From: an uncultured Clostridia bacterium
GTDB taxonomy: Bacteria > Bacillota > Clostridia > TANB77 > CAG-508
DNA: 64,000 nt
Direction of reading: 5' to 3'
Assembly (NCBI GenBank): GCA_947624195.1
Contig: CANQJH010000001.1
Span: 49,233-113,232 of the forward strand
Translations under genes and position numbers: made by a program
The notes under the pieces: model-generated
What the model was told of the DNA's origin: nothing
Seen by the model: the letters and a program-made list of their open reading frames with translations, nothing else
The model's database searches: none
In this document: piece after piece, positions 1-64,000 of the stretch
Layout of the letters: every line of letters starts with the position of its first letter
How positions within the stretch are numbered: position 1 is the stretch's first letter

Positions 1-90
1 ATTAAATATAAGTAATGCAGAAGAATTGGAACAAACAATTAAATTTGTGAAAGGTATAGAGTAATTTATAAAGCAGAAGGGAGAATAATT

Positions 91-825
91 ATGAGTAAAG
101 TTGCATTAATCACAGGAGCTTCAAGAGGAATAGGAAAACAAATTGCTATAACTCTTGCTAAAGAAGGATTTGACATAGCTGTAAATTATAGAAGCGAAAA
201 TAGCGAATTACAAGAACTAGAAAGAGAAATTAAATCTCACAATGTAGAGTTTATAGCTGTGAAAGGAGATGTGTCAGTATTTGAAGATACTGAAAAAATA
301 GTAAAAGAGGTAATAGACAAATTTGGAAAAATAGATGTATTAGTAAATAATGCAGGAATTACAAAAGATACACTATTAATGAGGATGAAAAAAGAAGATT
401 TTGAAAGCGTAATTGATGTCAATTTAATTGGAACTTTCAACGTTACTAAAAATGTAATTCCTTATATGATGAAAGCTCGCTCAGGTAGAATAATAAATAT
501 ATCGTCAGTTGTAGGCATTGCCGGAAATGCCGGACAGACAAACTATGCTGCTTCTAAAGCAGGAATTATAGGATTTACCAAAAGTTTAGCAAAAGAAGTT
601 GGCTCAAGAAACATATTAGTAAACGCAGTGGCACCAGGATTTATCCAAACAGATATGACAGCAGTTTTAAAAGATGAAGTAAAAGAAAAAATAGCAGAGT
701 CAATCCCACTAAATAGGATGGGAACAGTAGAAGATGTTGCCAATGTAGTAAAATTTTTGGCATCAGAAGAAAGTTCATATATTACTGGTCAAGTTATTCA
801 CATAGACGGTGGGATGCTAATGTAA
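91..825 (+). CDS. fabG: 3-oxoacyl-ACP reductase
   Basis: N-terminal TGASRGIG Rossmann motif, a catalytic S...YxxxK arrangement and a GGM tail, in a fab cluster. Confidence 0.9.
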   Translation: MSKVALITGASRGIGKQIAITLAKEGFDIAVNYRSENSELQELEREIKSHNVEFIAVKGDVSVFEDTEKIVKEVIDKFGKIDVLVNNAGITKDTLLMRMKKEDFESVIDVNLIGTFNVTKNVIPYMMKARSGRIINISSVVGIAGNAGQTNYAASKAGIIGFTKSLAKEVGSRNILVNAVAPGFIQTDMTAVLKDEVKEKIAESIPLNRMGTVEDVANVVKFLASEESSYITGQVIHIDGGMLM

Positions 826-973
826 TTAGCTATCTAAGATTTAATAATTTATAGGGTAAAGCATTGAAGTATATATGCTAATTAAAAAGGATTAGTCATC
901 GGCTAACTATGCTTCAAGGATTGACAAAGTAAATCTTTGAAGTGCGGAAGCGAAGAAAGGAAAATATATAAAA

Positions 974-2209
974 ATGGAAAAGAGAGTTGTAATAACAGGA
1001 TTGGGAGCAATAACTCCAATAGGAAATAATGTAGAAGAAACTTGGAAAGGCATAGAAGATAAAAAATGTGGAATTGATAAAATAACAGCATTTGATACAA
1101 CAGGATACAAAACCACTCTAGCAGCTGAAGTAAAAGATTTTGATCCACTAGATTATTTTGAACCAAAACAAGCCAAAAGACTAGATCGTTCATCACAATT
1201 TGCTATGATTAGTGCTAGAGAAGCTTTTAAAGACAGTGGCATTACAAAGGAAAACACAGATTTTGACAGAGTAGGTATTTTTGTAAGTTCAGGAATAGGT
1301 GGACTTATAACTATACAAAACCAATGTGAAATTAATTTTACAAAAGGTCACTCAAGAGTTTCACCAATGTTTATACCAATGTCAATAGCAAATATGCCTG
1401 CTGGAAATATTGCAATTGATTTAGGACTAAAAGGTGAATCTATGTCAATAGTAACAGCCTGTGCATCATCAACACAAGCAATTGGCGAGGGTTACAAAAC
1501 TATAAAATATGGATATGAAGATGTAGTACTTGCAGGAGGAACAGAAGCAGCAATATGTGAAATTGGTATAGCTGGATTCGAAAATATGAAAGCACTATCT
1601 CAAGCACAAGACAAAACAAGAGCAAGCATTCCATTTGACAAAGAAAGAAATGGATTTGTTATGGGAGAGGGTGCAGGAACAGTAATACTAGAAGAATTAG
1701 AACATGCTAAGAAAAGAGGAGCAAAGATATATGCTGAAATAATAGGATTTGGAGCAACATCTGACGCATACCATATAACTTCACCATCACCAGACGGAGA
1801 GGGTGGTGCAAAAGCAATAATAAGAGCAATGGAAGACGCCAAAATAAAACCAGAAGACATTGATTATATAAATGCACATGGAACATCAACACACTTAAAT
1901 GATTTAACAGAAACTTTAGCAATAAAAAGAGCTTTAGGAGAAGCTAGTAAAAAGGTAATGATAAGTTCAAGCAAAGGAAATATAGGACATTTGTTAGGTG
2001 CAGCAGGAGCAGTAGAAGCAGTTATTTGCTTAAAAGCAATTGAAAACAAGCTAGTTCCACCAACTATAAATTATAAAGTAAAAGACGAAGAATGTGATTT
2101 AGATGTAGTTCCTAACGAGCCAAGAAAAGCAAATATTAATGTTGTAATGTCAAACTCATTAGGATTTGGTGGACATAATTCAAGCATTATATTTAAAAGA
2201 TATGAATAA
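974..2209 (+). CDS. fabF: 3-oxoacyl-ACP synthase II
   Basis: Condensing-enzyme fold with active-site C in TACASS, an HGTST motif and NSLGFGGHN near the C-terminus. Confidence 0.9.
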   Translation: MEKRVVITGLGAITPIGNNVEETWKGIEDKKCGIDKITAFDTTGYKTTLAAEVKDFDPLDYFEPKQAKRLDRSSQFAMISAREAFKDSGITKENTDFDRVGIFVSSGIGGLITIQNQCEINFTKGHSRVSPMFIPMSIANMPAGNIAIDLGLKGESMSIVTACASSTQAIGEGYKTIKYGYEDVVLAGGTEAAICEIGIAGFENMKALSQAQDKTRASIPFDKERNGFVMGEGAGTVILEELEHAKKRGAKIYAEIIGFGATSDAYHITSPSPDGEGGAKAIIRAMEDAKIKPEDIDYINAHGTSTHLNDLTETLAIKRALGEASKKVMISSSKGNIGHLLGAAGAVEAVICLKAIENKLVPPTINYKVKDEECDLDVVPNEPRKANINVVMSNSLGFGGHNSSIIFKRYE

Positions 2210-2340
2210 TTTTACATAAATATAGAGCTTAAGGTATGAGATAATTTTAAATATTATAAATTTGTAAAGTAGACTATACAAAATATGATATGAGAATATT
2301 ATCTTAAATTAAGAAAAAGATTATACAAGGAGGTATAAAA

Positions 2341-2907
2341 ATGGAATACGAAAAAATAAAAAAGCTAATGGATGATATGGGAGATTCTAAACTAACATCT
2401 ATAGATATAGATTTTCCAGACGGAACAAAAATAAGTATGAAAAAAGAAAAACAAGTTGTTGTTGAAAAAGGTAATTTAGGTGAAGTTTATTATAATGTAG
2501 AGACAACTGATAGTAACAACTTAAAAAACGAAGGCTTTGATAGTAGCAACTTGCAAGATGAAGGACATTATAGCGACAGTTTGAAAACAGCAAATGCCAA
2601 TTATAATAGCAATATGAAAAATGCAAGCAGTTCAAATGTAGAATGTGAAAATGAACTGACTGAAGAAGATGATGGCAATATAGTAAAATCACCAATGGTT
2701 GGAACATTTTATATAAAACCATCTCCTGACGCTAAACCATATGTTGAGCTAGGTGATGAAGTAAATAAGGGAGATACTTTATGCATTATAGAAGCCATGA
2801 AATTGATGAATGACATACAATCAGAGTACACAGGGAAAATTACCAAAATATATGTGCAAGATGGAGAACCTGTTGAATATGGAACAAAGTTATTTAAAAT
2901 TGAGTAG
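2341..2907 (+). CDS. accB: acetyl-CoA carboxylase biotin carboxyl carrier protein
   Basis: EAMKLMN biotinyl-lysine motif in the C-terminal lipoyl-like domain; sits between fabF and fabZ. Confidence 0.85.
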   Translation: MEYEKIKKLMDDMGDSKLTSIDIDFPDGTKISMKKEKQVVVEKGNLGEVYYNVETTDSNNLKNEGFDSSNLQDEGHYSDSLKTANANYNSNMKNASSSNVECENELTEEDDGNIVKSPMVGTFYIKPSPDAKPYVELGDEVNKGDTLCIIEAMKLMNDIQSEYTGKITKIYVQDGEPVEYGTKLFKIE

Positions 2908-3032
2908 TTCAATTGAAATAAAACTTTAAACATAAAATTTTAATTTATAAATTGTAAAGTTGTAAATTAATAAATTTTGAAATTGAGAACTCAGAAAGGA
3001 GTAAATCGTATAACGTTATACGATAAATAAAT

Positions 3033-3455
3033 ATGTTAAATAAAGAAGAAATAAAAAGGATAATTCCACAAAGAGAACCATTTTTAATGATAGATGAAGT
3101 ACAGGAATATGTACCAGGAGAAAGCGCAATAGCATATAAAAATGTAGATGAAAATGAATGGTATTTTAAAGGACACTTTCCCGGCAATCCAATAATGCCA
3201 GGAGTATTGATATGTGAATCTTTAGCACAAACAGGTGCTGTGGCTATACTTTGTATGGAAGAAAATAAAGGCAAAAATGCTTTATTTGGTGGAATAGATA
3301 AGATGAAGTTCAAAAAAATGGTTGTGCCAGGAGATAGATTAAAATTAGAAGTAAAAATTATAAAGAGAAAAGGACCAGTTGGAGTAGGAGAAGCTGTAGC
3401 AAGTGTAGATGGTAAAATAGCAGCAAAAGGCGAATTGACATTTGCGTTAGTGTAA
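3033..3455 (+). CDS. fabZ: 3-hydroxyacyl-ACP dehydratase
   Basis: Hot-dog fold with HFPGNPIMPGVL motif. Confidence 0.9.
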   Translation: MLNKEEIKRIIPQREPFLMIDEVQEYVPGESAIAYKNVDENEWYFKGHFPGNPIMPGVLICESLAQTGAVAILCMEENKGKNALFGGIDKMKFKKMVVPGDRLKLEVKIIKRKGPVGVGEAVASVDGKIAAKGELTFALV

Positions 3456-3529
3456 ACTATAAACAGCAAATCGTGGAGTCAGATAATTTATTGAAGTATG
3501 GAATCAAGTAAAAGCGAAGAAAGGAGAAA

Positions 3530-4903
3530 ATGCTAGTACATAAGCTAGCATTGATTAGAAAAATGAACAAGATATTAATTGCAAATCGTGGAGAAATCGC
3601 AGTTCGTATAATTAGAGCCTGCAAAGAAATGAATATAAAAACAGTTGCAGTTTGTTCAGAAGTGGATAAAGATGCAATGCATACAAGACTTGCAGATGAA
3701 GCGGTTTGCATAGGACCTGCAGAATCAAGTAAGAGTTATCTAAATATAAAAAATATAATAGAAGCGGCATACATTACAGGAGCAGACACTATACATCCAG
3801 GGTTTGGCTTTTTGTCAGAAAACGCACAATTTGCAAAAAATTGTGAAGAATCAAATATCAAATTTATTGGTCCATCATCAAAAGTAATAGAACTTTTAGG
3901 AAATAAATCAAATGCAAAAGAAATATTGAAAAAAGCTGACATCCCAGTAATACCAGGCTCAGATGGAAGTATAAAAGGACTAAAAGAAGCAGAGAAGATA
4001 GCAGACAAAATCGGTTATCCAGTAATGTTAAAAGCAGCAGCAGGTGGTGGAGGAAAAGGAATAAGAATAGTCCATAGTAAAGAAGAGTTAGAAAACAATT
4101 ATAACATAGTAAAACAAGAAGCAAAAATTTCATTTAACGACGACGAGATTTACATTGAGAAATTTATAGAAAATCCAAGACATATTGAAATACAAATCTT
4201 AGCTGACGAATACGGAAATGTAATTCATTTAGGAGAAAGAGACTGTTCAATTCAAAGAAGACACCAAAAAATTATTGAGGAAACTCCATCAACAATTGTA
4301 GACGACAAATTAAGAAATAAAATGGGAGAAACAGCAATAAAGGTAGCAAAAACTTTTGGATATACAAATTGTGGAACTGTAGAATTTCTGGTAGATAAGA
4401 ATAAAAATTTTTACTTTATGGAAATGAATACAAGAATTCAAGTAGAACATCCAATCACGGAAATGCGTACAGGATTGGATATAGTAAAAGAACAAATTAA
4501 AATTTCAGCAGGTGAAAAATTAAAATTCAAACAAAAAGAAATAGAATTTAGAGGTCACGCAATTGAGTGCAGAATAAATGCAGAAAATGCAAACAATAAT
4601 TTTATGCCCTGCCCAGGAAAAATACAAGGACTAAATTTACCTGGAGGAAATGGCATAAGAGTAGATACAGCGGTTTATGAGGGCTATACAATTCCACCAA
4701 ACTATGATTCTATGATAGCAAAAATTATAGCATATGGAAATAATAGAAATGAAGCAATAAGCAAAATGAAAAGAGCATTGGAAGAATTAGTAATTGACGG
4801 AATTGAAACAAATGCAGACTTTTTATTTAAAATTATAAAAAGCCCTAATTATATAAGAGGAGATTTTGACACATCTTTTATAGAAAAAAACGGTGTAAAA
4901 TAA
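3530..4903 (+). CDS. accC: acetyl-CoA carboxylase biotin carboxylase subunit
   Basis: ATP-grasp with KILIANRGEIAVRI and glycine-rich loop; true start may be the internal Met at 3563. Confidence 0.9.
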   Translation: MLVHKLALIRKMNKILIANRGEIAVRIIRACKEMNIKTVAVCSEVDKDAMHTRLADEAVCIGPAESSKSYLNIKNIIEAAYITGADTIHPGFGFLSENAQFAKNCEESNIKFIGPSSKVIELLGNKSNAKEILKKADIPVIPGSDGSIKGLKEAEKIADKIGYPVMLKAAAGGGGKGIRIVHSKEELENNYNIVKQEAKISFNDDEIYIEKFIENPRHIEIQILADEYGNVIHLGERDCSIQRRHQKIIEETPSTIVDDKLRNKMGETAIKVAKTFGYTNCGTVEFLVDKNKNFYFMEMNTRIQVEHPITEMRTGLDIVKEQIKISAGEKLKFKQKEIEFRGHAIECRINAENANNNFMPCPGKIQGLNLPGGNGIRVDTAVYEGYTIPPNYDSMIAKIIAYGNNRNEAISKMKRALEELVIDGIETNADFLFKIIKSPNYIRGDFDTSFIEKNGVK

Positions 4904-5039
4904 TCAATGAAAAGTGAATTACGAAAAAGTAATCAAACATAAAAACAGTATAAGAAAAGCAAGTAAAAAAGTAATCTGAATAAAACTAGTAAAACAAATT
5001 TCGAAAAGGCAATTAAAAAATTAAAGTGAGGAACAAATA

Positions 5040-5882
5040 ATGATTGTAGACAAGATTAAAAAGAGAGAGCCATCAGCCAAAAATAAAAAAGCGAATATTG
5101 ATATACCAGTTGGCAAATGGATAAAATGCGAAAAATGCAACGAGATAATATATAAAGACACCATAAAAGAAAATTTGAGTATATGTCCAAATTGCGGACA
5201 TTACTTTAGAATGCACATTAATAAAAGGCTAGAAACAATTATAGATGATGGCACATATAAAAGATTTGATTTTGATATAGAAACAACCAATCCACTAAAA
5301 TTAGAAGACTATCCTAAAAAATTAGAAACTTTAAGAGAAAAAACAAGTTTAAAAGAAGCAGTTGCGTGTGGAACAGGTAAAATCAATGGTCAAGAAGTAG
5401 TCATATGTATAATGGACAGCGGATTTTTAATGGGAAGTATGGGAATTGTAGTTGGAGAAAAAATTACGTATAGTATAGAACAAGCAATCAAATTAAAACT
5501 ACCACTTATTATTTTTTCCGTATCAGGCGGAGCAAGGATGCAAGAAGGTATAATATCATTAATGCAAATGGCAAAGACAACAGCAGCACTTACTAAGCTA
5601 GATGAAGCAGGGCTACTATATATATCAGTTTTAACAGACCCAACTTATGGAGGAGTAACTGCATCATTTGCAAGTTTAGGAGATATAATCTTAGCCGAGC
5701 CAGGTGCTATGATAGGATTTGCAGGACAAAGAGTAATTGAACAAACAATTGGCGAAAAATTACCAGAGGGATTTCAAACAGCAGAATTTTTGCTAGAACA
5801 TGGTTTTATAGACAAGATAGTTGAAAGAAAAGATTTAAAAGACACTCTTTATAAATTAATACTTTTGAATAGCAAAAGTTAA
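5040..5882 (+). CDS. accD: acetyl-CoA carboxylase carboxyltransferase beta subunit
   Basis: N-terminal Cys4 zinc ribbon (CEKCNEI...CPNCGH) followed by a carboxyltransferase domain. Confidence 0.9.
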
Positions 5883-6014
5883 GAAACAAAGATTTAATTG
5901 ATAATTAGCAAATTTAATTAACCTTAAATGTTAGAACTGAGTAAGAGGCTATTTATAAGCTTATAACAGGAGAGAACTAGAATAAATTAATTAAAGGAGG
6001 AGTGATAAATAAAA

Positions 6015-6824
6015 ATGAAAACAACAGCATGGGAAAAAGTCGAAATAGCTAGAAATACTAAAAGAAAAACGGCACTGGACTATATAGATGAAATATTTGA
6101 CGAATTCATAGAATTGCATGGAGATAGAAATTTTAAAGACGATAAAGCAATAGTATGTGGACTTGCAAGGATAGGAAAACAAAATTTCACAATTATAGCA
6201 GAGCAAAAAGGCAGAACAACTAAGGAAAATATTGAAAGAAATTTTGGTATGCCAAATCCAGAAAGTTATAGAAAAGCAATAAGGTTTATGAAACAAGCAG
6301 AAAAATTTAATAGACCAGTAATAACATTTATTGACACAAAAGGAGCTTATCCAGGAATTGGAGCAGAAGAAAGAGGACAAGGAGAAGCAATTGCAAAATC
6401 AATGTTTGAAATGGCTAAATTAAAGGCCCCAACAATAGCAATCGTAATAGGAGAAGGCTCAAGTGGAGGAGCTTTAGCAATTGGAGTAGCAAATAAAGTA
6501 TTAATGCTAGAAAATGCAATCTATTCTATATTATCGCCAGAGGGATTTAGCAGTATTTTGTGGAAAGACTCATCAAGATACAAAGAAGCTGCAGAAAAAA
6601 TGAGATTAACAGCAAAAGATTTAAAGGATTTAAAAGTAATAGATAAAATAATAAAAGAGCCAAGCGGAGATGTAGAGGAAAGCTTTAAAGCAGTATCAGA
6701 AAGCCTAAAAAAAGAAATAAAAACAAGCATTTCTAAACTAAAAGAAAAATCAGAGCAAGAAATCGTAGAAGATAGATATACAAAGTTTAGAAACATGGGA
6801 GAATTCGAGGTTATAAACGGATAA
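6015..6824 (+). CDS. accA: acetyl-CoA carboxylase carboxyltransferase alpha subunit
   Basis: Carboxyltransferase alpha motifs (FIDTKGAYPG, GEGSSGGALAIG); lies directly downstream of accD. Confidence 0.9.
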   Translation: MKTTAWEKVEIARNTKRKTALDYIDEIFDEFIELHGDRNFKDDKAIVCGLARIGKQNFTIIAEQKGRTTKENIERNFGMPNPESYRKAIRFMKQAEKFNRPVITFIDTKGAYPGIGAEERGQGEAIAKSMFEMAKLKAPTIAIVIGEGSSGGALAIGVANKVLMLENAIYSILSPEGFSSILWKDSSRYKEAAEKMRLTAKDLKDLKVIDKIIKEPSGDVEESFKAVSESLKKEIKTSISKLKEKSEQEIVEDRYTKFRNMGEFEVING

Positions 6825-6926
6825 TGCAGCTATACAAAAAATACTAGAGGATTATACAAAGTTCAAAAATATTAAATAAAAAAAGAAAGGAGAAAATGGT
6901 ATATAAATGTACCATGTAATTGAAAA

Positions 6927-7700
6927 ATGCTATTAAAAGATAAAAAAATATTAATAATGGGTATAAGAAATAAATGGAGCATAGCTTATGGAATAGCAAA
7001 ATCAGCATATGAAAATGGAGCAAAATTAATATTTACGTATATGGGAGAAGACAATAAAGAAAAAATAGAAGAATTAATAAAAGATTTTGAGGGAAGTAAA
7101 GCATATGTATTAGACGACGCAGCAGAAGATGATTTGGTTTCTGAAGTGTTTACAAAAATAAAAAATGAAAATGGCAAAGTTGATGGAATAGTACATGCAA
7201 TAGCACACGCAAATACAGAAGATTTGCACAATGATTTCATATATACTTCAAAAGAGGGATTTAGCCATGCAAACGATGTAAGTGCTTATTCATTTGTGCT
7301 AGTTGCAAGAATGGCAAAAGAGTTAGATATGTTAAATGAAAATGCAAGTTTAGTAACCCTAACTTATTATGGATCAACCAAAGTGCTAGAGGGATATAAC
7401 ATAATGGGAATTGCAAAAGCAGCACTAGAATCAAGTGTAAGATATTTAGCAGAAAACCTTGGAAAACAGGGGGTAAGAGTAAATGCAATTTCAGCAGGCC
7501 CAATAAAAACATTATCAGCAAAGGGAATAAAAGATTTTAGCAAGATTTTAACCATTGTGGAAGAAAAAGCACCATTACACAGAAACGTAACAATAGAACA
7601 AGTTGGAAATGTATCTACATTTTTGTTAAGTAACATGTCAGAAGCGATAACAGGACAAGTAATATACGCTGATAGTGGTTACAATATTATGGGAATTTAA
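6927..7700 (+). CDS. fabI: enoyl-ACP reductase (NADH)
   Basis: FabI-type short-chain dehydrogenase with IAYGIAK and GPIKTLSA motifs. Confidence 0.85.
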   Translation: MLLKDKKILIMGIRNKWSIAYGIAKSAYENGAKLIFTYMGEDNKEKIEELIKDFEGSKAYVLDDAAEDDLVSEVFTKIKNENGKVDGIVHAIAHANTEDLHNDFIYTSKEGFSHANDVSAYSFVLVARMAKELDMLNENASLVTLTYYGSTKVLEGYNIMGIAKAALESSVRYLAENLGKQGVRVNAISAGPIKTLSAKGIKDFSKILTIVEEKAPLHRNVTIEQVGNVSTFLLSNMSEAITGQVIYADSGYNIMGI

Positions 7701-7739
7701 GCATATAGACTTTTTATAAGGCAAAGAATATTCAATATT

Positions 7740-7840
7740 ACCGTGGTAAGAGTGATGTGAGGAACATTGATAGATTTCCAGAATATTATTTTGAAAAAAT
7801 CTATAAGAAGTGGAAAGCTGATAGAATTTAAAAATAAACT
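7740..7840 (+). repeat. diverged copy of the 3' end of the 144-aa gene at 11297..11731
   Basis: About 95 bp homologous to 11635..11731, including the near-identical run encoding KKS(I/V)RSGKLIEFKNK. Confidence 0.6.
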
Positions 7841-7871
7841 TAGTACAACTTTCAAGAAAGTTGTATATAAA

Positions 7872-7900
7872 ATGTCGTTAAGTAATGTACTTAACGACAT
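7872..7900 (+). terminator. palindromic hairpin followed by a T-rich run
   Basis: atgtcgttaagta-atg-tacttaacgacat followed by ttttatata; a related hairpin occurs at 9571..9598. Confidence 0.4.
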
Positions 7901-8033
7901 TTTATATACGTATTTTATACTAAAAAATAAACAAAATCAAGATATAAAAAAATTTTTTTATATAAATAAAATTTAAAATATAAAAAGTTCGCAAAGTGTT
8001 GATTTTAAAAGCTAATCTCCGAAAAATAAATTA

Positions 8034-8056
8034 TCATTAAGTACATTACTTAATGA
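8034..8056 (+). promoter_or_regulatory. perfect inverted repeat (10-bp arms, 3-bp spacer) 27 nt upstream of the start codon
   Basis: tcattaagta-cat-tacttaatga; the same arms recur at 9731..9753 upstream of the paralog. Confidence 0.5.
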
Positions 8057-8082
8057 TAAAAATTTGAGAGGAGCAAAAGATA

Positions 8083-9399
8083 ATGAAAAACAAAGGAATA
8101 ACACTAGTTGCGCTAGTAGTAACAATAGTAATTATGTTAATTTTGGCAGGGGTAACATTGAGATTAGCTTTAGGGGAAAATGGATTGTTTAATATATCAA
8201 AACAATCAGTTGAAAAGTATGAGGAATCAGTCCAAAACGAAGAAGAAGAATTAGATGAATTACTAGAAGAATTAAAGCATATAATGCCAGAAGAGGCAGG
8301 AAAAGAGGTAGAAGTACCAAAAGCAGAGAAAGATAAGTGGGATTTAACAAAAGTAACACCAACAGCAGACGGAAAAGGAAATACAATACCAGTACCAAAA
8401 AATTTTTATTATGTAGGAGGAGATAAAGACTCAGGATTTGTAATATCAAGTGTAAGTGGAGATGATCTAAACAATAGTAAAAAAGGTAATGAATTTGTAT
8501 GGGTACCAGTAAAAGTTATAAATGATATGGTAATGTGTAAGGAACATACAACAGCTACAATTACTTTTGATGGAGTAAATTTTTCTTGTGATGGAAATGG
8601 ACACCCACATACACCGAACAAAGAATACTTGGTAGGACAACTTTATACTCCGACTACGGATAATGGATTTACTGCAGGAATACCATATACAGAATATAAT
8701 GAAAACATAATAAGGGAACCAGGATTGACAACAGTGGATACAGATGAAAATTTATCTAATTTTTTACAGACTACATCAAATGAATTTTTACAGGAGTTAC
8801 AAGAAGAATTTTATAAAATGGCAAAAAGTGTAGCAAAATATGGAGGATTTTATATAGGCAGATATGAAACATCAGGTTTAAATGACGGCGAGGAACCAAA
8901 AGTACAATCGGGACTAGTACCAACGGGAAACATTAACTGGTATACAATCTACAAAAATAGTAAAAAAATAGCCCAAGAAGGTTCAAATGTAACAAGTAGT
9001 ATGATATGGGGAAGTCAATGGGACTATGTACTAAATTGGATGCAAGACATAGAAAATCCAACATTGACAGAAGAAAAGAAATATTACATTATGGACAGTA
9101 GAGGAATGGGTTGGTATTATGGAGAAACAGGAAACAATGAGCATAAAACAGGAATAGATTTGATAAAGGACGGAAAAGTAACCAATAAAGAAAAAAATAT
9201 TTATGATTTTGCAGGAAATTTTGAGGAATTAAATATGGCTTGCTCGGGCGGTACAGTACGTGCTTTACGTGGAGGATCTTATAAGCTGGAGGGAAATGTT
9301 CGTCCTGCTTGTAACCTTCGACTGGTAAGACCTGACGCTATATATGAGTGGGTTAGTAGTCGAGTTACACTTTGTATAAACTTGAATCCGGGGGAGTAA
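8083..9399 (+). CDS. pilin-like-anchored surface protein with a C-terminal FGE-sulfatase/C-type-lectin-like domain; candidate DGR target 1
   Basis: N-terminus KGITLVALVVTIVIMLILAGV resembles a type IV prepilin signal but lacks F+1 and E+5; a coiled-coil stalk follows. The C-terminal motifs IYDFAGNFEE, RGGSY and RLVR match the FGE-sulfatase fold. The 3' end is GC-rich and A-depleted. Confidence 0.8.
   Translation: MKNKGITLVALVVTIVIMLILAGVTLRLALGENGLFNISKQSVEKYEESVQNEEEELDELLEELKHIMPEEAGKEVEVPKAEKDKWDLTKVTPTADGKGNTIPVPKNFYYVGGDKDSGFVISSVSGDDLNNSKKGNEFVWVPVKVINDMVMCKEHTTATITFDGVNFSCDGNGHPHTPNKEYLVGQLYTPTTDNGFTAGIPYTEYNENIIREPGLTTVDTDENLSNFLQTTSNEFLQELQEEFYKMAKSVAKYGGFYIGRYETSGLNDGEEPKVQSGLVPTGNINWYTIYKNSKKIAQEGSNVTSSMIWGSQWDYVLNWMQDIENPTLTEEKKYYIMDSRGMGWYYGETGNNEHKTGIDLIKDGKVTNKEKNIYDFAGNFEELNMACSGGTVRALRGGSYKLEGNVRPACNLRLVRPDAIYEWVSSRVTLCINLNPGE
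9235..9396 (+). other. putative DGR variable-region-like patch in target 1
   Basis: Local GC far above the window background, depleted in A, with rare codons (TCG, GGC, CGT, CGA); coincides with the last beta-strands of the lectin-like fold. Confidence 0.45.
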
Positions 9400-9426
9400 C
9401 TTGATAGGTTCAAACTTATTTTTAAA

Positions 9427-9452
9427 CCAGAGCAGTTAGAGAGCTGCTCTGG
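9427..9452 (+). other. GC-stem hairpin just downstream of target 1, with no U-tract
   Basis: ccagagcagttagagagctgctctgg followed by gttgttgatg; positioned like a DGR VR-flanking hairpin rather than an intrinsic terminator. Confidence 0.45.
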
Positions 9453-9566
9453 TTGTTGATGATACAGTCAAATGAAAAAATATAAACGGAATAAAAGAAT
9501 TTCAATTATAGGAGAAATATTAGATAAAATAAATAATATTATAAAAAAATAAATTAAAAATTGTTA

Positions 9567-9783
9567 AATTGTCGTTAAGTAATATACTTGACGATATATT
9601 CATATATGTATTTTATACTAAAAAATAAACAAAATCAACACTTTATATAATTTTCTTTTTGAAATAAAATTGAAAATATAAAAAATCTGTAAAGTGTTGA
9701 TCCTCAAGACTAATCTCCACAAATAAATTATCATTAAGTATATTACTTAATGATAAAAATAAAAAATTGGAGAGGTGCGGAAG
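9567..9783 (+). repeat. duplicated 5' regulatory region (copy 2), including the operator-like palindrome at 9731..9753
   Basis: Homologous to 7870..8082; contains tcattaagta-tat-tacttaatga. Confidence 0.7.
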
Positions 9784-11076
9784 ATGATGAAAAACAAAGG
9801 AATAACACTAGTTGCTTTAGTAGTAACAATAATAATTATGTTAATTTTAGCAGGGGTGACATTAAATATTGCTTTAGGTGATAACGGATTAATAAAGCAA
9901 ACAAAAAAAGCAGCGGATTTAGCAAAAGAGTCTATGAAAAATGAGGAAGAAGATGTAGGAAAACTAGTTAATCAATTAGATGAAGTAATAAAAGAAAGTT
10001 TACCAAGTACAGTAAAAGAAGCAATAGAAACAGAAGAAATATTTACAGTTAATAAGAAAATAACGGATGAAAGTGGAAAAACAATGGTAGTACCAAAAGG
10101 CTTTAAAGTAATAGAAGAAACTAATATAGATAGTGGCGTAGTCATAGCAGACGGAGAAGGTAATGAGTTTGTATGGGTACCATGTGAAGATGGTGAATAT
10201 AAAAAACATGTATATGATGTAAAACAAATAGATGATGCTACTACTACTTTAGCTGATGGAGTAAACAAAGAAAAAGGTTGGACTACATTACAGTATAGAA
10301 AATATAGTGATTGGAAAGATGAAGTAGATGAAGTGGCAAATATAAAAAGTGTGGAAGATAATAAAGGATTTTATATAGCGAGATATGAAGCGGGTGTACC
10401 CAAGAATGCAGATTTTTATGTAGAGGCTTCTGCTGAAGGAGTTAAAAATAAAAATTATCCACAAAGTAAAAATGATATAAGTGATAATATAAAGCCAGTA
10501 AGTAAAAAAGGAGTGCAAACATGGAATTTAATAAGTCAAATAAATGCTAAAACCGTATCCGAAAGAATGTATAGCGGAGAATCTTACGGAGTAAGAAGTC
10601 AACTAGTAGATGGAACTGCATGGGACACTGCCGTAACATGGATGTCAAAAGAGTACGTAGGAATAGAAAAAAATAGTACAAATTATGGAAATTATAATAA
10701 CACACCTACAAAAGAAATAACAGGCTTATATGCAGCACATACTTATAGTGATGGTTGGCAATTAGCAACAAGTTATGGTTATGGAAAAAAAAGTATAGGT
10801 GGAAGAAGTAGTTTGAGAACTGAAATAGCGACAGGCTTAGTAAATGAGTTTAAACTAAAAAACATATATGATATGGCTGGAAATATGTATGAATGGACTA
10901 CAGAATATGGATATCATGATGGTGGAACCAGCAGTACAAAATATGTTGTTCAGCGAGGAGGATGTCCTACTGACGATGGTGGTGTCCACCCAGTTTCTGT
11001 TCGTAGTGGCTATTGGGCAGAAACGGTAGAAAATAATCCTGTATTTGGTTTTCGAGTTGTACTTTATGTAAAATAA
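9784..11076 (+). CDS. pilin-like-anchored protein with a C-terminal FGE-sulfatase-like domain; candidate DGR target 2, paralog of target 1
   Basis: Same N-terminal KNKGITLVALVVTIIIMLILAGV anchor and stalk. C-terminus carries IYDMAGNMYEWT, QRGGC and GFRVV. The ORF track starts at a GTG at 9775; the ATG at 9784 has a better RBS. Confidence 0.8.
   Translation: MMKNKGITLVALVVTIIIMLILAGVTLNIALGDNGLIKQTKKAADLAKESMKNEEEDVGKLVNQLDEVIKESLPSTVKEAIETEEIFTVNKKITDESGKTMVVPKGFKVIEETNIDSGVVIADGEGNEFVWVPCEDGEYKKHVYDVKQIDDATTTLADGVNKEKGWTTLQYRKYSDWKDEVDEVANIKSVEDNKGFYIARYEAGVPKNADFYVEASAEGVKNKNYPQSKNDISDNIKPVSKKGVQTWNLISQINAKTVSERMYSGESYGVRSQLVDGTAWDTAVTWMSKEYVGIEKNSTNYGNYNNTPTKEITGLYAAHTYSDGWQLATSYGYGKKSIGGRSSLRTEIATGLVNEFKLKNIYDMAGNMYEWTTEYGYHDGGTSSTKYVVQRGGCPTDDGGVHPVSVRSGYWAETVENNPVFGFRVVLYVK
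10920..11073 (+). other. possible variable-region-like 3' segment of target 2 (weaker composition signal)
   Basis: Moderately GC-enriched relative to the gene body; homologous in position to the patch in target 1 but with a codon indel relative to it. Confidence 0.3.
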
Positions 11077-11296
11077 ATTCTACCACTTTTGTAGTAAGAT
11101 GGAAGATTAAATGATTTTGGAGAGTTTTATATAGTGGAAGTGAAGAAAAACCATGGAGAAAGGGCAAGAATATCCAATACGGAGCCTTTAAGTTATTTTG
11201 ATAAAAATTAAAAAAATTGGCAAAATATGATAAAAAATGTTGCTAATTTTGCTATTAAGTTGTATAATCATTTAAATTACGTAAAGGAGAAACAAT

Positions 11297-11731
11297 TTGG
11301 AGAAATTAAACTTAGCAACAATAAATAAGGCTCATAGTAAAAACATAAAAATAGGTGAATTAAATGAGCAAGTTATAGAATTATTAAAATTAGATTTAAA
11401 ACCACAGAATATTAATATTTGGTCATCCAGATTAAAAGAACATTGTGAAAAACACAAAGATGAATACTCTAGTGTAAATGCATATAATCAAGCAATAAGA
11501 TTTATTCCGGAGATAATTAAAAATCCAGATTATGTTGGATTACATAGAAATGGTAATATTCAGTATGTAAAAAAGTTAGAAGACATATCTTTAGTCGGAA
11601 TACAAATTTTAAAAGGTAGTGGGCACTTATTATTTAGAACAATTTTCCCAATTTCAGAAACAAAGTTGAAAAAATCTGTAAGAAGTGGAAAGCTAATAGA
11701 ATTTAAAAATAAACAAAGAGAAAATACATAA
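11297..11731 (+). CDS. hypothetical protein, 144 aa
   Basis: Intact ORF whose 3' end is duplicated at 7740..7840; no family recognised with confidence. Confidence 0.5.
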   Translation: MEKLNLATINKAHSKNIKIGELNEQVIELLKLDLKPQNINIWSSRLKEHCEKHKDEYSSVNAYNQAIRFIPEIIKNPDYVGLHRNGNIQYVKKLEDISLVGIQILKGSGHLLFRTIFPISETKLKKSVRSGKLIEFKNKQRENT

Positions 11732-12148
11732 AGTATTTCCTCTTTTTAATTTTGGTTAATAGGTAGGACGGCGTACCCTACATCTACTTATAAGACCATC
11801 TCTGGCGTGATAGCTGCCACTTTCTATCCTCAATTAACCTACTATGAGTGTACTCATAATTTTAAAAATTATGCATTACCTATATGTAAATATATTACAA
11901 AAATCTCAATAAGTCAATAGGTTTTAATTATTTTTTACAATTGTTGAACTAATTATAACTATATTTTAACATATTATTATAATTATGTCAACGGCTAAGA
12001 TATAGAATTTTTTCGTTTGTGCCTTTTTTTACTTTTTAATTGTAAAAAAATTTACATACTTTATTTTAATATTCGCCTCACTTTAAATTATTTTTTGTTT
12101 TTTTGCTCCTTTCTATATTTTACCAGTACAAGATGACACAATCTCCCT

Positions 12149-12571
12149 GTGATAACTTTACATAATTTTTATGACTTTTTTATGCAACTAAACTCCTTAT
12201 ATTTTTTTCCTTATTTTTTATATGTCCTTTTGCCATTGTTAACATCACTACAAACGTTAAACTTAGCATTAAATTCATTTTCTTCAATCCTCGTATGGGA
12301 AAATAATTGGGATAATATTCAACCATTTTTCAAATATGGACCACAGACAAGAAAAATAATGTATACAACAAATGCGATTGAGAGTCTAAATAATTGTTAT
12401 AAAAGATTAAATAAAGGAAGACGAGTATTTCCAACGATTCAAGCACTAGAAAAAAGCATGTATTTATCAACTCAAATGATTATTGAAAAATGGACTAGCA
12501 GATATGCGAACTGGGGCGTAACATTGGCAGAATTAAATATTTATTTTCCAGATAGGGTAAATATAGATTAA
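12149..12571 (+). pseudogene. IS256-family transposase, C-terminal fragment only
   Basis: Residues IMYTTNAIESLNNCYKRLNKGRRVFPT...KWTSRYANWGVTLAELNIYFPDRV match the conserved C-terminus of IS256/mutator-type transposases. The catalytic N-terminal two-thirds are absent and the upstream part of the ORF is nonsense. Confidence 0.75.
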
Positions 12572-12833
12572 AAGAAAAAAGGCATAATTTAAGCCTGCTA
12601 AAATTTGCATTTTAGTAGGCTCAAAAATCATACCTTGACAAATGGAAATTTGTCGATTATATTAATTTTAGTAAAAAACATAAATAAATTTTTTCATATT
12701 TATGTTTAATATCATAAGAAGTTTAAAGTTTACACAAACTTTACGATACTCTCATCAAAATAGAATTTGAGTTTTATCAAATAAAAATATCATTTGTAAA
12801 GTAACATTAGTTATTTTGCTATTAAAATGCAAA

Positions 12834-12867
12834 ATATCGTCAAGCAAAGCAAATTACTTGACGATAT
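12834..12867 (-). terminator. uvrB intrinsic terminator (bidirectional hairpin)
   Basis: atatcgtcaag...cttgacgatat stem 3 nt after the uvrB stop, followed by a T-run on both strands. Confidence 0.6.
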
Positions 12868-12870
12868 TTT

Positions 12871-14826
12871 TTATTTAAAATTTTCCAATTCTTTAATTTT
12901 ATCTCTAACTTCTGCAGCCTTTTCAAATTCTAAGTTTTGAGCATAATTAATCATTTCATTTGTCAATCTATTAATTGCATCTTCCAAAGACTCATCTTTG
13001 TTAATAATAGAAGAACTTTTATCTTCAACTTCATAAGTAGCTTTAATTGTCTCTCTAATTTCTTTTTGAATAGTTTTAGGAGTTATATTGTTTTTTATGT
13101 TGTATTCTTCTTGAATTTTTCTTCTTCTATTTGTTTCAGATATAGCTCTATCCATTGATTCGGTAAGTTCATCTGCATACATTATAACTTTGCCGTCAGT
13201 ATTTCTAGCTGCTCTTCCTATGGTTTGTACTAAAGATCTTTCTGAACGTAAAAATCCTTCTTTATCAGCGTCTAAAATTGCAACAAGTGAAACTTCTGGT
13301 ATATCTAATCCCTCTCTTAAAAGGTTTATACCTACTAGTACATCAAACTTTCCTAAACGTAAATCTCTTATTATTTCCATCCTCTCTAGGGCTTTAATGT
13401 CTGAGTGCATATATCTCACTTTTATATCTAATCCAGCTAAGTATTTGGTTAAATCTTCTGCCATTTTTTTAGTTAAAGTTGTGACTAATACTCTTTCATT
13501 TTTCTTTGTTCTTTCGGTAATTTCTGCTATTAAATCATCAATTTGATTTTCAACAGGTTTAACTTCGATTTTAGGGTCAAGTAATCCGGTAGGACGTATA
13601 ATTTGTTCAACAACTCTATCTTTAGAGTGTTCTCTTTCATATTCTGCAGGAGTAGCACTTACGAAAATTGCTTGATTTATTCTTTGTTCAAATTCTTCGA
13701 ATTTTAAAGGTCTATTGTCAAATGCTGAAGGTAATCTAAATCCATATTCGACTAAAGTTTCTTTTCTTGCTCTGTCTCCATTATACATTGCTCTTACTTG
13801 TGGTATGGTGGCATGTGATTCGTCAACTAAAAGCAAAAAATCTTTAGGAAAATAATCAAATAGGGTAAAAGGGCTACTTCCGGGTTCTCTGCCACTGATA
13901 TGTCTTGAATAGTTTTCTATTCCTTGACAAAAACCAGTTTCTCTCATCATCTCTAAATCAAAGTTTGTTCTTTCTTCAATTCTTTGTGCTTCAAGTAATT
14001 TACCTTTTGCTTTAAAATAATTTATTCTTTCCTCTAATTCTTGCTGTATAGTAGTTATGGCTCTTTCCATTTTATCCTCTGTAGTAACATAGTGTGAATT
14101 AGGGAAAATCATAACATGGCTTCTAGTTCCTGCAATTTTTCCGGTTAGAGGATTAATTGCTTCAAGTTTTTCTATTTCATCACCCCAAAAGCTAACTCTA
14201 ATTGCAGTTTCACTTTCGTCAGATGGATAGATTTCTACAACGTCACCTTTGGCTCTGAAAGTTCCTCTTTTGAAATCTAATTCATTTCTGTTATATTGTA
14301 AGCTGATTAATTTTCTTAACAGTTCGTTTCTTTCTTTTTGCATACCAGGTCTTAGAGAAATAATCATATTTTCGTAATCAATAGGGTCTCCTAATCCATA
14401 TATACATGAAACAGAGGCAACAACTATAACATCTCTTGTTTCAAATAGGGAAGCTGTGGCTGAGTGCCTTAATTTATCTATTTCATCATTAATAGAAGCG
14501 TCTTTTTCTATGTAAGTATCAGAAGATGGGACATAAGCTTCTGGCTGGTAATAATCATAATATGATACAAAGTATTCAACATTATTTTCTGGAAAAAACT
14601 CTTTGAATTCACTATATAATTGTCCAGCTAATGTTTTATTGTGTGCTAAAACAAGAGTAGGCTTTTGTACTTGCTCTATGATATTGGCCATTGTAAAAGT
14701 TTTTCCGCTTCCAGTTACACCAAGCAAAGTCTGGAATTTCTTGCCGTCTTTGACTCCGTTACTCAAATATTCTATTGCCTGTGGCTGGTCCCCAGTCGGT
14801 TTGTAATTTGATACTAATTTGAACAT
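12871..14826 (-). CDS. uvrB: excinuclease ABC subunit B
   Basis: Walker A GVTGSGKT, helicase motifs, and a C-terminal UVR domain ([13 protein letters not shown]). The ATG at 14826 has an RBS; the ORF track extends to a TTG at 14841. Confidence 0.9.
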
Positions 14827-14939
14827 TTTATTCCCTTTCAAGTTTTTTACTAAATGAATTATAAGTATTTTAGCATTTTATCTAAAAAAATACAAGGTTT
14901 TAATCCCTTGTATTTATACAATAAATTTCTTAATAGTTA

Positions 14940-15272
14940 CTATTCATCTTTTAAATATCGTTCCCAATCCATAAAAGCATGTCCTATTCTTAAAATAAAA
15001 ACTATATTATTTTCTTCGTCAATAATATAAAATATTATATAATTTCTTACATTGACTTTTCTAATATTTTTATGTCCTGTTAATTTTTCATCAAGTATAG
15101 GCATACTTCCAGCGACATCTTCCAATTTTTTAAATTCTTGTTTAAATAAAATTTTATATTTATCCGCAATAATATCTTCACACAAATCATTTCTAAGATA
15201 TGAAATAATGTTTTCTAAGTCTTGCTCTGCTGTTTCTGAAATTTTTATTATATATTTTTTCATACTATTCAC
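14940..15272 (-). CDS. type II toxin, RelE/ParE family
   Basis: About 110 aa with the ParE-like C-terminus NYIIFYIIDEENNIVFILRIGH; immediately downstream of a small antitoxin-like ORF. Confidence 0.7.
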   Translation of the reverse strand: MNSMKKYIIKISETAEQDLENIISYLRNDLCEDIIADKYKILFKQEFKKLEDVAGSMPILDEKLTGHKNIRKVNVRNYIIFYIIDEENNIVFILRIGHAFMDWERYLKDE

Positions 15273-15281
15273 TCCAAATAT

Positions 15282-15539
15282 TTATATAATATCTATTTTT
15301 TCAAAGACTTCATCTAAAGAATAGACTTTATTAGCTTTTATATCATCTATCCCTTTTTGTAATTTTTCTTTTAAATCCTTTTTGCTCTGTATTTCTACAC
15401 TATTAGGTGCTTCTTTATCTATATGTGATAGTTTTAAATATTCGATAAAATCAATAACTTGATTAGTTAGTTCTTCTGGTAATGTATCTATTTCATTATA
15501 TAATCTTTGCTTTTCTATTGACATATTACTTACCTCCAA
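15282..15539 (-). CDS. type II antitoxin (RelB/ParD-like)
   Basis: 85-aa acidic protein 9 nt upstream of the toxin, in the classic antitoxin-then-toxin order. Confidence 0.6.
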   Translation of the reverse strand: MEVSNMSIEKQRLYNEIDTLPEELTNQVIDFIEYLKLSHIDKEAPNSVEIQSKKDLKEKLQKGIDDIKANKVYSLDEVFEKIDII

Positions 15540-15731
15540 ATTTCATATTTTGAATTTTTTCAATACACTATTATTATAGCACTAAAAAAGAAAAAATACT
15601 ACTAAAAATGGTTACATTTGTTGAAAATATTTTACAATTGAATTTCTTTCTTGGGTTTATTAGTTTTATAATTTTCCAATATTATATCACAAAGATATGC
15701 TAATGTACATATGCTACTTTAGGAGATAAAT

Positions 15732-15899
15732 ATGTTTAAGTGTTTTAGAGAATTGTACGAGGATGCTAAGAATATTGCATTCATAGACCCAGCATGTAAA
15801 AATATTTTTGAAGCAATGTTGTTATATCCTGGATATCATGCTTTAGTGATTCATAGAATAAGTCATTTTTTATATTATACGATTAGATGCTATAAATAA
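15732..15899 (+). pseudogene. cysE: truncated serine O-acetyltransferase (cysE N-terminal ~50 aa only)
   Basis: MFKCFRELYEDAKNIAFIDPA...YPGYHALVIHRISHFLY aligns with the CysE N-terminus, then a stop; the hexapeptide-repeat body is missing. Confidence 0.7.
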
Positions 15900-15962
15900 T
15901 CTTTATTATATTAATTAGAGTCTACAAATAATTTTTATTATTTTAATTTGACATTTACCATT

Positions 15963-17147
15963 TTAATTATTTGGGTTTTCATCTGGAGGTATTCTATCCT
16001 CTCTATTTGGAATCCTAGACTCATATTCTGCAACATTTATTATATCTCCGTCGGTTAAATGATCAAAATCCTTTTCGTCATATTCATCTCTTAATGCTTC
16101 TGTTAAATCTTCTGGGTCTATATCGTATCTTTCGGCGATTTCAGTAATTCTGTCCATGACGTCAATTTGTGGAGTATATTGTGTATCCATAATTATCTCT
16201 TGGCTTGCTCTTTCCTCATTATGCGTTCTTTGAGGAATTTGCTCAGCAATCATCTGCTCTGTAGATATAGCTCCTCTAGCATAAAATGTAGTTTTATCTA
16301 CCGTGCCATTATCACATAGACCTATAACTTGATCTCTATCTATTTCGCTTTGTGATTTTACTCTAAAAGCACATAATACAGGAGCCTGAACAACATCACC
16401 ATTTTCTTGCATTAAAGTAATAGCATTAGCACTTGTTAAATATTCCACTTTATCTTGGCCTATTTCTTCTGCATAACCATTATTGTCTATTCCCATTAAT
16501 TTGTATATTCCAGAAGAAGTTTTGATTATTTGATATGAAGCATAGTCCTCGTTAAGAGCATCATTTACATTGTAATGTGCACTTATTTTTTCAGTTCCTT
16601 GAATTCTATCATATTGAGAACCACCCAAACTGTCTGCATTGATTTTTAGGTTGTGATTAGCATCAATTGTAGCAGCATAAGTAACATCTTCTTTGGACAA
16701 ACCTAATGATTGAGCAGATGACTCAACTTGTTTATCAATTTCCTTTAACTCATTTAAAGAAATCTTATCAGGATTGTCTCTTAGTCCCTCTAACTCAGCC
16801 AAATCTCTTTCAATCAAAGAAGTATCATACATTAATTTATAAAAATTGATTTCATTCTTTGCAATATTAATTTTATCAAGGTTAATTCTATCAAGTTCTG
16901 TGTCATATAATTCATGATTGGTTTGACCATTTTCTTTATTTAATATCACAACATCAAAAACTACTTTTCCATCAGCAGTTTTGTTATATGAAATGTCTAT
17001 CACGTCCAAGTTACCCGTTCTAACACCAGCATTTAATTCATTTTGTATTCTTTGAGATATAATGTCATATGAGCCTTGTAATATTCTAATTTGCTCAGAT
17101 GAATTTAATTTTTCAAAATTTTCTTTCCAATTATTATTTTCTTCCAT
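15963..17147 (-). CDS. hypothetical protein (about 395 aa from the Met at 17147)
   Basis: Long acidic ORF with no recognisable domain. The upstream 42 codons of the track ORF overlap the uvrA promoter region and are probably not translated. Confidence 0.5.
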   Translation of the reverse strand: MEENNNWKENFEKLNSSEQIRILQGSYDIISQRIQNELNAGVRTGNLDVIDISYNKTADGKVVFDVVILNKENGQTNHELYDTELDRINLDKINIAKNEINFYKLMYDTSLIERDLAELEGLRDNPDKISLNELKEIDKQVESSAQSLGLSKEDVTYAATIDANHNLKINADSLGGSQYDRIQGTEKISAHYNVNDALNEDYASYQIIKTSSGIYKLMGIDNNGYAEEIGQDKVEYLTSANAITLMQENGDVVQAPVLCAFRVKSQSEIDRDQVIGLCDNGTVDKTTFYARGAISTEQMIAEQIPQRTHNEERASQEIIMDTQYTPQIDVMDRITEIAERYDIDPEDLTEALRDEYDEKDFDHLTDGDIINVAEYESRIPNREDRIPPDENPNN

Positions 17148-17368
17148 ACTATTTAAAACCTTTCTAACTTTATACAATACACAGTAAAAAGTTTTAAGTA
17201 AACCTACTAAAATTATACCATATGTACAAAAAATAGTAAATAGTTTACAAAAAGTATTGACTTTACAAAACAAACGTTTTATAATATATTTGCACTAAAA
17301 AGTTATGGTGTAAATGCAAAAAGTCATTTGATTTTTTGCTAAAGATTTATAATGTTTGGGGTAATCAT

Positions 17369-20191
17369 ATGGAAAATATAATTATAAAAGGAGCAAAAGA
17401 ACACAATTTAAAAAATATCGATATAACAATTCCAAAAGACAAATTGGTAGTAATTACGGGACTTTCAGGATCTGGCAAATCTTCTCTTGCATTTGATACT
17501 TTATATGCTGAGGGTCAAAGAAGATATATGGAAAGCTTGTCTTCATATGCAAGGCAGTTTTTGGGCATAATGGATAAACCTAATGTGGAGCAAATTGAGG
17601 GACTTTCTCCTGCAATTTCTATTGACCAAAAAACTACCTCAAAAAATCCTCGTTCAACTGTAGGAACAGTTACAGAAATCTACGATTACATACGTTTGCT
17701 ATATGCAAGGATAGGTGTGCCTTATTGTCCTAAATGTGGTAAAAAAATTGAAAGACAGTCTGTGGACCAAATTGTAGATGATGTTTTAAAGCTTGAAGAG
17801 GGTAGTAGAGTGCAAGTTTTATCTCCAGTTATTCGTGGCAAAAAAGGAGAATACAAGAAGCTTTTAGAAGATTTTCAAAAAGAGGGCTTTGTTCGTGCTA
17901 GAATTGACGGCGACATCGTTGAGCTCACAGATGATATTGATATAGATAGAAAGAAAAAGCATGTCATTGATATTGTTATTGATAGGCTTGTTATTAAGAG
18001 TGACATTAGAGCAAGACTTACTGAATCCATCGAAATAGCAATGAAATATGCAGATAATTTAGTTAGAGTCGAAAGCTCAGGGAAAAGTGAAAAAATTTAT
18101 AGTGGCAATTATGCTTGTGCAGACTGTGGCATAAGCTTTGAAGAGCTTTCGCCAAGGATGTTTTCATTTAACAACCCATTGGGTGCTTGCCCAGTATGTA
18201 CTGGAATTGGTTATTTGATGAAAATGGATGAGGACCTAATCATACCAGACAAAAATCTAACTTTATATAATGGTGTAAAAGCTTTTGGAGCTAGTACAAT
18301 GAAAAAGGGCGAGACCATGGCTAAGATGTATTTTGAAGCTATTGGTAAGCATTATGGGGTTGATATAAAAGTTCCTATCAAAGAACTTCCTAGATGGTTT
18401 TTGGAAAAGATATTGTATGGTACAGGAGATGAGCTTATAGATTTTGAGTACACCTCTCCATTTGGTACTAGAAAAATTAGATCATCATTCGAGGGAGTTC
18501 TTCCTACTTTAGAGAGAAGACATAGAGAAACAAAATCACAAGGTATGATGCAATTTTATGAGTACTACATGAGTGAAGCAGAATGTCCAGAATGTCATGG
18601 CGCTAGATTAAAGCCAGAAGTACTAGCTGTAAGAGTAGGTAGTAAAAATATCAAAGAACTTACAGATATGTCCATTGTACATATTAAGGAATTTATAAAT
18701 AGCTTAAAACTTACTGAAAAAGAAGCAATAATTGCTGACCAAATATTAAAGGAGCTAAACAAGAGATTACAATTTTTAATAGACGTTGGACTTGATTATT
18801 TAACATTGTCAAGAAGTGCAGCTGCCTTGTCAGGAGGCGAGTCACAGAGAATAAGGTTAGCTACTCAAATTGGTTCTGGACTTACTGGTGTAATGTATAT
18901 ACTAGACGAACCTAGTATAGGACTTCATCAAAGGGATAACGACAAACTTATAGCAACTTTGAAAAAGCTTAGAGATTTAGGCAATTCGGTAATTGTAGTT
19001 GAGCATGATATAGATACCATGTATGCGGCAGATCAAGTTATAGATATAGGTCCTGGTCCAGGAGTACATGGTGGAGAAGTAATGGCTCAAGGAACTGCCG
19101 ATGAAATAAAAGATGTTAAAGATTCGATAACCGCTCAATATTTAAGCGGTAGAAAGCAAATTACTGTACCAAAACATAGAAGAAAACTTACTGGGAAATA
19201 TTTAGAGATAGTAAAAGCAAAGGAAAATAACCTAAAAAATATTTCAGTAAAAATTCCTCTTGGTCAGTTTGTCTGTGTTACAGGTGTTTCTGGCTCGGGT
19301 AAAAGTACATTAGTAAATGAAGTTTTGTATAAAAATATTAATAAAGTTTTAAATAAATCAAATGAAAAAGTAGGAAAATGCCAAGAAATTAAAGGTATAC
19401 AAAATATAGACAAGGTTATAAATATTGACCAATCTCCAATTGGTAGAACACCAAGGTCTAACCCTGCAACATATACAGGTGTGTTTGATTTTATTAGAGA
19501 TATTTTTGCTACAACTAATGAAGCTAAAATGAGAGGTTATGAAAAGGGTAGATTTAGCTTTAATGTTGAGGGCGGTAGATGTGAGTCATGCCATGGCGAT
19601 GGAATAATTAAAATTGAAATGAACTTTTTATCGGATGTTTATGTTCCATGCGAGGTATGTAAAGGAAAAAGATACAACAGGGAAACTTTAGAGGTTAAAT
19701 ATAAAGGAAAGTCGATAGCTGATGTACTTGATATGACTGTTGAAGAAGCATTATCATTTTTTGAGAATATTCCTAGAATAAAACAAAAAATTCAAACTTT
19801 ATATGATGTAGGACTTGGATATATTAAGTTAGGACAACCATCTACAACTTTGTCTGGTGGTGAAGCTCAAAGAATTAAGCTAGCTACAGAACTTTCAAAA
19901 AGACCTACTGGAAAAACATTATACATATTAGATGAGCCTACAACTGGACTTCATATAGATGATGTTCATAGATTAGTTGATATTTTGCAGAGATTAGCTG
20001 ATAATGGAAATACTATTTTAGTTATTGAACACAACTTAGATTTAATAAAAACGTGTGACTACATAATTGATTTAGGACCAGAGGGCGGAGACAATGGTGG
20101 AGAAATTGTTGCAGTCGGCACTCCTGAAAAGGTTTGCAAAAATGAAAAAAGTTACACAGGCAAATTTTTAAAAACTTATTTAGAAAAGTAA
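17369..20191 (+). CDS. uvrA: excinuclease ABC subunit A
   Basis: Two ABC ATPase modules ([18 protein letters not shown]), zinc fingers ([23 protein letters not shown]) and two LSGGE signatures. The ORF track starts at an upstream TTG (17336). Confidence 0.9.
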
Positions 20192-20388
20192 TAGTATATA
20201 GTATGTAAGTTTTTAAAAAATAATGAGTATAGTATTAGCTAGAATGCAAATTTCTTTCTCATAAATAAATTAAAAGCAGTTTAGTTTGTTGAAAAATCAA
20301 CATTATTGAACTGCTTTTGCTTTGCTTAGTTAAATATTAAAAATACAAATGAACATAAATATTTTTTTTGATTAATTTTATATTCTAA

Positions 20389-20598
20389 AAAAATTATTAT
20401 TAATTATATAGTTTAATAATAAATTTTTTCACTTAAAGTATATGGTATTAAAATATTTTTGTCAATACTATGTTGATAAAAATTTTTTTATTTTTTTCAT
20501 CAAAATAATTCAAAAAGCCTGATATAACTGTGAAACAAGTATTTTTAAATTATTATTAAACTATATATTTAATAATAAATAAAAAATAGGAGGAAACC
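20389..20598 (+). repeat. 5' regulatory region of target gene 3, duplicated (about 95% identity) upstream of target gene 4
   Basis: Near-identical to 24787..24994 down to the RBS (ataggaggaaaccatg). Confidence 0.8.
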
Positions 20599-21807
20599 AT
20601 GGAAAAACAAAAGAAACAAGGAATTTTGAACATTAAAAACAGTAAAGGTATAACGTTAGTAGCATTAGTAATAACCATAATAATAATGCTAATATTAGCA
20701 GGGGTGGCATTAAGACTAGCATTAGGAGAAAATGGTTTATTTAAAATGTCAGAGAAAGCAGTAGAGAAGTATAAAGAGGAAGCAGCAAAGGAAGAAAATA
20801 CACTAGGGAATATGGAAAAACAACTAAAGTACATGATAGAGGGCTATGTGCCAGACAGAAGTATGCTAAAAGTAGGAGATGAAGTAAATTATACGCCCCA
20901 AACGGCAAAAACGACATATACTTTAGAAGGTAACAAAAGTGGATACGGAGACTATACAAGTAGTAAACCTAAAACAATGACAAAAGCAACAGACCAAGAA
21001 ATAAGTCAAGAGAATTATACATGGAAGATAATGGACATAAATAGTAAAACAGGAGAAGTAAAAATAATGGGCGTACCAACAAGTAGTATGCCTACAGTAT
21101 ATTTCAAAGGAGCATTAGGATATAACAATGGAGTATATCTTTTGGATGATATATGTAAAACATTATATAGTAATAGTGACTTGGGAGTAACAGCAAGAAG
21201 TATAGATATAGAAGATATTGAAAGTAAAATGAATGACAAAGGAAGAGATGCAAAAAATGATTATATATCAGAAAATCAAACAACCAAAGAATTTAACGGA
21301 AGTAATGCATATTACCCTAACATATATAAATATCAACAAGATTCAAATATAGATGGAACAGAAAAGACAGAAGGAATAAGTGAAAGTGATGATGGAACAA
21401 AAACAGAAGCAGGAATACCAATTGAGCATGCAACAAATGTAGAAGGATATACACAAGCAGAAACAAGTATCACAGTAAAAGGAACATACTATTATGCAAC
21501 GCAAAATGCAGGATATTTTGATGATGAAGACTTTTACAATTTAATGTTTAAAACAGGTACATATTATTGGCTTGCTTCGCGTTATTCTGGTTGCTTCTCG
21601 AGTAGCTCTTGTGCTGACTTTGGGCTTCGCATTGTGGCCAGCTCTAGCATCAACGGTTACAAAATGTTCAATTCGGATGGCGATTACGACGACGACAATA
21701 TTCGCGTTTGCCCGGTAGTTTCTCTAGGGGCTAATATCCAAATCACAAGAGATGGAAACGCAGGAGCATGGGACTTATCGAAGGACCCAAATTTTGGTGG
21801 ATTTTAA
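20599..21807 (+). CDS. pilin-like-anchored protein with a C-terminal DUF1566/Fib_succ-major-like (C-type-lectin superfamily) domain; candidate DGR target 3
   Basis: N-terminus KGITLVALVITIIIMLILAGV plus an ALGENGLFKMSEKAVEKYKEE stalk shared with the other three targets. The C-terminus has YYW...NIRVCPVVSL resembling the YWSS...VRCVR motif of DUF1566. Confidence 0.75.
   Translation: MEKQKKQGILNIKNSKGITLVALVITIIIMLILAGVALRLALGENGLFKMSEKAVEKYKEEAAKEENTLGNMEKQLKYMIEGYVPDRSMLKVGDEVNYTPQTAKTTYTLEGNKSGYGDYTSSKPKTMTKATDQEISQENYTWKIMDINSKTGEVKIMGVPTSSMPTVYFKGALGYNNGVYLLDDICKTLYSNSDLGVTARSIDIEDIESKMNDKGRDAKNDYISENQTTKEFNGSNAYYPNIYKYQQDSNIDGTEKTEGISESDDGTKTEAGIPIEHATNVEGYTQAETSITVKGTYYYATQNAGYFDDEDFYNLMFKTGTYYWLASRYSGCFSSSSCADFGLRIVASSSINGYKMFNSDGDYDDDNIRVCPVVSLGANIQITRDGNAGAWDLSKDPNFGGF
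21561..21735 (+). other. putative DGR variable-region-like patch in target 3 (strongest composition signal)
   Basis: The first ~90 nt contain roughly 10% A by hand count, against roughly 35-40% A in flanking coding sequence. Dense TGC/TCG/CGC/GGC codons; the composition falls back to normal about 80 nt before the stop. Confidence 0.5.
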
Positions 21808-21810
21808 ATG

Positions 21811-21840
21811 CGCCTTGGAGGCCTTAGGTCTCCAGGCGAC
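21811..21840 (+). other. GC-stem hairpin 3 nt after the target 3 stop, with no U-tract
   Basis: gcgccttggag-gccttaggt-ctccaggcgac followed by taaagagg. Confidence 0.45.
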
Positions 21841-21957
21841 TAAAGAGGGTGATTAAAATAAGTATAATAACAATAGTTAAAGAATTGAAAAAAAATAGTG
21901 ATTTTATTTTCGAAGAAAAGTTAAAAATCACTATTTTTGTTTTATTGTAGATATTGA

Positions 21958-22053
21958 TTATTTATTTGAGTCGTTATGGTTTTGATTGTTTTTAGAATTG
22001 TTGCTGTTTTGGTTATTGTTTTGATTATTTGACTTTTTAGAATCCTTTGACAT
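21958..22053 (-). CDS. small N/Q-rich hydrophilic protein (31 aa)
   Basis: MSKDSKKSNNQNNNQNSNNSKNNQNHNDSNK with a strong RBS (ggaggtg, 7-nt spacer); below the ORF-track length cutoff. Confidence 0.4.
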   Translation of the reverse strand: MSKDSKKSNNQNNNQNSNNSKNNQNHNDSNK

Positions 22054-22296
22054 ATAAAGCACCTCCATTCATTTTATAATATAATTGTTTCCTGAAAAAT
22101 AAAAAATATACATTAATAAATTGATAGCTTGTAAATATAAGTTTTTTATTATATAATACACTCTGATATTTAACAAAAAGATTGTAAAACAAAAATTTAA
22201 TAACTATTTAACAACAGATTAAAGGATAGTTTGACTTAAAATTTAAGTGCATACATAATAAAAATTGAACAAAAATATAAAAAAGGATATAAGATT

Positions 22297-22980
22297 ATGG
22301 AAAAAGAAAATTTTGTAATATGTGTTGAGGGAATGGTTTCATCGGGTAAATCTTCTATGTGCAAGGAATTAATAAAATTAATTCCAAATTGTATTTATAT
22401 AGATACTGGCTACATTTATAGAGGAATTGTTTTTGCATTAATTAAAAATGGCATTAGTTTGACTGAAGCTAAAGAAAATGTTCTTAAATACATGAAAGAG
22501 CTTGATGTTGAGTTTAATGTAGAAAATGGAATTACAGAAGTATATATTGCCGGTGAGAAAATTAAAAATGATGAAATTGAAAGTATGGAAAATTCAATGG
22601 GAGTATCTAAGGTGGCTAGTATAGCTAATAATAAGCCTTTGTACGCATTTGGAAAACAAATCATTGAAAACTACAAAAAGAATTTTAATGTAATATGCTC
22701 AGGTAGAGGAATGATAAATATGTATCCTGAGATGGATTGTCATTTATTTATTACCGCTTCACTTGATGCCAGAGTGCAAAGGAGATACAAACAATATGAT
22801 GGAAAGTACTCCCTTGAGGAAGTGCGCAAAAGTATTGAGGAAAGAGATAAATTGCATGAAGCATCTGGTTTTAATCAAACCTGTGATGTTACTCTGGAAA
22901 TTGATTTAAGTGACTGTAATTCTGCAAAAGAATCTGCTCAAAAAGTCCTAAATGAAATTAAAGCTAAGGGAATTGTTTAA
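22297..22980 (+). CDS. cytidylate kinase-like P-loop kinase
   Basis: P-loop EGMVSSGKSS followed by DTGYIYRG, which resembles the Cmk DxGxxYR motif. Confidence 0.55.
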   Translation: MEKENFVICVEGMVSSGKSSMCKELIKLIPNCIYIDTGYIYRGIVFALIKNGISLTEAKENVLKYMKELDVEFNVENGITEVYIAGEKIKNDEIESMENSMGVSKVASIANNKPLYAFGKQIIENYKKNFNVICSGRGMINMYPEMDCHLFITASLDARVQRRYKQYDGKYSLEEVRKSIEERDKLHEASGFNQTCDVTLEIDLSDCNSAKESAQKVLNEIKAKGIV

Positions 22981-23164
22981 ATGTGCAAAAGATTGACAAT
23001 TCATACATATATGCAACTAAGGATTAGCAATTGTGAATTGTAAAAAATGAGATAATTATTTTGTTATAAATAAGAATCGTAACAAAAGATAATAACTATT
23101 TGATTGTAAATAAGCATATAATTAATTAATTCCAATATTATTAAATGGGGGAAAAGTTTAGATT

Positions 23165-24613
23165 ATGGATAGTTATAAAAATTCTCAATTGGAAGAATTA
23201 AAAAATGATAATTATAAGAATGTGAAATTGGAAGAATTTAATAAGACTATATCTAACAAAAGAGTTGCCATTATTGGACTTGGTGTAAGCAACATCCCGC
23301 TTATTAATTACTTTAAAGATTTGGGAAGTTCGGTTTCTGTTTTTGATGACAGGGATGAAAGCAAAATAGAGCCAGATATTTTAGAAGAGCTAAAACAAAA
23401 TAATATTAAATTTTATTTAGGCGAAAATTGCTTAAAAGATTTGATAGGATTTAACTACATTTTTCGTTCGCCAAGTTGTATGCCATGGAGAGAAGAAATC
23501 CAAAAAGAAGTGAAAAATGGTGCTATTTTAACATCAGAAATTGAGCAAGTGTTAGAACTTAGTCCAAGCCATATTATAGGTGTGACTGGAAGTGATGGCA
23601 AAACAACAACAACTACTTTAGTGTATAAATTATTACAAGCTGAGGGATACAAATGTTTTTTGGGTGGCAATATAGGCACTCCGCTATTTACTCAAATTAA
23701 GGATATGGAGCCTGATGACTATGTTGTATTAGAGCTTAGCAGTTTTCAGCTAATGGATATGAAAGTAAGTCCGGAAATATCAATAGTTACCAACATTAGC
23801 CCTAATCATTTAAATGTACATAAAGATTATCAAGAGTATATTGATAGCAAAAAGAATATTTATTTACATCAAAGTCAAAATGGTATATTGGTTATAAACA
23901 AGGACAATGACATAACAAAAGAGTTTTACAAAGATGCTCCGGGAAAGGTTAGATTTTTTAGTCATAAGCAATTACTAAATGATGGTGTGATATTTGATGA
24001 AAATGATAGGACTATTAAAATATGCGAGGATGGAGTTAGAAAACATATTTTAAGGCAAAAAGATATGTTGATTAAAGGTGAACATAACTGCGAAAATGCT
24101 TGTAGTGCTATCTCTGCAGTGCTTGGTTTAGTTAAGGAAGACAATATAATTTCTACAATAAAAAATTTTGCTGGTGTTGAGCATAGGCTTGAGTTTGTTA
24201 GAGAAATTGATGGAGTAAAATGGTACAATGATTCTATTGGAACGAGCCCAACAAGAACTATTGCAGGACTTAATTCTTTTGATGAGAAAATTGTTTTAAT
24301 TGCTGGTGGATATGATAAGCACTTGGATTATACTCCAATTGGCAAGCCAATACTTGATAATGTTTCTAAGCTAATTTTAATGGGTGATACGGCAGAGAAA
24401 ATCTATAATAGCGTTGCTCAAGAAATGCAAGTGCAAAATAAGTCTATTCCTATTTACAGGTGTGCGACTTTACAAGAGGTTGTAAACAAAGCTAGAGAAG
24501 TTGCTACAAGTGGGGAAGTAGTACTATTTTCTCCTGCTAGTGCAAGTTTTGATTTATTTAAAAATTTTGAAGAAAGAGGAGAGAAGTTTAAGGACTTAGT
24601 GCGCGCAATTTAG
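23165..24613 (+). CDS. murD: UDP-N-acetylmuramoylalanine--D-glutamate ligase
   Basis: Mur ligase with GVTGSDGKTTTTTL P-loop and conserved middle and C-terminal domains. Confidence 0.85.
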   Translation: MDSYKNSQLEELKNDNYKNVKLEEFNKTISNKRVAIIGLGVSNIPLINYFKDLGSSVSVFDDRDESKIEPDILEELKQNNIKFYLGENCLKDLIGFNYIFRSPSCMPWREEIQKEVKNGAILTSEIEQVLELSPSHIIGVTGSDGKTTTTTLVYKLLQAEGYKCFLGGNIGTPLFTQIKDMEPDDYVVLELSSFQLMDMKVSPEISIVTNISPNHLNVHKDYQEYIDSKKNIYLHQSQNGILVINKDNDITKEFYKDAPGKVRFFSHKQLLNDGVIFDENDRTIKICEDGVRKHILRQKDMLIKGEHNCENACSAISAVLGLVKEDNIISTIKNFAGVEHRLEFVREIDGVKWYNDSIGTSPTRTIAGLNSFDEKIVLIAGGYDKHLDYTPIGKPILDNVSKLILMGDTAEKIYNSVAQEMQVQNKSIPIYRCATLQEVVNKAREVATSGEVVLFSPASASFDLFKNFEERGEKFKDLVRAI

Positions 24614-24786
24614 TACGTTACCATTATGTGCAATAAAAAACAACTATATTTATGTTATACGCAATGTACAAAACATAAAATAGTTGTTTTTATTAAATAA
24701 ATAGATTGAAGTTATTATTAATTATATATAAATTTAAACTATTATTAGTTAAATAGACTAGAATTATCAATCATTTTAAACAAATT

Positions 24787-24994
24787 AAAATTATTATTAA
24801 TTATATAGATTAATAATAAATTTTTTCACTTAAAGTATATGGTATTAAAATATTTTTGTCAATACTATGTTGATAAAAATTTTTTTATTTTTTTCATCAA
24901 AATAATTCAAAAAGCCTGATATAACTGTGAAACAAGTATTTTTAAATTATTATTAAACTATATATTTAATAATAAATAAAAATAGGAGGAAACC
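24787..24994 (+). repeat. duplicated 5' regulatory region (copy 2) upstream of target gene 4
   Basis: See 20389..20598. Confidence 0.8.
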
Positions 24995-25981
24995 ATGAAA
25001 AAACAAAAGAAAGAAAACAAGTTCAACTTAAAAGAACAAGGTATAACGCTAGTTGCGTTAGTAGTAACAATAATAATACTTTTAATCTTAGCAGGAGTAA
25101 CAATCAACATAGCTTTAAGGGAAAATGGATTATTTAAAATGTCAGAGAAAGTAGTAGAGAAGTATAAGGAAGAAGCAGGAAAGGAAGAGGAAACATTACA
25201 GGATTTAGAACAACACATAAAAAATAATACACCCGTTGAACCAGCAGAAGAACCTAAAGAGCCTATAGGAAAAACACCGTATGTAGGATATTATGCAAGT
25301 AGAGATGGAATAACAGTAGATGGAATAATATATGCAGACCAAGCAGTAGGAAATACAAACGGAACAAAATGGAGTGATGGTGATGGAACCTACACAATAC
25401 CAATAAAAGAAGAAGGCTTAAAGGAATACTATATAAGTCAAGAATCATACACAACAGAAGCCTTTGGACCAAAACCTGTGTTAACACCAATAAATGATGA
25501 AGGAGAAGACAGATTTTATATCATGTCACTTGAAGATTTTGGAGGAAAAGGACAAAGTTATTATTGGTATTATAGCGCATTTAAAAATATGAGTGATTAT
25601 AGTACAGCAACATCAACAAAATTTGGAACTGGAAAAACCAATACAGAGAACATGGTAGCAAAGTGGACGGCGGGAGAAAGTGAAGATGGTTATGGAAAGC
25701 AAGATGGGGGAAGCACATATAAAGATATATGGGGATACTTTTCAAGAAAAGAAATACCAGAAGGATGGTTTTTACCATCAAGAGGAGAATTAGCAGCATT
25801 TATGCAAGAATTAGGGATAAACAGCAGTAATTATTCTAATCAATTTCAATTATCTAGTTATTACTGGTCGTCGTCGCAGTTCAATTTTAACTACGCATGG
25901 CTCGCGTACATGCTTATTGGTTGTATGAGCAGCTACACTGTGAATTACGGCCGCTGCGTGCGCCTGAGTGCGACTTTCTGA
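24995..25981 (+). CDS. pilin-like-anchored protein with a C-terminal DUF1566-like domain; candidate DGR target 4, immediately upstream of the RT
   Basis: N-terminus QGITLVALVVTIIILLILAGV and a conserved stalk. The C-terminus SSYYWSSSQFNFNYAWLAYMLIGCMSSYTVNYGRCVRLSATF fits the YWSS...AW...R.VRCVR signature. Confidence 0.75.
   Translation: MKKQKKENKFNLKEQGITLVALVVTIIILLILAGVTINIALRENGLFKMSEKVVEKYKEEAGKEEETLQDLEQHIKNNTPVEPAEEPKEPIGKTPYVGYYASRDGITVDGIIYADQAVGNTNGTKWSDGDGTYTIPIKEEGLKEYYISQESYTTEAFGPKPVLTPINDEGEDRFYIMSLEDFGGKGQSYYWYYSAFKNMSDYSTATSTKFGTGKTNTENMVAKWTAGESEDGYGKQDGGSTYKDIWGYFSRKEIPEGWFLPSRGELAAFMQELGINSSNYSNQFQLSSYYWSSSQFNFNYAWLAYMLIGCMSSYTVNYGRCVRLSATF
25855..25978 (+). other. putative DGR variable-region-like patch at the extreme 3' end of target 4
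   Basis: Roughly 18% A by hand count over ~120 nt. Contains TCG-TCG-TCG, GCG, CGC, GGC and CTG codons that are rare elsewhere in this AT-rich genome. Confidence 0.5.
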
Positions 25982-26004
25982 TTTTGTAAAAAATCAGAAA
26001 AATA

Positions 26005-26075
26005 TAGGCCTACATTATGTAAATAATGTAGGCAATTCAAACCGAGATATTCTTCGTAAGAAGAAACTCGGTTTG
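26005..26075 (+). other. two consecutive stem-loops between target 4 and the RT, neither followed by a U-tract
   Basis: taggcctacatt...aatgtaggc (26005..26033) and caaaccgag...ctcggtttg (26038..26075), the latter with a nested ttcttcgtaagaagaa palindrome. Confidence 0.5.
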
Positions 26076-26178
26076 AATTAAAAGGATTAGATTGATAAAA
26101 GGAAATTTATTATAGAAAATGCGAGTTTCATTATATTAAGTTTAAATACTCTTCTTATGAAGAGTATTTTTATAAGAG

Positions 26179-27321
26179 GTGTATATGGATAATAAGCTAA
26201 CTTTTGAAGATTTATATGAAGCATATAATTTATGTTTAAAAAATAAAAAAAATAAAATAGGAACATATAATTTTGTAAACTATAATTTATGCAAAAATTT
26301 AATGGAGCTACTAGAAGAATTAAATAATAAACAATACATTCAAAGACAATCTAATTGTTATGTAGTTAAGGATCCAGCATTGAGAGAAATATATGCAGCT
26401 CAATTTTTTGACAGAGTAGTACAGCATTTTTATATGAAAGAAGTAGAACATATTTTAGAAGAACAATTAGTTGACGGTTGTTGTTCATGTAGAAAAAATA
26501 AAGGTAATGATTATGCTCTTCAATTATTAAAGAAATATCTTAAAGTAGTATCGAATAATGGGAAAAAAGACTGTTACTTTCTTAAAATTGATTTATCTGG
26601 ATATTTTATGTCAATAGATAGAAAGCAAATAAGTCAAAAGTTCTTAAATCTTATAAGCAATAAATATAAAGGACCATATAAAGAATTACTCATTTATTTA
26701 ACTCCAATTATATTTGAAAATAATCCGGCAGTGAACTGTAAGTATAAATGTAATGAAAAAGTAAGAAACCTAGTACCTGAAAGAAGAAAAATGAATCCGA
26801 AATCCGATTATGGAATGGCTATAGGTAATTTGACTTCTCAGGCAGGTAGCAATTTTAATCTCAGTGAATTTGATAATTACGTTGTATATAAACTAAATCT
26901 AGTTAATTATATTAGATATGTTGACGATATGGTGATAATTTCAAATAATAAACAAGAGTTACAAAATGCAATGCCGTATATAATAAATAAACTTAAAGAA
27001 ACTAATCAATCTATAAGTGAAAAGAAAACTAAAATAGATACTGCGTATCATGGAGTACCATTTTTGGGAAAAGTTTCTTTTCCATACGGTTATCAAAAAG
27101 CTAAAAAATCGACAATAGTGAGAGTATATAAAAGGGGTAGAGAAATTAGATATAAGGACACAGACAATTTATTAGCAAAAACAAATTCGCAAATTGGATT
27201 GCTAAAAGGATATAACTGCAGAAAACTAATATTAAATTATTCTAAAATTATACAAAACAAAACGGGAGACGAAATTTATTTGAATGAAGAAATGTTAAAA
27301 TTTTGTAAAAAGAATAAATAA
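26179..27321 (+). CDS. diversity-generating retroelement reverse transcriptase
   Basis: RT motifs ALREIYAAQFFDRVVQH (motifs 1/2), LKIDLSGYFMSIDRK (motif 3), AIGNLTSQ (the DGR-specific GxxxSQ motif 4) and YVDDMVII (motif 5). The likely start is the ATG at 26185 with an aagagg RBS; the track begins at a GTG at 26179. Confidence 0.85.
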   Translation: MYMDNKLTFEDLYEAYNLCLKNKKNKIGTYNFVNYNLCKNLMELLEELNNKQYIQRQSNCYVVKDPALREIYAAQFFDRVVQHFYMKEVEHILEEQLVDGCCSCRKNKGNDYALQLLKKYLKVVSNNGKKDCYFLKIDLSGYFMSIDRKQISQKFLNLISNKYKGPYKELLIYLTPIIFENNPAVNCKYKCNEKVRNLVPERRKMNPKSDYGMAIGNLTSQAGSNFNLSEFDNYVVYKLNLVNYIRYVDDMVIISNNKQELQNAMPYIINKLKETNQSISEKKTKIDTAYHGVPFLGKVSFPYGYQKAKKSTIVRVYKRGREIRYKDTDNLLAKTNSQIGLLKGYNCRKLILNYSKIIQNKTGDEIYLNEEMLKFCKKNK

Positions 27322-27411
27322 AGCTTGTTATATAGGAAAAATAAATAAATAGAAAAAATTGTAACAATACAATACCTCACTACATAAATTAATGTAGGAG
27401 GTATTTTTATA

Positions 27412-28338
27412 ATGTATGATGATTATTTTAAAAATATAATTGGTGGAAGTATAAAGTCTCCAGAATACTATGTTTCTACATATGATAACCATACTTATCA
27501 GCCTAGACAAGTAAGTGCTCTTCCAGGATACAATTATTCTGCCGATACAAATTTTAATGACAATGACATTGAAGATTTATATCCAGATATTTATAAAATT
27601 GTATCCCCAATGGTAGATAAACTTTTAGACGGAAAAACTTTTGATAATGTAAATGAAGACATGTTGGTAAAATGGACTGTGGAAATCTATGATGCTCTTG
27701 AAGTTGATGATGATAATACCAAATTAGTAAATGATAATGTTGCTAAAACTGGCAGTAGTGTTATTTCTAATGGTACTAGTAGATCAAATGTAAATCAAGG
27801 AGTTGCAGGTAATAGTAGCAATAATACTATAAGACCTGGCTCTAACTATGAAAGTGAAACTACTAGCGCAAGGACTGCACAGAGAACGGTGCTATCTAAT
27901 ACAGTTGCAAATACACCTTCTAATACTATGACTAAAGCGGGAATAACTACACCTTCTTCTACAATAAGTAGTACAGCGGTCAATACATCATCTAATTCGA
28001 TAACTAATACAGGAGTAAGCGCATCACCTAATACAGTAAATAATGCAACAGTCAATGCAATATCTAATTCTACAACAAATAAAGAACCAAAAGTGGTTGA
28101 TGTAGTAAGTAGATATAGAAATTATAAAAATCCGCTTCTAAGGGATTTAATAAGAATATTGATTTTAAATAAATTATATGGAAATCGTAGACCGCCAAGA
28201 GGTATGCCAAGACCTTATCAAGACTTTGAACCAACATTTATTCCTATGCCAGATTATAGTAGTGTAAACACAGAAGTTTATAAACCTTATACTAATTATT
28301 CTAAAGCTTACTTAGACACACCTTATCCAGAAGAATAA
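27412..28338 (+). CDS. hypothetical protein with an S/T/N-rich low-complexity core and a Pro/Tyr-rich C-terminus
   Basis: The RBS is embedded in a hairpin (cctcactacat...atgtaggagg). The middle third is repetitive SNT/ANT; possibly a spore-coat-like structural protein. Confidence 0.45.
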   Translation: MYDDYFKNIIGGSIKSPEYYVSTYDNHTYQPRQVSALPGYNYSADTNFNDNDIEDLYPDIYKIVSPMVDKLLDGKTFDNVNEDMLVKWTVEIYDALEVDDDNTKLVNDNVAKTGSSVISNGTSRSNVNQGVAGNSSNNTIRPGSNYESETTSARTAQRTVLSNTVANTPSNTMTKAGITTPSSTISSTAVNTSSNSITNTGVSASPNTVNNATVNAISNSTTNKEPKVVDVVSRYRNYKNPLLRDLIRILILNKLYGNRRPPRGMPRPYQDFEPTFIPMPDYSSVNTEVYKPYTNYSKAYLDTPYPEE

Positions 28339-28541
28339 GTATTTCAATTATTTAGTAATTTTGAAGATAACTTTTACGTAATAAATGTTGTATAAAGCTT
28401 GACAGAAAAGAATCTAATTCATATAATGTCTATAGGATTTTAAATAAAAAAAATTAATTAATTTTTAGGTAAATAAAAGTATAAATAATTATAAATAACT
28501 ATAAATAAGTCATAGGTAAACAAAGGGAGAAATAGAGTTTA

Positions 28542-29819
28542 ATGAAGTTAACAGAAGAAAAACGTAGAGAAATTTGTAAAACAAATATGAAACTATACCC
28601 AAATTATATAATGTTTGGATATGATTTGCTATTCTTTTATGGAATAAAAGTAATGTTTTTAAGTGAAGTTAAAGCCATGACAAATGCTCAGATATTGGTT
28701 TCTTCTTCACTTTTTGCATTGTTTACAATAATTATTCAATTTCCAGTAAGTGTTTTGGTTAGTAGAGTTGGCAAGCGAAATACAATAATTTTTGGAAATA
28801 TCATAAATATATTTTCAGTACTCGAATTTATGTTGTTACATTCTTTTTTAGGTTTGGTTGTGGCACAGTTGTTTTCTGCAATTGCTACATCATGTAAAAC
28901 TATATCTGAGGCAAATTTACTTACGATATCTATACCAGAAAGTGATAAGTCTGCTGAAATATTTACTTCAATAGACAAAAGGGCATATTCGAGATACTGT
29001 ATTTTATCAGCTATATCCACTATTATAGCTGGATTGTTATTTAACGTAAATGGCTATTTGCCAATGTTTTTATGCTTAATTTGTACCATTATTGCAACAT
29101 TGCTTTCTTTTAATTTTGGAGAACTTGAAAATGTAAAGAAAAATGGATTTACGTTAAAAGATTATGTTAAAGAATTAAAACAAGGATATAAATTTACAGT
29201 TAATTCAAAAAGATTGCGTGCTTTATTACTTGCAATTGGTTCTATTTGGGGAATATTAGCTTTAATAGATACGTACCAATTGGCATTAGTGCAATATATA
29301 GGAGCATCATCTATTCAGGTTGCTTTAGTTTTTGCTCTTTATGAAATTGCAAAAGCATTTTTCTCAAGAAGAGCAATAGAGTTTAATAACATTTTTAAGA
29401 ACAGGTCACTTACAAATATCTTAGCAGTATTTGCTTTTTGCTTGATTTTATGTGGTGCAGTTGCTATTATAAATATGTCATTTATATTTAAATTTTTATT
29501 AATAATTGTATTTGTTTTAATTATGGGTGCAATGAACGGTACATCACAGATATTGTCGAAAAAATATTTAAATAGTTTTACTAATTCTAAGATTTTAACT
29601 TGTATATATTCAGCTAAATCAATTTCGGATAATATCTCAAAAATGATAATAACTGGTGCGGGTTCATTTTTCTTATCTTTTGCCAATGTTGACATTGCAA
29701 TAATTATTGCAGGAATTGGTGTAATAATTTTAACCTTCTTTTTATCAATGTATATGAATGGAAGGGTTGGACTTGATCCAGAGGAATATACTCAAAAAGA
29801 TATTTACATAAGAAAATAA
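28542..29819 (+). CDS. polytopic membrane transporter (MFS-like)
   Basis: About 12 predicted hydrophobic segments; no diagnostic motif beyond the overall architecture. Confidence 0.5.
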   Translation: MKLTEEKRREICKTNMKLYPNYIMFGYDLLFFYGIKVMFLSEVKAMTNAQILVSSSLFALFTIIIQFPVSVLVSRVGKRNTIIFGNIINIFSVLEFMLLHSFLGLVVAQLFSAIATSCKTISEANLLTISIPESDKSAEIFTSIDKRAYSRYCILSAISTIIAGLLFNVNGYLPMFLCLICTIIATLLSFNFGELENVKKNGFTLKDYVKELKQGYKFTVNSKRLRALLLAIGSIWGILALIDTYQLALVQYIGASSIQVALVFALYEIAKAFFSRRAIEFNNIFKNRSLTNILAVFAFCLILCGAVAIINMSFIFKFLLIIVFVLIMGAMNGTSQILSKKYLNSFTNSKILTCIYSAKSISDNISKMIITGAGSFFLSFANVDIAIIIAGIGVIILTFFLSMYMNGRVGLDPEEYTQKDIYIRK

Positions 29820-29881
29820 ATTGAATAAAAACCACTTGTAAAGCATATAATAATAACGAGCTAACATTAAAGGAGAATACA

Positions 29882-30979
29882 ATGGTTACAGATATGAATT
29901 ATTGGAGTAAAGTTATAAAGCGTATATTCAGTCTTGCGCTAACAATACTACTCTTATTAGTAATATTTAAGTTATCTGTTTTCTATATACCATTTTTGAT
30001 ATCTTTTGTGTTGGCTCTTTTATTTGAGCCTCTTATTAAATTAATAATGAAAAAGCTAAAATGGACAAGGCGTATAAGCTCTATTGTTGTAATTTTTGTT
30101 TCGATTGCTGTTTTACTTGGAATTATTAGCTGGGGATTAGTAACGCTATTTAATGAAGCTACAAACTTACTTTCTAATTCAGGAGAGTATTTAGGGAGAA
30201 TTCAAGGCTTTATAAATAATTTTCTTAATAATAATGTTATACTCGAAAAACTTCCAATTGATTTGTCAGAAAGTATTGCAAATGCGCAAACTCAGCTTAT
30301 TACTGGAGTTACAACTTGGATAACAAATTTGTTAATTGGGATTAGAGATTGGATTTTGAAAATACCAAATCTAATTATGTCCATTTTTTTTGTACTTATT
30401 TCGTTATATTTTATGTGCACAGACAAAATATATATGATAGACCAACTGGAGCATCACTTACCAGATGTATGGACTAGGAAAATATCAAAACATTTACATT
30501 CAATTACAAAAAAGCTAGGTAGATATTTAAGGGCAGAGGCAACACTTGTTTTAATTTCTTTTTTAATATCTTTAATTGGACTAACTATATATAACATTAT
30601 AGGCTTAAATATTGGATTTCCGCTTCTTATAAGTTTAGGAATAGCGTTTGTTGATGCTCTTCCTATTTTAGGTTCGGGGACGGTTATGGCTCCTTGGGCT
30701 ATTATTGAGGTTATAAATGGAAATATAAAACTTGGAATTGCAGTTATAATATTATGGGCTATTATGGGCACAGTTAGAAGCGTTTTAGAGCCTAAGTTAG
30801 TTAGCAAGCATATAGGAATTCATCCAGTATTTACTCTAGTTGCTATGTATACTGGATATAGATTAATAGGTTTTTTTGGAATGATATTAGGCCCAATTTT
30901 ATTAATTGTTTTAAAGGAAATATATACTCCTTTAATTGATAAAGGAGTATTGCGAAGTATATTTGATAGAGAGGGGTAG
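29882..30979 (+). CDS. AI-2E family transporter / sporulation integral membrane protein YtvI-like
   Basis: UPF0118/AI-2E topology with the conserved LPILGSGTVMAPWAII region. Confidence 0.65.
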   Translation: MVTDMNYWSKVIKRIFSLALTILLLLVIFKLSVFYIPFLISFVLALLFEPLIKLIMKKLKWTRRISSIVVIFVSIAVLLGIISWGLVTLFNEATNLLSNSGEYLGRIQGFINNFLNNNVILEKLPIDLSESIANAQTQLITGVTTWITNLLIGIRDWILKIPNLIMSIFFVLISLYFMCTDKIYMIDQLEHHLPDVWTRKISKHLHSITKKLGRYLRAEATLVLISFLISLIGLTIYNIIGLNIGFPLLISLGIAFVDALPILGSGTVMAPWAIIEVINGNIKLGIAVIILWAIMGTVRSVLEPKLVSKHIGIHPVFTLVAMYTGYRLIGFFGMILGPILLIVLKEIYTPLIDKGVLRSIFDREG

Positions 30980-31054
30980 TAAATCAAAAATAATAAATTT
31001 ATTTGGAATAAATGTATATTTAAAGAGTATGTTTATTTGATTAAAGAGCTAAGT

Positions 31055-31576
31055 TTAAATTACTGAATTTTCAGAAGGTGGATATACATATTCATCTTCT
31101 GGAATATCACAAGTTTTTATCTCATCTACTTGAAGAACAGGCATTTCACCTTTGTAGTTACCTCTGACAATAGTGCCAGTTACCTCAACCCAGTCACCGT
31201 CTTTAAAGTCTTTTGCATTTTCGTATTGTGACAAAATTCCAACAACAACAGCAGTACTGCTGGAATCCATTATCATTGTTCTTGACATAACAAATTGGTT
31301 ATCATTAAAGTCAGGCATTCTGTATACGTATCCAGTTAGTTTTACTTTCATTCCAACATAGTCATCTATATTTTCATGTGCATTTTTTAGAAATGAAGTA
31401 TATTCATTAGTAGTTATTTCAATTATGTTTGAATCTATATTATTTTCAGTTTCATTTCCTGCCTTAAATATGGACATTACTGAGAATCCGATTACTCCAA
31501 CAATTATAATTCCTATAAAGGCTAATATTAGCTTTGATATTTTTTTGCTGTTGATTTTTAAATTATATATATACAT
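31055..31576 (-). CDS. membrane-anchored hypothetical protein
   Basis: Single N-terminal transmembrane segment followed by a beta-rich domain; no family assigned. Confidence 0.45.
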   Translation of the reverse strand: MYIYNLKINSKKISKLILAFIGIIIVGVIGFSVMSIFKAGNETENNIDSNIIEITTNEYTSFLKNAHENIDDYVGMKVKLTGYVYRMPDFNDNQFVMSRTMIMDSSSTAVVVGILSQYENAKDFKDGDWVEVTGTIVRGNYKGEMPVLQVDEIKTCDIPEDEYVYPPSENSVI

Positions 31577-31723
31577 ATGGATTCCTCACTTTCGTTTAGT
31601 TTAGTTTATTAGAAAAGTCTGTCCATTATGCATAAAGCACAAAACTTGAAATTTACATAATATTGTGGTATAATTAAAAGGTAGCGCAAAAAAATAAAAA
31701 TTTTAATGGTATGAGGGGTATTT

Positions 31724-34700
31724 ATGAATAAAATAGAACAAAAAAAATTGATGCAATTTTTGTATCAACATAAAGACGCAGTTTTTATTTTTAACTATAA
31801 TTTTATAGAAGATAGTCTTTTAGAAGAGGGAAAACATATAATAAGTCCACATAGAGATGGTGATACTATATTTAATTTTATTGTAGAAAATAGTGAAGTT
31901 ATAGATTTTAAAAAGTTCGTATTGTTTGGAGCATATAGTTCAAAAGTTGTAGTGTCATCACTAAATAATATTACAAATGATGGTATTTCAACACCATCTA
32001 AAGAATATTATGAAACTTTTTATAAATTTGCTAAGGAAAATATAAAAGAGAATGAAGACGTAACATTATTTGTATTCCCATCAGGTAAAAAAATGGGTAT
32101 TGTGGCTGTCAACTCAAAAAAAGAACTATATGGAAAAGAATATGTTCCAAAGAAATTAAGAATAAATCCAGAAGCTTATAAAGACTTAGTAGGAGCTGTT
32201 CAATTAGATAGTATAAAACACATATTTAAGGACAGCAATTTTGCATCTTTGGCATATGACATATTAGTCTATAATACGTTAACTCAGATGGGATATAAAG
32301 ATGCAGATATTGCTGGAATTATGGATAAAGAGACTGGAGCATTCGAATTTAGAACGTCTAAAGAATTTATAATGAATTTCCTTGATGCAAAGACACGTTT
32401 ATTCTTTGTTCCAGAAGTTACATCTCAAATTAATGAAGATAATTTATATATTACATCTGTTTATCAATTTATTGGTAAATTAAGTGCAGATATTAAAAGG
32501 TATCATGAATTAAATGAAGAAGAACGTAAATCTATGGATTTGTTTTCATTGAGAGAACTTGAAAGAGTGAAATATTTATTAGAAGAAGTTGAGAAAGCTA
32601 TAAACTTCAATAAAGTTACGGTTCTTATAAAAAATGTAGTTACTGGAGAGGAAGTAAAAGAAATATCTGCGAAAGTATATAGTAATGATTACAAAAGTGC
32701 TTTAAGTGAGTATGCTAAACTATTAATAGATAGAGACAATAAAAACATATTCAATCCTGACATACTTGCATTGCTTGATAAGAAGACAGCTTTACATTAT
32801 GCTGAGAAAATTCCAGATATGTACGCTGAGGAATTTAATTTCTTGTTATATGAAGCTAATTGTTTAACATTTAGTGAAGCATTAGAAAACATTAAAAAAA
32901 TTGGAATTAGTGATATAAATGAGGAATTTTTAAGGTTAAGAGCTGTGGATAGATACTTGACTGGAAGAAATAATACTTTAATGGATGTTGTAAATCAAAT
33001 TGGAATGAAAACAAGGAGAACTGATATAGGTGATACCTCGGCTCCGGAAAATGGTCAGCTTAATGTTACAGACGAAGCACAGGGCTCAGACATGGTAACT
33101 AATATTGAAAGACCTGAAGTTATGTTTGCGAAACCATTATCAGATGAAAATTTATATGAATTACTAGATGATACACTTAAAGCCATGTTTGTGAACGGTG
33201 CAATTAAAGAATATCTTGCCAAGGGCAAATACAGTGATATAGCTGAAAAAAATCTTAAATTATTCCATGCAAAGGGAGAACTACCTTTAGATGCATTCAT
33301 GACCTTTTATTCATATTTTGGAATGGATTTGGAAGTCATTGAAGAAATGTTTGGAAGCGAAAATGTTAAAAATACATTTAGTGCAGAACAATTGCTTTCA
33401 ACAGTTAACGATTTAATCGAGTATAGCAAAAAAGGCACTAAAACAGAGCAAGATGAAGAAAATCATACATACATTGTCAAAGATTATGAGTACTTAAAGA
33501 AAATATATCAAAAATATAATTTACTAAATGTCGATAATAATGAAGATAAAATATTAGAGGCATTTGATGATTTGATTTTTGATGATAATATTTTCAAACA
33601 ACTTTATGTTGATGGATTTATCTCAGGTAAGACTTTATATGATTTTAATAATGAACTAGCTAACAAACTTTACACTGAGGGAGAATTGAGAAGTGAAGAT
33701 AGACGATACTTTATTTTAAATTCGGGTATAGAACTTAGTGTTGGTGATATAATTAGATTAAATCAAGAAAAAGTTTTATCACATCAAGATGTTTTTGATT
33801 TTTATATGAAAGATAAAATCAATTTACAAGATTTAGCTAATTATGGCGAGGATATAGATTTTAGCGAAATTTTAAAAGATGATGAGTTAATAGCATTAGC
33901 GAAAAAATACAGCATGATAAGGAAAGATGATGCAAAAAATACATTTAACAAATACTTAGATGCATATATGAAATTCAAAAAGCCAGGATTGGACATACAA
34001 GAAAAATTATTAAAATCAATTGGAGGAAAAAATGCTAAAAATGAAGACTTACTAGAGCTATATTCTAAAGGCGTATTAAATATTGAAACAATTAATCCTA
34101 GTGATGATTTGCTTTTATTAATGATTAAACAGGGAAGATTAAAATCAGGGGATGAAGAACTACTATTTAAAGATACTGATATGCAAGGTACAAAGTATGT
34201 AAGATTAATGTCAATTTTGAGAAAACTAGATAGTGATGATGAGAAATTAAACTTACTAGCTGGTGTATACAAAACTGAAGATGAGGTATCATCAAGAAGA
34301 CTAAATATATTGGCAAATGAACTTTCATATGCATTTAACGAAGAGGGCGGCACAACATTGGGAGATGAATTACTTGACGATGATAATGCTAGCATAAAAC
34401 GTAAAGATAACGAAAATGATAAGCCTAAGTCAAAAGTTACAGTAGTAAGATCGCTTGCAAAAATGTTTGATACATTTAAGAGCATTAAAACAGATTATGA
34501 ACATATAATACTTTCTGGTACTTATGTAGTATTTTTAGATGATTCTGCATTAGTAGAAGAAGTATTTAGAAAATCAGCAGATGGCAAAAGTTTTGTTACT
34601 ACACATGCTACTTATAAAATTTCTGATGAATTTTTTAAACATTTCTTAAAAGATACATATAACTATGACTTTAGAAAAAATTTATCTGATTTCTTTATTG

Positions 34701-35044
34701 ATGTAAATAGAGAAGGTAAACCATATTTTAAATGGTCACTTTTAACAGCTGCAAGAAGAAGAAATATACCTGGAATTGATAAAGTTGTACATGGAAAAAC
34801 TTGGGCTGATAGATTAAAAGCAAAAGCAATAAAGAAGCCAGATATTGACGGACAAGAATTAAATGACGTGTTGGATAAAATTTCGAATTCAGCTCAAATA
34901 CGTGGTGTACATACAGATCTAGATGATGACAGCATTGATAAAAGTGCAATGAATAATTTTGATCCAGATGCAATGGTTGATTTAGACTCAAGTACAATGG
35001 GTGATTTTGACCCAAATGCAATGGTTGATTTTGAAGAAATATAA
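31724..35044 (+). CDS. large soluble hypothetical protein (1106 aa) with C-terminal FDP(D/N)AMVD repeats
   Basis: No transmembrane segment or known catalytic motif; a tandem DFDPNAMVD repeat sits at the extreme C-terminus. Confidence 0.5.
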   Translation: MNKIEQKKLMQFLYQHKDAVFIFNYNFIEDSLLEEGKHIISPHRDGDTIFNFIVENSEVIDFKKFVLFGAYSSKVVVSSLNNITNDGISTPSKEYYETFYKFAKENIKENEDVTLFVFPSGKKMGIVAVNSKKELYGKEYVPKKLRINPEAYKDLVGAVQLDSIKHIFKDSNFASLAYDILVYNTLTQMGYKDADIAGIMDKETGAFEFRTSKEFIMNFLDAKTRLFFVPEVTSQINEDNLYITSVYQFIGKLSADIKRYHELNEEERKSMDLFSLRELERVKYLLEEVEKAINFNKVTVLIKNVVTGEEVKEISAKVYSNDYKSALSEYAKLLIDRDNKNIFNPDILALLDKKTALHYAEKIPDMYAEEFNFLLYEANCLTFSEALENIKKIGISDINEEFLRLRAVDRYLTGRNNTLMDVVNQIGMKTRRTDIGDTSAPENGQLNVTDEAQGSDMVTNIERPEVMFAKPLSDENLYELLDDTLKAMFVNGAIKEYLAKGKYSDIAEKNLKLFHAKGELPLDAFMTFYSYFGMDLEVIEEMFGSENVKNTFSAEQLLSTVNDLIEYSKKGTKTEQDEENHTYIVKDYEYLKKIYQKYNLLNVDNNEDKILEAFDDLIFDDNIFKQLYVDGFISGKTLYDFNNELANKLYTEGELRSEDRRYFILNSGIELSVGDIIRLNQEKVLSHQDVFDFYMKDKINLQDLANYGEDIDFSEILKDDELIALAKKYSMIRKDDAKNTFNKYLDAYMKFKKPGLDIQEKLLKSIGGKNAKNEDLLELYSKGVLNIETINPSDDLLLLMIKQGRLKSGDEELLFKDTDMQGTKYVRLMSILRKLDSDDEKLNLLAGVYKTEDEVSSRRLNILANELSYAFNEEGGTTLGDELLDDDNASIKRKDNENDKPKSKVTVVRSLAKMFDTFKSIKTDYEHIILSGTYVVFLDDSALVEEVFRKSADGKSFVTTHATYKISDEFFKHFLKDTYNYDFRKNLSDFFIDVNREGKPYFKWSLLTAARRRNIPGIDKVVHGKTWADRLKAKAIKKPDIDGQELNDVLDKISNSAQIRGVHTDLDDDSIDKSAMNNFDPDAMVDLDSSTMGDFDPNAMVDFEEI

Positions 35045-35116
35045 GAAAATTTTATAATGTTAAAATAAGACTAATTTATAATTCTAAGGAAATAATAGAG
35101 AGAGGAGGAAAAGTAA

Positions 35117-35863
35117 ATGACTTTAAATGATATTATACAGTCCTTTAAAAATAATGAAGATAATATGAAAAAAGCAATTAAAATTGATAATACAGATTTT
35201 AAATTTAGTATGAATAAAGCCATTGACATACTAAATAGATTTAGAGAATTTGAAACTGGTTTTCTAAATAAAAAGTCATTAGTTGTAACAAATGGTAACC
35301 CATATATTACAATAATTCTTTGCATGCAAGCAATCTCTCAAAATATTTCCTTAACTTTAAATATACAAGACACAATGTTTGCACTTAATTCAGCAATTGT
35401 TAAAGTTTTTAATATAAACTTAAGAAGTGATGGACCACAAATAAAAAAATACATGTCTCCAAGAGAATTCATTAATTCAGACGCTGATGATATTATAGTT
35501 ATTGATGATAGAAGTAAATATTATTTCTTAAGAGATGAGTTAAAGATAAAAGCTAGATATGTTTCTTTATTAAATATAGACTTATACACAGATTCAGAAG
35601 ATTTATCATCCTTAACAGATACAATTACCGATTATTGCTCTCAGGAACATATTGGACTTGATATACACAGTGATGGCTCAATTGATGATTTCGTAAATGA
35701 AACAAATAAATATGATGGTGGAAACGTTGCATTAATACTAACTAAAGAAAAGGTAAATCAGATGGACATTTCTGATAAATTATCAGATAAAACGGTTTAT
35801 TTAAATTGCAATCCTTTTGCAAAAATTGAGGTAGATGTAGCACTTAAAAATATTTTAAAATAA
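35117..35863 (+). CDS. hypothetical protein
   Basis: 248-aa ORF with an RBS (ggaggaaaagtaaATG); no recognisable domain. Confidence 0.45.
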   Translation: MTLNDIIQSFKNNEDNMKKAIKIDNTDFKFSMNKAIDILNRFREFETGFLNKKSLVVTNGNPYITIILCMQAISQNISLTLNIQDTMFALNSAIVKVFNINLRSDGPQIKKYMSPREFINSDADDIIVIDDRSKYYFLRDELKIKARYVSLLNIDLYTDSEDLSSLTDTITDYCSQEHIGLDIHSDGSIDDFVNETNKYDGGNVALILTKEKVNQMDISDKLSDKTVYLNCNPFAKIEVDVALKNILK

Positions 35864-36147
35864 AAAGTTAATCCAGTATTTAAAATAGGGTACTTAAACA
35901 ATTAGAAACTTGGATATATACTGTACCTAATTATAAATACTGGATTAATTATTTTTGGTGTATTCTAAAATAATAATGTTTTAATGTAAAAAAATTGTAA
36001 TTACTTATAGTAAATTTATAAAAAATCATTGCCAAAAAGCTAATTAAGTGATATAGTACATATGTATATTTTATTGTAAATTAAACAAATGAAATTTATG
36101 AAATATGTAAGCGAAAATTTTAAAATTACAAGAAAAGAGGAAATTAA

Positions 36148-38895
36148 ATGAAACTATTTAAATCTTATAGTGAAAAAGAAGTAAAAAGAGTTATGCCTTT
36201 GGTTAACAAGATAAACTCTTTAGAAGCGGATATGCAAAAATTAACAGATGAAGAACTTAAGGGAAAGACAGATTATTTCAAAAAAGAATTAGAAAAGGGT
36301 AAAACTCTTGATGATATATTACCTGAAGCTTTTGCTGTTGTTAGGGAAGCGGCTAAAAGAGTTATAGGTATGAGACATTTCGACGTGCAATTAATTGGTG
36401 GAATTATACTTCACCAAGGAAGAATTGCCGAAATGAAAACTGGTGAAGGTAAAACGTTAGTTGCAACACTTCCAGCTTATTTAAATGCCTTAACTGGAAA
36501 AGGTGTTCATATTATAACAGTTAACGACTACTTAGCCAAAAGAGACAGTGAGTGGATGGGAAAGGTTTATAACTTTTTAGGTCTTACTGTAGGCTTAGTT
36601 ATAAATGGTATGAAACCTAACGAAAAACAAGACGCTTATAATTGCGATATTACATATGGAACAAACAATGAATTTGGATTTGATTATCTAAGAGACAACA
36701 TGGTTGTATATGAAAATCAATTAGTTCAAAGAGAACTTAATTATGCAATCGTAGACGAGATAGATAGTATCTTAATTGATGAGGCAAGAACACCACTTAT
36801 TATATCAGGACGAGCTAATCAAGCATCTGATATATACAAAAAAGCTGATAGATTTGTTGCAAAACTTGAAGCAAAAACATTAATTGAAGAAGATGTTAAG
36901 GATATAGCTCAAGAAGAAGACAACGAAAATTATGATTACATTATTGACTTAAAAGCAAAATCTGCTTCACTTACTCAAAAAGGTATAGCTAAAGCAGAAA
37001 AAGAATTTGGACTAGAAAACTTTAACGATATAGAAAACTCAGAACTTGTACACGCAGTTAATCAAGCTTTACGTGCACATGGTATAATGAAAAAAGATGT
37101 TGACTATATAGTAAAAGATGGGGAAGTTCTTATTGTTGATGAATTTACCGGTCGTATCATGTATGGAAGAAGATACAACAATGGACTTCATCAAGCAATT
37201 GAAGCAAAAGAGCATGTTAAGGTAGCAGATGAATCAAAGACTTTAGCAAACATCACTTTCCAAAACTACTTTAGAATGTATGATAAATTATCTGGTATGA
37301 CTGGTACTGCTATGACTGAGGAAGAAGAATTCCAAGAAATATACAGATTAGATGTTATTGAAATTCCAACTAACAAACCAATGATAAGAAAAGATCTTCC
37401 AGATATTATTTACAAAAATGAAGATGCGAAGTTTAGAGCAGTTATAAATGATATAAAAGAAAGTTATGCCAAAGGTCAACCAGTACTTGTTGGTACAGTT
37501 TCTATTGATAAATCAGAAAAGCTAAGTAAAATGCTTAACAAAGAAAGAATACCACACCAAGTTTTAAATGCTAAGTTCCATGAAAAAGAAGCAGAAATAA
37601 TTGCACAAGCTGGTAAGTATAAAGCTGTTACAATAGCAACTAACATGGCAGGACGTGGTACTGATATTGTATTAGGTGGAAATAGCGAATATTTAGCAAA
37701 ACAAGAAATGAGAGATAAATACACCTACGAAGAAATAGAAGAAGCTACAGCATTTAATGAAACAGACGACAAGGCAATTATTGCAAGAAGAGAAGAATTT
37801 AGAAAATTAGTTAAGAAATATGATAAAGGCATAGAAGATGAAAGACAAAAAGTTATCGAAGCTGGTGGACTAAAAATAATTGGTACAGAAAGACACGAAT
37901 CAAGACGTATAGATAACCAGTTAAGAGGACGTTCAGGAAGACAAGGAGACCCAGGAGAATCAAGATTTTATATTGCACTAGATGATGACTTAATGAAAAT
38001 CTTTGGCGGAAATACTATTACAAAATTATATAATTCTTTAGGCGTAAATGAAGATATGCCTATTGAAGTAAAACTAATTTCTAAAGCTGTTGAAAATGCT
38101 CAAAAGAAGGTTGAGGGCAGAAACTTCAGTATAAGAAAGAACGTTCTACAATATGATGATGTTATGAACAGACAAAGAGAAACTATTTACTTACAAAGAA
38201 GAGAAGTTCTTGCTGGCAAAGACTTAAAAGATAATATAATCTCTATGATTAATTCAGTTGCAGAAGAACTAGTTGAATCATACATTAATGGCGATTCTAA
38301 TGACGTAGAAGGTTTAATGCAAGAAGTTTCAAATACATTTGGAATTAACTCATTAGATAGTGTAAAAGTAGATGAAGTTAAAGAAGCTGATGTATTAAAG
38401 GAACTTCAAGACAAAGCTATAGAAATATATGAAGATAAGAACGAAAAATTCGGCGAATCTTTAAGAGAACTTGAAAGAGTTGTTCTATTAAAAATAGTTG
38501 ACCAAAAATGGATGGAACATATAGACAATATGGATGAACTAAAACGTGGTGTTGGTTTACGTGCTTATGGTCAAAAAGATCCAATTGTTGTATATAGAGA
38601 TGAAGGTTCAAATATGTTCGACCAAATGAGTCTAGACATTAGATTTGAAGTAGTTAGATTGCTAATGCATGTTACAAAAAGAGAAGAAAATCAATCAAGA
38701 AAAGAGTCAGCTAGAATTACAGATGCTAAATTACAAGAAAAATCAGCAATTGAGCTAGTTGATGGAAATCTTTCTCCAAAAGAGGGTGGAGTAAACAGAA
38801 CCATAGTAAATGAAACACCAAAAATTGGTAGGAACGACCCCTGTCCTTGCGGCTCGGGCTTGAAGTACAAGAACTGCCACGGAAAGAACGCATAA
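36148..38895 (+). CDS. secA: preprotein translocase ATPase SecA
   Basis: DEAD-like motor (MKTGEGKT), preprotein cross-linking domain, and a C-terminal zinc-binding [14 protein letters not shown] tail. Confidence 0.95.
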
Positions 38896-39010
38896 ATAGA
38901 TCATAACCATTCATACTAAAACCGTGGTTTAACTGTGAAGTGAATAAAAAAATAGCAAAAGTTTATAAGCTTTTGCTATTTTTAGAAACAGATAGGAGAC
39001 CTGAGTATAA

Positions 39011-40111
39011 ATGATTGAATTAGAAGAAGCTATAAAAATTAATGAGAATCAAATTAATAAAATAAAGGATATTGGAAAGTCAATTGACATAAATGCATTA
39101 AAAGACAAATTGGCTGAATTAGAGCAAAAGACTAATGAACAAGACTTTTGGAGCGACAGTGCAAATTCGGCTAGAATTTTGTCGGAGATTACAGAAATAA
39201 AGAAAAAAATAGCTAACTATACCGAGGTAGAAAAAGACGTAAATACCATATTTGAGTTAATTGAATTGTTAAAAGAAGAAAATGATAAAGATATGGAATC
39301 TGAACTTGAAAAACTAATCAGTTCTACTAATAATAAAATAGATGAATTAGAAATTTCTACTTTACTATCTGATAAATATGACAAAAATAATGCAATTGTT
39401 ACAATTCATCCAGGTGCAGGTGGAACAGAAGCTCAGGATTGGGCTGAAATGCTATATAGGATGTATACAAGGTGGGCTGAAGCTAATGGATTTAAGTTAG
39501 AAGAATTAGACTATTTAGATGGGGAGGAAGCTGGACTAAAAAGTGTAACTTTCCTTGTGTCAGGTGATTATGCTTATGGTCACTTAAAATCAGAACATGG
39601 TGTTCATAGATTAGTTAGGATTTCACCTTTTGATAGTGGTGGAAGAAGACACACATCATTTGCTTCTTTAGAAGTTTTACCTGAAATAACAGATGATAAT
39701 GATATATATATTAATCCAGATGATATCAAAATGGATGTTTACAGAGCGTCTGGCGCTGGAGGTCAGCACATAAACAAAACTTCTTCTGCAGTTAGGTTAA
39801 CTCATATACCAACGGGAATCGTTGTAAGTTGTCAAACTGAGAGAAGCCAGTTTCAAAACAAAGATACAGCAATGAAAATGCTTAAATCTAAATTAGTTAA
39901 TTTAAAAGAAAAAGAAAACAAAGAAACCATTGATGAATTAAAAGGTATACAAATGGATATTGCTTGGGGTAGCCAAATACGTTCGTATGTTTTCTGCCCT
40001 TACACCATGGTTAAAGACCACAGAACGGGTTATGAAGTGGGGGATGTGCAGAAGGTTATGGACGGCAACATCAATGATTTTATTTATGAGTATCTTAAGC
40101 AAAACCTTTAA
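39011..40111 (+). CDS. prfB: peptide chain release factor 2
   Basis: SPF tripeptide context and GGQ motif (ASGAGGQHINKT). Single continuous frame; no CTTTGAC frameshift site is present. Confidence 0.85.
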   Translation: MIELEEAIKINENQINKIKDIGKSIDINALKDKLAELEQKTNEQDFWSDSANSARILSEITEIKKKIANYTEVEKDVNTIFELIELLKEENDKDMESELEKLISSTNNKIDELEISTLLSDKYDKNNAIVTIHPGAGGTEAQDWAEMLYRMYTRWAEANGFKLEELDYLDGEEAGLKSVTFLVSGDYAYGHLKSEHGVHRLVRISPFDSGGRRHTSFASLEVLPEITDDNDIYINPDDIKMDVYRASGAGGQHINKTSSAVRLTHIPTGIVVSCQTERSQFQNKDTAMKMLKSKLVNLKEKENKETIDELKGIQMDIAWGSQIRSYVFCPYTMVKDHRTGYEVGDVQKVMDGNINDFIYEYLKQNL

Positions 40112-40137
40112 TTTACACCACCAATTATAATAGTGTA

Positions 40138-40716
40138 TTATAGAAGTACTGGCTCTAATTGCTCATTGTTTAAAGCAGTTTTTAAGGTCTGTACTATAAG
40201 ATTGCAATCTGATGAAATATAACAGGGTTTAGTAATAGGGTTTGGCTGTCTAAATGGTACTAAAAAAATATTTTTTCTATTAATTAATAATCCAATATTG
40301 CTAGCATTTGAACTTAAACCATCATCTGCATTTATCGATAAAATGACAGGTAACTTTTTCTTGGTATGACATTTTACCGCATAAGTTACAGAGGTATCAG
40401 AAATTGAATTTGATATTTTAGCAATTGTATTTCCTGTCGTTGGAGCAACTATCATTGCAGCTGAATTAAGTTTATCTATAAGAGATTTAACTTGTTCAAT
40501 TTTGAATATAATTTTTTTACCTGTAATTTTTTCAATTTGCTCAATATAATGTTTGTCTGCTTCAAGATGAACACTTAACTTATAAGCATAGTAAGACATA
40601 ACTGGATATATATTTGCTCCTAAGCTTTTTAATTCTTTTATTTTATTAATTATAATTGGAAAGGTGCTAATAGCACCAGTAATGCCGAAGACAATATTTA
40701 AATTTTTCAAACTCAT
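40138..40716 (-). CDS. flavoprotein, dipicolinate synthase subunit B (SpoVFB)-like
   Basis: N-terminal GITGAIS flavin-binding fold typical of the DpaB/CoaC family; occurs in a spore-former context. Confidence 0.55.
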   Translation of the reverse strand: MSLKNLNIVFGITGAISTFPIIINKIKELKSLGANIYPVMSYYAYKLSVHLEADKHYIEQIEKITGKKIIFKIEQVKSLIDKLNSAAMIVAPTTGNTIAKISNSISDTSVTYAVKCHTKKKLPVILSINADDGLSSNASNIGLLINRKNIFLVPFRQPNPITKPCYISSDCNLIVQTLKTALNNEQLEPVLL

Positions 40717-40927
40717 TATTACCTAATATATAATATGATTTTAAAACTATAAATGAAATATGAATTATTAAAAAAATGAGTATAGTTATTTTTGAAGAAA
40801 TAATAATCTAAAAAAAGAATATAGTTGTTTTTGAATAAGCCGCGCAGGGACCACCCGTATTGAATGGTAGCTTATTCCAAAATAACCTATATTCATTTTT
40901 TACTATAGCATAACTTATAAAACATTA

Positions 40928-41914
40928 CTATTTGTAATTGGCAAGAGGATTTGCTTCAACTGCTTTTCTTACTTGGTCATTATCAACGTGCGTGTATATT
41001 TCGGTAGTGGATATGCTTTGATGTCCTAGTAGTTCTTGGAGAGCTCTTATATCAACTTGTCCATATTTATACATTAACGTAGCAGCAGTATGTCTCAATT
41101 TGTGAGTAGAGTATTTAGTTGTATCTAACCCAGCTTTTTGCAATTCTTTAGAAACAACATTTTCAACTGTACGCTTGCTAATTCTTTGCCTGTAGGAACT
41201 TAAGAATAGTGCCTTATCAGAATTTTTGGAATCTTTTTTTGCATCAATTGGTCTGACTTTTAAATATGAATTAATTGCATCAATACAAGCTTTATTAAGA
41301 TAAATGGTACGTTCTTTGTTGCCTTTACCAATTACAGTAAGTTTGCAGTCATCAAATTTAATATCAGATATATTAATTCCAACAAGTTCAGAAAGACGCA
41401 TACCACAATTTAAAAATAGGGTAATTATAGCATAATCTCTTTCTTTATTTTTATTTTCCTCATCCTCAGATATAGTAGTAAGAAGTTTTTGACTGTCTTC
41501 TAATGTTAAATATTTTGGTAGCCTTTTATTTAGCTTTGGAGTCTCAATATTTTGTGCAGGATTATTTTTAATTGTGTTAGTAGTAACAGTCAAATATTTA
41601 AAAAATATTCTTATGGTTGAAATTCTTTTAGCGCATGTAGCAGGTCCACATTTTCTGTTTAGAGAAAGATATGAGATGAAAGTATGTATATCTTCTGGAG
41701 TTATTCTTTCTAAATCAGATAATTTATAATCATTTATTTTGATATCATCAAAATTCTCTTCATTTGTCAAATGAAAATGATATTTCATATATTTTAAAAA
41801 CATATTTAAATCGCAATTATACTGGTCCACAGAAGCAGGGGATTTTTTTTGATATGTTAGCGAATAATCAAGAAATGAATTTAAAAAGGTAGGATTTTCC
41901 TCAGTTTTTATCAT
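40928..41914 (-). CDS. tyrosine site-specific recombinase (XerC/XerD family)
   Basis: C-terminal catalytic box HKLRHTAATLMY...GHQSISTTEIYTHV with the nucleophilic Tyr. Confidence 0.75.
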   Translation of the reverse strand: MIKTEENPTFLNSFLDYSLTYQKKSPASVDQYNCDLNMFLKYMKYHFHLTNEENFDDIKINDYKLSDLERITPEDIHTFISYLSLNRKCGPATCAKRISTIRIFFKYLTVTTNTIKNNPAQNIETPKLNKRLPKYLTLEDSQKLLTTISEDEENKNKERDYAIITLFLNCGMRLSELVGINISDIKFDDCKLTVIGKGNKERTIYLNKACIDAINSYLKVRPIDAKKDSKNSDKALFLSSYRQRISKRTVENVVSKELQKAGLDTTKYSTHKLRHTAATLMYKYGQVDIRALQELLGHQSISTTEIYTHVDNDQVRKAVEANPLANYK

Positions 41915-42223
41915 AATTTTATCTCCATAATAATTTTTGTTTAATTATATCATAAAAACACAAAAAGAAAATAATTTCACGCAATTTTTTTGATAATTAT
42001 AAATAAAATTATTTATAAAGAACGTAAAAATATTAAATTGGAATATAACTATTTTTACGTTCTTTTAAAAATCAAACTGTAATATTTATAATAAATTGCA
42101 CAGTAATTATTATTTACTTTTAAGAGTTTTTATGGTAAATTATATATGTACTCAAAAAAAATATTTTTATAAAATCTATATTAAATAAACACTGTAAACA
42201 TATTGTACGAGAGGAAAATATTT

Positions 42224-43309
42224 ATGAAAAGAATCTTAATACTTACTGCAGAAAGGTCGGGGACAGGCCATAAATCTGCAGCAAATGCAATTGAGAGAAA
42301 ACTAGATAAAAGTAAATATGAAATAAAGCAAGTGGATTCATTTACATTAATGGGGAAGATTGGCACAATGCTTGAAAATTCATATATTCCAATTACAACA
42401 AAGCTTCCAATACTTTTTTATATATCTTATTTGTGGAGCCAAACATTTCCAAACACAATGCACTTTTTAATATACACTCAATTAAAAAGGAGACTAAAAA
42501 AAGAAATACAAGAATTTCAACCTGACTTAATTATTACAGTACATAGTATGTTTACTAAAGCGATTTCGCGAGTATTAAAAAAAGAAAATATAAATATACC
42601 ATTTTATATTGATGTTATTGATTTAGTTAGACCCCCTAAGGTCTGGTATGATGAAAATGCTGATATAATGTTTGTCCCAACCGAAGATGTTAAAAATGAT
42701 TATATAGAAAAAGGTTTCAGTAAAGATAAAATATTTGTATCAGGATTTCCAATTAGAGAAGACATAATAAGAAGAGATAGGGCAAAAGAAATAACAGATA
42801 AAATTAATATTCTGCTTGTTAATCCATCTGTTAATTTAAAAAGAAATATTAAGTTTGTTAAAGAAGTATCTAAAATTGAAAATGCTAATGTTACCATTAT
42901 ATGTGGCAAAGATAAGAGATTATATGAAAGATTAATTATAGAACAGAAAAAAGGTAATGTATCTAAGGCTGTACACATTTATGAGTTTGTAAATAATATG
43001 AACGAGTTTTTGGACAAAGCCCATATAATACTTGCCAAAGCAGGGCCTAACATGATACTTGAAGCTGCAAGGAGTGGAACAGCTATTATAGTTACTGACT
43101 ACATAAAAGGACAGGAAAATTACAATTATGAATATGTTGTAAAAAACCACTTTGGATTTAAATGTACTAACCCAGATGAAATTTATAAAAAGATAATTGA
43201 ATTTATTAATTCAAATGAACTTGAAAAATGCTTAAATAACGTAATTAATTCTGATTGCAACAATGGTGCAAGTTTTATTGCAGAATTTATAGATACAAAC
43301 ATTAATTAA
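42224..43309 (+). CDS. glycosyltransferase (MGDG synthase/UgtP-like, GT28 family)
   Basis: N-terminal ILILTAERSGTGHKSAANAIE resembles the diglucosyl-diacylglycerol synthase N-domain. The RBS-supported start is 42224; the track starts at 42203. Confidence 0.6.
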   Translation: MKRILILTAERSGTGHKSAANAIERKLDKSKYEIKQVDSFTLMGKIGTMLENSYIPITTKLPILFYISYLWSQTFPNTMHFLIYTQLKRRLKKEIQEFQPDLIITVHSMFTKAISRVLKKENINIPFYIDVIDLVRPPKVWYDENADIMFVPTEDVKNDYIEKGFSKDKIFVSGFPIREDIIRRDRAKEITDKINILLVNPSVNLKRNIKFVKEVSKIENANVTIICGKDKRLYERLIIEQKKGNVSKAVHIYEFVNNMNEFLDKAHIILAKAGPNMILEAARSGTAIIVTDYIKGQENYNYEYVVKNHFGFKCTNPDEIYKKIIEFINSNELEKCLNNVINSDCNNGASFIAEFIDTNIN

Positions 43310-43341
43310 CTTATAAACTTAAATAAAAGAAGGAAAAGAAA

Positions 43342-44829
43342 ATGTCGTTTACGTCTATTAAATTTTTGATATTCTTTACAGTAATATGCTTTGGATATTT
43401 TCTGTTAAAGAAAAAATATAAAATATATTGGCTACTATTAGGAAGCTATTTCTTTTATATGAGTTGGAATCCTAAGTATGCCTTATTAATGTTGTTTTCT
43501 ACTGTAGTAACATACTTAAGTGGAATACTGATAAGTAGGTCAAAAAGCAAGGGAGAGAAAAAGCTTTGGGTTGCATTATCTGTAATTATAAACCTATTGA
43601 TACTTGCTATATTTAAGTATTATTCATTTATTATTGATAATTTATCAAGTATTTTTACTTTTATAAATTTACCAAAAACACTCAATGTTTTATTACCAGT
43701 GGGAATAAGCTTTTATACCTTCCAAGCCTTGAGTTACACAATTGATGTATACAGAAATGATGTAGAAGTTGAAAAGAATTTTGCAAGATATGCATTATTT
43801 GTATCTTTTTTTCCACAGCTTGTAGCTGGTCCAATTGAGAAGTCAAAAGATTTATTAAAGCAGTTTAAACAAGAACATAAATTTAACTGGGACAATTTTA
43901 AATATGGACTAATACTAATGGGAATAGGATTTTTCTATAAGCTTGTTTTAGCAGATAGAGCTGCATTAGTTGTTAACCAAGTTTATAACAATTTACAAGA
44001 CTACACAAATGGTGGGGGATTGTACTTAATTATAGCAACTGTATTATTTGCTTTTCAAATTTATTTTGATTTTAATGCTTATTCAATTATAGCTAAAGGA
44101 AGTGCAAGAGTTTTAGGATATGAACTTACAACAAACTTCAATAAGCCATATTTTGCAACATCTGTAAAAGACTTCTGGAGAAGATGGCATATATCATTAA
44201 GTTCTTGGTTTAAAGAATATTTATATTTCCCACTTGGTGGAAGTAGAAAAGGATTTTTCAGAACACAGATTAATTTATTGATTGTATTCCTAGTTAGTGG
44301 ATTGTGGCATGGGGCTGCATGGACATTTGTGGTTTGGGGAATTATACATGGAATTTATCAAATTATTGAAAACATATTTAGAAAGATTGCAAGTAGCGCA
44401 AATAAAAATGCAGAGATGAACAATTCTAAACTAGATAAAGAGAGTTGTTCTAAATTAATGAACATAGCTATTAAAGGAACAAAAATGCTTGCTACTTTTA
44501 TAGCAGTAGACTTTGCTTGGATATTCTTTAGAGCAAACTCAATGCAAGATGCATTTACGGTAATTACTCACTTATTTGACTTTGGAGCACCATTAAATAA
44601 AAGCCTATTAGGAATTGACTTAAGTAATGCTGTAGTATTGGCATTTACCTTACTTGTAACTTTTATGTTGGAAGCTATATCTACAAAACACAGCCTTAGA
44701 GTATGGTTAAACAAAAGAAATATAGTCATAAGATGGACAATTTATTATTTGATAATTTTTAGCATTATAATATTTGGTATATATGGACCAGGTTACTCTG
44801 CACAAGAATTTATATATTTTCAGTTTTAA
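43342..44829 (+). CDS. membrane-bound O-acyltransferase (MBOAT; DltB/AlgI-like)
   Basis: Polytopic membrane protein with the conserved His in the WHISLS region and FYTFQALSYTIDVYR. Confidence 0.75.
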   Translation: MSFTSIKFLIFFTVICFGYFLLKKKYKIYWLLLGSYFFYMSWNPKYALLMLFSTVVTYLSGILISRSKSKGEKKLWVALSVIINLLILAIFKYYSFIIDNLSSIFTFINLPKTLNVLLPVGISFYTFQALSYTIDVYRNDVEVEKNFARYALFVSFFPQLVAGPIEKSKDLLKQFKQEHKFNWDNFKYGLILMGIGFFYKLVLADRAALVVNQVYNNLQDYTNGGGLYLIIATVLFAFQIYFDFNAYSIIAKGSARVLGYELTTNFNKPYFATSVKDFWRRWHISLSSWFKEYLYFPLGGSRKGFFRTQINLLIVFLVSGLWHGAAWTFVVWGIIHGIYQIIENIFRKIASSANKNAEMNNSKLDKESCSKLMNIAIKGTKMLATFIAVDFAWIFFRANSMQDAFTVITHLFDFGAPLNKSLLGIDLSNAVVLAFTLLVTFMLEAISTKHSLRVWLNKRNIVIRWTIYYLIIFSIIIFGIYGPGYSAQEFIYFQF

Positions 44830-44919
44830 TATGCATAAGTTTATGAAAACAATTAAAGAAAGGGAAAACATTCGTATAAATAATCTCTTAAATTGTAATA
44901 CGAGTAAAGATTAATAAAA

Positions 44920-45852
44920 ATGAAAAGATTTTTAAAAGTAATTTTATTCTTAGTAATTTTTCTAATAATTCTTAGTTTATTATGGAGAATTTTAATAAGA
45001 AAAGGAGATGGATTTGGCAGTGATGTATATTCTTTTTATAACCTTGAAGATAATTCGCTTGACATAATCTTCTTAGGCTCATCTCATTGTTATTCCACCT
45101 TTTCACCTTATGTAATCGAAGAAAAGACAGGATTAAAATCTTATAACTTTTCTACACAGCAACAACCAATAAATATATCTTATCATTTTATGGTAGAAGC
45201 TTTAAAAACTCAAAAGCCTAAATATTTTGTTTTAGAAACTAGAATGTTTGGTGTTGATGACGAGTATATGGAAGAGGGGGTTGTTCGTGATGCTTTAGAT
45301 AAAATGAAAATGTCGCCAAACAAAATAGAAGCAATAAACGAAAGCGTTGAGAAACCTGAAGATAGAACTTCATACTATTTTAACATAATAAAATATCACT
45401 CAAGATTTATGGAAATAGGGATAGAAGAAATTATGAATGCAATTAAGGGTAAAAGTGTAGACAATAAAGGATTTATAGGGTTGCCTTCTGGCAAAGATGT
45501 ATATATTGATAACACTAACGTTTTGGGCATCACAGAGACAACTGAATTGTCGAACAAGAATCTAGAATTTTTTAATAAGATCATAAATCTGTGCAAAGAG
45601 AATAACATAACTTTAATTTTGACAAAAAGTCCGTGCATTTTGTCAGAGGAAGATCAAAAACATTATAACAAGGTAAAGGAAATAGCAAAAGAAAATGATA
45701 TACAATATATAGATTATAATACAATGTTTAATGAATTAAATTTTACCTTTCCTGATGATTTTTATGATTATGGCCACTTATCTAAGAGTGGAGCTGAAAA
45801 AGTTTCAACTAATTTTTCAAATTATATAGGAGGTTTTAATTATGAAAGATGA
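44920..45852 (+). CDS. DltD/AlgX-like partner protein of the MBOAT acyltransferase
   Basis: N-terminal anchor and a FLGSSHCY block resembling the SGNH/DltD active-site region; gene order GT-MBOAT-partner. Confidence 0.45.
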   Translation: MKRFLKVILFLVIFLIILSLLWRILIRKGDGFGSDVYSFYNLEDNSLDIIFLGSSHCYSTFSPYVIEEKTGLKSYNFSTQQQPINISYHFMVEALKTQKPKYFVLETRMFGVDDEYMEEGVVRDALDKMKMSPNKIEAINESVEKPEDRTSYYFNIIKYHSRFMEIGIEEIMNAIKGKSVDNKGFIGLPSGKDVYIDNTNVLGITETTELSNKNLEFFNKIINLCKENNITLILTKSPCILSEEDQKHYNKVKEIAKENDIQYIDYNTMFNELNFTFPDDFYDYGHLSKSGAEKVSTNFSNYIGGFNYER

Positions 45853-47005
45853 AAATAAAAAAGTAAAAAAAAATAAACATATTTTATTAAAAATTATATT
45901 AATTCTTTTTATTATATTAATTATAGTTGCAGTTGCAGGATACTTTTATATAAAAAGTCAAAATAAAATAATAGCAAATAAAAATTTAAATGCTATTAAA
46001 GATGCTACCGAAAGTATTGAATATGGGAGCAGCATGAGTTATGAAACTATTGTAGAAACATTTGTTATAAGTGATGAACTTGTAGAAAATAGCACAGTTC
46101 AAATCGAAGTTAATAGTAATGTATTAAATCCAGGAGAGGAATATAATTTTACTCAAGTAGGAAACAATGTAATTAAGATAGTTATAACGTGTAATAAATT
46201 TTCATTTATTAATCACCCTATAACTGCTATAAACGATGTAAATATAGATGTAGTAGACACTAAAAAGCCTGTACTAAGTGGAGTACAAAATATAGAGATT
46301 ACACAAGGCGAAACTATAGATGTAAAAGCAAATATTACAGCAAAAGATGAAGTAGATGGAGATTTAGAGGTTACAATAGAAGGAGATTTTGACACTAATA
46401 CACCAGGTACTTATACATTAACCGCAAAAGCAGTAGATAAAAATAATAATGAAACTATTGAACAATTTACAGTTACAGTAAAAGAAAAAAAGGTGGCAAC
46501 CAATACTTCTAGCGGTACTACTGCAAATAATAATTCAAACAACACATCAAATAATAAAACAAGCAACAACGGGACAAGTTCCTCAACAGGAACTTCTTCA
46601 AGTGGAACAAGTTCAAGTTCTTCTTCAAATAGCAAGAGTGCGAAATTAGAGCAAGCAAGAGTAGTTGCACGACAGATAGCTCAAAGTATTACAGGAAGTA
46701 CGGATTTGGAAAAAGTAACAAAGGCAGCAGAAATTGTATCAAGCTATTACTATAGAGGTGTTCATAAGGAATCTGGAGAAGATTATAACACTGCATATGG
46801 AGTATTTATTAAGGGTGAAGCTTCTTGTGCTGGATGCACTAGAGCATTAGGTATGGTCCTAGAAATGATGGGATATTCTTGGACTCACGCAAATGAAAAT
46901 CAATGGACACATCAATGGGTAATACTAACAATGGATGGACAAATAGGTTATGCTGATGGTCAAGTTGGATGGGCAGGTTATGGCACACATCCACTTGCAG
47001 GGTAG
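45842..47005 (+). CDS. membrane-anchored protein with a bacterial Ig-like domain and an S/T/N-rich linker
   Basis: Transmembrane helix, then a DUF5011-like Ig domain (DVVDTKKPVLSG...TYTLTAKAVDKNNNE), a Ser/Thr/Asn linker and a Cys-containing C-terminal domain. Confidence 0.5.
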   Translation: MKDENKKVKKNKHILLKIILILFIILIIVAVAGYFYIKSQNKIIANKNLNAIKDATESIEYGSSMSYETIVETFVISDELVENSTVQIEVNSNVLNPGEEYNFTQVGNNVIKIVITCNKFSFINHPITAINDVNIDVVDTKKPVLSGVQNIEITQGETIDVKANITAKDEVDGDLEVTIEGDFDTNTPGTYTLTAKAVDKNNNETIEQFTVTVKEKKVATNTSSGTTANNNSNNTSNNKTSNNGTSSSTGTSSSGTSSSSSSNSKSAKLEQARVVARQIAQSITGSTDLEKVTKAAEIVSSYYYRGVHKESGEDYNTAYGVFIKGEASCAGCTRALGMVLEMMGYSWTHANENQWTHQWVILTMDGQIGYADGQVGWAGYGTHPLAG

Positions 47006-47049
47006 TAATATGAATGGTTTTCAAAAATGGGTGTAAAGGAAGATAGTAA

Positions 47050-48222
47050 ATGGATAAAATAGATGAAATATTTAAAAAAGTAAATTTAAAAGAAGGAAAG
47101 ATTGTAATAGAAAAGTTCTTATTAAATCTATATTTTTATGAAAGACTATCCACTAAAGAATTAGCAAAAATGTTACTTATACCAATCCCTTTAGCGACAG
47201 CAATAAAGAAAGAAGCAATAAAAGAAAAAATTGTTAAACAAGATAATGGTATATGCCTAACAGAAGAAGGAATTGAATATATAGAAAATAATATGGGATA
47301 TAAAGGAATTAACAAAAAAATATATATGAAGATTATGGAAAACGAAGATTTAATGGATTTTTACAATAAAATATATGATTCATTAGAGATAATTTTTGAA
47401 AATAGGGTGGAAGCTGATGTAACGATAGATCAATCTAAATGTACTTTGGATACGGCAATAAAGAGAGTTTTTATGGGGTTGAAAAATTTTTCAATCGTTG
47501 GTAAAAATATTGCTTGCGTTGGAGATGATGATTTAATTAGTATTACTATAAATGTTATTTTAAAAGAATTATACCAAGGAAACATCCAAAAGACAAGAAT
47601 ATATGTAATTGAGAAAGATAAAAGAATAATCGAATACATAAAGAAAATGGTAGAGAAATTTGAACTAAAAAACCTTATAATAATTGAAATGGATTTAAAA
47701 AATGAAATTAATCCAAAACTAAAAAATATTATTGATTGTGTTTATACAGATACACCATATACATATAATGGACTAAAATTATTTTTATCAAGAGCAATAG
47801 AAATTATGAAAAATGAAACAGGTTTAAATATATTTCTTTCATTCGAACATAAATCACAAGATGATATGTTAAGAATAGAAATATTACTATATAATATGGG
47901 ATTAGCAATATCAGAAATTTTTCTTGGTTTTAATAAATATGAGGGTGCTGAAATATTAGGAGGAGAAGGACAATTTATAATATTAAAAACAACAAATAGT
48001 ACTAAATCAATGATTAAAGGATTTTTTGAAGAATTAATATATACGGGAGAAATCAAAAGAACAAAGAGAAAATACAAATGTAAAAATTGCAATAAAGAAT
48101 ACTGGATAGGAATAGAAGAAAACTACAAAACCATAGAACAGCTTAAAGAAAAGGGTTGCGAAAAATGTGGGCAAAATATATTTGAATTGCTAGAAAGAAA
48201 ACATGAAAATGCCCAAAATTAG
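47050..48222 (+). CDS. aminopropyltransferase-like (BpsA/DUF43 branched-polyamine synthase-like), low confidence
   Basis: VGDDDLISI motif and a C-terminal Cys4 ribbon (CKNCNKE...CEKCGQN); positioned immediately upstream of speH. Confidence 0.4.
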   Translation: MDKIDEIFKKVNLKEGKIVIEKFLLNLYFYERLSTKELAKMLLIPIPLATAIKKEAIKEKIVKQDNGICLTEEGIEYIENNMGYKGINKKIYMKIMENEDLMDFYNKIYDSLEIIFENRVEADVTIDQSKCTLDTAIKRVFMGLKNFSIVGKNIACVGDDDLISITINVILKELYQGNIQKTRIYVIEKDKRIIEYIKKMVEKFELKNLIIIEMDLKNEINPKLKNIIDCVYTDTPYTYNGLKLFLSRAIEIMKNETGLNIFLSFEHKSQDDMLRIEILLYNMGLAISEIFLGFNKYEGAEILGGEGQFIILKTTNSTKSMIKGFFEELIYTGEIKRTKRKYKCKNCNKEYWIGIEENYKTIEQLKEKGCEKCGQNIFELLERKHENAQN

Positions 48223-48271
48223 AGGCTTTGAAAAACACATTACTATGAAATTAAATGTATGAGGAGAAAAA

Positions 48272-48643
48272 ATGGAACAAAGTATTGGTTATCAAATATT
48301 AATAGATTTATATGATTGTGATTATGATAAAATGGAAAATTTAGAATTTGTAAAAGATATGATGAAGAATTTGTCAAAAATTTTAGGAACTACAATAAAA
48401 GATGAGGCTTTTTACAAATTTAGTCCTTATGGAATAAGTGGAGTTTTAATTATTGCAGAATCACATTTAACTATTCATACTTGGCCAGAATATAGATATG
48501 CTGGAATTGATATATTTACTTGTTCAAAAAAAGTAAATACAAAAGATGCAATAGAATTTTTATGCCAAAGTCTGAATACCAAAAAATATGAAATAAAGGA
48601 AATAAATAGAGGAAAAAAAACGACGCACGAGAATCGATTTTAA
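48272..48643 (+). CDS. speH: S-adenosylmethionine decarboxylase proenzyme
   Basis: SpeH family with the processing-site region ESHLTIHTWPE. Confidence 0.8.
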   Translation: MEQSIGYQILIDLYDCDYDKMENLEFVKDMMKNLSKILGTTIKDEAFYKFSPYGISGVLIIAESHLTIHTWPEYRYAGIDIFTCSKKVNTKDAIEFLCQSLNTKKYEIKEINRGKKTTHENRF

Positions 48644-48827
48644 GGCGTTTTTATAAAAAGGTAATATAACTTGTTGTCTATAAAATAAGGCTAAATGCTA
48701 AAAAGCATTGATTTAAGCGAGATAGGACCTTATTAAAAAACTCCTATCTTTACTTGCGCGAAACAACAATTTCACGCAACTTTGTATGAATAAAGTAAGG
48801 AGAGTATTTGATTGACTCTCCTTTATA

Positions 48828-50228
48828 CTATAACTTTTTTAATCTTTCATTTAATTTTTTAATTAATAATTTATTATTAGAAGTTGTTATCATTTGATTT
48901 ATGACATCTTCAGTTATTTCTGCTTGTGGTTTTGATGATAATGCTTTTCTTAATGCATATATTGTTTCTAATTCTTCTTTTGAAAGAAGTAGGTCTTCCC
49001 TTCTAGTTCCAGATTTATTAATATCAATAGCTGGAAATATTCTTTTTTCTGAAAGACTTCTATCTAATACTACTTCCATATTGCCTGTGCCTTTGAATTC
49101 TTCAAATATAACATCATCCATCCTACTTCCTGTATCTACTAATGCAGTAGCTAAAATAGTTAAACTTCCCCCATTTTCTATATTTCTGGCAGCTCCAAAG
49201 AATTTCTTTGGCTTATGTAATGCAGCTGGATCTAAACCTCCTGATAAGGTTCTTCCAGAGGCTGGTACAGTTAAGTTGTATGCTCTTGCTAATCTTGTAA
49301 TACTATCTAATAATATAACAACATCCTTTTTATGCTCAATTAGTCTTTTGGCTCTTTCTAAGACCATTTCAGCTACTTTTACGTGATGTTCAGGTAATTC
49401 ATCAAATGTTGAATATATTACCTCTCCATTAATTGATCTTTTCATATCTGTAACTTCTTCAGGTCTTTCATCAATTAACAATACTATTAGTTCTATTTCA
49501 GGATTGTTTAGTGTGATACTATTTGCAATTTTCTTTAATAGGGTTGTTTTGCCAACTTTAGGCTGAGCAACTATCATACCTCTTTGGCCTTTTCCAATAG
49601 GACAAATCAAATCTATTATTCTCATAGCATATTCCTTAGATGTTGTTTCCATAGTGATTCTTTCATCAGGATATATAGGAGTTAAATCATCGAATTTTTG
49701 CCTTCTGTATGCCATTTCAGGTGGTTCTCCATTTACTTCTCCAACAAATATAAGAGCAGGAAATTTTTCCCCTTCTTTTGGATTTCGTGCTACACCTTTT
49801 ATTTTATCACCATTATCTAGTTTAAATCTTCTGATTTGAACTGGAGAAATGTAAATGTCTTTTGGAGTAGACAAATAATTTTCACCTCTCAAAAAGCCGT
49901 ATCCATCTGGCAATATTTCTAATATACCCTCTGCTATTCTGTCATTAGAGGTTAAAGTATATCCTTCCTCCATTCTAGTTTCTACATCCTCTATATCGTT
50001 TTCTTTTTTATTTTCATTATTATTTTCTGGATTACTTATAAAATTAGATTCTTCAGTATTATGTATATAATCTAACTTTTCTTGCTCACCTTGTTCAGAT
50101 TCTTTAAGAACCTCATACAATTCTTCTCTTTTTAATTTTGAAACATTTTTTATTCCTTTTTCCTTAGCTAATTGTCGTAATTGAGCTAAAGTGTATTCTT
50201 CATATTTCATATTTTTACTTCCTTTCAT
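48828..50228 (-). CDS. rho: transcription termination factor Rho
   Basis: N-terminal insertion, OB domain and RecA-like ATPase (P-loop GKTTLLK; arginine finger region). Confidence 0.9.
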
Positions 50229-50381
50229 AATATCTTAATTTTAACAAATCTGTAAATAATTGTCAACTTTTTTTGGTAGTTTATAGAAGATTTTTTTATT
50301 GTTATTTAATGTAAAATAATAATAAATCCTGATATTCCCTTTTTTATTAAAACAAAAAATAGCATAATTATATAAATTACA

Positions 50382-50648
50382 CTATTTTGACATATCTATA
50401 TAAACTCTTTCATTTGGTAAGTACATATCTAATTTGTCCCTAGCGATTTCTTCTATGTAATCAGTTGAATTTAAGCTTTGAAGCTTCTCATTTAATTCTG
50501 CTTGAACTTCATTAGCTTGCTCTATTTGATTAGAATATTCTTGACCTTCTTTAGCATAAGTGTTTAATAACTTTTGTTGAGAGATAAAAGTGTATATAAC
50601 ATATATAGCTAAAACAATAAATAAAATACGCTTAATTATTGCTTTCAT
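50382..50648 (-). CDS. divIC: septum formation initiator (DivIC/FtsB family)
   Basis: Single transmembrane helix plus coiled coil, downstream of yabQ as in the Bacillus yabP-yabQ-divIC operon. Confidence 0.6.
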   Translation of the reverse strand: MKAIIKRILFIVLAIYVIYTFISQQKLLNTYAKEGQEYSNQIEQANEVQAELNEKLQSLNSTDYIEEIARDKLDMYLPNERVYIDMSK

Positions 50649-50730
50649 TTTAACTCCTATATTTATAAAATTAGTAAAACAAAATTTACCCTATGATATT
50701 TTTCTACAAAAAAACTAAAAATCCTTCTTT

Positions 50731-51273
50731 TTATGTTGATTTTGTCGATTTTTTTCTAATTTTTTTGAATAATTTAATATGATTTTTTGGTCTTTGCATT
50801 TTTTTCTTTTTTGTTTCATTATATAGGGACTCTCCCCTTTTGGCGAGTTTCTTTATTTTTATATTTAAAAAATATATAGGTTTTCTTATCAATTTGTAAA
50901 TAGGATTTATTATCTTTAATATTGTAGAAAATATTGCTTTGGCATATACAATAATTCTTTTAACAATTTTCTTTATGAAATTTAAAATTTTTACATTTAT
51001 ATTTATAAAATATTTACTTACTGTTACCAAATACACTACTATACCAATTAAAAGTCCAATGAATATATAGCTTCTAAGCTCTCCATAACTTACAGTAAAG
51101 ATTTCCCATATTAAAAATAATCCAACAATTATCCCAAATATTGCATCCTCTATATATGTTATTAAATTAGATGTTTTAATTGACTTCCTTAATACTCTAA
51201 AAATATCAAAAAATATACTTATAGCAATCCCAGATACAATATAAATTAGAAACTGGTATAATTGATTATTCAT
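50731..51273 (-). CDS. yabQ: spore cortex biosynthesis protein YabQ
   Basis: Membrane protein with the N-terminal YQFLIYIVSGIAISIFFDIFRVLRK region typical of YabQ. Confidence 0.6.
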   Translation of the reverse strand: MNNQLYQFLIYIVSGIAISIFFDIFRVLRKSIKTSNLITYIEDAIFGIIVGLFLIWEIFTVSYGELRSYIFIGLLIGIVVYLVTVSKYFININVKILNFIKKIVKRIIVYAKAIFSTILKIINPIYKLIRKPIYFLNIKIKKLAKRGESLYNETKKKKMQRPKNHIKLFKKIRKKSTKST

Positions 51274-51281
51274 AGATGCTC

Positions 51282-51584
51282 CTATTTAAATATTTTGTTA
51301 AGTAACCCACCTGATGATTTGCCTGCTTGCTTTTCACTGTATGTTAGGCTATTTATATTTCCATCAATGATTACTTCCGTACTGTCTAAGCTTAACTTAT
51401 TTATTCGTAAATCTTCACCTTTAACAGTTAACATACCCAAATCTGTTTCTAGAATTACAATTTGATCATCAAAACTTAAAACATCCAAAACACCTGAAAT
51501 AGAAAGTTTTCTTCTATTTTCGAGAATAATGTTTTGGATGGTATCACCTTTTATTTGGTTTTTAGAATATTCTTCTGATATCAT
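51282..51584 (-). CDS. yabP: sporulation protein YabP
   Basis: ENRRKLSISGVLDVLSFDDQIVILETDLGMLTVKGEDL matches the YabP family. Confidence 0.8.
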   Translation of the reverse strand: MISEEYSKNQIKGDTIQNIILENRRKLSISGVLDVLSFDDQIVILETDLGMLTVKGEDLRINKLSLDSTEVIIDGNINSLTYSEKQAGKSSGGLLNKIFK

Positions 51585-51656
51585 AGATAACTCCTCCCTA
51601 TTTGTCTACAGTTCTCTATTAATTATATTCTGGGAAGTAGACAAATATGACAAGTT

Positions 51657-52319
51657 CTATTGTTTGATAGCAGAAACTATTGCAATTATTATTGATGTCA
51701 CAATTAATATAATAAACGAAACTGATATAATTGTTATAATTATCGTTTTTTTATTTTTTTCTTTTTCTTTTATTTCTTCTGCCTCATCTTTTAAAATCTT
51801 TGTTTCCAAAGTAGAAAATAATTTCATTAGTTGTTTTCTACTTGCCATTATAGTAGGAAGTGTAATAGCCATAGGTTCTTGGTTCACTAAGTATATAATA
51901 TTTAGAGAATAACTATATATAGGGAAGCCGAAGAATCTTATTTTTTCCCTTGATAAATATATATTTATTAAATCACTAGTTAGTATTTGAGTTTTTTGAA
52001 AATTAACTTGTAATTCTAAACATTTTTCATCTAATTTTAATTTATAGGTACAATTATAAATTGAAAATAAGAACAGTAATAATAGTAGTCCTAAACAATA
52101 TACCGCTATAATTAGATTATCTTTAAAGGTATAAACTAATAAGCAAAGCAATATTAGCATTAATACGATTATAAGGAATTTGTAATTAAATATAAAATTT
52201 TTATAATTTGATTTTAATTCGGACTTTCCGGATATTTGCGTTATTTGGCTATATTTATTATGATTTACTTTTTTGTAAATATCTCCTAATGTTCTTCCTT
52301 TATTAACATTTTTACTCAT
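51657..52319 (-). CDS. hypothetical membrane protein
   Basis: Two to three hydrophobic segments; no family assigned. Confidence 0.4.
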   Translation of the reverse strand: MSKNVNKGRTLGDIYKKVNHNKYSQITQISGKSELKSNYKNFIFNYKFLIIVLMLILLCLLVYTFKDNLIIAVYCLGLLLLLFLFSIYNCTYKLKLDEKCLELQVNFQKTQILTSDLINIYLSREKIRFFGFPIYSYSLNIIYLVNQEPMAITLPTIMASRKQLMKLFSTLETKILKDEAEEIKEKEKNKKTIIITIISVSFIILIVTSIIIAIVSAIKQ

Positions 52320-52424
52320 AATTAAACTCGTTCCTTTCTAAGGTCAAAAAATCTCTTGGAAAAGAATTAAATTTTAGCTAGGAAAACTGTAAGGGTTACA
52401 TTGATTGCAATTATTCTTTAAACT

Positions 52425-53615
52425 TTACTCCTCACCATTTACTAATCTTAACGTATCTCTAGCAATAACTAATTCTTCATTTGTTGGAATAACCCATACT
52501 TGTATTTTAGAATCATCGGTGGAAATTTTGATTTCTTCACCTTTTACAGAGTTTCTTTGATTATCAATTTTTACTCCCATATATTCTAAGTATTTGCAAA
52601 TATCTGCTCTAATGCCTACCTGGTTTTCTCCTACTCCAGCAGTAAATGTGATAACGTCAACTCCTTGCATAGCCATAGCATATTTTGCTATAAATCCAGC
52701 AACCGAGTATTTGTATTGTTTTAATGCTAAAATAGCTCTTTCATTTCCTTCTTGTGCAGCTGCTTCAATATCTCTTACATCCCTAGAAACTCCACTTATT
52801 CCATATAAGCCAGATTCTTGGTTTAGTATATTGTCCATTTCCTTTGATGTTAGATTTTCTTTTTCCATTAAAAAGGTTACGACTGAAGGATCTAAATCAC
52901 CTGAACGAGCACACATTGGTATACCAGCCACTGGGCTTAGTCCCATAGATGTTTCTACAGATTTTCCATTTTGAATTGCACAAATGCTTGCACCTTGTCC
53001 TAGATGGCAGTTAATTACTTTTAAATCTTTTCTATTTAAAATCTCTGATATTCTATTTGAAACATAATAATGTGAAGTTCCGTGAAATCCATATTTTCTT
53101 ATTTTGTATTGATCTTTATATTTATATGGAATTGGATAGGTATATCTTTCTTCAGGGATAGTCTGGTGGAAAGCTGTATCAAATACGGCAACCATAGGCT
53201 TTCCTGGCATAATTTCTTGACATGCTCTAATTCCTATAATAGCACAAGGATTATGTACTGGTGCTAGGCTTGAAATATCATCAATTGATTTTATAACATC
53301 TTCATTAATTAATACAGAACCTTTGAAAGTACTTCCTCCATGAACTATTCTGTGACCAATTGCGTTAATTTCATTTACATTAGATATAGACGGATATTCT
53401 TTGTTTAATAATTGTTCTATAACAAAATCTAATGCTTCCTTATGATTATTTACAGGATGTTCTAAAACATATTTTTCTCCGTTAATTTTATGTGTTAAAA
53501 AAGATTTCTCTCCTATTCTTTCATAGGTGCCTTTTGAAATTACCTCTTCATTTTCCATATTTATTAATTGATATTTTAAAGAAGAGCTTCCGCAATTTAT
53601 AACTAAAATTTTCAT
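52425..53615 (-). CDS. ackA: acetate kinase
   Basis: MKILVINCGSSSLKYQL N-terminus and conserved ASKHA-fold motifs. Confidence 0.9.
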   Translation of the reverse strand: MKILVINCGSSSLKYQLINMENEEVISKGTYERIGEKSFLTHKINGEKYVLEHPVNNHKEALDFVIEQLLNKEYPSISNVNEINAIGHRIVHGGSTFKGSVLINEDVIKSIDDISSLAPVHNPCAIIGIRACQEIMPGKPMVAVFDTAFHQTIPEERYTYPIPYKYKDQYKIRKYGFHGTSHYYVSNRISEILNRKDLKVINCHLGQGASICAIQNGKSVETSMGLSPVAGIPMCARSGDLDPSVVTFLMEKENLTSKEMDNILNQESGLYGISGVSRDVRDIEAAAQEGNERAILALKQYKYSVAGFIAKYAMAMQGVDVITFTAGVGENQVGIRADICKYLEYMGVKIDNQRNSVKGEEIKISTDDSKIQVWVIPTNEELVIARDTLRLVNGEE

Positions 53616-53696
53616 ATTTATTTTTCCTTTCTTGGCTTAAAATTTGCACGCACTTAACATTAAATTTAATCTATTAACTAATAATAATTCTAACAA

Positions 53697-54890
53697 TTAT
53701 GAGCATAGATGTTTTGTTTCATATGCAATAGCAAGTTCCTCATTTGTTGGTACAACATATACATGCACTTTTGAATCATCAGCTGAAATTTTGGCTTCAA
53801 CTGCAAAAGCATCTTTATTTGCTTTGCTATCTAGTTTAACACCCATAAATGATAGGTAGTTACAAATAGCTTCTCTTGACTGAGGGCCCCTCTCTCCTAC
53901 TCCGGCAGTAAATGATATAACATCTACACCGTTCATTGCCACAGCACATCTAGCTATATAACATGCAATTAGATAATGGTAATTATCAAGAGCAAGCTGT
54001 GCCATTTCATTTCCTTCGGATTGAGCTTTTTCAATATCTCTATTGTCAGACGAAACACCTGAAATACCATATAAGCCAGATTTTTTGTTTAATATTGTTT
54101 CCATTTGTTCTGGAGTTAAATTTTCTTTTCTCATAATATATGTAACAACTGATGGATCTAAATCTCCTGAACGAGAACCCATTGGAATACCTGCAACAGG
54201 AGTAAGTCCCATTGATGTTTCAACTGATTTTCCATTTTGTATAGCGCAAATGCTTGCACCCTGTCCAATATGGCAGTTTATAATTTTTAAGTCTTCAACT
54301 GGTTTTCCCTCAATTTCTGCCACTCTTTTTGAAACATACATATGTGATGTGCCATGGAAACCATATTTTCTTATTCCATATTTTTCATAATATTCATATG
54401 GAATTGGATAAATAAATCTTTCTTTAGGTATTGTTTGATGAAATGCTGTATCAAAAACAACTACATTAGGCTTACCTGGAATGTCGCGTTCGCAAGCTTC
54501 TATTACCATAGCAGCTGCTGCATTATGTAGTGGAGCTAATTCAGCACATCTCTTTATTTCTGCTAAAACACTGTCATCTACTAAAACAGATTTGTTAAAT
54601 TTTTCTCCTCCATGTACTATTCTATGACCAATGCTGTCGATTTCATCTAGTGATTTAATTACTCCATATTCACTATGTAATAATTGGCCTAAAACAAATT
54701 TTAATGCTTGTTCATGATTTTGAACTGGATTCTCAATTTTTATTTTTTCTCCATTTACCTTATGTGTTACAAATGAATTGTCACTTCCTATCCTTTCGTA
54801 ATTTCCTGATGCAAGGGTATTTGCAGTATCCATATCTATTAATTGATATTTCAATGATGAACTTCCTGCATTTAAAACTAAAATTTTCAT
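53697..54890 (-). CDS. acetate kinase paralog
   Basis: MKILVLNAGSSSLKYQLIDM; full-length paralog directly upstream of ackA, with an acetate-kinase-type rather than butyrate-kinase-type N-terminus. Confidence 0.85.
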   Translation of the reverse strand: MKILVLNAGSSSLKYQLIDMDTANTLASGNYERIGSDNSFVTHKVNGEKIKIENPVQNHEQALKFVLGQLLHSEYGVIKSLDEIDSIGHRIVHGGEKFNKSVLVDDSVLAEIKRCAELAPLHNAAAAMVIEACERDIPGKPNVVVFDTAFHQTIPKERFIYPIPYEYYEKYGIRKYGFHGTSHMYVSKRVAEIEGKPVEDLKIINCHIGQGASICAIQNGKSVETSMGLTPVAGIPMGSRSGDLDPSVVTYIMRKENLTPEQMETILNKKSGLYGISGVSSDNRDIEKAQSEGNEMAQLALDNYHYLIACYIARCAVAMNGVDVISFTAGVGERGPQSREAICNYLSFMGVKLDSKANKDAFAVEAKISADDSKVHVYVVPTNEELAIAYETKHLCS

Positions 54891-54937
54891 AATTATACCT
54901 CCTATTTAGTTAAATTTTTAAATTAATTATTTTTTAT

Positions 54938-55948
54938 TTATTTGTTGTTTTGAGCTTGGACAGCTGTTATTGCAATAACTCCTGCTACATCTTCAGCCGA
55001 ACAACCACGAGATAGGTCATTTACGGGTTTGGCCAACCCCTGACACAAAGGGCCATATGCTTGAGCGTGTCCAAATCTTTGAACTAATTTATATCCTATG
55101 TTACCTGCATTTAAATCTGGGAATATTAAAATATTTGCATGTCCTGCGACATTACTTTCTGGAGCCTTTAATTTAGCTACTTCTGGTATGATAGCAGCGT
55201 CAAGCTGGAGTTCACCATCTACAGATAAATTCGGTTCTTTTGCTTGCGCTAATTTAGTCGCTTCTACCACTTTATCAGTAAGCTCAGATTTTGCACTTCC
55301 TTTTGTTGAATATGAAAGCATTGCAATTTGGGGTGTAACTGTTTTAGAAACTAATTCATTAAATGATATACTTGAAGATATAGCTATATCTGATAACTGC
55401 TCTGCATTTGGATTTTCGTTCATACCACAATCAGCAAATATCAATTTACCATCTACACCAAATTCTTTATCTTGTAATATCATTATAAAAAATGCTGAAA
55501 CTGTTTTAACACCCTCTGCTCCTTTTATTATTTGCAAAACCGGTCTTAATGTATCTGATGTTGGATGACATGCTCCTGAAACAAATCCGTCAGCATCGCC
55601 ATGTTTAACCATCATGGTTGCGAAATACCTTGAATTCTCAGAAAGCAGCTGTCTTGCTTCATCTAAAGTCATACCTTTTGCTTTTCTTAACTCATACAAT
55701 GAGTTAGCATATTCTTCATATTTTAATGACTCTGTAGGATTAACTATGTTAGCTTGTTGTATGTCAATATTATTTTCATTTGCTAGCTTACTAATGTCAC
55801 TTGGATTACCAAGTAAAATAATATTTGCAAAGTTTTCTTTTAGTGCAATTTCAGCACCCTTTAAAATTCTTACATCATTTGATTCAGGCAAGACTATAGT
55901 TTTTATACTTTTCTTTGCCCTTTCTTTAATTTCATCAATAAAATTCAT
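54938..55948 (-). CDS. pta: phosphate acetyltransferase
   Basis: Pta/Ptb family. The Met at 55948 (MNFIDEIKERAK) has an aagagga RBS; the track extends to an upstream Met at 56005. Confidence 0.85.
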   Translation of the reverse strand: MNFIDEIKERAKKSIKTIVLPESNDVRILKGAEIALKENFANIILLGNPSDISKLANENNIDIQQANIVNPTESLKYEEYANSLYELRKAKGMTLDEARQLLSENSRYFATMMVKHGDADGFVSGACHPTSDTLRPVLQIIKGAEGVKTVSAFFIMILQDKEFGVDGKLIFADCGMNENPNAEQLSDIAISSSISFNELVSKTVTPQIAMLSYSTKGSAKSELTDKVVEATKLAQAKEPNLSVDGELQLDAAIIPEVAKLKAPESNVAGHANILIFPDLNAGNIGYKLVQRFGHAQAYGPLCQGLAKPVNDLSRGCSAEDVAGVIAITAVQAQNNK

Positions 55949-56136
55949 TTTATCCTCTTTTCTTTTTGATGTTTTAATTATATATAAAATAAAGAAAAAA
56001 TACAATACTAATTGATTGAAAAGTTAGTGCTTTTTTGGTTAAAATTTGTGTGTGGACTTAAAAAGTACAAAATTGACATTAAAATTCAAAATGGCCCTCA
56101 TTTGAGAGCCATTTTTTTGTAAGGTGCATCATGTTA

Positions 56137-57477
56137 TTACTGATGCAAAAAAGTACCACGGACAATCATGTCCTCATCATTAGGGCCAATGCCAATAAAG
56201 GCAATCGGAACTCCAACAAAGTTTTCGATAAATTCAATATAATCTCTAGCCTCTTTGGGAAGATCTTGATAAGTTTGACACCCATCAGGAATCCTCCAAC
56301 CGGGGAAAGATTTGTATTGATATGATAGTACTCTTACATCAGTTAAGTCTGTCGGCACATAGCTTATTTCTTGCAGCTGAGAGGCCGAAAGATAACTAGT
56401 ACAAACACGTATTTCTCCATGTTGCAAACCAATTTGACCAATTGTATCAAGATGATTGATGGCCAAACAGTTTTGACTATTGGCTTGAGCTACGTATTTG
56501 AGTTGAACAAGGTCGAGCCAACCACATCTTCTGGGTCTTCCAGTTGTTGTACCATATTCGTGTCCCATTTCTCTAATTAGATTGCCAACATCATCATTAA
56601 GTTCAGTTGGGAAACAACCATTCCCCACTCTTGATGTGTAGGCTTTGAAGACACCAATGCAGTATTTAGCATGAAGTGGTCCAATACATGCAGCTGAAAG
56701 AGTTCCAGAAGCATCAGGATTTGTAGAGGAACAATACGGATAATATCCATGATCCAACGATAAGGAGAAAGACTGGGCTCCCTCGAAGAGAATAATCTTT
56801 CCCGCTTCACAAGCTTCGTTCAAAATGACCTGAGTATTGCAGATAAACGGATCTATAAGTTCCGCATATTTCTTGCAATAATCAATACACTCTTGCTGGA
56901 TATTTGGATTTTCACGGATGATGTCATAGGGCACTGTGCGGAAGATTTCTTCAATGCGATTTTCAAAAGTATTTTTTTGTAAATCAATCATTCTTACCGC
57001 AATACGAGCAGCCTTATCTTCAACCGTAGGACCTATTCCTCTTTTTGTTGTACCAATACTGCCATCACCTTTGACTTTTTCTTCCCATTCATCTTTTAGA
57101 ATGTTGTAAGGAAGAATAACAGTAATGCGATCACTAATTTTGAGATTTTTGGGAGAAACTTCAATTCCATTTTTTCTTAGAAATTTGATTTCATCCCAAA
57201 GCACATTTAAATCAACGAGCATTCCTGGAGCCATAACACAGGTAGCAGTTCCTCTAACGATTCCAGTTGGCACCAAGTGCAACGGATACTTTATGCCACT
57301 GTAGACAACAGTATGCCCTGCATTGTTGCCACCTGTGGACCGAACAATTAAGTCAGCCCATTGTGCTAAAAAACAAAGAACTTTACCTTTTCCCTCATCT
57401 CCCCAAGCATCGCCGTTAACCGTAATAACGTTTTGAGTCATCGGCTTACTCAGAGGAACAAAGTCTAACATAAACAC
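56137..57477 (-). CDS. purA: adenylosuccinate synthetase
   Basis: GDEGKGK P-loop, GIGP, TTGR and GPxxxE motifs. GC content is visibly higher than neighbouring genes. Confidence 0.8.
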   Translation of the reverse strand: MFMLDFVPLSKPMTQNVITVNGDAWGDEGKGKVLCFLAQWADLIVRSTGGNNAGHTVVYSGIKYPLHLVPTGIVRGTATCVMAPGMLVDLNVLWDEIKFLRKNGIEVSPKNLKISDRITVILPYNILKDEWEEKVKGDGSIGTTKRGIGPTVEDKAARIAVRMIDLQKNTFENRIEEIFRTVPYDIIRENPNIQQECIDYCKKYAELIDPFICNTQVILNEACEAGKIILFEGAQSFSLSLDHGYYPYCSSTNPDASGTLSAACIGPLHAKYCIGVFKAYTSRVGNGCFPTELNDDVGNLIREMGHEYGTTTGRPRRCGWLDLVQLKYVAQANSQNCLAINHLDTIGQIGLQHGEIRVCTSYLSASQLQEISYVPTDLTDVRVLSYQYKSFPGWRIPDGCQTYQDLPKEARDYIEFIENFVGVPIAFIGIGPNDEDMIVRGTFLHQ

Positions 57478-57607
57478 ACCTTCTTTTTGATAGTATTATA
57501 TAAGTAAAGCACCTTACAGCTTATCATTTTATCATAAATTTACACATATATCAAGTTTTTAGGCAAATAAAAAATGTAAAGTTTTTGCACTTTACATTTA
57601 TAGTAAA

Positions 57608-57940
57608 TCTATAAGCCGGGTTCTGTCTAGAATGGTCATTTATCTAGGATATATATTGCTATATACCTCAAGCCACCAAATTTAGAGGACGACGAGCAGT
57701 CTTAACCCTCTAGTCTCGGTGTTGCTCCAGATGGGGTTTACACGGCTAGATGTATCACTACATCTACGGTGAGCTCTTACCTCGCCTTTTCACCCTTACC
57801 ATTTACATGGCGGTTATTTTCTGTTGCACTTTCCTTAAGGTTACCCTCACTTGACGTTATCAAGCATCCTTGCTCTACGGAGCCCGGACTTTCCTCATAC
57901 GCTGCCTTTCGGCCTTGCAATACGCGACCATTTAACTTAC
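57608..57940 (-). ncRNA. rnpB: RNase P RNA
   Basis: Minus-strand sequence contains GAGGAAAGTCCGGGCTCC, GGTAAGGGTGAAAAGGCGAGGTAAGAGCTCACC and the 3' ACAGAACCCGGCTTA. A hairpin plus T-run terminator follows. The track ORFs 57769..57960 and 57777..57977 are spurious. Confidence 0.8.
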
Positions 57941-57978
57941 TAAATTTAATTATACAATGATTTGCGTGCTTTGTCAAA

Positions 57979-60141
57979 CTATGAATTTACGTTCTTCATT
58001 GAGAGTTTTACTTTTTGTTTTTCGAAGTCTATGCCGATTACTCTAACTTTGACCACATCGCCTATTGAAACAATATCTGATGGTCTTCTTACAAACTTGT
58101 CGCTCATCTCAGATATATGTACTAATCCATCATGTTTAACTCCAACATCAACAAAAGCACCAAAATCAGTTATATTTCTAACTGTTCCTGTCAAAATCAT
58201 ATCTTCTTTTAAGTCTTCAAATTTTAGAACATCACTTCTTAAAATAGGCTTTGGCATATCTTCTCTAGGGTCTCTTCCTGGCTTGCAAAGTTCGCTAATG
58301 ATGTCACTTAGGGTTATATCCCCTACTTCTAATTCTTTTGCTGTTTTTTCAATATCTATTTTTGAAAGTTTGGTTTTGATTTCTTTTAATTTTTCTTTGT
58401 CCAATATATCTTCTTTTTTATTTTCAATTGTTTCAAGTAATTTCTCAGTTATTTTATAACTTTCAGGGTGAACTGCTGTAATTTCTAATGGATTTTTTCC
58501 ATTTGGTATTCTTATAAATCCTGCACATTGTTCAAAAGCATTTTTTCCTAGTTTAGGAACCTTTAATAGTTGTTTTCTTTCAGTAAATTTTCCATTTTCA
58601 TCTCTGTATTTAACTATATTTTTTGCAATTCCAGAATTAATACCAGAAACATATGATAGAAGCGATGATGTTGCTGTGTTAACATCTACACCTACTTCAT
58701 TAACTGCATCTTCTACAACTCCTGATAAGGTTTCTGATAATTGTTTTTGATTTACATCGTGTTGATATTGTCCAATTCCTATTGCTTTTGGGTCAATTTT
58801 TACAAACTCAGCTAATGGGTCTTGTAATCTTCTAGCTATTGAAATTGCACCTCTTAATGAAACATTTAAGTCCGGATATTCTTCAGTTGCTAATTTTGAT
58901 GCAGAATAAACAGATGCTCCTGCTTCACTAACAATCGTATAATAAACCTCAATTCCCGATTTTTCTTTAAGTTCTTTTATTGTATCTGAAATAAACATCT
59001 CTGATTCTCGTGAAGCTGTTCCATTTCCTATTGCTATCATATTTATATTGTCCTTTAGAATTAGTCTAGTTATTTCCTTTTTTGCTCCCTCAATGTCATT
59101 TTGTGGTTCTGTTGGATATACTACACCAGTATCAAGTACTTTTCCTGTCTCATCAATAACTGCTAATTTGCAACCTGTTCTATATGCAGGGTCAAATCCT
59201 AGTACAGTTAAGCCTTTTAATGGAGCACCTAAAAGAAGTTGCTTAGCATTTTTACCAAATACTATTATGGCTTGCTTGTCTGCCTTTTCAGTTAAATCTG
59301 AGCGAATCTCCCTATCTACAGATGGTTCAATTAATCTTCCCCAGCTGTCATCGATTGCTTCTTTTATTAAATTAGCTCTATCTCCTTGTGAACTAATCAT
59401 TTTTTTGCAAATTAGTTCTATTATCTTGTCTTCGTTTTTCTTTATCTTTACTTTTAAAAATTCTTCTTTTTCTCCTCTATTAATCGCCAAAATCCTATGA
59501 CTAGGAATTGTAGAAAGTTTTTCATTAAAGTCATAATACATTTCGTAAGGAGATTTTTCATCTTCTTTTGCTGATGTTGTTTCGATTGTGCCCTCTCTAT
59601 AATAGATACCTTTTATTTTTTTTCTAAAATATGGGTCATCCGATACTATTTCTGCGATAATGTCCTTTGCTCCTTGTATAGCATCATCAACGTCAGCTAC
59701 TTCATCTGTTATAAACTCTTTGGCGACTTCTCTTATATTATGTACATCTTTTTGCTCTAGTATATTTTGAGCTAATGGCTCTAATCCTTTTTGTTTAGCT
59801 ATTATGGCTCTCGTTTTCTTTTTTTGCTTATATGGTCTGTAAATATCTTCTACCTCTGCTAAGGTAACTGCGTTTTCCAATTCTTTGGCAATTTCATCTG
59901 TCCATTTTCCTTGATTTTCAATTGATGTTTGGACTTCCGACTTTCTTTGTTCTAGATTTCTTAAATAGGTCAATCTTTCAAATAATTCTCTTAGCGTTTC
60001 GTCACTTAAATTACCTGTTGCTTCTTTTCTATACCTAGCGATGAATGGAATTGTATTCCCTTCATCAATTAAAGATATTGTTTTTTGAACTTGATAGTCC
60101 TTTATGTTTAATTCATTTGCTATTATATTTGTTATATTCAT
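57979..60141 (-). CDS. tex: transcription accessory protein Tex
   Basis: YqgF/RuvC-like and HhH domains with a C-terminal S1 domain (GTVRNITDFGAFVDVG). Confidence 0.85.
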   Translation of the reverse strand: MNITNIIANELNIKDYQVQKTISLIDEGNTIPFIARYRKEATGNLSDETLRELFERLTYLRNLEQRKSEVQTSIENQGKWTDEIAKELENAVTLAEVEDIYRPYKQKKKTRAIIAKQKGLEPLAQNILEQKDVHNIREVAKEFITDEVADVDDAIQGAKDIIAEIVSDDPYFRKKIKGIYYREGTIETTSAKEDEKSPYEMYYDFNEKLSTIPSHRILAINRGEKEEFLKVKIKKNEDKIIELICKKMISSQGDRANLIKEAIDDSWGRLIEPSVDREIRSDLTEKADKQAIIVFGKNAKQLLLGAPLKGLTVLGFDPAYRTGCKLAVIDETGKVLDTGVVYPTEPQNDIEGAKKEITRLILKDNINMIAIGNGTASRESEMFISDTIKELKEKSGIEVYYTIVSEAGASVYSASKLATEEYPDLNVSLRGAISIARRLQDPLAEFVKIDPKAIGIGQYQHDVNQKQLSETLSGVVEDAVNEVGVDVNTATSSLLSYVSGINSGIAKNIVKYRDENGKFTERKQLLKVPKLGKNAFEQCAGFIRIPNGKNPLEITAVHPESYKITEKLLETIENKKEDILDKEKLKEIKTKLSKIDIEKTAKELEVGDITLSDIISELCKPGRDPREDMPKPILRSDVLKFEDLKEDMILTGTVRNITDFGAFVDVGVKHDGLVHISEMSDKFVRRPSDIVSIGDVVKVRVIGIDFEKQKVKLSMKNVNS

Positions 60142-60187
60142 ATATTTTTATCGTATAATAATACGAATTTCTCCTTTCACTATCTTT

Positions 60188-61150
60188 TTATAAATTTTCT
60201 AATTCTTGCATTACATTTTTATATCCCATATAGAAAATATCTCTATCACTTATCTGTGAAATTCTTTCTAAATTTTCTATGATAACATATGTTTTTTGTA
60301 ATGCGCTTTTTTGTTCTTCACTTCTGTCTGATGAAGAGACAATGGCTGAAAAATTACTTTTTGCCTCAGAGATACAAGATGTTACATCGTTCCATCTATC
60401 TCCTGTAGATACTAGCACGTAGGCATTTAGTATGTTTAATTTCGTGTAATATAAATTTAAAGTATAATTATCAACATTTATGCTTGATAAATATTTTGGT
60501 AAATTTATATACATATTATATAAATTTATTAAAGTATTTTCTTTTTCTTTATTTTTTATAGCTTGTACTGCCCCATCCATGGATAATGAAAAGCTATTAA
60601 TCAATTCATTTGCAATTCCTTGTTTTTGTAAATCCAAATTTATTGTTGGCCATGCTGAGTATAAATTTTCAAATGCAAAAGATATTTTAGTCCAGTCTAC
60701 TTCTGTTGAGGGTGACTCTAAAGTTGTGTTGGGAACCAAATCAGATACTGTAGTAGTATTTGTTTGATTTCCACCTTGAGACTGTGATTCACCAGATGAC
60801 TGAGATGATTGACTAGATGAGCCCTGCTCTTGAGAAGATCCTTGATTTGAGCCTTGGCTAGATTGTTGATTATTTGAGCTAGACGATTCCGAAGAAGGGT
60901 CATTTACTTCTTTAGTATAAACCTTGTATTTCGTTAGATAAATATTATTTAATTGATTCATTATATCAATTATATTTGAATCTATATAAGAAATCTCTTC
61001 ACTAATCTTACCTTTTAAATCCTTATCGCTTGACTGAGCATTTACGCTTGATACCTTTATATAAATTAGAGTAATCATAAGTATAACGCAAATTATTCCA
61101 AGAATTATTGCTATATATTTACCAATATTTTTTTTCATAAATTCCTCCAA
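60188..61150 (-). CDS. membrane-anchored hypothetical protein with a Ser/Gln-rich linker
   Basis: N-terminal transmembrane helix, an SSQGSNQGSSQEQGSSSQ low-complexity stretch and a C-terminal globular domain. Confidence 0.45.
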   Translation of the reverse strand: MEEFMKKNIGKYIAIILGIICVILMITLIYIKVSSVNAQSSDKDLKGKISEEISYIDSNIIDIMNQLNNIYLTKYKVYTKEVNDPSSESSSSNNQQSSQGSNQGSSQEQGSSSQSSQSSGESQSQGGNQTNTTTVSDLVPNTTLESPSTEVDWTKISFAFENLYSAWPTINLDLQKQGIANELINSFSLSMDGAVQAIKNKEKENTLINLYNMYINLPKYLSSINVDNYTLNLYYTKLNILNAYVLVSTGDRWNDVTSCISEAKSNFSAIVSSSDRSEEQKSALQKTYVIIENLERISQISDRDIFYMGYKNVMQELENL

Positions 61151-61202
61151 AATTAATTTTTATTTATTATTTCTATTTTAGAGAAATTTATTCTTTATAA
61201 GT

Positions 61203-62201
61203 TTATTCTATCTCAAATTTTAAACTTCTTGTCATTAATTGCTTTACAGCTTCTTTTGGGTCAAGTTTATTATTTAAAACTTTATATGCTGCATTTATTA
61301 TTGGCATGTCTAAATTATATTTTTCTAATAATTTTTTAGCGACTTCAATATTATCAATACTTTCAATAGTCATACCAATTTGACTTTTTATTTCTTCAAG
61401 AGATAATCCTTTTCCGATTAACTTTCCTGCTCTTCTATTTCTTGATTCATCACTTGTGCAAGTTAAAATTATATCACCTAATCCTGATAAGCCATAAAAA
61501 GTCTCATTCATCGCACCCATCTTAACTCCTAGTCTTGCTATTTCAGCTAGACCTCTAGTGATTAAAGCGGCTTGTGCATTAATTCCCATATTAAGTTCTG
61601 ATGCAATTCCTACACAAAGTGCAATAATGTTTTTGAATGTTCCGCCAACTTCAACTCCTGTAATATCAGTAGATTTATAGACTCTTAAATATTCATTTGA
61701 AAAAATGTCTGGAATTTCTTCAAGTATTTTTTCATCTTTTGAAGCTAGAATCACTGCTGTTGGGATATGATTTACAAGTTCCTCAGCATAGCTTGGGCCT
61801 GACAAAACAGCCACTCTTGCGCTAGGAAGCTCACTTAGTATTACTTTATCAAGTGTGCTTAAAGTTTCAGCTTCTATCCCCTTTGAACAAATTATTATTG
61901 GTTTATCTAAAACATATTCTTTGTATTTAATAAATGTCTCTCTTGTAAATTTAGATGGAGTTACATGTAAAATCATGCTACTATCTACTACAACTTCTTT
62001 TATATCAGTATAGCAATAGACATTTTCATTTACCTTCATGTTCGGAATAAATTTGCATGTATGCTCATTATTAATAATATCTTTTTCTTCTTCTGAAAAA
62101 GACCACACTTTAACTTTATTTCCTTTTTCACCTAAATGATTTGCAAGAGCCATGCCCCAGCTTCCGCTTCCCACTATCGCAATTGTTCTACTCATTTGCA
62201 T
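61203..62201 (-). CDS. gpsA: NAD(P)H-dependent glycerol-3-phosphate dehydrogenase
   Basis: N-terminal Rossmann motif IAIVGSGSWG and a conserved C-terminal domain. Confidence 0.9.
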   Translation of the reverse strand: MQMSRTIAIVGSGSWGMALANHLGEKGNKVKVWSFSEEEKDIINNEHTCKFIPNMKVNENVYCYTDIKEVVVDSSMILHVTPSKFTRETFIKYKEYVLDKPIIICSKGIEAETLSTLDKVILSELPSARVAVLSGPSYAEELVNHIPTAVILASKDEKILEEIPDIFSNEYLRVYKSTDITGVEVGGTFKNIIALCVGIASELNMGINAQAALITRGLAEIARLGVKMGAMNETFYGLSGLGDIILTCTSDESRNRRAGKLIGKGLSLEEIKSQIGMTIESIDNIEVAKKLLEKYNLDMPIINAAYKVLNNKLDPKEAVKQLMTRSLKFEIE

Positions 62202-62247
62202 TTGTTCCTTTCTCGATTAATTCATTAATTTAAAATGGCTAAAAAAC

Positions 62248-62892
62248 TTACTTTTTAAAACTAAGCTTATTTTCTGTTCCTTGAGCTAATCTTTTGATAT
62301 TTTCTCTATGGTTGAACACTACTATTATAGCCATTATTACTGCATATATAACATAGTTTATATGAGCTTGTTGTCCACCAACTATATAATTTACGTTTGT
62401 AAAAATGCATAATATTGGGTATAAAATTGCTGTAGCGATAGATCCAATTGACACCATTCTAGATAATGCAATAAGAATTAATGCATATACTAAGCAGATT
62501 AGACCTACTTCCCAATTGACCATCAATATAACTCCTAAAGCTGTTGCAACACCTTTGCCACCTTTAAATTTGAAAAATACAGGAAAAGTATGTCCAACAA
62601 TAACGAATATACCAGCTAATTGAACTAATATAGCTCTAACTTGTTCATCAGCTTTTATCATCTCACCAACAAGTAAAGCTACCAAAACTGCTGCAACTCC
62701 TTTCAATAAATCACATAATAAAGTAAGGGCTGCTAGTCCTTTTCCAGCTGTTCTTAACACATTGGTGGTTCCAGCATTTCCGCTTCCCTTTTCCCTTACA
62801 TCAAATCCAGCAAACCTTTTTGTAAAAATTACCGAAAAACTTACGCTTCCAATTAAATAAGCTACAATTGCTACTACAAAATAATTAATCAT
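62248..62892 (-). CDS. plsY: glycerol-3-phosphate acyltransferase PlsY
   Basis: FDVREKGSGNAGTTNVLRTAGK motif; polytopic membrane protein. Confidence 0.9.
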   Translation of the reverse strand: MINYFVVAIVAYLIGSVSFSVIFTKRFAGFDVREKGSGNAGTTNVLRTAGKGLAALTLLCDLLKGVAAVLVALLVGEMIKADEQVRAILVQLAGIFVIVGHTFPVFFKFKGGKGVATALGVILMVNWEVGLICLVYALILIALSRMVSIGSIATAILYPILCIFTNVNYIVGGQQAHINYVIYAVIMAIIVVFNHRENIKRLAQGTENKLSFKK

Positions 62893-64000
62893 CTTCTTTT
62901 TCCTTCCTTTCTCTAATTAATATTCTAATTGGTGTTCCACTAAAATCGAATTCTTGTCTTAATTTATTAATTAAGTATCTTTCATATGAAAAGTGGAATA
63001 ATTTTCTGCTATTTACAAAAACAGCAAACGTTGGCGGTTTTGTGCTAACTTGTGTCATATAATAAATTTTAAGTCTTCTTCCTTTGTCTGTTGGTGGTTG
63101 AACTATTGACACCGCTTCAGCCAATAATTCATTTAGATTAGATGTGCTTATCCTTAAAGAATTAAAATTTGATACCTTATTTATAAGTTCAAATATCTTA
63201 TCTATTCTTTGTCCTGTTTTAGCTGAGATAAATATAATTGGTGCATATGATAAATATGCTAATTTGTTGTATACATCCTTTTTGTATTGCTCTACAGTGC
63301 CATCATCTTTATTGTACTCGTCCCATTTATTTATTGCAATTATTATGGCTTTACCTGCTTCATGTGCCATACCTGCAATTTTAGTATCTTGCTCTGTTAC
63401 ACCCTCATTAGCATCTATCATAAGTACACACACATCAGCTCTTTCAATTGCTAAATTTGTTCGTAATATGCTGTATTTTTCAATGTCTTCTTCTATTTTG
63501 TTATGTTTTCTAAGCCCTGCAGTATCTATAAAAGTATATTTTCCATATTTATTTTCATAATCAGTGTCTATTGCATCTCTTGTTGTACCAGCAATATCGC
63601 TTACTATAAGTCTGTTTTCTCCTAAAATCTTGTTAATTAGTGATGACTTTCCTACATTAGGCTTTCCTATTACAGCAACTTTAATTCGCTCATCATCATT
63701 ATCTTCATCATCTTCTTTAGGTAACTGCTCATATATTATATCAAGAATATCACCTATACCTTTTGCATTTGCTGATGATATAGCATGTGGTTCTCCTAAT
63801 CCTAGATTATAAAATTCATAAATGTCATTTTCCGATTTTTTAAAATCATCAACTTTATTGCAAACTAATATTACTTTTTTATTAGCCTTTTTTAACATAA
63901 GTGCTATTTCTCTATCCAAACTCGTAATGCCAGTTTTAACATCTGTCATAAATATTACTAAATCAGCCAAATCAATTGCAATCTCAGCTTGTAGATGCAT
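62885..64000 (-). CDS. der: GTPase Der (EngA); 5' end lies beyond the window
   Basis: Second GTPase domain (GKPNVGKSSLIN), the tail of the first G domain, and a KH-like C-terminus. The ORF is open at the window edge. Confidence 0.85.
   Translation of the reverse strand: MHLQAEIAIDLADLVIFMTDVKTGITSLDREIALMLKKANKKVILVCNKVDDFKKSENDIYEFYNLGLGEPHAISSANAKGIGDILDIIYEQLPKEDDEDNDDERIKVAVIGKPNVGKSSLINKILGENRLIVSDIAGTTRDAIDTDYENKYGKYTFIDTAGLRKHNKIEEDIEKYSILRTNLAIERADVCVLMIDANEGVTEQDTKIAGMAHEAGKAIIIAINKWDEYNKDDGTVEQYKKDVYNKLAYLSYAPIIFISAKTGQRIDKIFELINKVSNFNSLRISTSNLNELLAEAVSIVQPPTDKGRRLKIYYMTQVSTKPPTFAVFVNSRKLFHFSYERYLINKLRQEFDFSGTPIRILIRERKEKEDD

What the first reader, a model, noticed from the sequence alone, without database searches (positions are those of the whole stretch)
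7870..8082. Duplicated 5' regions carrying a perfect 10-3-10 palindrome just upstream of the RBS
About 215 bp upstream of the first two family members are ~80% identical. Both keep tcattaagta-N3-tacttaatga intact 27 nt before the start codon, at 8034..8056 and 9731..9753. Conservation of a perfect inverted repeat through otherwise diverging DNA suggests a dimeric repressor operator or a 5'-UTR RNA structure controlling expression of the displayed proteins.
Basis: seen in the sequence. Interest (0 to 1): 0.55.

Follow-up and report, generated by a model that had tools for sequence, protein, structure and literature searches.

The report
Invertible promoter switches before pilin-like genes
The conserved palindrome is one of two inverted recombination sites flanking a ~136-bp flippable DNA segment that carries a promoter, an on/off switch (here probably off) for pilin-like surface proteins in an uncultured gut Clostridia bacterium; this is a known kind of mechanism.

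Summary
TCATTAAGTA-N3-TACTTAATGA occurs perfectly at 8034-8056 and 9731-9753.

Each gene is therefore preceded by two inverted sites around a 136-bp segment. That segment holds a sigma-70-type promoter 14 nt from one site, reading outward and away from the gene in this assembly.

Public genomes and metagenomes gave 93 such pairs, 70 non-redundant, mostly next to pilin-like genes in uncultured gut Clostridia:
- In 65 of 70 pairs the spacers are exact reverse complements (6 expected), although the spacer differs between loci.
- A promoter with an extended -10 sits 14-17 nt from one site in 56 of 61 switches.
- In three orthologous loci and one paralogous pair the flanks are the same but the inner segment lies in both orientations. 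Marker bases in the inner half-sites move with it.

This indicates site-specific DNA inversion (an inverton, phase variation), not a repressor operator. Both window copies appear OFF. The recombinase was not identified in the window. Inversion of the window's own loci is inferred, supported only by an assembly break at the predicted junction.

It is a new member of a known kind, of moderate interest.

The parts
7875..7897 (.). Unit 1 distal recombination site (IR-L): TCGTTAAGTA-ATG-TACTTAACGA. It lies inside a perfect 22-3-22 hairpin at 7863-7909.
   Evidence: (I2, I5)
7898..8033 (.). Unit 1 invertible inner segment (136 bp).
   Evidence: by homology of architecture with loci shown to invert
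7912..7940 (-). Unit 1 promoter on the minus strand: -35 TTGATT (7940-7935), 17-nt spacer, -10 TAAAAT (7917-7912). The -10 ends 14 nt from IR-L. The promoter reads away from the gene, which is the OFF orientation.
   Evidence: the block GTATTTTATACTAAAAAATAAACAAAATCAA is identical in units 1 and 2; the position matches the family rule
8014..8020 (+). Unit 1 anti-Shine-Dalgarno AATCTCC. It is predicted to pair with the SD across the palindrome hairpin in OFF-state read-through RNA.
   Evidence: prediction only
8034..8056 (.). Unit 1 proximal recombination site (IR-R): TCATTAAGTA-CAT-TACTTAATGA.
8066..8073 (+). Unit 1 Shine-Dalgarno GAGAGGAG.
8083..9399 (+). Gene 1: a 438-aa pilin-like protein with a weak N_methyl match at the N-terminus. 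It is the gene this switch controls.
9572..9594 (.). Unit 2 distal recombination site: TCGTTAAGTA-ATA-TACTTGACGA.
   Evidence: I4
9595..9730 (.). Unit 2 invertible inner segment (136 bp).
9610..9638 (-). Unit 2 promoter on the minus strand: TTGATT-17-TAAAAT, OFF orientation.
9712..9718 (+). Unit 2 anti-Shine-Dalgarno AATCTCC.
9731..9753 (.). Unit 2 proximal recombination site: TCATTAAGTA-TAT-TACTTAATGA.
9784..11076 (+). Gene 2: a 430-aa pilin-like protein with a weak FGE-sulfatase-like match at the C-terminus. It is the gene this switch controls.
20394..20578 (.). Same architecture with a different inverted-repeat family upstream of family member 3. The 32-nt repeats are 20394-20425 and 20547-20578 (94% complementary, asymmetric core TATATAG), with 121 nt between them. 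The inner segment holds TTGACA-17-TATACT on the minus strand (20465-20437).
24791..24975 (.). Same second inverted-repeat family upstream of family member 4. The repeats are 24791-24822 and 24944-24975 (91% complementary). The inner segment holds TTGACA-17-TATACT on the minus strand (24862-24834).

Best explanation
Each palindrome is a recombination site, and each gene has two of them. The two sites lie in inverted orientation, defined by their asymmetric 3-bp centre, around a 136-bp segment. Together they form an invertible promoter switch (inverton).

Proposed mechanism:
- A site-specific recombinase binds each 10-3-10 site as a dimer. By inference it is a tyrosine recombinase with an odd, roughly 7-bp overlap (TA-NNN-TA).
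- The recombinase pairs the two sites of one locus and exchanges strands within the centre, flipping the segment.
- The segment carries a sigma-70/sigma-A promoter whose -10 ends about 14-17 nt from one site and reads outward through it.
- In the ON orientation the promoter transcribes through the proximal site, which then forms a 5'-UTR hairpin, into the SD and the pilin-like gene.
- In the OFF orientation, as assembled here for both units, it fires away from the gene.
- In this family an anti-SD (AATCTCC) at the other end of the segment is predicted to mask the ribosome-binding site of read-through transcripts in the OFF state.

Status of each step:
- Shown: the site pairs, the spacer covariation, the promoter consensus at a fixed distance, and both orientations with half-site exchange at homologous loci in other genomes.
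- Inferred: inversion of the window's own two loci, the class and identity of the recombinase, promoter activity, and the anti-SD effect.
For: 1. Site pairs in the window. The distal and proximal sites are 159 bp apart in both units, with reverse-complementary spacers.

2. Wider survey. Scans of public genomes and metagenomes returned 135 loci holding 93 pairs spaced 126-192 bp (all but one 153-192 bp), of which 70 are non-redundant. In 65 of the 70 the spacers are exact reverse complements. Shuffling partners gives 6.1 on average and at most 17 in 10,000 shuffles. Sixteen spacer classes occur.

3. Promoter. Of 61 switches where the promoter side can be decided, the -10 ends 14-17 nt from a site in 56, TG sits at -15/-14 in 48, and the spacer is 17 nt in 49. 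A promoter score of at least 10 is reached by 70%, against 7% of shuffled ends. The window promoter block is identical in units 1 and 2. The rival plus-strand candidate loses its -10 in unit 2.

4. Both orientations at homologous loci.
- L046 units 1 and 2: the flanks align as they stand, but the inner segments align (~85-90% identical; one search reports mean column identity 90%) only after one is reverse-complemented.
- L061 and L113 versus L071 and L102: one locus in four metagenome contigs, two in each orientation.
- L077 and L056 versus L079 and L118: the same pattern.
- L072 versus L108: opposite states by the promoter rule, not aligned.

5. Half-site exchange. In each aligned case the outer half-sites stay with the flanks and the marker bases of the inner half-sites move with the segment. 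This is what a crossover inside the site predicts.

6. Adjacent genes. They are mostly pilin-like. Among 54 non-redundant pairs with one adjacent gene, 41 are OFF, 6 ON and 7 undecided.

7. The window locus itself. In sample ERZ27249389 one contig ends at window 8091 and another starts at 8037. The 55-nt overlap begins at the first base shared by the predicted ON and OFF junctions.

8. Candidate recombinase. Tyrosine recombinase genes are bracketed by the same sites, 1358-1361 bp apart, in other genomes. Homologues 37-40% identical sit next to sites in genomes rich in switches.

9. RNA folding. The SD is predicted masked in OFF read-through RNA and free in the predicted ON mRNA.
Against: - No contig shows the window's own units in the ON orientation. 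The four or five near-identical assemblies that could be read are all OFF. A pattern specific to this species found nothing in the metagenome collection.
- The assembly break could also come from a variant at 8092 rather than at 8036.
- No recombinase of the site-associated family lies in the window or within 10 kb of either end. The only recombinase in the window (40928-41914) is Xer-like and has no sites beside it.
- The promoter calls are consensus matches, not measurements. The window promoter is weaker (9.5 of 12.5) than most of the family, and a plus-strand candidate scores 8.5-9.
- The strong OFF bias (41 to 6) could be read as a fixed arrangement. The ON cases at identical flanks argue against that.
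Confidence: 0.87

Rival explanations
1. The palindrome is the operator of a dimeric transcriptional repressor, with distal and proximal operators 159 bp apart (about 15 helical turns) cooperating by DNA looping to repress the pilin-like genes.
For: The sites are perfect dyad symmetry of the 10-3-10 type. There are two per gene at a fixed spacing of 159 bp in both units. They are conserved while the surrounding DNA diverges.
Against: - An operator places no constraint on the spacer, yet 65 of 70 pairs have exactly reverse-complementary spacers that differ between loci.
- Looping does not predict that the inner segment occurs in both orientations between identical flanks, with exchange of the inner half-sites.
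- The only well-conserved promoter points away from the gene.
- No regulator gene is adjacent.
Confidence: 0.05
2. The palindromes act mainly as RNA. They would form a 5'-UTR hairpin, or a long-range stem between the distal and proximal copies, that controls mRNA stability, termination or translation.
For: - The proximal site forms a stable 13-bp hairpin just upstream of the SD.
- In read-through RNA the hairpin is extended by anti-SD:SD pairing.
- The distal site of unit 1 scores as terminator-like.
- Spacer covariation would also fit RNA pairing between the two copies.
Against: - There is no meaningful Rfam match.
- The spacer pairs are strict Watson-Crick complements with no systematic G-U tolerance. 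One half-site combination would give C-A mismatches.
- RNA pairing does not explain the DNA rearrangement seen between identical flanks, nor the promoter fixed 14-17 nt from one site.
- The anti-SD is present in only about a quarter of OFF loci.
- An RNA role is likely to be secondary to the switch, not an alternative to it.
Confidence: 0.04
3. The units are miniature inverted-repeat transposable elements (MITE-like) that inserted upstream of these genes. The palindromes would be transposon ends without a regulatory role.
For: The units are short (about 180-215 bp), bounded by inverted repeats, and present in many copies per genome, for example about 11 pairs in MAG CANRSD01.
Against: - Orientation differences at identical flanks exchange only the inner half-sites and leave the outer half-sites with the flanks. 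The breakpoint therefore lies inside the site, not at element ends.
- In the window the duplicated block runs from the distal site through the 5' end of the gene.
- A promoter sits at a fixed distance and nearly always next to one gene family.
- No transposase was found beside the units. Target-site duplications were not looked for.
Confidence: 0.03

Closest known systems
Clostridioides difficile RecV-dependent invertible switches (cwpV, flgB, cmrRST, pdcB); literature PMC7446863, PMC8844915, PMC9286219
   Same: Both belong to the class Clostridia. In both, short segments of about 150-300 bp flanked by inverted repeats lie directly upstream of surface or motility genes, at several loci per genome, and a tyrosine recombinase encoded elsewhere is the likely driver. 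Both give phase-variable ON/OFF expression, with regulation partly through 5'-UTR RNA.
   Different: From my own knowledge, the C. difficile inverted repeats are imperfect, differ from locus to locus, and are not themselves perfect palindromes. Here every site is the same 10-3-10 palindrome with only the 3-bp centre varying. Some C. difficile switches act after transcription initiation (a terminator or Rho) rather than by carrying the promoter. No RecV orthologue was established here.
Bacteroides invertible promoters (Mpi and Tsr recombinases) and invertons catalogued by PhaseFinder and DeepInverton (PMC11602134, PMC11892184)
   Same: Both have many invertible promoters per genome in gut commensals, upstream of surface-structure genes, with a shared inverted-repeat motif within a family. 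Orientation is usually biased in populations. PMC11892184 reports a Clostridia-dominated inverton group linked to a tyrosine recombinase family.
   Different: The phylum, promoter type and repeat motif differ. From my own knowledge, Mpi is a serine recombinase. The motif TTAAGTA-N3-TACTTAA and the pilin-like targets were not found in the searchable literature.
E. coli fimS switch (FimB/FimE)
   Same: Both are promoter-carrying invertible elements that control a pilus or fimbrial subunit gene. fimS uses tyrosine recombinases and has an OFF-biased state.
   Different: From my own knowledge, fimS is 314 bp with 9-bp inverted repeats, its recombinase genes are adjacent, and there is a single locus. 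Here the segment is 136 bp with 23-bp palindromic sites, there are many loci, and the recombinase is not adjacent.
Heterospecific lox/FRT spacer variants (lox511, lox2272)
   Same: In both, identical binding arms surround a variable central spacer, and recombination is expected only between sites with the same spacer. That is the natural pattern seen here: spacers match within a pair and differ between loci.
   Different: The lox and FRT variants are engineered, with 8-bp spacers. Here the variable part is 3 bp, the variation is natural, and spacers are not unique within a genome (for example CTA four times in CANRSD01), so any insulation is partial at best.

Membership tests
Invertible promoter switch (inverton) | Two inverted repeats flank a short intergenic segment next to a gene start. 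| tested here: met
   Sites at 7875-7897/8034-8056 and 9572-9594/9731-9753. The repeats are 31 and 28 nt, 87% and 86% complementary.
Invertible promoter switch (inverton) | Both orientations of the segment occur between unchanged flanks. | tested here: met
   Met for the family: L046 units 1 and 2; L061/L113 versus L071/L102; L077/L056 versus L079/L118. For the window's own loci there is only indirect support: an assembly break at 8037. All readable assemblies are OFF.
Invertible promoter switch (inverton) | There is a promoter inside the segment whose direction changes on inversion. | tested here: met
   Met by sequence only. TTGATT-17-TAAAAT lies on the minus strand and is identical in both units. 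Across the family the -10 ends 14-17 nt from a site in 56 of 61 switches, and an extended -10 TG is present in 48 of 61. No transcription data are available.
Invertible promoter switch (inverton) | A cognate site-specific recombinase exists. | tested here: inconclusive
   Tyrosine recombinase genes are bracketed by, or adjacent to, the same sites in other genomes (L036, L018, L050). No member of that family lies in the window or within 10 kb of its ends. A Xer-like recombinase at 40928-41914 is an untested candidate.
Tyrosine-recombinase core site (two binding arms around a 6-8 bp overlap that must match between partners) | The arms have dyad symmetry, and the central region is identical between partner sites, with its asymmetry setting the outcome. 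| tested here: met
   The arms are 10-bp perfect repeats. The central 3 nt match between partners in 65 of 70 pairs and are always inverted. The crossover maps inside the site. Cleavage positions and the catalytic class cannot be tested here.
Repressor operator | The palindrome overlaps the promoter or transcription start site of the regulated gene, the DNA arrangement is fixed, and a cognate regulator exists. | tested here: not met
   The conserved promoter faces away from the gene and lies 120 bp from the proximal site. The arrangement is not fixed in homologous loci. No regulator gene is adjacent.
Known structured RNA family (Rfam) | A match to a curated covariance model at the gathering score. 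| tested here: not met
   Only sub-threshold miRNA and snoRNA chance hits on the hairpin.
Type IV pilin-like (class III signal peptide) proteins, as the regulated genes | An N-terminal prepilin cleavage/methylation motif followed by a hydrophobic helix. | tested here: inconclusive
   PF07963 N_methyl matches with E about 0.005 and 16-17 bits, below the 21.2-bit cutoff. The sequence reads KGITLVALVVTI..., with Ala rather than Glu at +5. There is no NCBIfam hit.

The most novel reading that the evidence does not exclude
One recombinase family may drive a dozen or more independent promoter switches per genome in uncultured gut Clostridia, including the CAG-245/TANB77 lineage. All switches would use the same palindromic binding arms but locus-specific 3-bp crossover cores. 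Those cores would act as a natural heterospecific address code. They would permit inversion within a locus while limiting rearrangements between loci, giving combinatorial, mostly silent expression of a large repertoire of pilin-like adhesins. Some families would add a built-in anti-SD that keeps the OFF state translationally silent.
Probability: 0.3. Interest if true: 0.65.

Novelty: new member of a known kind. Interest (0 to 1): 0.5.

Why it matters
This replaces an "operator or RNA hairpin" reading with a concrete, testable mechanism: phase variation by DNA inversion of pilin-like surface proteins in an uncultured, low-GC gut Clostridia lineage.

The same switch family lies upstream of pilin-like genes in Clostridium sp. 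CAG:245 and many human and animal gut MAGs. Pilins of the TANB77/CAG-245 clade have been linked to host immune effects (PMC11680825), although that paper concerns different, smaller pilins and does not mention inversion.

Three practical consequences follow:
- Most copies are assembled OFF, so expression of these proteins cannot be inferred from gene presence.
- Metagenome read orientation at these sites could be used to score ON/OFF states.
- The invariant arms with a variable core give a clean natural system for studying how core identity confines recombination among many sites.

Tried and rejected
- **Species-specific scan.** A metagenome scan combined the -10 block with the site, to count ON and OFF contigs of this very locus. 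It found nothing.
- **Exact-protein look-ups.** Look-ups of FabI, genes 1-4 and the end genes returned only near-identical assemblies, all in the window's orientation. Similar places are collapsed, so other samples could not be inspected.
- **Search for the recombinase.** The integrase family that is flanked by sites elsewhere has no homologue in the window. Nothing lies in the 10 kb beyond either end.
- **DGR link.** I first suspected that the pilin-like genes are targets of a diversity-generating retroelement driven by the RT at 26179-27321. No template/variable repeat was found between the RT region and the rest of the window, so I make no such claim.
- **Literature.** Searching for the motif gave only chance hits. 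The inverton papers checked do not list it.
- **Anti-SD as a general feature.** It is found in only about a quarter of OFF loci, so I keep it as a family-specific add-on.
- **Unique core per locus.** Rejected as a strict rule, because cores recur within one MAG.

Full report
**1. Observation**

The window is 29.7% G+C. The perfect palindrome TCATTAAGTA-N3-TACTTAATGA is at 8034-8056 and 9731-9753. With up to three mismatches there are four matches in the window, against 0.10 expected from shuffles.

They are 7875-7897 (TCGTTAAGTA-ATG-TACTTAACGA) and 9572-9594 (TCGTTAAGTA-ATA-TACTTGACGA), each exactly 159 bp upstream of the perfect copy.

The 3-nt spacers of the distal and proximal copies are reverse complements: ATG/CAT and ATA/TAT. 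The two copies of a unit are therefore inverted repeats of each other (31 and 28 nt, 87% and 86% complementary, I2 and I4), and they enclose 136 bp.

Homology between the two upstream regions begins at the distal site and runs into the genes. There is none further upstream. The gap from the proximal site to the ATG is 26 nt in unit 1 and 30-33 nt in unit 2.

**2. Surroundings**

- Upstream lie fatty-acid synthesis genes ending with fabI (6927-7700).
- The two downstream genes (8083-9399, 9784-11076) start MKNKGITLVALVVTI.... They give weak prepilin N_methyl matches and a weak FGE-sulfatase-like match at the C-terminus.
- Two further family members (20599-21807, 24995-25981) are preceded by the same architecture built from a different inverted repeat. 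These are 32-nt repeats, 91-94% complementary, with core TATATAG and 121 nt between them. The inner segment holds a near-consensus TTGACA-17-TATACT on the minus strand.

Inside units 1 and 2 the block GTATTTTATACTAAAAAATAAACAAAATCAA is identical in both. On the minus strand it reads TTGATT-17-TAAAAT, and the -10 ends 14 nt from the distal site. The plus-strand candidate next to the proximal site loses its -10 in unit 2. As assembled, the conserved promoter points away from the gene.

**3. Related sequences**

The pattern TCRTTAAGTANNNTACTTRAYGA was scanned against one genome per species and against metagenome contigs. It returned 51 and 84 loci. Most come from uncultured gut Clostridia MAGs of human, chicken and goat origin, including Clostridium sp. 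CAG:245.

Allowing three mismatches, these loci plus the window hold 93 site pairs spaced 126-192 bp (all but one 153-192 bp), of which 70 are non-redundant.

- **Spacer covariation.** In 65 of the 70 pairs the two spacers are exact reverse complements. Shuffling partners gives 6.1 on average and at most 17 in 10,000 shuffles. Sixteen spacer classes occur.
- **Promoter.** Of 61 switches where the promoter side can be decided, the -10 ends 14-17 nt from a site in 56, a TG (extended -10) is present in 48, and the spacer is 17 nt in 49. The -35 hexamers are TTGACT, TTGATT or TTGACA. A promoter score of at least 10 is reached by 70%, against 7% of shuffled ends.
- **Adjacent gene.** It is nearly always pilin-like (…KGITLIALV…).

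**4. Evidence for inversion**

- **Paralogous units.** In contig L046, two tandem paralogous units have alignable flanks. Their inner segments align (~85-90% identical; one search reports mean column identity 90%) only when one is reverse-complemented.
- **First orthologous set.** One locus encoding a 640-aa protein (MKNNEKTRKKK…) occurs in four metagenome contigs with essentially identical flanks. L061 and L113 have the promoter toward the gene. L071 and L102 have it pointing away.
- **Second orthologous set.** L077 and L056 are ON, and L079 and L118 are OFF.
- **Third set.** L072 and L108 differ in the same way by the promoter rule. They were not aligned.

In each aligned case the outer half-site stays with the flank, while the marker bases of the inner half-site travel with the segment. 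For L071 (OFF) to L061 (ON), the proximal site changes from TCATT.AAA.AATGA to TCATT.AAA.AACGA, and the distal site from TCGTT.TTT.AACGA to TCATT.TTT.AACGA. The breakpoint therefore lies inside the palindrome. That is the signature of site-specific recombination, not of transposon insertion or assembly error.

Among 54 non-redundant pairs with one adjacent gene, 41 are OFF, 6 ON and 7 undecided.

**5. The window's own loci**

All near-identical assemblies that could be read are OFF. A scan specific to this species found nothing.

One indirect sign exists. In sample ERZ27249389 one contig ends at window 8091 and another begins at 8037. This is a 55-nt overlap typical of a branching de Bruijn vertex. 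Position 8037 is exactly the first base shared by the predicted ON and OFF junctions, since 8036 is A in OFF and G in ON. A variant at 8092 would give the same picture, so this is only suggestive.

**6. Recombinase**

In several genomes a 376-aa tyrosine integrase gene is bracketed by the same sites, 1358-1361 bp apart, again with reverse-complementary spacers (L036, L039, L043, L053, L005, L015).

Homologues 37-40% identical lie directly beside sites in MAGs rich in switches (L018, L050). This makes that family the best candidate for the invertase. It also fits the odd-length centre of the site, which suits a roughly 7-bp staggered overlap better than the 2-bp overlap of serine invertases. 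That last point is my inference.

No member of the family lies in the window or within 10 kb of its ends. The Xer-like recombinase at 40928-41914 scores below the XerC/XerD cutoffs and is an untested alternative.

**7. RNA layer**

Folding predicts that an anti-SD (AATCTCC at 8014-8020 and 9712-9718) pairs with the SD across the palindrome hairpin in OFF read-through transcripts. The probability that the SD is unpaired is 0-0.25. In the predicted ON mRNA the SD is free: about 0.98 in unit 1 and partly free in unit 2.

A C-rich anti-SD sits next to the proximal site in 11 of 41 OFF loci, against 1 of 41 at the other end of the segment. It is a feature of some families only, and it remains a prediction. 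Rfam gives no meaningful match.

**8. Comparison and novelty**

This works like the invertible promoters of Bacteroides, E. coli fimS, and especially the multi-locus RecV switches of C. difficile. Invertons are catalogued widely, including in Clostridia (PMC11602134, PMC11892184).

I found no paper containing this motif or describing inversion upstream of these pilin-like genes. The TANB77/CAG-245 pilin paper does not mention inversion.

Distinctive details are the invariant perfect 10-bp arms, a 3-bp core that always matches within a pair but differs between loci, many copies per genome, and the strong OFF bias. Cores recur within one MAG, so an address-code role is at best partial.

**Verdict**

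The operator/RNA interpretation is partly supported: the site does control expression and is bound by a symmetric protein, but the mechanism is wrong. The best explanation is an invertible promoter switch, with confidence 0.87. It is a new member of a known kind, with interest 0.5.

Noticed in passing
window 20394-20578 and 24791-24975: Family members 3 and 4 have the same switch architecture built from a different inverted repeat: 32 nt, core TATATAG, 121 nt between the arms. The inner segment holds a near-consensus TTGACA-17-TATACT on the minus strand, so these also look OFF. This suggests a second recombinase or site specificity in the same genome.
   Followed up: partly
L036 3483-4866 (also L005, L015, L039, L043, L053): A 376-aa tyrosine integrase gene is bracketed by the same TTAAGTA-N3-TACTTAA sites, 1358-1361 bp apart, with reverse-complementary spacers. 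In L036 the neighbouring genes include a second tyrosine recombinase (278 aa) and a large 793-aa ORF, which I read as a mobile-element-like context (no domain search was run on the neighbours). The recombinase gene itself may be invertible.
   Followed up: partly
window 40928-41914 (-): A Xer-like tyrosine recombinase (328 aa) scores well below the XerC/XerD equivalog cutoffs. No palindromic sites lie beside it. It is a possible invertase candidate.
   Followed up: partly
window 26179-27321 (+): A reverse transcriptase gene (RVT_1) lies directly downstream of family member 4. No template/variable repeat was found between this region and the rest of the window, so a diversity-generating retroelement link is unproven.
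   Followed up: partly
window 7863-7909: The distal site of unit 1 is embedded in a perfect 22-3-22 hairpin that scores as terminator-like on both strands. It could stop the OFF-state transcript before it runs antisense into fabI. It is not conserved in unit 2.
   Followed up: no
window 12070-12128: A cluster of five substitutions within 60 bp separates this window from two otherwise identical assemblies (L001, L145). It lies in a non-coding-looking stretch downstream of the PBECR3 nuclease-like gene (11297-11731).
   Followed up: no
L061 about 2260-2285 (family of L061, L071, L102, L113): The centre of the invertible segment contains its own perfect palindrome, TGATTTTTTTTATAAAAAAAATCA. It reads the same in both orientations and may be an accessory-factor site.
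   Followed up: no
L046 3491-7830: This locus holds a tandem array of at least three pilin-like genes, each with its own switch, one ON and one OFF in the same contig. The N-termini of the ORFs appear frameshifted or truncated in the MAG assembly.
   Followed up: partly

What the first reader, a model, noticed from the sequence alone, without database searches (positions are those of the whole stretch)
8083..11076. Tandem paralogs combining a pilin-like anchor, a coiled-coil stalk and an FGE-sulfatase (C-type-lectin-fold) C-terminus: candidate DGR targets
Both proteins end in the motif set of the FGE-sulfatase domain (YDxAGNxxEW, RGGS/RGGC, GFR/RLVR), the C-type-lectin fold most often used by DGR variable proteins. 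Both begin with the same 25-residue hydrophobic pilin-like segment. The lectin-like ends are GC-rich and A-poor. The first is followed by a non-terminator hairpin (9427..9452). Two copies in tandem with duplicated promoters suggests an expanding family of displayed binding modules.
Basis: partly seen in the sequence, partly recalled or inferred. Interest (0 to 1): 0.85.

Follow-up and report, generated by a model that had tools for sequence, protein, structure and literature searches.

The report
Orphan DGR-type surface lectin paralogs
Two neighbouring genes encode membrane-anchored, lectin-like surface proteins from a family whose tips are rewritten by a mutagenic retroelement (DGR) in related gut Clostridia, but this genome stretch has no template for them, so they are probably frozen copies.

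Summary

The DGR idea holds for the family. In five related MAG loci a P2-type gene is followed by avd-RT-TR, and the TR matches the gene's last 128-141 nt with adenine-specific mismatches. The same TR matches paralogs on other contigs. In three human-gut samples the VR differs at 22 columns, 21 of them TR adenines.

It is not shown for these two genes. No template repeat lies within about 83 kb. The only RT here (26185-27321) belongs to a different DGR type, sits beside another pilin-anchored lectin gene (24995-25981), and has lost avd and TR through a ~790-bp deletion. P1/P2 show only partly eroded DGR codon signatures.

Best reading: fossil or orphan DGR variable-protein paralogs. A remote active template cannot be excluded. 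This is a new member of a known kind, of moderate interest. All four such genes carry inverton-like inverted repeats upstream.

The parts
8083..9399 (+). P1, 438 aa. Pilin-like N-terminal anchor (aa 1-26), acidic helical linker, FGE-type C-type-lectin domain. It belongs to the '[GS]SRxTLY' subfamily.
   Evidence: ORF; paralogy to P2; 13,491 cluster representatives at E<=1e-3, best 51% identity; subfamily alignment A2
9268..9396 (+). P1 VR-equivalent segment (RGGSY...SSRVTL...). It is A-poor, with NNY codon bias 0.55 against 0.34 in the gene body.
9425..9454 (+). Hairpin downstream of P1: 13-bp stem, 4-nt loop, no T-run after it. Its role is unknown.
   Evidence: verified relatives do not carry a comparable conserved hairpin
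9784..11076 (+). P2, 430 aa (433 aa from GTG 9775). Same architecture as P1; belongs to the 'GFRVVLY' subfamily.
10954..11073 (+). P2 VR-equivalent segment (RGGC...GFRVVLYVK). It is colinear with verified VRs: 28 residues between RGG and GFR, with the G/P/R/G scaffold kept.
7875..8056 (.). Inverted-repeat pair upstream of P1 (arms 7875-7905 and 8026-8056, 87% complementary) flanking 120 nt. Each arm is also internally palindromic.
9569..9756 (.). Paralogous inverted-repeat pair upstream of P2 (arms 9569-9596 and 9729-9756, 86% complementary) flanking 132 nt.
20599..21807 (+). P3, 402 aa. Same pilin-like N-terminus with a different lectin-like C-terminal region that carries a strong VR-like codon signature (NNY 0.80). 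A GC-rich hairpin lies at 21811-21838.
24995..25981 (+). P4, 328 aa. Same pilin-like N-terminus with an Lcl_C/DUF1566-like C-terminus. Relative of the verified DGR targets in L012, L010 and L094; VR-equivalent about 25860-25978.
26084..26165 (+). Deletion scar. These 82 nt stand where relatives carry ~790 bp holding avd and the template repeat.
   Evidence: blastn of the window against L094
26185..27321 (+). DGR-type reverse transcriptase, 378 aa, with IGNLTSQ and YVDD motifs. The ORF is intact, but no avd or TR is present.
   Evidence: homologs at 66-74% identity sit in TR/VR-bearing cassettes
11297..11731 (+). PBECR3 nuclease-like gene directly downstream of P2. Its last 49 bp (11666-11714) are repeated at 7791-7839, upstream of P1, at 96% identity.

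Best explanation
P1 and P2 are paralogous cell-surface binding proteins. Each has an N-terminal pilin-type hydrophobic segment that anchors it in the membrane, or possibly feeds it to a prepilin pathway. A charged helical linker follows. An FGE-sulfatase-type C-type-lectin domain then faces outward, and its last ~40 codons form the ligand-contacting surface.

This protein family is a DGR variable-protein family. In related uncultured Clostridia, an avd-RT-TR cassette next to one family member rewrites that 3' segment by adenine-specific mutagenic retrohoming. The same template also matches paralogs elsewhere in the genome.

In this genome the two copies are most likely no longer being rewritten. 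They appear to be frozen descendants of diversified variable regions, each fixed on one binding specificity and now drifting towards the host's A-rich codon usage.

Shown: the fold, family membership, DGR targeting in cis and trans in relatives, absence of a template in ~83 kb, and loss of avd and TR at the window's only RT. Inferred: surface exposure, ligand binding, past diversification of these two copies, and present inactivity.

For: Family is a DGR target family:
- An RT lies directly 3' of a P2-type gene in L028, L039, L063, L065 and L076.
- In each, a TR just after the RT matches the last 128-141 nt of the gene with 13-24 A-mismatches and at most 6 others.
- An avd ORF lies between target and RT, and bAvd is called by Pfam in L099 and L102.
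- The same TR matches paralogs on other contigs of the same MAG: L048 and L033 for L065, L025 for L028.
- In L102-L104, three samples with an identical RT, 22 VR columns vary and 21 of them are A in the TR.

No template here: blastn, ungapped and gapped A-tolerant scans of the whole window are negative for P1-P4. The ~10 kb beyond each end is also negative, with no RT. The same scan recovers the TR/VR pairs in L010 and L012.

RT remnant: relative to L094, the window lacks the ~790 bp holding avd and TR.

Erosion:
- NNY codon fraction between RGG and GFR is 0.83-0.93 in five TR-linked VRs, with NNA in 0-3 of 30-31 codons.
- It is 0.65 in P2 (NNA 9 of 31) and 0.55 in P1 (NNA 7 of 29), against 0.34-0.39 in the gene bodies.
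- P2's 3' scaffold GGTTTTCGAGTTGTACT differs at 5 synonymous, AT-ward positions from the conserved TR/VR end GGGTTCCGTGTCGTGCT.
- P2 lacks the post-stop GTAGCACTGA motif seen in cis targets.
- P1 has lost the near-invariant Trp of the EW(T) motif.
- The P1 and P2 3' ends share no DNA similarity, so one TR cannot serve both.
Against: Remote DGR targets more than 100 kb from the RT are documented (PMC5758913). They also occur in this very family, so absence of a TR in ~83 kb does not prove absence in the genome.

The window's RT ORF is intact and 72-74% identical to working homologs, which is odd for a dead element.

The erosion argument is weak. One TR-matching remote copy (L048) also lacks the post-stop motif, and TR-matching L062 differs from the scaffold consensus at 4 positions.

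All available contigs of this organism are the same strain: no differences anywhere in P1/P2 and only 5 mismatches over 21 kb, all near 12.1 kb. Variation between strains therefore could not be examined. The 90% clusters of P1 and P2 have a single member each.
Confidence: 0.6

Rival explanations
1. P2, and less likely P1, is an active remote target of a DGR located outside the ~83 kb examined, with its own template repeat.
For: Trans targets on other contigs exist in relatives. Only 5 of 83 family gene copies have a TR within 10 kb, yet many TR-less copies keep the GC-rich TR-like 3' end. The A-poor, NNY-biased 3' ends are significant (p 0.005 for P2, 0.02 for P1). Type-ii avd-RT-TR cassettes are very common in these Clostridia: 3,306 RT homologs at E<=1e-20.
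Against: No TR in ~83 kb. None of six TRs from relatives fits P1 or P2. P2 has A at five four-fold-degenerate scaffold sites (CGA GGA GGA ... CGA ... GTA), whereas all observed TRs avoid A in the scaffold codons. P1 has a degenerate core motif.
Confidence: 0.22
2. Ordinary, never-diversified surface lectin paralogs. The A-poor 3' ends would simply reflect the amino-acid make-up (Gly, Arg, Val, Cys, Pro, Phe) of the conserved C-terminal strands.
For: The C-terminal motifs RGG and GFR need G/C-rich codons. Most family copies have no TR nearby. P0103 is identical in at least 24 contigs from many samples.
Against: P2 is colinear with verified VRs residue for residue: same 28-residue spacing and same G/P/R/G scaffold. 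Third-position NNY excess is a codon-level signal, not an amino-acid-level one. Close relatives are hypervariable exactly between RGG and GFR while the flanks are conserved.
Confidence: 0.13
3. Catalytic FGE/EgtB/PvdO-type enzymes, as the database name 'SUMF1/EgtB/PvdO family nonheme iron enzyme' on a relative would suggest.
For: One relative carries that name (P0100). PvdO, EgtB and FGE are among the structural hits.
Against: The best structural match is a DGR variable protein. The N-terminal anchor with no cleavable enzyme-type signal suggests surface display. The region that holds the catalytic residues in FGE is the hypervariable segment here. Catalytic residues were not aligned explicitly.
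Confidence: 0.03

Closest known systems
TvpA and its paralogs, Treponema denticola DGR (FGE-type CLec1 variable proteins; category 'b' of Wu et al. 2018, PMC5758913)
   Different: TvpA is a lipoprotein (from memory), whereas these proteins carry a pilin-like N-terminal anchor and a helical linker. The host is uncultured gut Clostridia. For P1 and P2 themselves no TR was found.
TaqVP, Thermus aquaticus DGR variable protein (5vf4)
   Different: Only 15% sequence identity, and a different N-terminal region.
Membrane-anchored cellular DGR targets described by Roux et al. 2021 (PMC8144416)
   Same: An N-terminal transmembrane segment or signal peptide plus a C-terminal CLec VR is the typical layout reported for cellular targets.
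   Different: That survey could not detect remote targets. It makes no mention of 'pilin' or 'pilus' (0 occurrences), so the pilin-type N-terminus shared by several lectin subfamilies here is not described there.
Bacteroides DGRs that diversify type V pilus adhesins (bioRxiv 10.1101/2024.11.15.621889)
   Same: DGR-diversified adhesive proteins linked to a pilus-type display system in gut bacteria (abstract).
   Different: A different pilus class and phylum. Here any pilus link rests only on a sub-threshold N-terminal motif.
Type IV pilins and modular minor pilins (class III signal peptide, PF07963/TIGR02532)
   Same: K-G-[IF]-T-L-[IV]-x-L-V-V-x-I-x-I-x-x-I-L-A-G pattern. Weak hits to N_methyl, geopilin and MshA.
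   Different: Position +5 is Ala, not the Glu needed for filament assembly. Scores are below Pfam's cutoff. In the AF2 model the helix breaks at the conserved GxNG, with low confidence there. No pilus genes lie within ~83 kb.

Membership tests
DGR variable protein (target gene) | A variable region with a cognate template repeat that differs from it essentially only at TR adenines | tested here: not met
   No TR for P1 or P2 in the window or ~10 kb beyond each end. The same scan finds the TR/VR pairs in L010, L012, L028, L039, L063, L065 and L076. The rest of the genome was not available.
DGR variable protein (target gene) | A DGR-type RT with its accessory gene (avd) in the same genome | tested here: inconclusive
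   A DGR-type RT lies at 26185-27321, 15 kb away, but avd and TR are deleted. It belongs to the cassette type that targets P4-like proteins, not P2-like ones.
DGR variable protein (target gene) | C-type-lectin fold carrying the variable residues at the C-terminus | tested here: met
DGR variable protein (target gene) | Homology to proteins whose VR is demonstrably diversified | tested here: met
   The P2 family includes five cis targets, trans targets and the L102-L104 target, where 21 of 22 between-sample variable columns are TR adenines.
DGR variable protein (target gene) | Adenine-site-restricted polymorphism in P1/P2 among strains or reads | not testable with these tools
   All contigs carrying P1/P2 are the same strain, with zero differences in the genes. 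The 90% clusters have a single member each. No read data were available.
FGE-sulfatase domain (PF03781) | Score at or above Pfam's gathering cutoff (23.3 bits) | tested here: not met
   P2 scores 17.6 bits (E 0.003) and P1 has no hit. 33 of 36 aligned relatives hit at E<=1e-3, and fold-level membership is met.
FGE-sulfatase domain (PF03781) | Catalytic residues of FGE or EgtB-type enzymes | not tested
   No explicit residue mapping was done. The equivalent region is hypervariable in the family.
Type IV pilin-like protein (class III signal peptide) | Gly at -1, hydrophobic residue at +1, Glu at +5, then a ~20-residue hydrophobic helix | tested here: not met
   KG|ITLVALVV...: Gly at -1 and the hydrophobic helix are present, but +5 is Ala in P1-P4 and in the family consensus. 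PF07963 scores 16-17 bits against a cutoff of 21.2. No TIGR02532 hit.
Type IV pilin-like protein (class III signal peptide) | Prepilin peptidase and pilus assembly genes in the genome | not testable with these tools
   None among the Pfam-annotated genes of the ~83 kb seen. The rest of the genome is unavailable.
Invertible promoter (inverton) | Inverted repeats flanking a short promoter-bearing segment directly upstream of a gene | tested here: met
   28-32-nt arms flank 120-132 nt upstream of P1-P4. The best promoter match inside the P3 and P4 segments is TTGACA-17-TATACT, 11 of 12, on the minus strand. Perfect 22-nt IR pairs occur upstream of 8 of 50 homologs against 0 of 38 control windows.
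Invertible promoter (inverton) | Both orientations observed in a population | tested here: not met
   Only one orientation was seen in all contigs compared. The P1/P2 arms are themselves palindromic, so paired operator sites are an equal alternative.

The most novel reading that the evidence does not exclude
The four genes (P1-P4) form a repertoire of prepilin-like adhesins lacking Glu5, and so possibly placed at a filament tip. Their lectin heads were generated by DGRs. Each would be switched on and off by its own invertible promoter, all four caught in the OFF orientation here. This would combine hypermutation with phase variation, and the organism would keep a stock of frozen specificities after losing the templates.
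Probability: 0.12. Interest if true: 0.7.

Novelty: new member of a known kind. Interest (0 to 1): 0.4.

Why it matters
FGE-type C-type-lectin proteins are already the largest known class of DGR targets, and membrane-anchored cellular targets are the rule, so the core finding extends known biology into uncultured gut Clostridia. Three points add something.

First, the same pilin-type N-terminal module is attached to at least three different lectin subfamilies, each linked to DGRs. This hints at a common display route.

Second, this genome shows what happens after a DGR decays. The RT is kept, avd and TR are deleted, and several former variable regions sit at different stages of erosion. Such graded erosion could help date DGR loss and flag orphan targets from codon signatures alone.

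Third, inverted-repeat pairs in front of every copy suggest an extra layer of on/off control that could be tested by read mapping.

Tried and rejected
1. A TR inside the window. Tested by blastn at word size 7, an ungapped A-aware scan, gapped A-tolerant Smith-Waterman, a TR-anywhere-near-the-RT scan, relaxed scans and self-blastn. All were negative.

2. Retron or defence RT as the identity of the window's RT. PADLOC and NCBIfam hits were all far below family cutoffs. DGR identity was settled instead by homologs sitting in TR/VR cassettes.

3. Finding a type-ii DGR from the same genome. I searched homologs of the L039 RT and picked P0286, which comes from the same sequencing project. It lies in different samples and a different MAG, and its TR does not fit P1 or P2.

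4. A degenerate 'TR-from-VR' pattern (A kept; C/G/T each allowed to be A) scanned over the metagenome collection. This was a design error. The best hit had 22 of 60 identities and 53 A. The scan was wasted.

5. Strain-level variation in P1/P2. Every other contig is the same strain.

6. Direct evidence of promoter inversion. No inverted copy was found among paralogs or samples.

7. A conserved post-VR hairpin as a DGR recognition element. Cis targets share a short GTAGCACTGA motif rather than a hairpin like the one after P1, so that hairpin remains unexplained.

8. The literature holds nothing on the N-terminal sequence itself. The identity of PDB entry 8ub7 could not be confirmed from papers.
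Full report
**Observation**

The window is a 30% GC Firmicute chromosome. Fatty-acid synthesis genes lie upstream of the finding and uvrB/uvrA downstream. The two ORFs are real: P1 is 8083-9399 (438 aa). P2 is 9775-11076 from a GTG, or 9784-11076 (430 aa) as called in public assemblies.

They are full-length paralogs (BLASTP E 5e-28, 29% identity), and their first 26 residues differ at one position. An 82-84% identical DNA repeat of ~340 bp covers each upstream region plus the start of each gene.

The 3' ends are the most A-poor stretches of both genes: A is 0.23-0.26 against 0.41-0.42 overall. The hairpin after P1 is at 9425-9454, with a 13-bp stem, a 4-nt loop, z -4.4 and no T-run.

Pfam support is below threshold. 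P2 scores 17.6 bits on PF03781 against a cutoff of 23.3, P1 scores nothing, and N_methyl gives E 0.005-0.009 in both.

**What the proteins are**

P2 has more than 2,500 relatives, most with precomputed PF03781 hits and often several per contig. Of 36 aligned members, 33 hit PF03781 at E<=1e-3. P1 belongs to a sister subfamily with 13,491 cluster representatives at E<=1e-3. That subfamily ends in [GS]SRxTLY instead of GFRVVLY.

An AlphaFold2 model of P2, built on the family alignment, is confident: pLDDT 86, pTM 0.83. It shows a hydrophobic helix (residues 8-29), a break at the conserved GxNG, a long low-confidence helix (36-72), then a globular domain from about residue 90.

- Foldseek ranks the Thermus aquaticus DGR variable protein TaqVP first, at E 8e-5.

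So the FGE-type C-type-lectin fold is confirmed. It occupies about 340 residues, not just the last 150.

**The family is a DGR target family**

Fetching 80 loci of relatives from species-representative genomes returned only uncultured gut Clostridia MAGs, usually with several paralogs per genome.

In five loci (L028, L039, L063, L065, L076) a reverse transcriptase follows the family gene. In every one, a repeat just 3' of the RT matches the last 128-141 nt of the gene with 13-24 mismatches at repeat adenines and at most 6 others. A ~125-aa avd-like ORF lies between target and RT. Pfam calls it bAvd in further loci.

The TR of L065 also matches the 3' ends of paralogs on other contigs of the same MAG (L048, L033), and that of L028 matches L025. 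Remote targets therefore exist in this family, as in Treponema (PMC5758913).

L102-L104 come from three human-gut samples and carry an identical RT. The target there has the same KGITLIALV N-terminus. It differs between samples at 22 VR columns, and 21 of those are adenines in the TR.

**Status in this window**

No template exists for P1, P2, P3 or P4 in the 64 kb, by six different searches. None exists in the ~10 kb beyond each end either, and those flanks hold no RT. The scan is validated by its recovery of the TR/VR pairs in L010 and L012. None of six TRs from relatives fits P1 or P2. The two 3' ends are unrelated at DNA level, so one TR could not serve both.

The window does contain a DGR-type RT at 26185-27321.

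- It carries the motifs IGNLTSQ and YVDD.
- Its best PDB match is the 328-aa 'Reverse transcriptase' 8ub7 at E 7e-18, which I believe from memory is the Bordetella phage bRT.
- Homologs at 66-74% identity sit in target-avd-TR-RT cassettes with clear TR/VR pairs.
- In L094-L096, 32 of 33 differences between L094 and L096 across target, avd, TR and RT lie in nt 907-1004 of the 1032-nt target gene.

The gene 5' of the window's RT is P4 (24995-25981). It has a C-terminus like those targets and carries the same pilin-like N-terminus as P1 and P2. Compared with L094, however, the window lacks ~790 bp holding avd and TR, and only 82 nt (26084-26165) remain in their place. A fourth gene, P3 (20599-21807), has the same N-terminus and a third kind of lectin-like, VR-like region.

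**Codon signatures**

Between RGG and GFR, TR-linked VRs use NNY codons at 0.83-0.93, with almost no NNA codons (0-3 of 30-31).

| Gene | NNY fraction | NNA codons | Gene-body NNY |
|---|---|---|---|
| TR-linked VRs | 0.83-0.93 | 0-3 of 30-31 | 0.38-0.46 |
| P3 | 0.80 | 2 of 51 | 0.34 |
| P4 | 0.64 | 1 of 39 | 0.33 |
| P2 | 0.65 | 9 of 31 | 0.39 |
| P1 | 0.55 | 7 of 29 | 0.34 |

Gene bodies run at about 50% NNA.

P2 keeps the exact VR scaffold: 28 residues between RGG and GFR, with G, P, R and G in place. But its conserved 3' end differs at five synonymous, AT-ward positions from the GGGTTCCGTGTCGTGCT shared by TRs and linked VRs. It has A in scaffold codons where all TRs avoid A, and it lacks the post-stop GTAGCACTGA of cis targets. 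P1 has also lost the near-invariant Trp of the EW(T) motif.

I read this as a gradient. P3 and P4 were templated recently. P2 and then P1 have been drifting for longer. This is inference, and the discriminating features are not absolute: TR-matching L048 also lacks the post-stop motif, and TR-matching L062 has four scaffold differences.

**Mechanism**

Shown:
- the fold;
- family membership;
- DGR rewriting of the homologous segment in cis and in trans in relatives;
- absence of a template in ~83 kb;
- deletion of avd and TR at the only local RT.

Inferred:
- the N-terminal segment anchors the protein with the lectin domain outside the cell;
- the last ~40 residues form the binding surface;
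- P1 and P2 descend from diversified VRs and are now fixed.

An active remote template remains possible; I put this at about 0.2. All contigs of this organism are one strain, so polymorphism could not be examined.

**The pilin-like segment**

The pattern KG-ITL[IV]ALVVTI..LILAG closely resembles a class III signal peptide. It gives weak hits to N_methyl, geopilin and MshA. But +5 is Ala rather than Glu, scores are below cutoff, NCBIfam's pilin model does not hit, and no pilus genes lie in the ~83 kb seen. I therefore call it pilin-like, not a pilin.

**Upstream elements**

Each of the four genes is preceded by a pair of 28-32-nt inverted repeats flanking 120-132 nt and ending ~20-27 nt before the start codon.

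Inside the P3 and P4 segments, the best sigma-70 match is on the minus strand, pointing away from the gene: TTGACA-17-TATACT, 11 of 12. P1 and P2 carry a weaker minus-strand match at the equivalent place. Perfect 22-nt IR pairs occur upstream of 8 of 50 homologs and in 0 of 38 control windows.

This is the layout of invertible promoters in the OFF state. No inverted copy was seen, and the P1/P2 arms are themselves palindromic, so paired operator sites are an equal alternative.

**Comparison and novelty**

FGE-type CLec proteins are the largest known class of DGR targets, with remote paralogous targets described for Treponema (PMC5758913). Membrane-anchored cellular targets are the rule in metagenomes (PMC8144416).

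The finding is thus a new member of a known kind. Three new details are worth recording:
- a shared pilin-type N-terminal module on several lectin subfamilies;
- a decayed DGR that retains its RT;
- possible phase-variable promoters.

Interest is moderate, 0.4.

**Dead ends**

These are listed under Tried and rejected. They include a badly designed degenerate-pattern scan that matched only poly-A.

Noticed in passing
window 26185-27321 (RT), 24995-25981 (P4), 26084-26165 (scar): A DGR-type reverse transcriptase sits next to a pilin-anchored Lcl_C/DUF1566-like target gene. The avd gene and template repeat found in relatives (L010, L012, L094) are missing through a ~790-bp deletion, yet the RT ORF is intact.
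   Followed up: yes
window 20599-21807; hairpin 21811-21838: A third pilin-anchored protein (P3, 402 aa) has a GC-rich, NNY-biased (0.80) internal VR-like segment at ~21570-21720, followed 4 nt after the stop by a GC-rich hairpin. No TR is found in the window, and its lectin subfamily was not identified.
   Followed up: partly
window 7875-8056, 9569-9756, 20394-20578, 24791-24975: Inverted-repeat pairs (28-32 nt arms) flank 120-132 nt directly upstream of all four pilin-anchored genes. A near-consensus promoter inside the P3 and P4 segments faces away from the gene. This is inverton-like architecture in an apparent OFF state, but no inverted copy was observed.
   Followed up: partly
window 25975-26080: Three strong consecutive hairpins lie immediately after the P4 stop codon (-51 kcal/mol, z -11.3). 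The first two have GUAA tetraloops. They may be DGR target-recognition or terminator elements.
   Followed up: no
window 11297-11731; repeats 7791-7839 and 11666-11714: A PBECR3 (barnase/EndoU/colicin-like nuclease) gene follows P2. Its last 49 bp recur at 96% identity just upstream of P1, so the P1-P2-PBECR3 block is bracketed by direct repeats. This suggests a duplication or cassette history.
   Followed up: no
window 12149-12571 and 12070-12128: A C-terminal fragment of a Mutator-family transposase. The only five differences between the window and other samples' contigs over 21 kb cluster just upstream of it.
   Followed up: no
window 14940-15272 (-): A ParE-family toxin gene, with a small upstream ORF that is probably its antitoxin, lies between uvrB and the next gene.
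   Followed up: no
window 52425-53615 and 53697-54890 (-): Two tandem acetate kinase paralogs, 70% identical at DNA level.
   Followed up: no
loci L105-L108, L099: Many metagenome contigs carrying type-ii DGRs end inside or just before the target gene. This is consistent with assemblies breaking at hypervariable VRs, so surveys based on contigs will under-count such targets.
   Followed up: no
loci L065 (10480, 12492-12509) and L010 (6457-6521): Target and RT genes appear frameshifted or split in some MAG assemblies. This may be assembly error at repeats or genuine decay.
   Followed up: no

What the first reader, a model, noticed from the sequence alone, without database searches (positions are those of the whole stretch)
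8083..8180. Conserved pilin-like N-terminus lacking Phe+1 and Glu+5 on all four family members
K(N)KGITLVALVVTI(V/I)IMLILAGV follows the KGFTLVELLVVIAIIGILA pattern of clostridial type IV pilins. However it has Ile in place of Phe+1 and Ala in place of the Glu+5 needed for pilus assembly. The segment is nearly identical in all four genes and is followed by an acidic coiled coil. It may therefore be an uncleaved signal-anchor, or a PilD-processed but non-polymerising stalk, that presents the lectin-fold tip at the cell or spore surface. Pilin-class anchors on DGR target proteins are not a commonly described architecture.
Basis: partly seen in the sequence, partly recalled or inferred. Interest (0 to 1): 0.7.

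Follow-up and report, generated by a model that had tools for sequence, protein, structure and literature searches.

The report
Glu5-less pilin module on clostridial adhesins
The conserved N-terminus on these four surface proteins is a complete small type IV pilin module, of a variant that standard pilin predictors miss, and related gut Clostridia use the same module as the likely main subunit of a pilus machine, so these proteins are probably adhesins carried on pili.

Summary
Four paralogs (8083, 9784, 20599 and 24995, all + strand) share a basic leader ending in Gly, then ITLVALV(V/I)TI…LILAGV, a G/R-E/D-N-G break and an acidic helix.

This is a family trait. In 252 family sequences Gly-1 is invariant, and Ile+1 and Ala+5 each occur in 248. 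The 60-residue module matches 21,220 protein clusters at E≤1e-10, almost all from uncultured gut Clostridia.

In five related MAGs a protein with the same N-terminus (75-80 aa in four, 153 aa in one) sits at the pilin position of a type IV pilus operon with pilB, pilT, pilC and a pilD-like gene. The window proteins align to that pilin over its whole length.

I therefore read the four genes as modular type IV pilins. They carry an FGE/C-type-lectin-fold or DUF1566-like binding module on a pilin module whose putative major pilin also lacks Phe1 and Glu5. The inference "no Glu5, so non-polymerising" does not hold.

Cleavage and assembly are inferred. No pilus genes lie in the window or in the 10 kb read on each side.

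The DGR link is weak here. A DGR-type reverse transcriptase follows gene 4, but no template repeat exists. A relative (L078) does carry a complete DGR.

The parts
8083..8097 (+). t1 leader peptide MKNKG, ending in the invariant Gly-1. This is the predicted prepilin-peptidase cleavage site.
   Evidence: Gly-1 is present in 252/252 family sequences and Lys at -2 in 157/252.
8098..8172 (+). t1 hydrophobic helix at +1..+25 (ITLVALVVTIVIMLILAGVTLRLAL), the counterpart of pilin alpha1-N, with Ile+1 and Ala+5.
   Evidence: The AlphaFold2 model has a helix at residues 6-30. Pfam N_methyl aligns residues 2-25 at 16.9 bits, below the 21.2 cut-off. Family logo.
8173..8184 (+). Conserved G-E-N-G helix break at +26..+29.
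   Evidence: Family counts are Gly+26 211/252, Asn+28 214/252 and Gly+29 244/252. The break lies at residues 31-34 of the t1 model and at residues 33-36 of the short-pilin model.
8185..8283 (+). Second helix, acidic, residues 35-67. It is homologous to the C-terminal helix of the 75-80 aa operon pilin.
   Evidence: Ala+34, Ala+37 and Glu+48 are conserved both in modular members and in short pilins.
8290..9399 (+). t1 globular C-terminal module with the FGE-sulfatase / C-type-lectin fold seen in DGR variable proteins.
   Evidence: pLDDT is mostly above 90. Foldseek best matches are TvpA 2y3c, FGE and TaqVP. Several homologs carry PF03781.
9784..11076 (+). t2, a paralog. Pilin module 9784-9987, then an FGE-like C-terminus.
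20599..21807 (+). t3, a paralog with a 17-residue leader. Pilin module 20599-20835. The C-terminus is DUF1566-like by eye, with no Pfam hit. GC-rich, A-poor stretch at 21540-21780.
24995..25981 (+). t4, a paralog with a 16-residue leader. Pilin module 24995-25228. Lcl_C/DUF1566-like C-terminus. The last ~120 nt (25860-25979) have GC 0.50 and are A-poor, so they look like a variable repeat.
   Evidence: The sequence is identical in 4 contigs.
26179..27321 (+). DGR-class reverse transcriptase directly downstream of t4. No template repeat or Avd gene was found.
   Evidence: Pfam RVT_1 at 5e-15. The best PDB sequence match is the 328-aa 'Reverse transcriptase' chain 8ub7_A at 6.6e-18; I take this to be Bordetella phage bRT, from memory. 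IGNLTSQ and YVDD motifs are read. No template repeat.
8031..8059 (.). Perfect 13-bp-arm palindrome about 25 nt before the t1 start codon. Equivalents lie at 9728-9756 (t2), 20550-20578 (t3) and 24947-24975 (t4).
   Evidence: Similar palindromes precede family genes in L003, L005, L013, L017, L018 and L022.

Best explanation
**What it is.** The first ~65 residues of each of the four proteins are a complete, lineage-specific type IV pilin module. It consists of:
- a basic leader ending in Gly;
- a 21-26-residue uncharged helix beginning Ile-Thr-Leu with Ala at +5;
- a G-E/D-N-G break;
- a second helix.

In related gut Clostridia the same module, on its own, is a 75-80 aa all-helical protein. It is encoded at the pilin position of a type IVa-like pilus operon (pilM-like, two membrane proteins, pilin, pilD-like, two minor pilins, pilB, pilT, pilC).

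**What the four genes are.** They are modular pilins. A binding module (FGE/C-type-lectin fold in t1 and t2, DUF1566/Lcl_C-like in t4 and probably t3) is joined to the pilin module by an acidic or Pro-rich linker.

**Likely mechanism (inferred).**
1. The protein inserts into the membrane with the leader in the cytoplasm.
2. An A24 prepilin peptidase cuts after Gly.
3. The pilin module lets the protein enter, or prime at the tip of, filaments built from the short pilin. The binding module is thereby displayed away from the cell.

**Shown versus inferred.** Shown: sequence and operon homology, the fold of t1, and the size of the family. Inferred: cleavage, co-assembly, adhesin function, and the presence of the pilus operon in this particular genome.
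For: **The motif is a family-wide, specific signal**
- Gly-1 252/252, Ile+1 248, Thr+2 252, Leu+3 252, Ala+5 248, Thr+9 251.
- Leader length varies from 3 to 57 residues and is Lys-rich.

**The family is very large**
- The 60-residue profile finds 31,835 50%-identity clusters at E<=1e-3 and 21,220 at E<=1e-10.
- At least 422 loci occur in GTDB species representatives, nearly all uncultured Clostridia from animal guts.

**Link to pilus operons**
- In L023, L029, L036, L037 and L062 a protein with this N-terminus lies between membrane components and a pilD-like gene. Two pilin-like genes, pilB, pilT and pilC follow.
- Pfam supports the assignments: A24_N_bact 7e-32, T2SSE 3e-102 plus MshEN, T2SSE 6e-41, T2SSF 4e-25. 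The L029 pilin passes the N_methyl cut-off, 22.4 against 21.2 bits.
- NCBIfam best matches are type IV-A PilB at 6e-120 and the PilT family at 1.5e-91.
- The same operon recurs in L082-L084.

**Homology of the window proteins to the operon pilin**
- t1-t4 align to those pilins over 53-74 residues at about 40-60% identity. That is nearly the whole length of the 75-80 aa pilins.
- The second-helix positions Ala+34, Ala+37 and Glu+48 are conserved in both the short pilins and the modular proteins. This points to a shared packing constraint.

**Other support**
- Solved type IV pilins are the best PDB sequence matches, aligned in register.
- One MAG (CAUWGE01) holds both the operon (L037) and an array of five modular members (L079).
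- C-terminal modules across the family are adhesin-like: BspA-type LRR, GLUG, FGE, Big_2, DUF285, M26 N-terminal and pectate-lyase-like.
- This matches the published modular-pilin concept (PMC8179133).
- Canonical Peptidase_A24 genes lie about 0.8 kb downstream of family members in L038 and L039.
Against: - No pilus or peptidase gene lies in the 64-kb window or in the 10 kb read on each side. The machinery is not shown for this genome.
- The four window proteins score below the Pfam N_methyl cut-off and do not hit NCBIfam's prepilin model.
- Glu+5 is absent. It forms the subunit-subunit salt bridge in the bacterial type 4 filament structures described in the review read here (PMC10191384). No precedent for a Glu5-less bacterial major pilin was found.
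- That the 75-80 aa protein is the major pilin rests on operon position only.
- The operon-encoded PilD homologs lack a recognisable Peptidase_A24 domain and the second catalytic Asp motif.
- The canonical peptidase was seen in different MAGs from the operons, so processing is uncertain.
- Only 5 of 79 fetched loci contain the operon.
Confidence: 0.6

Rival explanations
1. The proteins use a pilin-derived membrane anchor only. The N-terminus, cleaved or not, keeps the protein in the cytoplasmic membrane as a type II anchor. The acidic helix and linker act as a stalk through the wall. The proteins never enter a filament.
For: - The genes are scattered among housekeeping genes, not in pilus operons.
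- Glu+5 is absent.
- The modular proteins have no beta-sheet pilin head, only helix-break-helix followed by a linker.
- The operon PilD homolog looks degenerate as a peptidase.
Against: - A plain anchor does not need an invariant Gly-1/Thr+2/Leu+3, nor conservation of the second, extramembrane helix at the same positions as the operon pilin.
- The operon's own candidate major subunit has the identical module.
- Published modular pilins are also encoded as single genes and are still incorporated into pili (PMC8179133).
Confidence: 0.22
2. It is an ordinary Sec signal peptide. Signal peptidase I cuts after the conserved small residues just before E/D-N-G (for example A-L-G|E in t1) and releases a soluble secreted protein.
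For: The residues before the break fit the -3/-1 rule (A-L-G in t1, V-L-G in the family consensus). There is a basic n-region and a hydrophobic core.
Against: - The n- and h-regions are almost invariant across more than 20,000 clusters, which is unlike Sec signal peptides.
- The alignment to solved pilins and to Pfam N_methyl is in register.
- A 75-80 aa protein in a pilus operon would be reduced to a peptide of about 44 residues.
- The uncharged stretch is 21-26 residues long.
- No predictor could be run, so this is argued, not tested.
Confidence: 0.05
3. It is a sorting or interaction signal for another, undescribed membrane system, or a relic module with no current assembly role. The pilin resemblance would then reflect ancestry only.
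For: - Most members have no Pfam or NCBIfam assignment.
- The operon components pilM-like, the two membrane proteins and one minor pilin match no known family.
- The peptidase arrangement is atypical.
Against: Strong purifying selection acts on the whole module. The module is physically linked to pilB, pilT, pilC and a pilD-like gene in five independent MAGs plus three metagenome contigs.
Confidence: 0.08

Closest known systems
Modular type IV pilins, e.g. Streptococcus sanguinis PilB (vWA module) and PilC (lectin module) (Raynaud et al. 2021, PMC8179133)
   Same: An N-terminal pilin module carries a bulky ligand-binding module through a short linker. The organism is a monoderm. The modules are adhesin-type and several architectures exist per family.
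   Different: - The pilin module here is only helix-break-helix, with no beta-sheet head.
- It has Ile+1 and Ala+5 in place of the canonical Phe/Met+1 and Glu+5.
- Most members fall below the IPR012902/PF07963 threshold used to census modular pilins.
- The family is far larger: 21,220 clusters against about 1,200 proteins in that census.
Glu5-less tip minor pilins (GspK / PilX-PilK class)
   Same: They are pilin-class N-termini without Glu+5. They are thought to cap the filament, where no salt-bridge partner is needed (PMC10191384).
   Different: In those systems only the capping subunit lacks Glu5 and the major pilin keeps it. Here the candidate major pilin and nearly the whole family lack it. 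One operon minor pilin keeps Asp+5.
DGR variable proteins with a C-type-lectin/FGE fold (TvpA, TaqVP, Mtd)
   Same: The C-terminal domain of t1 matches them best by fold. A relative, L078, has a genuine TR/VR pair, an Avd-like gene and a reverse transcriptase.
   Different: From memory, TvpA is a lipoprotein and Mtd is a phage tail-fibre protein; neither has a pilin N-terminus. In this window no template repeat exists, so current diversification is not supported.
Short all-helical pilins (Geobacter PilA-N, Tad/Flp pilins)
   Same: The operon pilin is about 70 residues when mature and is predicted to be entirely helical. Geobacter pilin is a weak PDB sequence match, E 2.5.
   Different: From memory, those pilins keep Glu+5 (Flp also Tyr+6), and Flp pilins are assembled by Tad machinery. 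The operon here has PilB, PilT and PilC of type IVa kind.
DGR-diversified adhesive tips of Bacteroides type V pili (bioRxiv 10.1101/2024.11.15.621889)
   Same: A gut commensal places hypervariable binding domains on pilus subunits (abstract).
   Different: That is a different pilus class (type V, which by my recollection is assembled by strand exchange) in a different phylum. Here the DGR link is occasional: 2 of 80 loci.

Membership tests
Type IV pilin (class III signal peptide) | Short hydrophilic or basic leader ending in Gly or Ala at -1 | tested here: met
   The leaders are MKNKG, MMKNKG, a 17-mer and a 16-mer, each with 2-6 Lys/Arg. Gly-1 is 252/252 in the family. The criterion comes from PMC10191384.
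Type IV pilin (class III signal peptide) | A 20-25-residue hydrophobic stretch directly after the cleavage site that forms a helix | tested here: met
   The uncharged runs are 21-26 residues. Predicted helix at residues 6-30.
Type IV pilin (class III signal peptide) | Glu (or Asp) at +5 | tested here: not met
   Ala is at +5 in all four genes and in 248/252 family sequences. The review says Glu5 is present 'often, but not always'. PilFind requires [DE] at +5 (PMC3244431).
Type IV pilin (class III signal peptide) | Curated sequence model (Pfam PF07963 N_methyl / NCBIfam prepilin N-terminal model) at its threshold | tested here: not met
   The window proteins score 15.0-16.9 bits against a cut-off of 21.2, aligned in register. 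There is no NCBIfam hit. The operon pilin of L029 does pass, at 22.4 bits.
Type IV pilin (class III signal peptide) | Genetic association with pilB/pilC/pilD machinery | tested here: inconclusive
   This is met for the family: short members lie in operons in L023, L029, L036, L037, L062 and L082-84. It is not met for the four window genes. No such genes lie in the window or within 10 kb on either side.
Type IV pilin (class III signal peptide) | Leader cleaved by an A24 prepilin peptidase, and the protein polymerised into a filament | not testable with these tools
   This needs biochemistry. Canonical PF01478 peptidases exist in related MAGs. The operon PilD homologs lack PF01478.
Modular pilin (Raynaud et al. 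2021) | A pilin module fused through a linker to a functional domain that is not specific to pilus biology | tested here: met
   t1 has helix-break-helix, then a low-confidence linker, then an FGE/C-type-lectin-fold domain. Other members carry LRR_5, Glug, Big_2, DUF285 and M26_N.
DGR variable (target) protein | A variable repeat at the 3' end matched by a template repeat that differs mainly at template adenines | tested here: not met
   There is no such pair for any of the four genes on either strand of the 64-kb window. The same script finds TR 4483-4625 and VR 4195-4337 in L078, with 22 of 24 mismatches at template adenines.
DGR variable (target) protein | Adjacent DGR-class reverse transcriptase, with or without Avd | tested here: inconclusive
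   A reverse transcriptase lies 197 nt after t4. It hits RVT_1, and its best PDB match is the chain 8ub7_A, labelled 'Reverse transcriptase', at 6.6e-18. No Avd-like ORF was seen. t1-t3 lie 4.4-18 kb away from the reverse transcriptase.
DGR variable (target) protein | C-type-lectin / FGE-type fold holding the variable residues | tested here: met
   For t1, TvpA, FGE and TaqVP are the best fold matches. t2 gives a weak PF03781 hit and t4 a weak Lcl_C hit.
Sec (SPase I) signal peptide | A short h-region and an A-x-A-type site, with no conservation of the n- and h-regions | tested here: inconclusive
   A -3/-1-compatible site (A-L-G|E) exists. Against this, the h-region is 21-26 residues and almost invariant across the family. 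No predictor was available.

The most novel reading that the evidence does not exclude
Uncultured gut Clostridia may possess an undescribed lineage of bacterial type IV filaments with three unusual properties:
- The major subunit is an all-helical pilin of about 70 residues without Phe1 or Glu5.
- Prepilin processing is split between a peptidase-only A24 enzyme and an operon-encoded protein that keeps the methylase domain but has lost the GxGD motif.
- The pilin module serves as a universal carrier for tens of thousands of interchangeable adhesin modules, a few of them hypermutated by DGRs.

The four window genes would be members of this display system.
Probability: 0.35. Interest if true: 0.8.

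Novelty: new variant of a known kind. Interest (0 to 1): 0.6.

Why it matters
- **Hidden surface proteins.** If the reading is right, a very large set of surface proteins in abundant but uncultured gut Clostridia are pilus-borne adhesins. Standard tools miss them. PilFind requires an acidic +5 and a length under 350 aa, and Pfam N_methyl mostly scores below threshold.
- **A test case for pilus assembly.** It offers a natural test of whether a bacterial type IV filament can assemble without the Glu5-to-N-terminus salt bridge.
- **Prepilin peptidase.** It raises the question of whether cleavage and methylation can be carried out by separate proteins.
- **DGR biology.** At least one member of this pilin family is a genuine DGR target (L078). 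This would extend the idea of hypervariable pilus adhesins from Bacteroides type V pili to a type IV system.

Tried and rejected
- **Template-repeat search.** I used ungapped scans, blastn with word size 7, and adenine-tolerant diagonal scoring on both strands. Nothing matched any of the four C-termini. The method is validated on L078.
- **Phage and plasmid collections.** tblastn of the 60-residue N-terminus found no match. The low-complexity filter may mask the hydrophobic segment, so this carries little weight.
- **Contig extension.** Reading 10 kb beyond each end of the window found no pilus or peptidase genes.
- **Same-genome test.** I could not reach the rest of this genome.
- **Short-pilin model.** Foldseek against the PDB gave no matches.
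- **PilD-like profile.** Searching it against PDB sequences returned only zinc-finger noise.
- **Literature.** Searches for the motif string, and for DGR together with prepilin or type IV, found no description of this family.
- **Population variation.** The cluster look-up for t1-t4 found only singletons, each identical in 3-4 contigs. There is no sign of variable-repeat variation.
- **Canonical Glu5 pilins.** None were found in the 79 fetched loci or the window.
- **Caveat.** Treat it as a lead. The independent support is the absence of PF01478.
Full report
**1. The observation**

Window 8083-8180 encodes MKNKG ITLVALVVTIVIMLILAGVTLRLALGE, the start of a 438-aa ORF (8083-9399, + strand). Three other + strand ORFs open the same way:
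- t2: 9784/9787-11076
- t3: 20599-21807
- t4: 24995-25981

Over +1..+25 after the Gly they match t1 at 20-22 of 25 positions. Whole-protein identity is 26-38%. All four have Ile at +1 and Ala at +5. After the Gly comes an uncharged run of 21-26 residues, then a G/R-E/D-N-G motif and a net-acidic helix.

Pfam N_methyl aligns in register to all four but below its cut-off (15.0-16.9 bits against 21.2). NCBIfam's prepilin model does not hit.

The t1 AlphaFold2 model (pLDDT 86.8) has a helix at 6-30, a break at 31-34, a low-confidence helix at 35-67 and a confident globular domain at 70-438. That domain's best PDB fold matches are the DGR variable protein TvpA, formylglycine-generating enzymes and TaqVP.

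**2. The motif belongs to a very large family**

- t1 has more than 4,700 database relatives. Most cover its full length and open with ...G ITL(I/V)ALVVTI....
- A 60-residue profile of the N-terminus finds 31,835 clusters (50% identity) at E<=1e-3 and 21,220 at E<=1e-10.
- In 252 sequences: Gly-1 252, Ile+1 248, Thr+2 252, Leu+3 252, Ala+5 248, Thr+9 251, Gly+26 211, Asn+28 214, Gly+29 244. Ala+34, Ala+37 and Glu+48 are also conserved.
- The Lys-rich leader varies from 3 to 57 residues.
- In GTDB species representatives at least 422 loci encode it. Nearly all are uncultured Clostridia MAGs from rabbit, chicken and human guts, often with several loci or tandem arrays per MAG.
- C-terminal modules in 60 diverse members include BspA-type LRR, GLUG, FGE-sulfatase, Big_2, DUF285, M26 N-terminal and pectate-lyase-like domains. 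These are typical adhesin parts.

**3. The decisive context**

In L023, L029, L036 and L037 a 75-80 aa protein consists of this N-terminal module and little else. An example is MFKKERG ITLVALVVTIVILLILAGVTISMTVSNNGLFGRAKNA... It sits inside a conserved operon with this gene order:
1. a pilM-like gene of about 550 aa
2. two single-pass membrane proteins
3. this protein
4. a pilD-like gene
5. two pilin-like genes
6. pilB
7. pilT
8. pilC

L062 has the same layout with a 153-aa version, plus a 267-aa member directly after pilC.

Family models support these assignments:
- Pfam: A24_N_bact 7e-32, T2SSE 3e-102 with MshEN, T2SSE 6e-41, T2SSF 4e-25. The L029 pilin passes the N_methyl cut-off at 22.4 bits.
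- NCBIfam: best matches are type IV-A PilB (6e-120), the PilT family (1.5e-91) and GspF/PilC.

The short pilin is itself a family of hundreds of clusters of very uniform length with a 7-residue leader. One member occurs in 296 collection blocks, always in the same operon. It is predicted to be helix 2-32, break 33-36, helix 37-72. Its profile's best PDB sequence matches are true type IV pilins aligned Gly-1 to Gly-1: MshA at E 0.0024 and S. sanguinis PilE1 at E 0.093.

t1-t4 align to these pilins over 53-74 residues at roughly 40-60% identity. The same second-helix positions are conserved in both groups. One MAG (CAUWGE01) carries both the operon (L037) and an array of five modular members (L079).

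**4. Interpretation**

The four window genes are best read as modular type IV pilins in the sense of Raynaud et al. (PMC8179133). A pilin module carries a ligand-binding module.

The absence of Phe1 and Glu5 is the rule of this pilus lineage, including its candidate major subunit. It therefore cannot be used to argue that the proteins do not polymerise. The review literature notes that Glu5 is present 'often, but not always' and that the tip-capping subunit lacks it (PMC10191384).

I did not find a described bacterial system whose major pilin lacks Glu5. This is the unusual point.

PilFind requires [DE] at +5 and a length under 350 aa (PMC3244431). It would miss the family.

Not shown for this genome: cleavage after Gly, co-assembly with the short pilin, adhesin function, and the presence of the operon.

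**5. The peptidase question**

Three lines of evidence bear on processing.

- **The operon PilD homolog looks degenerate as a peptidase.**
  - It keeps the N-terminal Cys4 (methylase-type) domain and the first catalytic Asp context (GID, 97% conserved).
  - None of 120 close homologs, nor the five locus proteins, has a Peptidase_A24 (PF01478) hit, even at E<=10.
  - At the position aligned to the second catalytic Asp the clade has N69/S23/D19/G6/E2 of 120. A nearby Glu (FTYE) is 98% conserved.
- **A canonical peptidase exists in related MAGs.**
  - L038 and L039 encode a peptidase-only A24 protein: PF01478 at 7e-18 and 5e-19, a GFGDVKL motif and no methylase domain.
  - Each lies about 0.8 kb downstream of a modular member, beside pepP-efp.
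  - The MAG that supplied L039 also supplied L070. Its prfB and rho products are 68-70% identical to the window's.
- **Conclusion.** A prepilin peptidase is plausibly present in this clade, possibly as a split arrangement. The two genes were not seen together in one MAG here. The window's own genome could not be searched.

**6. The DGR claim**

The ORF at 26179-27321 is a DGR-class reverse transcriptase. It hits RVT_1, carries IGNLTSQ and YVDD motifs, and its best PDB sequence match is 8ub7_A at 6.6e-18.

The last ~120 nt of t4 have GC 0.50 and are A-poor. However:
- No template repeat matches any of the four C-termini anywhere in the window.
- No Avd-like ORF is present.
- t4 is identical in four assemblies.

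This looks like a decayed or incomplete DGR.

The family can be a genuine DGR target. L078 has TR 4483-4625 and VR 4195-4337, with 22 of 24 mismatches at template adenines. It also has an Avd-like ORF and a reverse transcriptase, and the target is a 607-aa member of this family. Even so, only 2 of 80 loci examined have a reverse transcriptase nearby.

**7. Rivals**

- **Membrane anchor only.** This cannot be excluded. It fits poorly with the invariant cleavage-site residues and with the extramembrane helix being conserved in common with the operon pilin.
- **Sec/SPase I signal.** A site at A-L-G|E fits the -3/-1 rule. The reading is hard to reconcile with the near-invariance of the n- and h-regions, the in-register pilin homology and the operon context. 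No predictor was available.

**8. Novelty and score**

Automated annotation already calls a few members 'type II secretion system protein' or 'pseudopilin PulG'. The modular-pilin concept is published. I found no paper describing this family, its Glu5-less pilin or the atypical peptidase.

I rate it a new variant of a known kind, with interest 0.6. The reading that the four genes are modular pilins gets confidence 0.6. The wider claim of a new filament lineage gets probability 0.35.

Noticed in passing
window 26179-27321 (reverse transcriptase) and 25860-25979 (end of t4): A DGR-class reverse transcriptase has no detectable template repeat or Avd gene anywhere in the 64 kb. The adjacent t4 C-terminus is GC-rich and A-poor like a variable repeat, but is identical in four assemblies. 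This looks like a decayed or incomplete DGR.
   Followed up: yes
window 8031-8059, 9728-9756, 20550-20578, 24947-24975 (also 20394-20422 and 24794-24819): Perfect 11-13-bp-arm AT-rich palindromes (TTATCATTAAGTA-N3-TACTTAATGATAA and TTATTATTAAAC...) lie about 20-30 nt upstream of each of the four start codons. Related palindromes (TTTTTATTAAGT...ACTTAATAAAAA) precede family genes in L003, L005, L013, L017, L018 and L022. Stems of 10 or more occur in 17 of 90 genes against 6 of 400 background windows. This may be an operator or a 5'-UTR hairpin.
   Followed up: partly
window 20390-20585 and 24787-24982: The 196-nt upstream regions of t3 and t4 are 99% identical, while the coding N-termini that follow are only about 80% identical. 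This suggests recent conversion or selection on the promoter/leader region.
   Followed up: no
L029 10325-11122, L037 10323-11126, L036 10378-11172, L023 10288-11100, L062 3525-4304: The operon-encoded PilD homologs keep the A24 N-terminal Cys4 domain but have no Pfam Peptidase_A24 hit, even at E<=10. They appear to lack the GxGD second catalytic Asp, and a Glu in FTYE is conserved instead. All 120 closest database homologs carry PF06750 only.
   Followed up: partly
L039 12219-12968 and L038 6176-6922: A canonical peptidase-only A24 protein (PF01478, GFGDVKL motif, no methylase domain) is encoded about 0.8 kb downstream of modular family members, next to pepP-efp. Together with the item above this suggests a split prepilin peptidase/methylase. 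The two were not seen in the same MAG here.
   Followed up: partly
L078 2520-6182: This is a complete DGR whose target is a 607-aa member of the same pilin-module family. VR is 4195-4337 and TR 4483-4625, with 24 mismatches of which 22 are at template adenines. An Avd-like ORF and a reverse transcriptase (5157-6182) are present.
   Followed up: yes
window 7791-7839 and 11666-11714; 11297-11731; 11755-11838; 12149-12571: A 49-nt direct repeat (96% identical) duplicates the 3' end of a PBECR3 nuclease-domain gene upstream of t1, so the t1-t2-PBECR3 block is bracketed by repeats. Just downstream lie a skipping-rope RNA (RF02924, minus strand) and a Mutator-family transposase fragment.
   Followed up: partly
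L029 11119-11526 and equivalents in L036 and L037: Within the pilus operon one minor pilin-like protein (G|MAGIDL...) keeps an acidic residue (Asp) at +5. The candidate major pilin and the other minor pilin do not. This is the reverse of the usual pattern.
   Followed up: no
window 27412-28338: A 308-aa ORF directly after the reverse transcriptase has a long Asn/Ser/Thr-rich low-complexity centre with an internal ~105-nt repeat. It has no Pfam or NCBIfam match.
   Followed up: no
L067 and L045 compared with window 12871-38895: Family members occupy similar chromosomal slots (after uvrA, around murD/ytvI/secA) in MAGs whose UvrA, UvrB and SecA are 75-79% identical to the window's. The genes are therefore stable chromosomal residents, not recent mobile insertions.
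   Followed up: partly
window 52425-53615 and 53697-54890: Two full-length acetate kinase paralogs lie in tandem upstream of pta.
   Followed up: no

What the first reader, a model, noticed from the sequence alone, without database searches (positions are those of the whole stretch)
20599..21807. Third family member with a DUF1566-like lectin-fold C-terminus and an internal hypervariable-looking patch
It has the same anchor and stalk as the 8083..11076 pair but a different C-terminal module. That module (YYW...NIRVCPVVSL) resembles DUF1566/Fib_succ-major, also in the C-type-lectin clan and also reported as a DGR target scaffold. The aberrant-composition patch (21561..21735) ends about 80 nt before the stop codon. 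A variable region is likewise normally bounded on its 3' side by a conserved IMH-like segment.
Basis: partly seen in the sequence, partly recalled or inferred. Interest (0 to 1): 0.8.

Follow-up and report, generated by a model that had tools for sequence, protein, structure and literature searches.

The report
Orphan DGR target gene, template missing
This gene encodes a membrane-anchored surface protein whose lectin-like tip carries a 153-base hypervariable patch of the kind written by a diversity-generating retroelement, but the template repeat needed to rewrite it is absent from this part of the genome, so it is an ordinary though previously unannotated example of a known system.

Summary
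The ORF 20599..21807 (402 aa) is real. The odd patch is real too, and I refine it to 21568..21720: A is 0.18 there against 0.47 in the gene body, and GC is 0.49 against 0.30.

It is one of four paralogs, not three. They share a pilin-like N-terminal helix and stalk, and each ends in an A-depleted patch.

The patch behaves as a DGR variable region (VR):
- Close homologs differ mainly there (identity 0.57-0.76, against 0.80-0.95 upstream).
- The differences fall on columns that are adenines in the template repeat (TR) of a related locus (OR 12.7, p=4e-9).
- In that locus (L016) the homologous patch has a TR with 89% A-site mismatches. Ten population variants there differ only in the patch.

No TR for this VR exists in the window or 10 kb either side. 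A DGR reverse transcriptase lies 4.4 kb downstream (26179..27321). It belongs to a different clade and has lost its own accessory gene and TR.

Verdict: a genuine DGR target of an unannotated family, orphaned here. Current activity is undetermined.

The parts
20390..20585 (+). Upstream non-coding segment (promoter / 5' leader region). It is repeated at 99% identity upstream of the fourth paralog (24787-24982).
   Evidence: the repeat finder family D4
20588..20593 (+). Shine-Dalgarno AGGAGG, 5 nt before the ATG
   Evidence: direct reading
20599..21807 (+). ORF of 402 aa: the DGR variable-protein (target) gene, called 'm3' in this report
   Evidence: The identical protein (P0001) is on 4 assembled contigs.
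20599..20841 (+). N-terminal module shared by the four paralogs. It holds the KGITLVALV...LILAGV hydrophobic pilin-like helix (residues 13-38) and a long helical stalk (to about residue 81).
   Evidence: Pfam N_methyl is weak: 16.9 bits against a cut-off of 21.2. AF2 helices 15-42 and 47-81. hhalign to the m4 family gives 96.6% probability for the N-terminus only. PilE1 E=0.049.
20866..21567 (+). Conserved body of the globular head (residues 90-323). No Pfam family matches it.
   Evidence: AF2 pLDDT above 90. No Pfam hit in 66 family members.
21568..21720 (+). Variable region (VR), 51 codons, WLASRYSGCFSSSSCADFGLRIVASSSINGYKMFNSDGDYDDDNIRVCPVV. It is A-depleted and hypervariable between homologs.
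   Evidence: It is homologous to VRs with cognate TRs in L016 and L083.
21715..21728 (+). IMH-like 14-mer GTAGTTTCTCTAGG at the 3' VR boundary. Related TRs carry GTAGATTCTATAAAC instead.
   Evidence: It is exactly conserved at the same place in 19 copies in other loci, and 18 further copies differ by 1 mismatch. TR/VR homology decays here in L016 and L083.
21811..21838 (+). GC-rich hairpin just after the stop codon, with no T-run. It is conserved in the closest homolog, L003.
   Evidence: strand folding gives dG -10.2, z -2.8. It is not terminator-like. Alignment.
24995..25981 (+). Fourth paralog ('m4'), a DUF1566-like target. Its VR, about 25858-25978, is homologous to the VR/TR of the cassettes around related RTs.
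   Evidence: Pfam Lcl_C is weak, E=0.0024. Alignment to the L009 VR and TR.
26122..26129 (+). The last 8 nt of the lost m4-type template repeat (CGAGTTTC), followed by the conserved spacer hairpin that precedes the RT gene
   Evidence: alignment with L009 and L006
26179..27321 (+). DGR-type reverse transcriptase (IGNLTSQ and YVDD motifs). The ORF is intact, but it lacks the accessory gene, TR and MutS_I gene that its relatives have.
8083..9399 (+). Paralog 'm1': same anchor and stalk, with an A-depleted 3' patch at about 9219-9399
9775..11076 (+). Paralog 'm2': same anchor and stalk, a weak FGE-sulfatase match, and an A-depleted 3' patch at about 10926-11045

Best explanation
The gene encodes a variable protein (target) of a diversity-generating retroelement (DGR). 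The protein has three parts:
- an N-terminal pilin-like hydrophobic helix that anchors it in the membrane;
- a helical stalk that carries the head;
- a globular head with a C-type-lectin-like topology.

The last beta-strands and loops of the head are encoded by a 153-nt variable region (21568..21720).

That region was written by mutagenic retrohoming. In this process a template repeat (TR) rich in AAC/AAT codons is transcribed and reverse-transcribed, with random misincorporation opposite adenines. The cDNA then replaces the VR, guided by the IMH-like sequence at its 3' end.

In relatives, the machinery for this scaffold lies immediately downstream of the target: an MutS-like gene, an Avd-like gene, the TR and an RT. 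In this genome that cassette is not at the locus. The only RT nearby belongs to another clade and has lost its own TR.

The gene is therefore an orphan target. Its present VR sequence is a product of past DGR activity, recent on the scale of about 5% flanking divergence. It can be rewritten now only if a matching TR exists elsewhere in the genome.

Shown: the VR signature, the family-level TR/VR pairs, and the absence of a local TR. Inferred: surface exposure, ligand binding, and the present activity state. I put 'frozen' at about 0.5, 'rewritten in trans' at about 0.35, and the rest on 'not DGR-written at all' and on what I cannot assign.
For: 1. Composition. A is 0.18 and GC 0.49 in the VR, against 0.47 and 0.30 in the body, with sharp boundaries. 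This is expected if scaffold codons must avoid adenine.

2. Hypervariability confined to the patch. Identity to the homologs in L003, L004 and L002 is 0.66-0.76 in the VR (0.57-0.76 over all pairs among the four). It is 0.82-0.95 in the 600 nt upstream and about 0.8 downstream. Variable codons are mostly NNC/NNT.

3. Adenine columns predict the differences. Columns that are A in the TR of L016 predict where the window and its closest homolog differ: 24 of 42 A columns against 10 of 105 others, OR 12.7, p=4e-9.

4. Cognate TRs in relatives.
- In L016 the homologous VR has a TR 1 kb downstream: 154 nt, 27 mismatches, 89% at TR adenines. L083 shows the same.
- Eleven of the 12 metagenome loci that carry the TR 3' motif have TRs of this kind, translating to WLASR-, RLASR- or WVAAR-type scaffolds that all end in ..FNSN..RPVD.
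- These TRs sit next to MSL, Avd-like and RT genes. m3-family targets sit beside them in L102, L104 and L106.

5. Population variation. The L016 ortholog's 90% cluster has 10 members. Apart from alternative N-termini in three of them (one is shorter), they are identical except between YWLASR and RVRPVVSL.

6. IMH-like element. The 14-mer GTAGTTTCTCTAGG is conserved at nucleotide level at the VR end in proteins only 35-45% identical.

8. Orphan status.
- There is no TR in the window or in 10 kb on either side.
- There is no MSL or Avd homolog in the window.
- The window RT is only 24% identical to the RTs that accompany this scaffold.
- That RT lacks the 153-aa gene, TR and MutS_I gene that its closest relatives keep.
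Against: - No TR cognate to this particular VR was found anywhere, so A-specific TR/VR mismatches could not be shown for this gene itself. The argument rests on homology and on indirect statistics.
- No sequence model of a known DGR-target domain matches.
- Some third-codon-position differences between homologs are not explained by one shared TR.
- The protein is identical on all 4 contigs that carry it, and its 90% cluster has a single member. So no ongoing diversification is seen, although the lineage was sampled only about 4 times.
Confidence: 0.8

Rival explanations
1. The gene is an active remote target. A cassette with a matching TR (MSL, Avd, TR and RT of the L016 type) lies elsewhere in the same genome and still rewrites this VR in trans.
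For: - Remote targets more than 100 kb from the RT are documented (Wu et al. 2018, PMC5758913, read). Metagenome surveys miss them (Roux et al. 2021, PMC8144416).
- The ORF is intact, the VR boundaries are sharp, and the IMH-like 14-mer is perfectly conserved.
- The closest homolog is 94.5% identical upstream but 76% identical in the VR, so diversification is recent.
- 90 of 92 family copies in 78 genome loci lack a TR within 10 kb, yet most are still A-depleted.
Against: - Wherever a TR for this scaffold was found next to a target, it lies 70 nt to 2 kb downstream of that target.
- In the MAG that holds the L016 cassette, the second family copy (L045) mismatches that TR at 32 of 105 non-A positions.
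- 13 paralogs in one MAG do not share one scaffold sequence.
- No VR variants of this protein are on record.
- The rest of the genome could not be read.
Confidence: 0.35
2. The neighbouring reverse transcriptase (26179..27321) is the enzyme that diversifies this gene and the other three paralogs, using templates located elsewhere.
For: - The RT ORF is intact, with its catalytic motifs, although its own TR is gone. That could mean it is still under selection.
- Four VR-bearing paralogs lie within 18 kb of it.
Against: - Relatives of this RT (72-74% identity) always sit in a cassette with a DUF1566-like target, a 153-aa gene, a TR and a MutS_I gene.
- The m3 scaffold is always found with a different RT clade, about 24-27% identical.
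- No TR of any of the four VR types is in the window.
- The four VRs are unrelated in sequence, so three or four separate TRs would be needed.
Confidence: 0.08
3. The patch is not DGR-derived. It would be a mosaic from recombination or gene conversion among paralogs, or from horizontal transfer of a GC-richer module, kept variable by ordinary diversifying selection.
For: - The family is multi-copy.
- The N-terminal module and the upstream region clearly recombine: there is a 99% identical 196-nt upstream repeat, and N-terminal identity to L003 is patchy.
- No TR was found for this gene.
Against: - Specific depletion of A rather than a general GC shift.
- Variation concentrated on columns homologous to TR adenines.
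- Identical architecture to proven TR/VR pairs.
- Nucleotide-level conservation of the IMH-like element.
- The same signature at the 3' ends of all four paralogs, which have unrelated heads.
Confidence: 0.05

Closest known systems
DGR variable proteins with C-type-lectin-fold VRs (Bordetella phage Mtd, Treponema TvpA, Legionella LdtA and similar)
   Same: - The VR lies at the 3' end of the ORF.
- Scaffold residues are invariant, with hypervariable positions encoded by NNC/NNT codons.
- An IMH-like element sits at the VR 3' end.
- The head has lectin-like topology.
- Relatives have TRs with A-specific mismatches.
   Different: - No sequence match to FGE-sulfatase, DUF1566 or any other Pfam domain.
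- The N-terminus is a pilin-like helix plus stalk.
- In this genome no TR accompanies the gene.
MSL-containing DGR cassettes (Architecture D of Wu et al. 2018, PMC5758913)
   Same: Relatives of this target are followed by a MutS_I-like small gene, an Avd-like gene, a TR and an RT.
   Different: - The whole cassette is missing at this locus.
- In several relatives the RT is on the opposite strand.
- In L016 the RT is split by a group II intron.
Legionella Lcl C-terminal domain / Pfam PF07603 (DUF1566)
   Different: - No HMM match at E<=0.1.
- hhalign against the DUF1566-like fourth paralog's family aligns only the N-terminus.
DGR-diversified pilus-tip adhesins of Bacteroides type V pili (bioRxiv 10.1101/2024.11.15.621889; only the title and the start of the abstract were seen, in the listing)
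   Same: The idea is the same: a DGR diversifies the distal binding module of a filament- or stalk-borne surface protein in gut bacteria.
   Different: - A different phylum and a different anchoring system. Here it is a type-IV-pilin-like N-terminal helix that lacks Glu5 and scores below the Pfam threshold.
- No pilus assembly genes are in the window.

Membership tests
DGR target gene (variable protein) | A cognate template repeat in the same genome that differs from the VR almost only at TR adenines | tested here: not met
   No TR in the window or in 10 kb on either side, by identity scan, A-aware scan and blastn with word size 7. A genome-collection pattern scan gave 0 hits. The rest of the genome is not available, so absence is shown only for about 84 kb.
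DGR target gene (variable protein) | Variation confined to a discrete 3' segment and directed at template adenines | tested here: met
   VR identity is 0.57-0.76 against 0.80-0.95 upstream. Differences are enriched at columns homologous to adenines of the L016 TR (OR 12.7, p=4e-9). The orthologous family member with a TR shows patch-only population variation. This evidence is indirect for this gene.
DGR target gene (variable protein) | A DGR-type reverse transcriptase in the genome | tested here: met
   26179..27321: RVT_1 E=5e-15, IGNLTSQ and YVDD motifs. The best PDB sequence match is 8ub7 (328-aa 'Reverse transcriptase', E=6.6e-18). I believe from memory that this is the Bordetella phage DGR RT. 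It belongs to a clade not associated with this scaffold, and it has no TR.
DGR target gene (variable protein) | An IMH-type cis element at the VR 3' end, distinct from the TR's version | tested here: inconclusive
   GTAGTTTCTCTAGG is at 21715-21728 and is conserved at nucleotide level across the family. Related TRs have GTAGATTCTATAAAC. Function was not tested. Part of the conservation may reflect the VVSLG peptide.
C-type-lectin-like fold (CLec) variable domain | The predicted or solved structure superposes on CTLD or DGR CLec domains | tested here: met
Pfam PF07603 Lcl_C (DUF1566) | An HMM match at or above the gathering threshold (34.9 bits) | tested here: not met
   No hit at E<=0.1 for this protein and none at E<=0.01 for 66 family members. 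The fourth paralog scores only 18.6 bits.
NCBIfam TIGR02145 Fib_succ_major | An HMM match | tested here: not met
   No hit at E<=0.1.
Type IV pilin / pseudopilin (PF07963 N_methyl) | A class III signal peptide (G | F/I-T-L-x-E) that passes the model threshold, plus a prepilin peptidase and assembly genes | tested here: inconclusive
   - N_methyl scores 16.9 bits, below the 21.2 cut-off. Only 12 of 66 family members match, and weakly.
- The motif is KG|ITLVA, with Ala rather than Glu at +5 (direct reading).
- The profile against PDB sequences gives PilE1 E=0.049.
- No pilus genes were found among the window ORFs tested.

The most novel reading that the evidence does not exclude
The orphan copies may not be relics. 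They could be a standing repertoire of retrohoming-competent recipients.

On this reading, four paralogs share a stalk, carry three unrelated lectin-like heads, and each keeps an A-poor VR. At least m3 also keeps a family-wide conserved IMH-like element. They would be re-armed whenever a matching TR cassette is present elsewhere in the chromosome or arrives on a mobile element. The P0004 homolog does sit in an ICE-like region.

The TR-less but intact RT at 26179 would then work with distant templates. That would be a distributed DGR with several templates and several targets, rather than a compact cassette.
Probability: 0.12. Interest if true: 0.65.

Novelty: new member of a known kind. Interest (0 to 1): 0.4.

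Why it matters
- It adds an unannotated and very large family to the catalogue of DGR targets. More than 3,500 homologs were found. The 78 genome loci fetched come mostly from uncultured gut Clostridia MAGs. No Pfam domain covers the head.
- Most copies surveyed (90 of 92) stand alone, without a template within 10 kb. Surveys that require the RT, TR and VR on one contig will miss them.
- The anchor and stalk are shared between heads of different types. That suggests modular exchange of binding domains on one display scaffold.
- For this particular gene, the practical point is that its sequence is the output of targeted hypermutation, not of ordinary divergence. Its tip should therefore not be used for phylogeny or for orthology calls.

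Tried and rejected
1. TR search inside the window. I used an ungapped identity scan (best 0.47), an adenine-aware scan (0 hits), blastn with word size 7, and a search for the conserved TR 3' motif. All were negative for all four paralog VRs.

2. Pattern scans for the m3 VR/TR scaffold. Viral contigs gave 0 hits and genome contigs gave 0 hits. This lineage is not among the GTDB representatives.

3. A synthetic 'TR translation' query against the protein database. No candidates were returned, so the search was wasted.

4. Walking the contig beyond 10 kb on each side.

5. RT protein and family alignment against viral contigs. This gave nothing for the RT and one distant relative without a TR.

6. 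Foldseek against the PDB gave no significant match. The afdb50 library was unavailable.

7. The idea that the hairpin after the stop codon is a terminator. It has no T-run and the scan does not call it.

8. The idea that one TR serves all paralogs in a multi-copy genome. I rejected it for the E14 bin6 and chicken MAGs, because scaffold positions differ between copies.

Full report
**Observation.**

The ORF 20599..21807 (+) is real. It has 402 codons, an ATG start, and AGGAGG five bases upstream.

Its first 80 residues are a KGITLVALV...LILAGV hydrophobic helix followed by a long helical stalk.

- GC rises to 0.44-0.50 in a window whose mean is 0.297.
- AT skew changes sign.
- Adenine falls from 0.455 in the gene body to 0.07-0.27.

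All four paralogs have such an A-poor 3' end.

**What the patch is.**

More than 3,500 homologs exist, and none carries a Pfam domain. The 78 genome loci fetched come mostly from uncultured gut Clostridia MAGs.

Alignment of the closest homologs shows invariant scaffold residues, YWLASR.S.C.S..A.FGLR.V...G...F.S...RV.PVVSL. Hypervariable positions lie between them.

At the DNA level the variable codons are mostly NNC/NNT, flanked by runs of identical bases.

Pairwise identity among the window gene and its three closest homologs:

| Segment | Identity |
|---|---|
| 153-nt patch | 0.57-0.76 |
| 600 nt upstream | 0.80-0.95 |
| Downstream | about 0.8 |

**Related loci with a template.**

I fetched 78 related loci from species-representative genomes and screened every locus for repeat pairs whose mismatches fall on adenines of one copy.

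The control cassettes around relatives of the window RT were recovered, with 92-96% of mismatches at A. Two family members also scored:
- In L016 the VR at the 3' end of the family gene matches a TR 1 kb downstream over 154 nt, with 27 mismatches, 89% of them at TR adenines. The TR translates to WLASRYANCNSTNANFGLRNVNNSNLNGNNMFNSNGTTNSNNNRVRPVD.
- L083 has the complete set: target, MutS-like gene, Avd-like gene, RT and TR.

The 3' end of these TRs (CGCCCNRTAGATTCTATAAAC) is conserved. A metagenome scan with a slightly relaxed form of it returned 12 loci. Eleven carry TRs of this kind, translating to WLASR-, RLASR- or WVAAR-type scaffolds that all end in ..FNSN..RPVD. They sit next to MSL, Avd-like and RT genes, and m3-family targets lie beside them in L102, L104 and L106.

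The L016 protein belongs to a 90% cluster of ten sequences. Apart from alternative N-termini in three of them, they are identical except between YWLASR and RVRPVVSL. That is the textbook population signature of an active DGR.

**Transfer to the window gene.**

The patch 21568..21720 aligns codon for codon with these VRs and TRs.

Columns that are adenine in the L016 TR predict where the window gene and its closest homolog (L003) differ. Differences fall on 24 of 42 A columns and on 10 of 105 other columns (odds ratio 12.7, p=4e-9).

TR/VR homology in L016 and L083 decays at GTAG|TTTCTCTAGG. The same 14-mer is at 21715-21728. It is exactly conserved at the equivalent place in 19 copies in other loci, and 18 more differ by one mismatch, although those proteins are only 35-45% identical. 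This fits an IMH-type cis element.

A GC hairpin without a T-run follows the stop codon and is conserved in L003.

**Fold.**

The AlphaFold model built on 66 sequences is confident: mean pLDDT 85.4, and above 90 across the head.

This supports a lectin-like topology at modest scores. Foldseek against the PDB found nothing.

Sequence models do not support membership of DUF1566 or Fib_succ_major:
- Pfam and NCBIfam give no hit for this protein or for 66 relatives.
- hhalign against the DUF1566-like fourth paralog's family aligns only the anchor and stalk.

The pilin-like nature of the N-terminus is also only suggestive. N_methyl scores below threshold, there is no Glu5, PilE1 scores E=0.049, and no pilus genes were found among the window ORFs tested.

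**The machinery in this genome.**

A reverse transcriptase gene lies at 26179..27321, directly after the fourth paralog. It has the IGNLTSQ and YVDD motifs. Its best sequence match in the PDB is 8ub7, a 328-residue reverse transcriptase (E=6.6e-18). From memory, I believe that entry is the Bordetella phage DGR enzyme.

Its relatives (72-74% identity) sit in a canonical cassette. The order is a DUF1566-like target with VR, a 153-aa gene, a TR, the RT, and a MutS_I gene.

In the window, the 153-aa gene and all but the last 8 nt of the TR are missing between the target and the RT. The MutS_I gene is absent as well.

This RT is only about 24% identical to the RT clade that accompanies the m3 scaffold.

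No TR for any of the four paralog VRs exists in the window or in 10 kb on either side.

**Active or frozen?**

For recent activity:
- L003 is 94.5% identical upstream but only 76% identical in the VR.
- The ORF and the IMH-like element are intact.

For a frozen state:
- Where a TR was found next to a target, the cassette lies within about 2 kb of it.
- Orphan copies in genomes that do have a cassette do not match its TR (L045 against the L016 TR, 32 of 105 non-A mismatches).
- Thirteen paralogs in one MAG lack a common scaffold sequence.
- The window protein is identical on all four contigs that carry it, and it has no near-identical variants on record.

I cannot settle this without the rest of the genome. 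I put 'frozen' at about 0.5 and 'rewritten in trans' at about 0.35.

**Comparison with what is known.**

- DGR targets with lectin-like VRs, MutS-like and Avd accessory genes, and remote targets are all described (Wu et al. 2018, PMC5758913).
- Metagenome surveys cannot see targets that are not next to the RT (Roux et al. 2021, PMC8144416).
- I found no paper linking DGRs to prepilin-like proteins. Two related searches, 'pilin' with Clostridia and 'type IV pil', returned papers, but only the first was opened. It cites DGRs only in passing, and its single 'pilin' match was not shown in the excerpts.
- Diversification of Bacteroides type V pilus adhesins is the nearest analogue (bioRxiv 10.1101/2024.11.15.621889, title and start of abstract only).

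This is therefore a new, unannotated member family of a known kind. It is found here in an orphaned state next to a decayed DGR of another clade.

Noticed in passing
window 24995-27321: A decayed DGR cassette. The order is a DUF1566-like target with its VR (about 25858-25978), conserved post-VR hairpins, the last 8 nt of the TR (26122-26129), the spacer hairpin, and an intact RT gene. The 153-aa accessory gene, the TR body and the downstream MutS_I gene are present in all examined relatives but missing here.
   Followed up: yes
window 20390-20585 and 24787-24982: A 196-nt non-coding segment is 99% identical upstream of the third and fourth paralogs, although their coding regions are only 65-82% identical. 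This suggests recent gene conversion or a shared regulatory module.
   Followed up: partly
window 8024-8063, 9721-9760, 20387-20426: An AT-rich palindromic 40-mer (AAATAAATTATCATTAAGTA.ATTACTTAATGATAAAAAT) lies upstream of paralogs 1 and 2 at 98% identity. A 75% copy lies upstream of paralog 3. It looks like an operator site.
   Followed up: no
window 8083-9399 and 9775-11076: The two FGE-sulfatase-like paralogs also end in A-depleted, GC-richer patches (about 9219-9399 and 10926-11045), with no TR in the window. Paralog 2's patch matches a paralog in the ICE-like locus L002 at 67%.
   Followed up: partly
L016 12529-16118 (minus strand): The DGR RT of this chicken-gut MAG is encoded opposite to its TR. 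It appears to be split by a group II intron that carries its own RT/maturase-HNH ORF (13373..14761).
   Followed up: no
L083 3027-4245 and 5215-6113: The target gene is frameshifted or stopped inside its VR, and the RT is split into two ORFs. This is either an assembly artefact from mixed VR alleles or a decaying cassette.
   Followed up: no
L002 6589-11152: Three tandem stalk-sharing paralogs, one of them FGE-sulfatase-like, lie inside an ICE-like region with a T4SS coupling protein, an integrase, ArdC and PcfJ. No RT or TR is within 10 kb.
   Followed up: partly
window 11297-11838 and 7791-7839 / 11666-11714: A PBECR3/PBECR2 nuclease-like gene (144 aa) is followed on the opposite strand by a skipping-rope RNA (Rfam RF02924, 63 bits). 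A 49-nt piece of the gene's 3' end is repeated at 96% near 7791.
   Followed up: no
window 12149-12571: A C-terminal fragment of a Mutator-family (IS256-like) transposase. It is a remnant of an insertion sequence between the paralog pair and uvrB.
   Followed up: no
window 57596-57943 (minus strand): RNase P RNA, class A (289 bits). It explains the GC-rich, A-poor stretch there.
   Followed up: yes
window 27412-28338: A 308-aa ORF directly after the RT has a long Ser/Thr/Asn-rich low-complexity centre and no family match. It replaces the MutS_I gene found after the RT in relatives.
   Followed up: no
window 52425-54890 (minus strand): Two tandem acetate kinase paralogs, 73-78% identical at DNA level.
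   Followed up: no
window 31724-35044: A 1106-aa ORF without a Pfam match. It ends in 24-nt tandem repeats (34942-35034).
   Followed up: no
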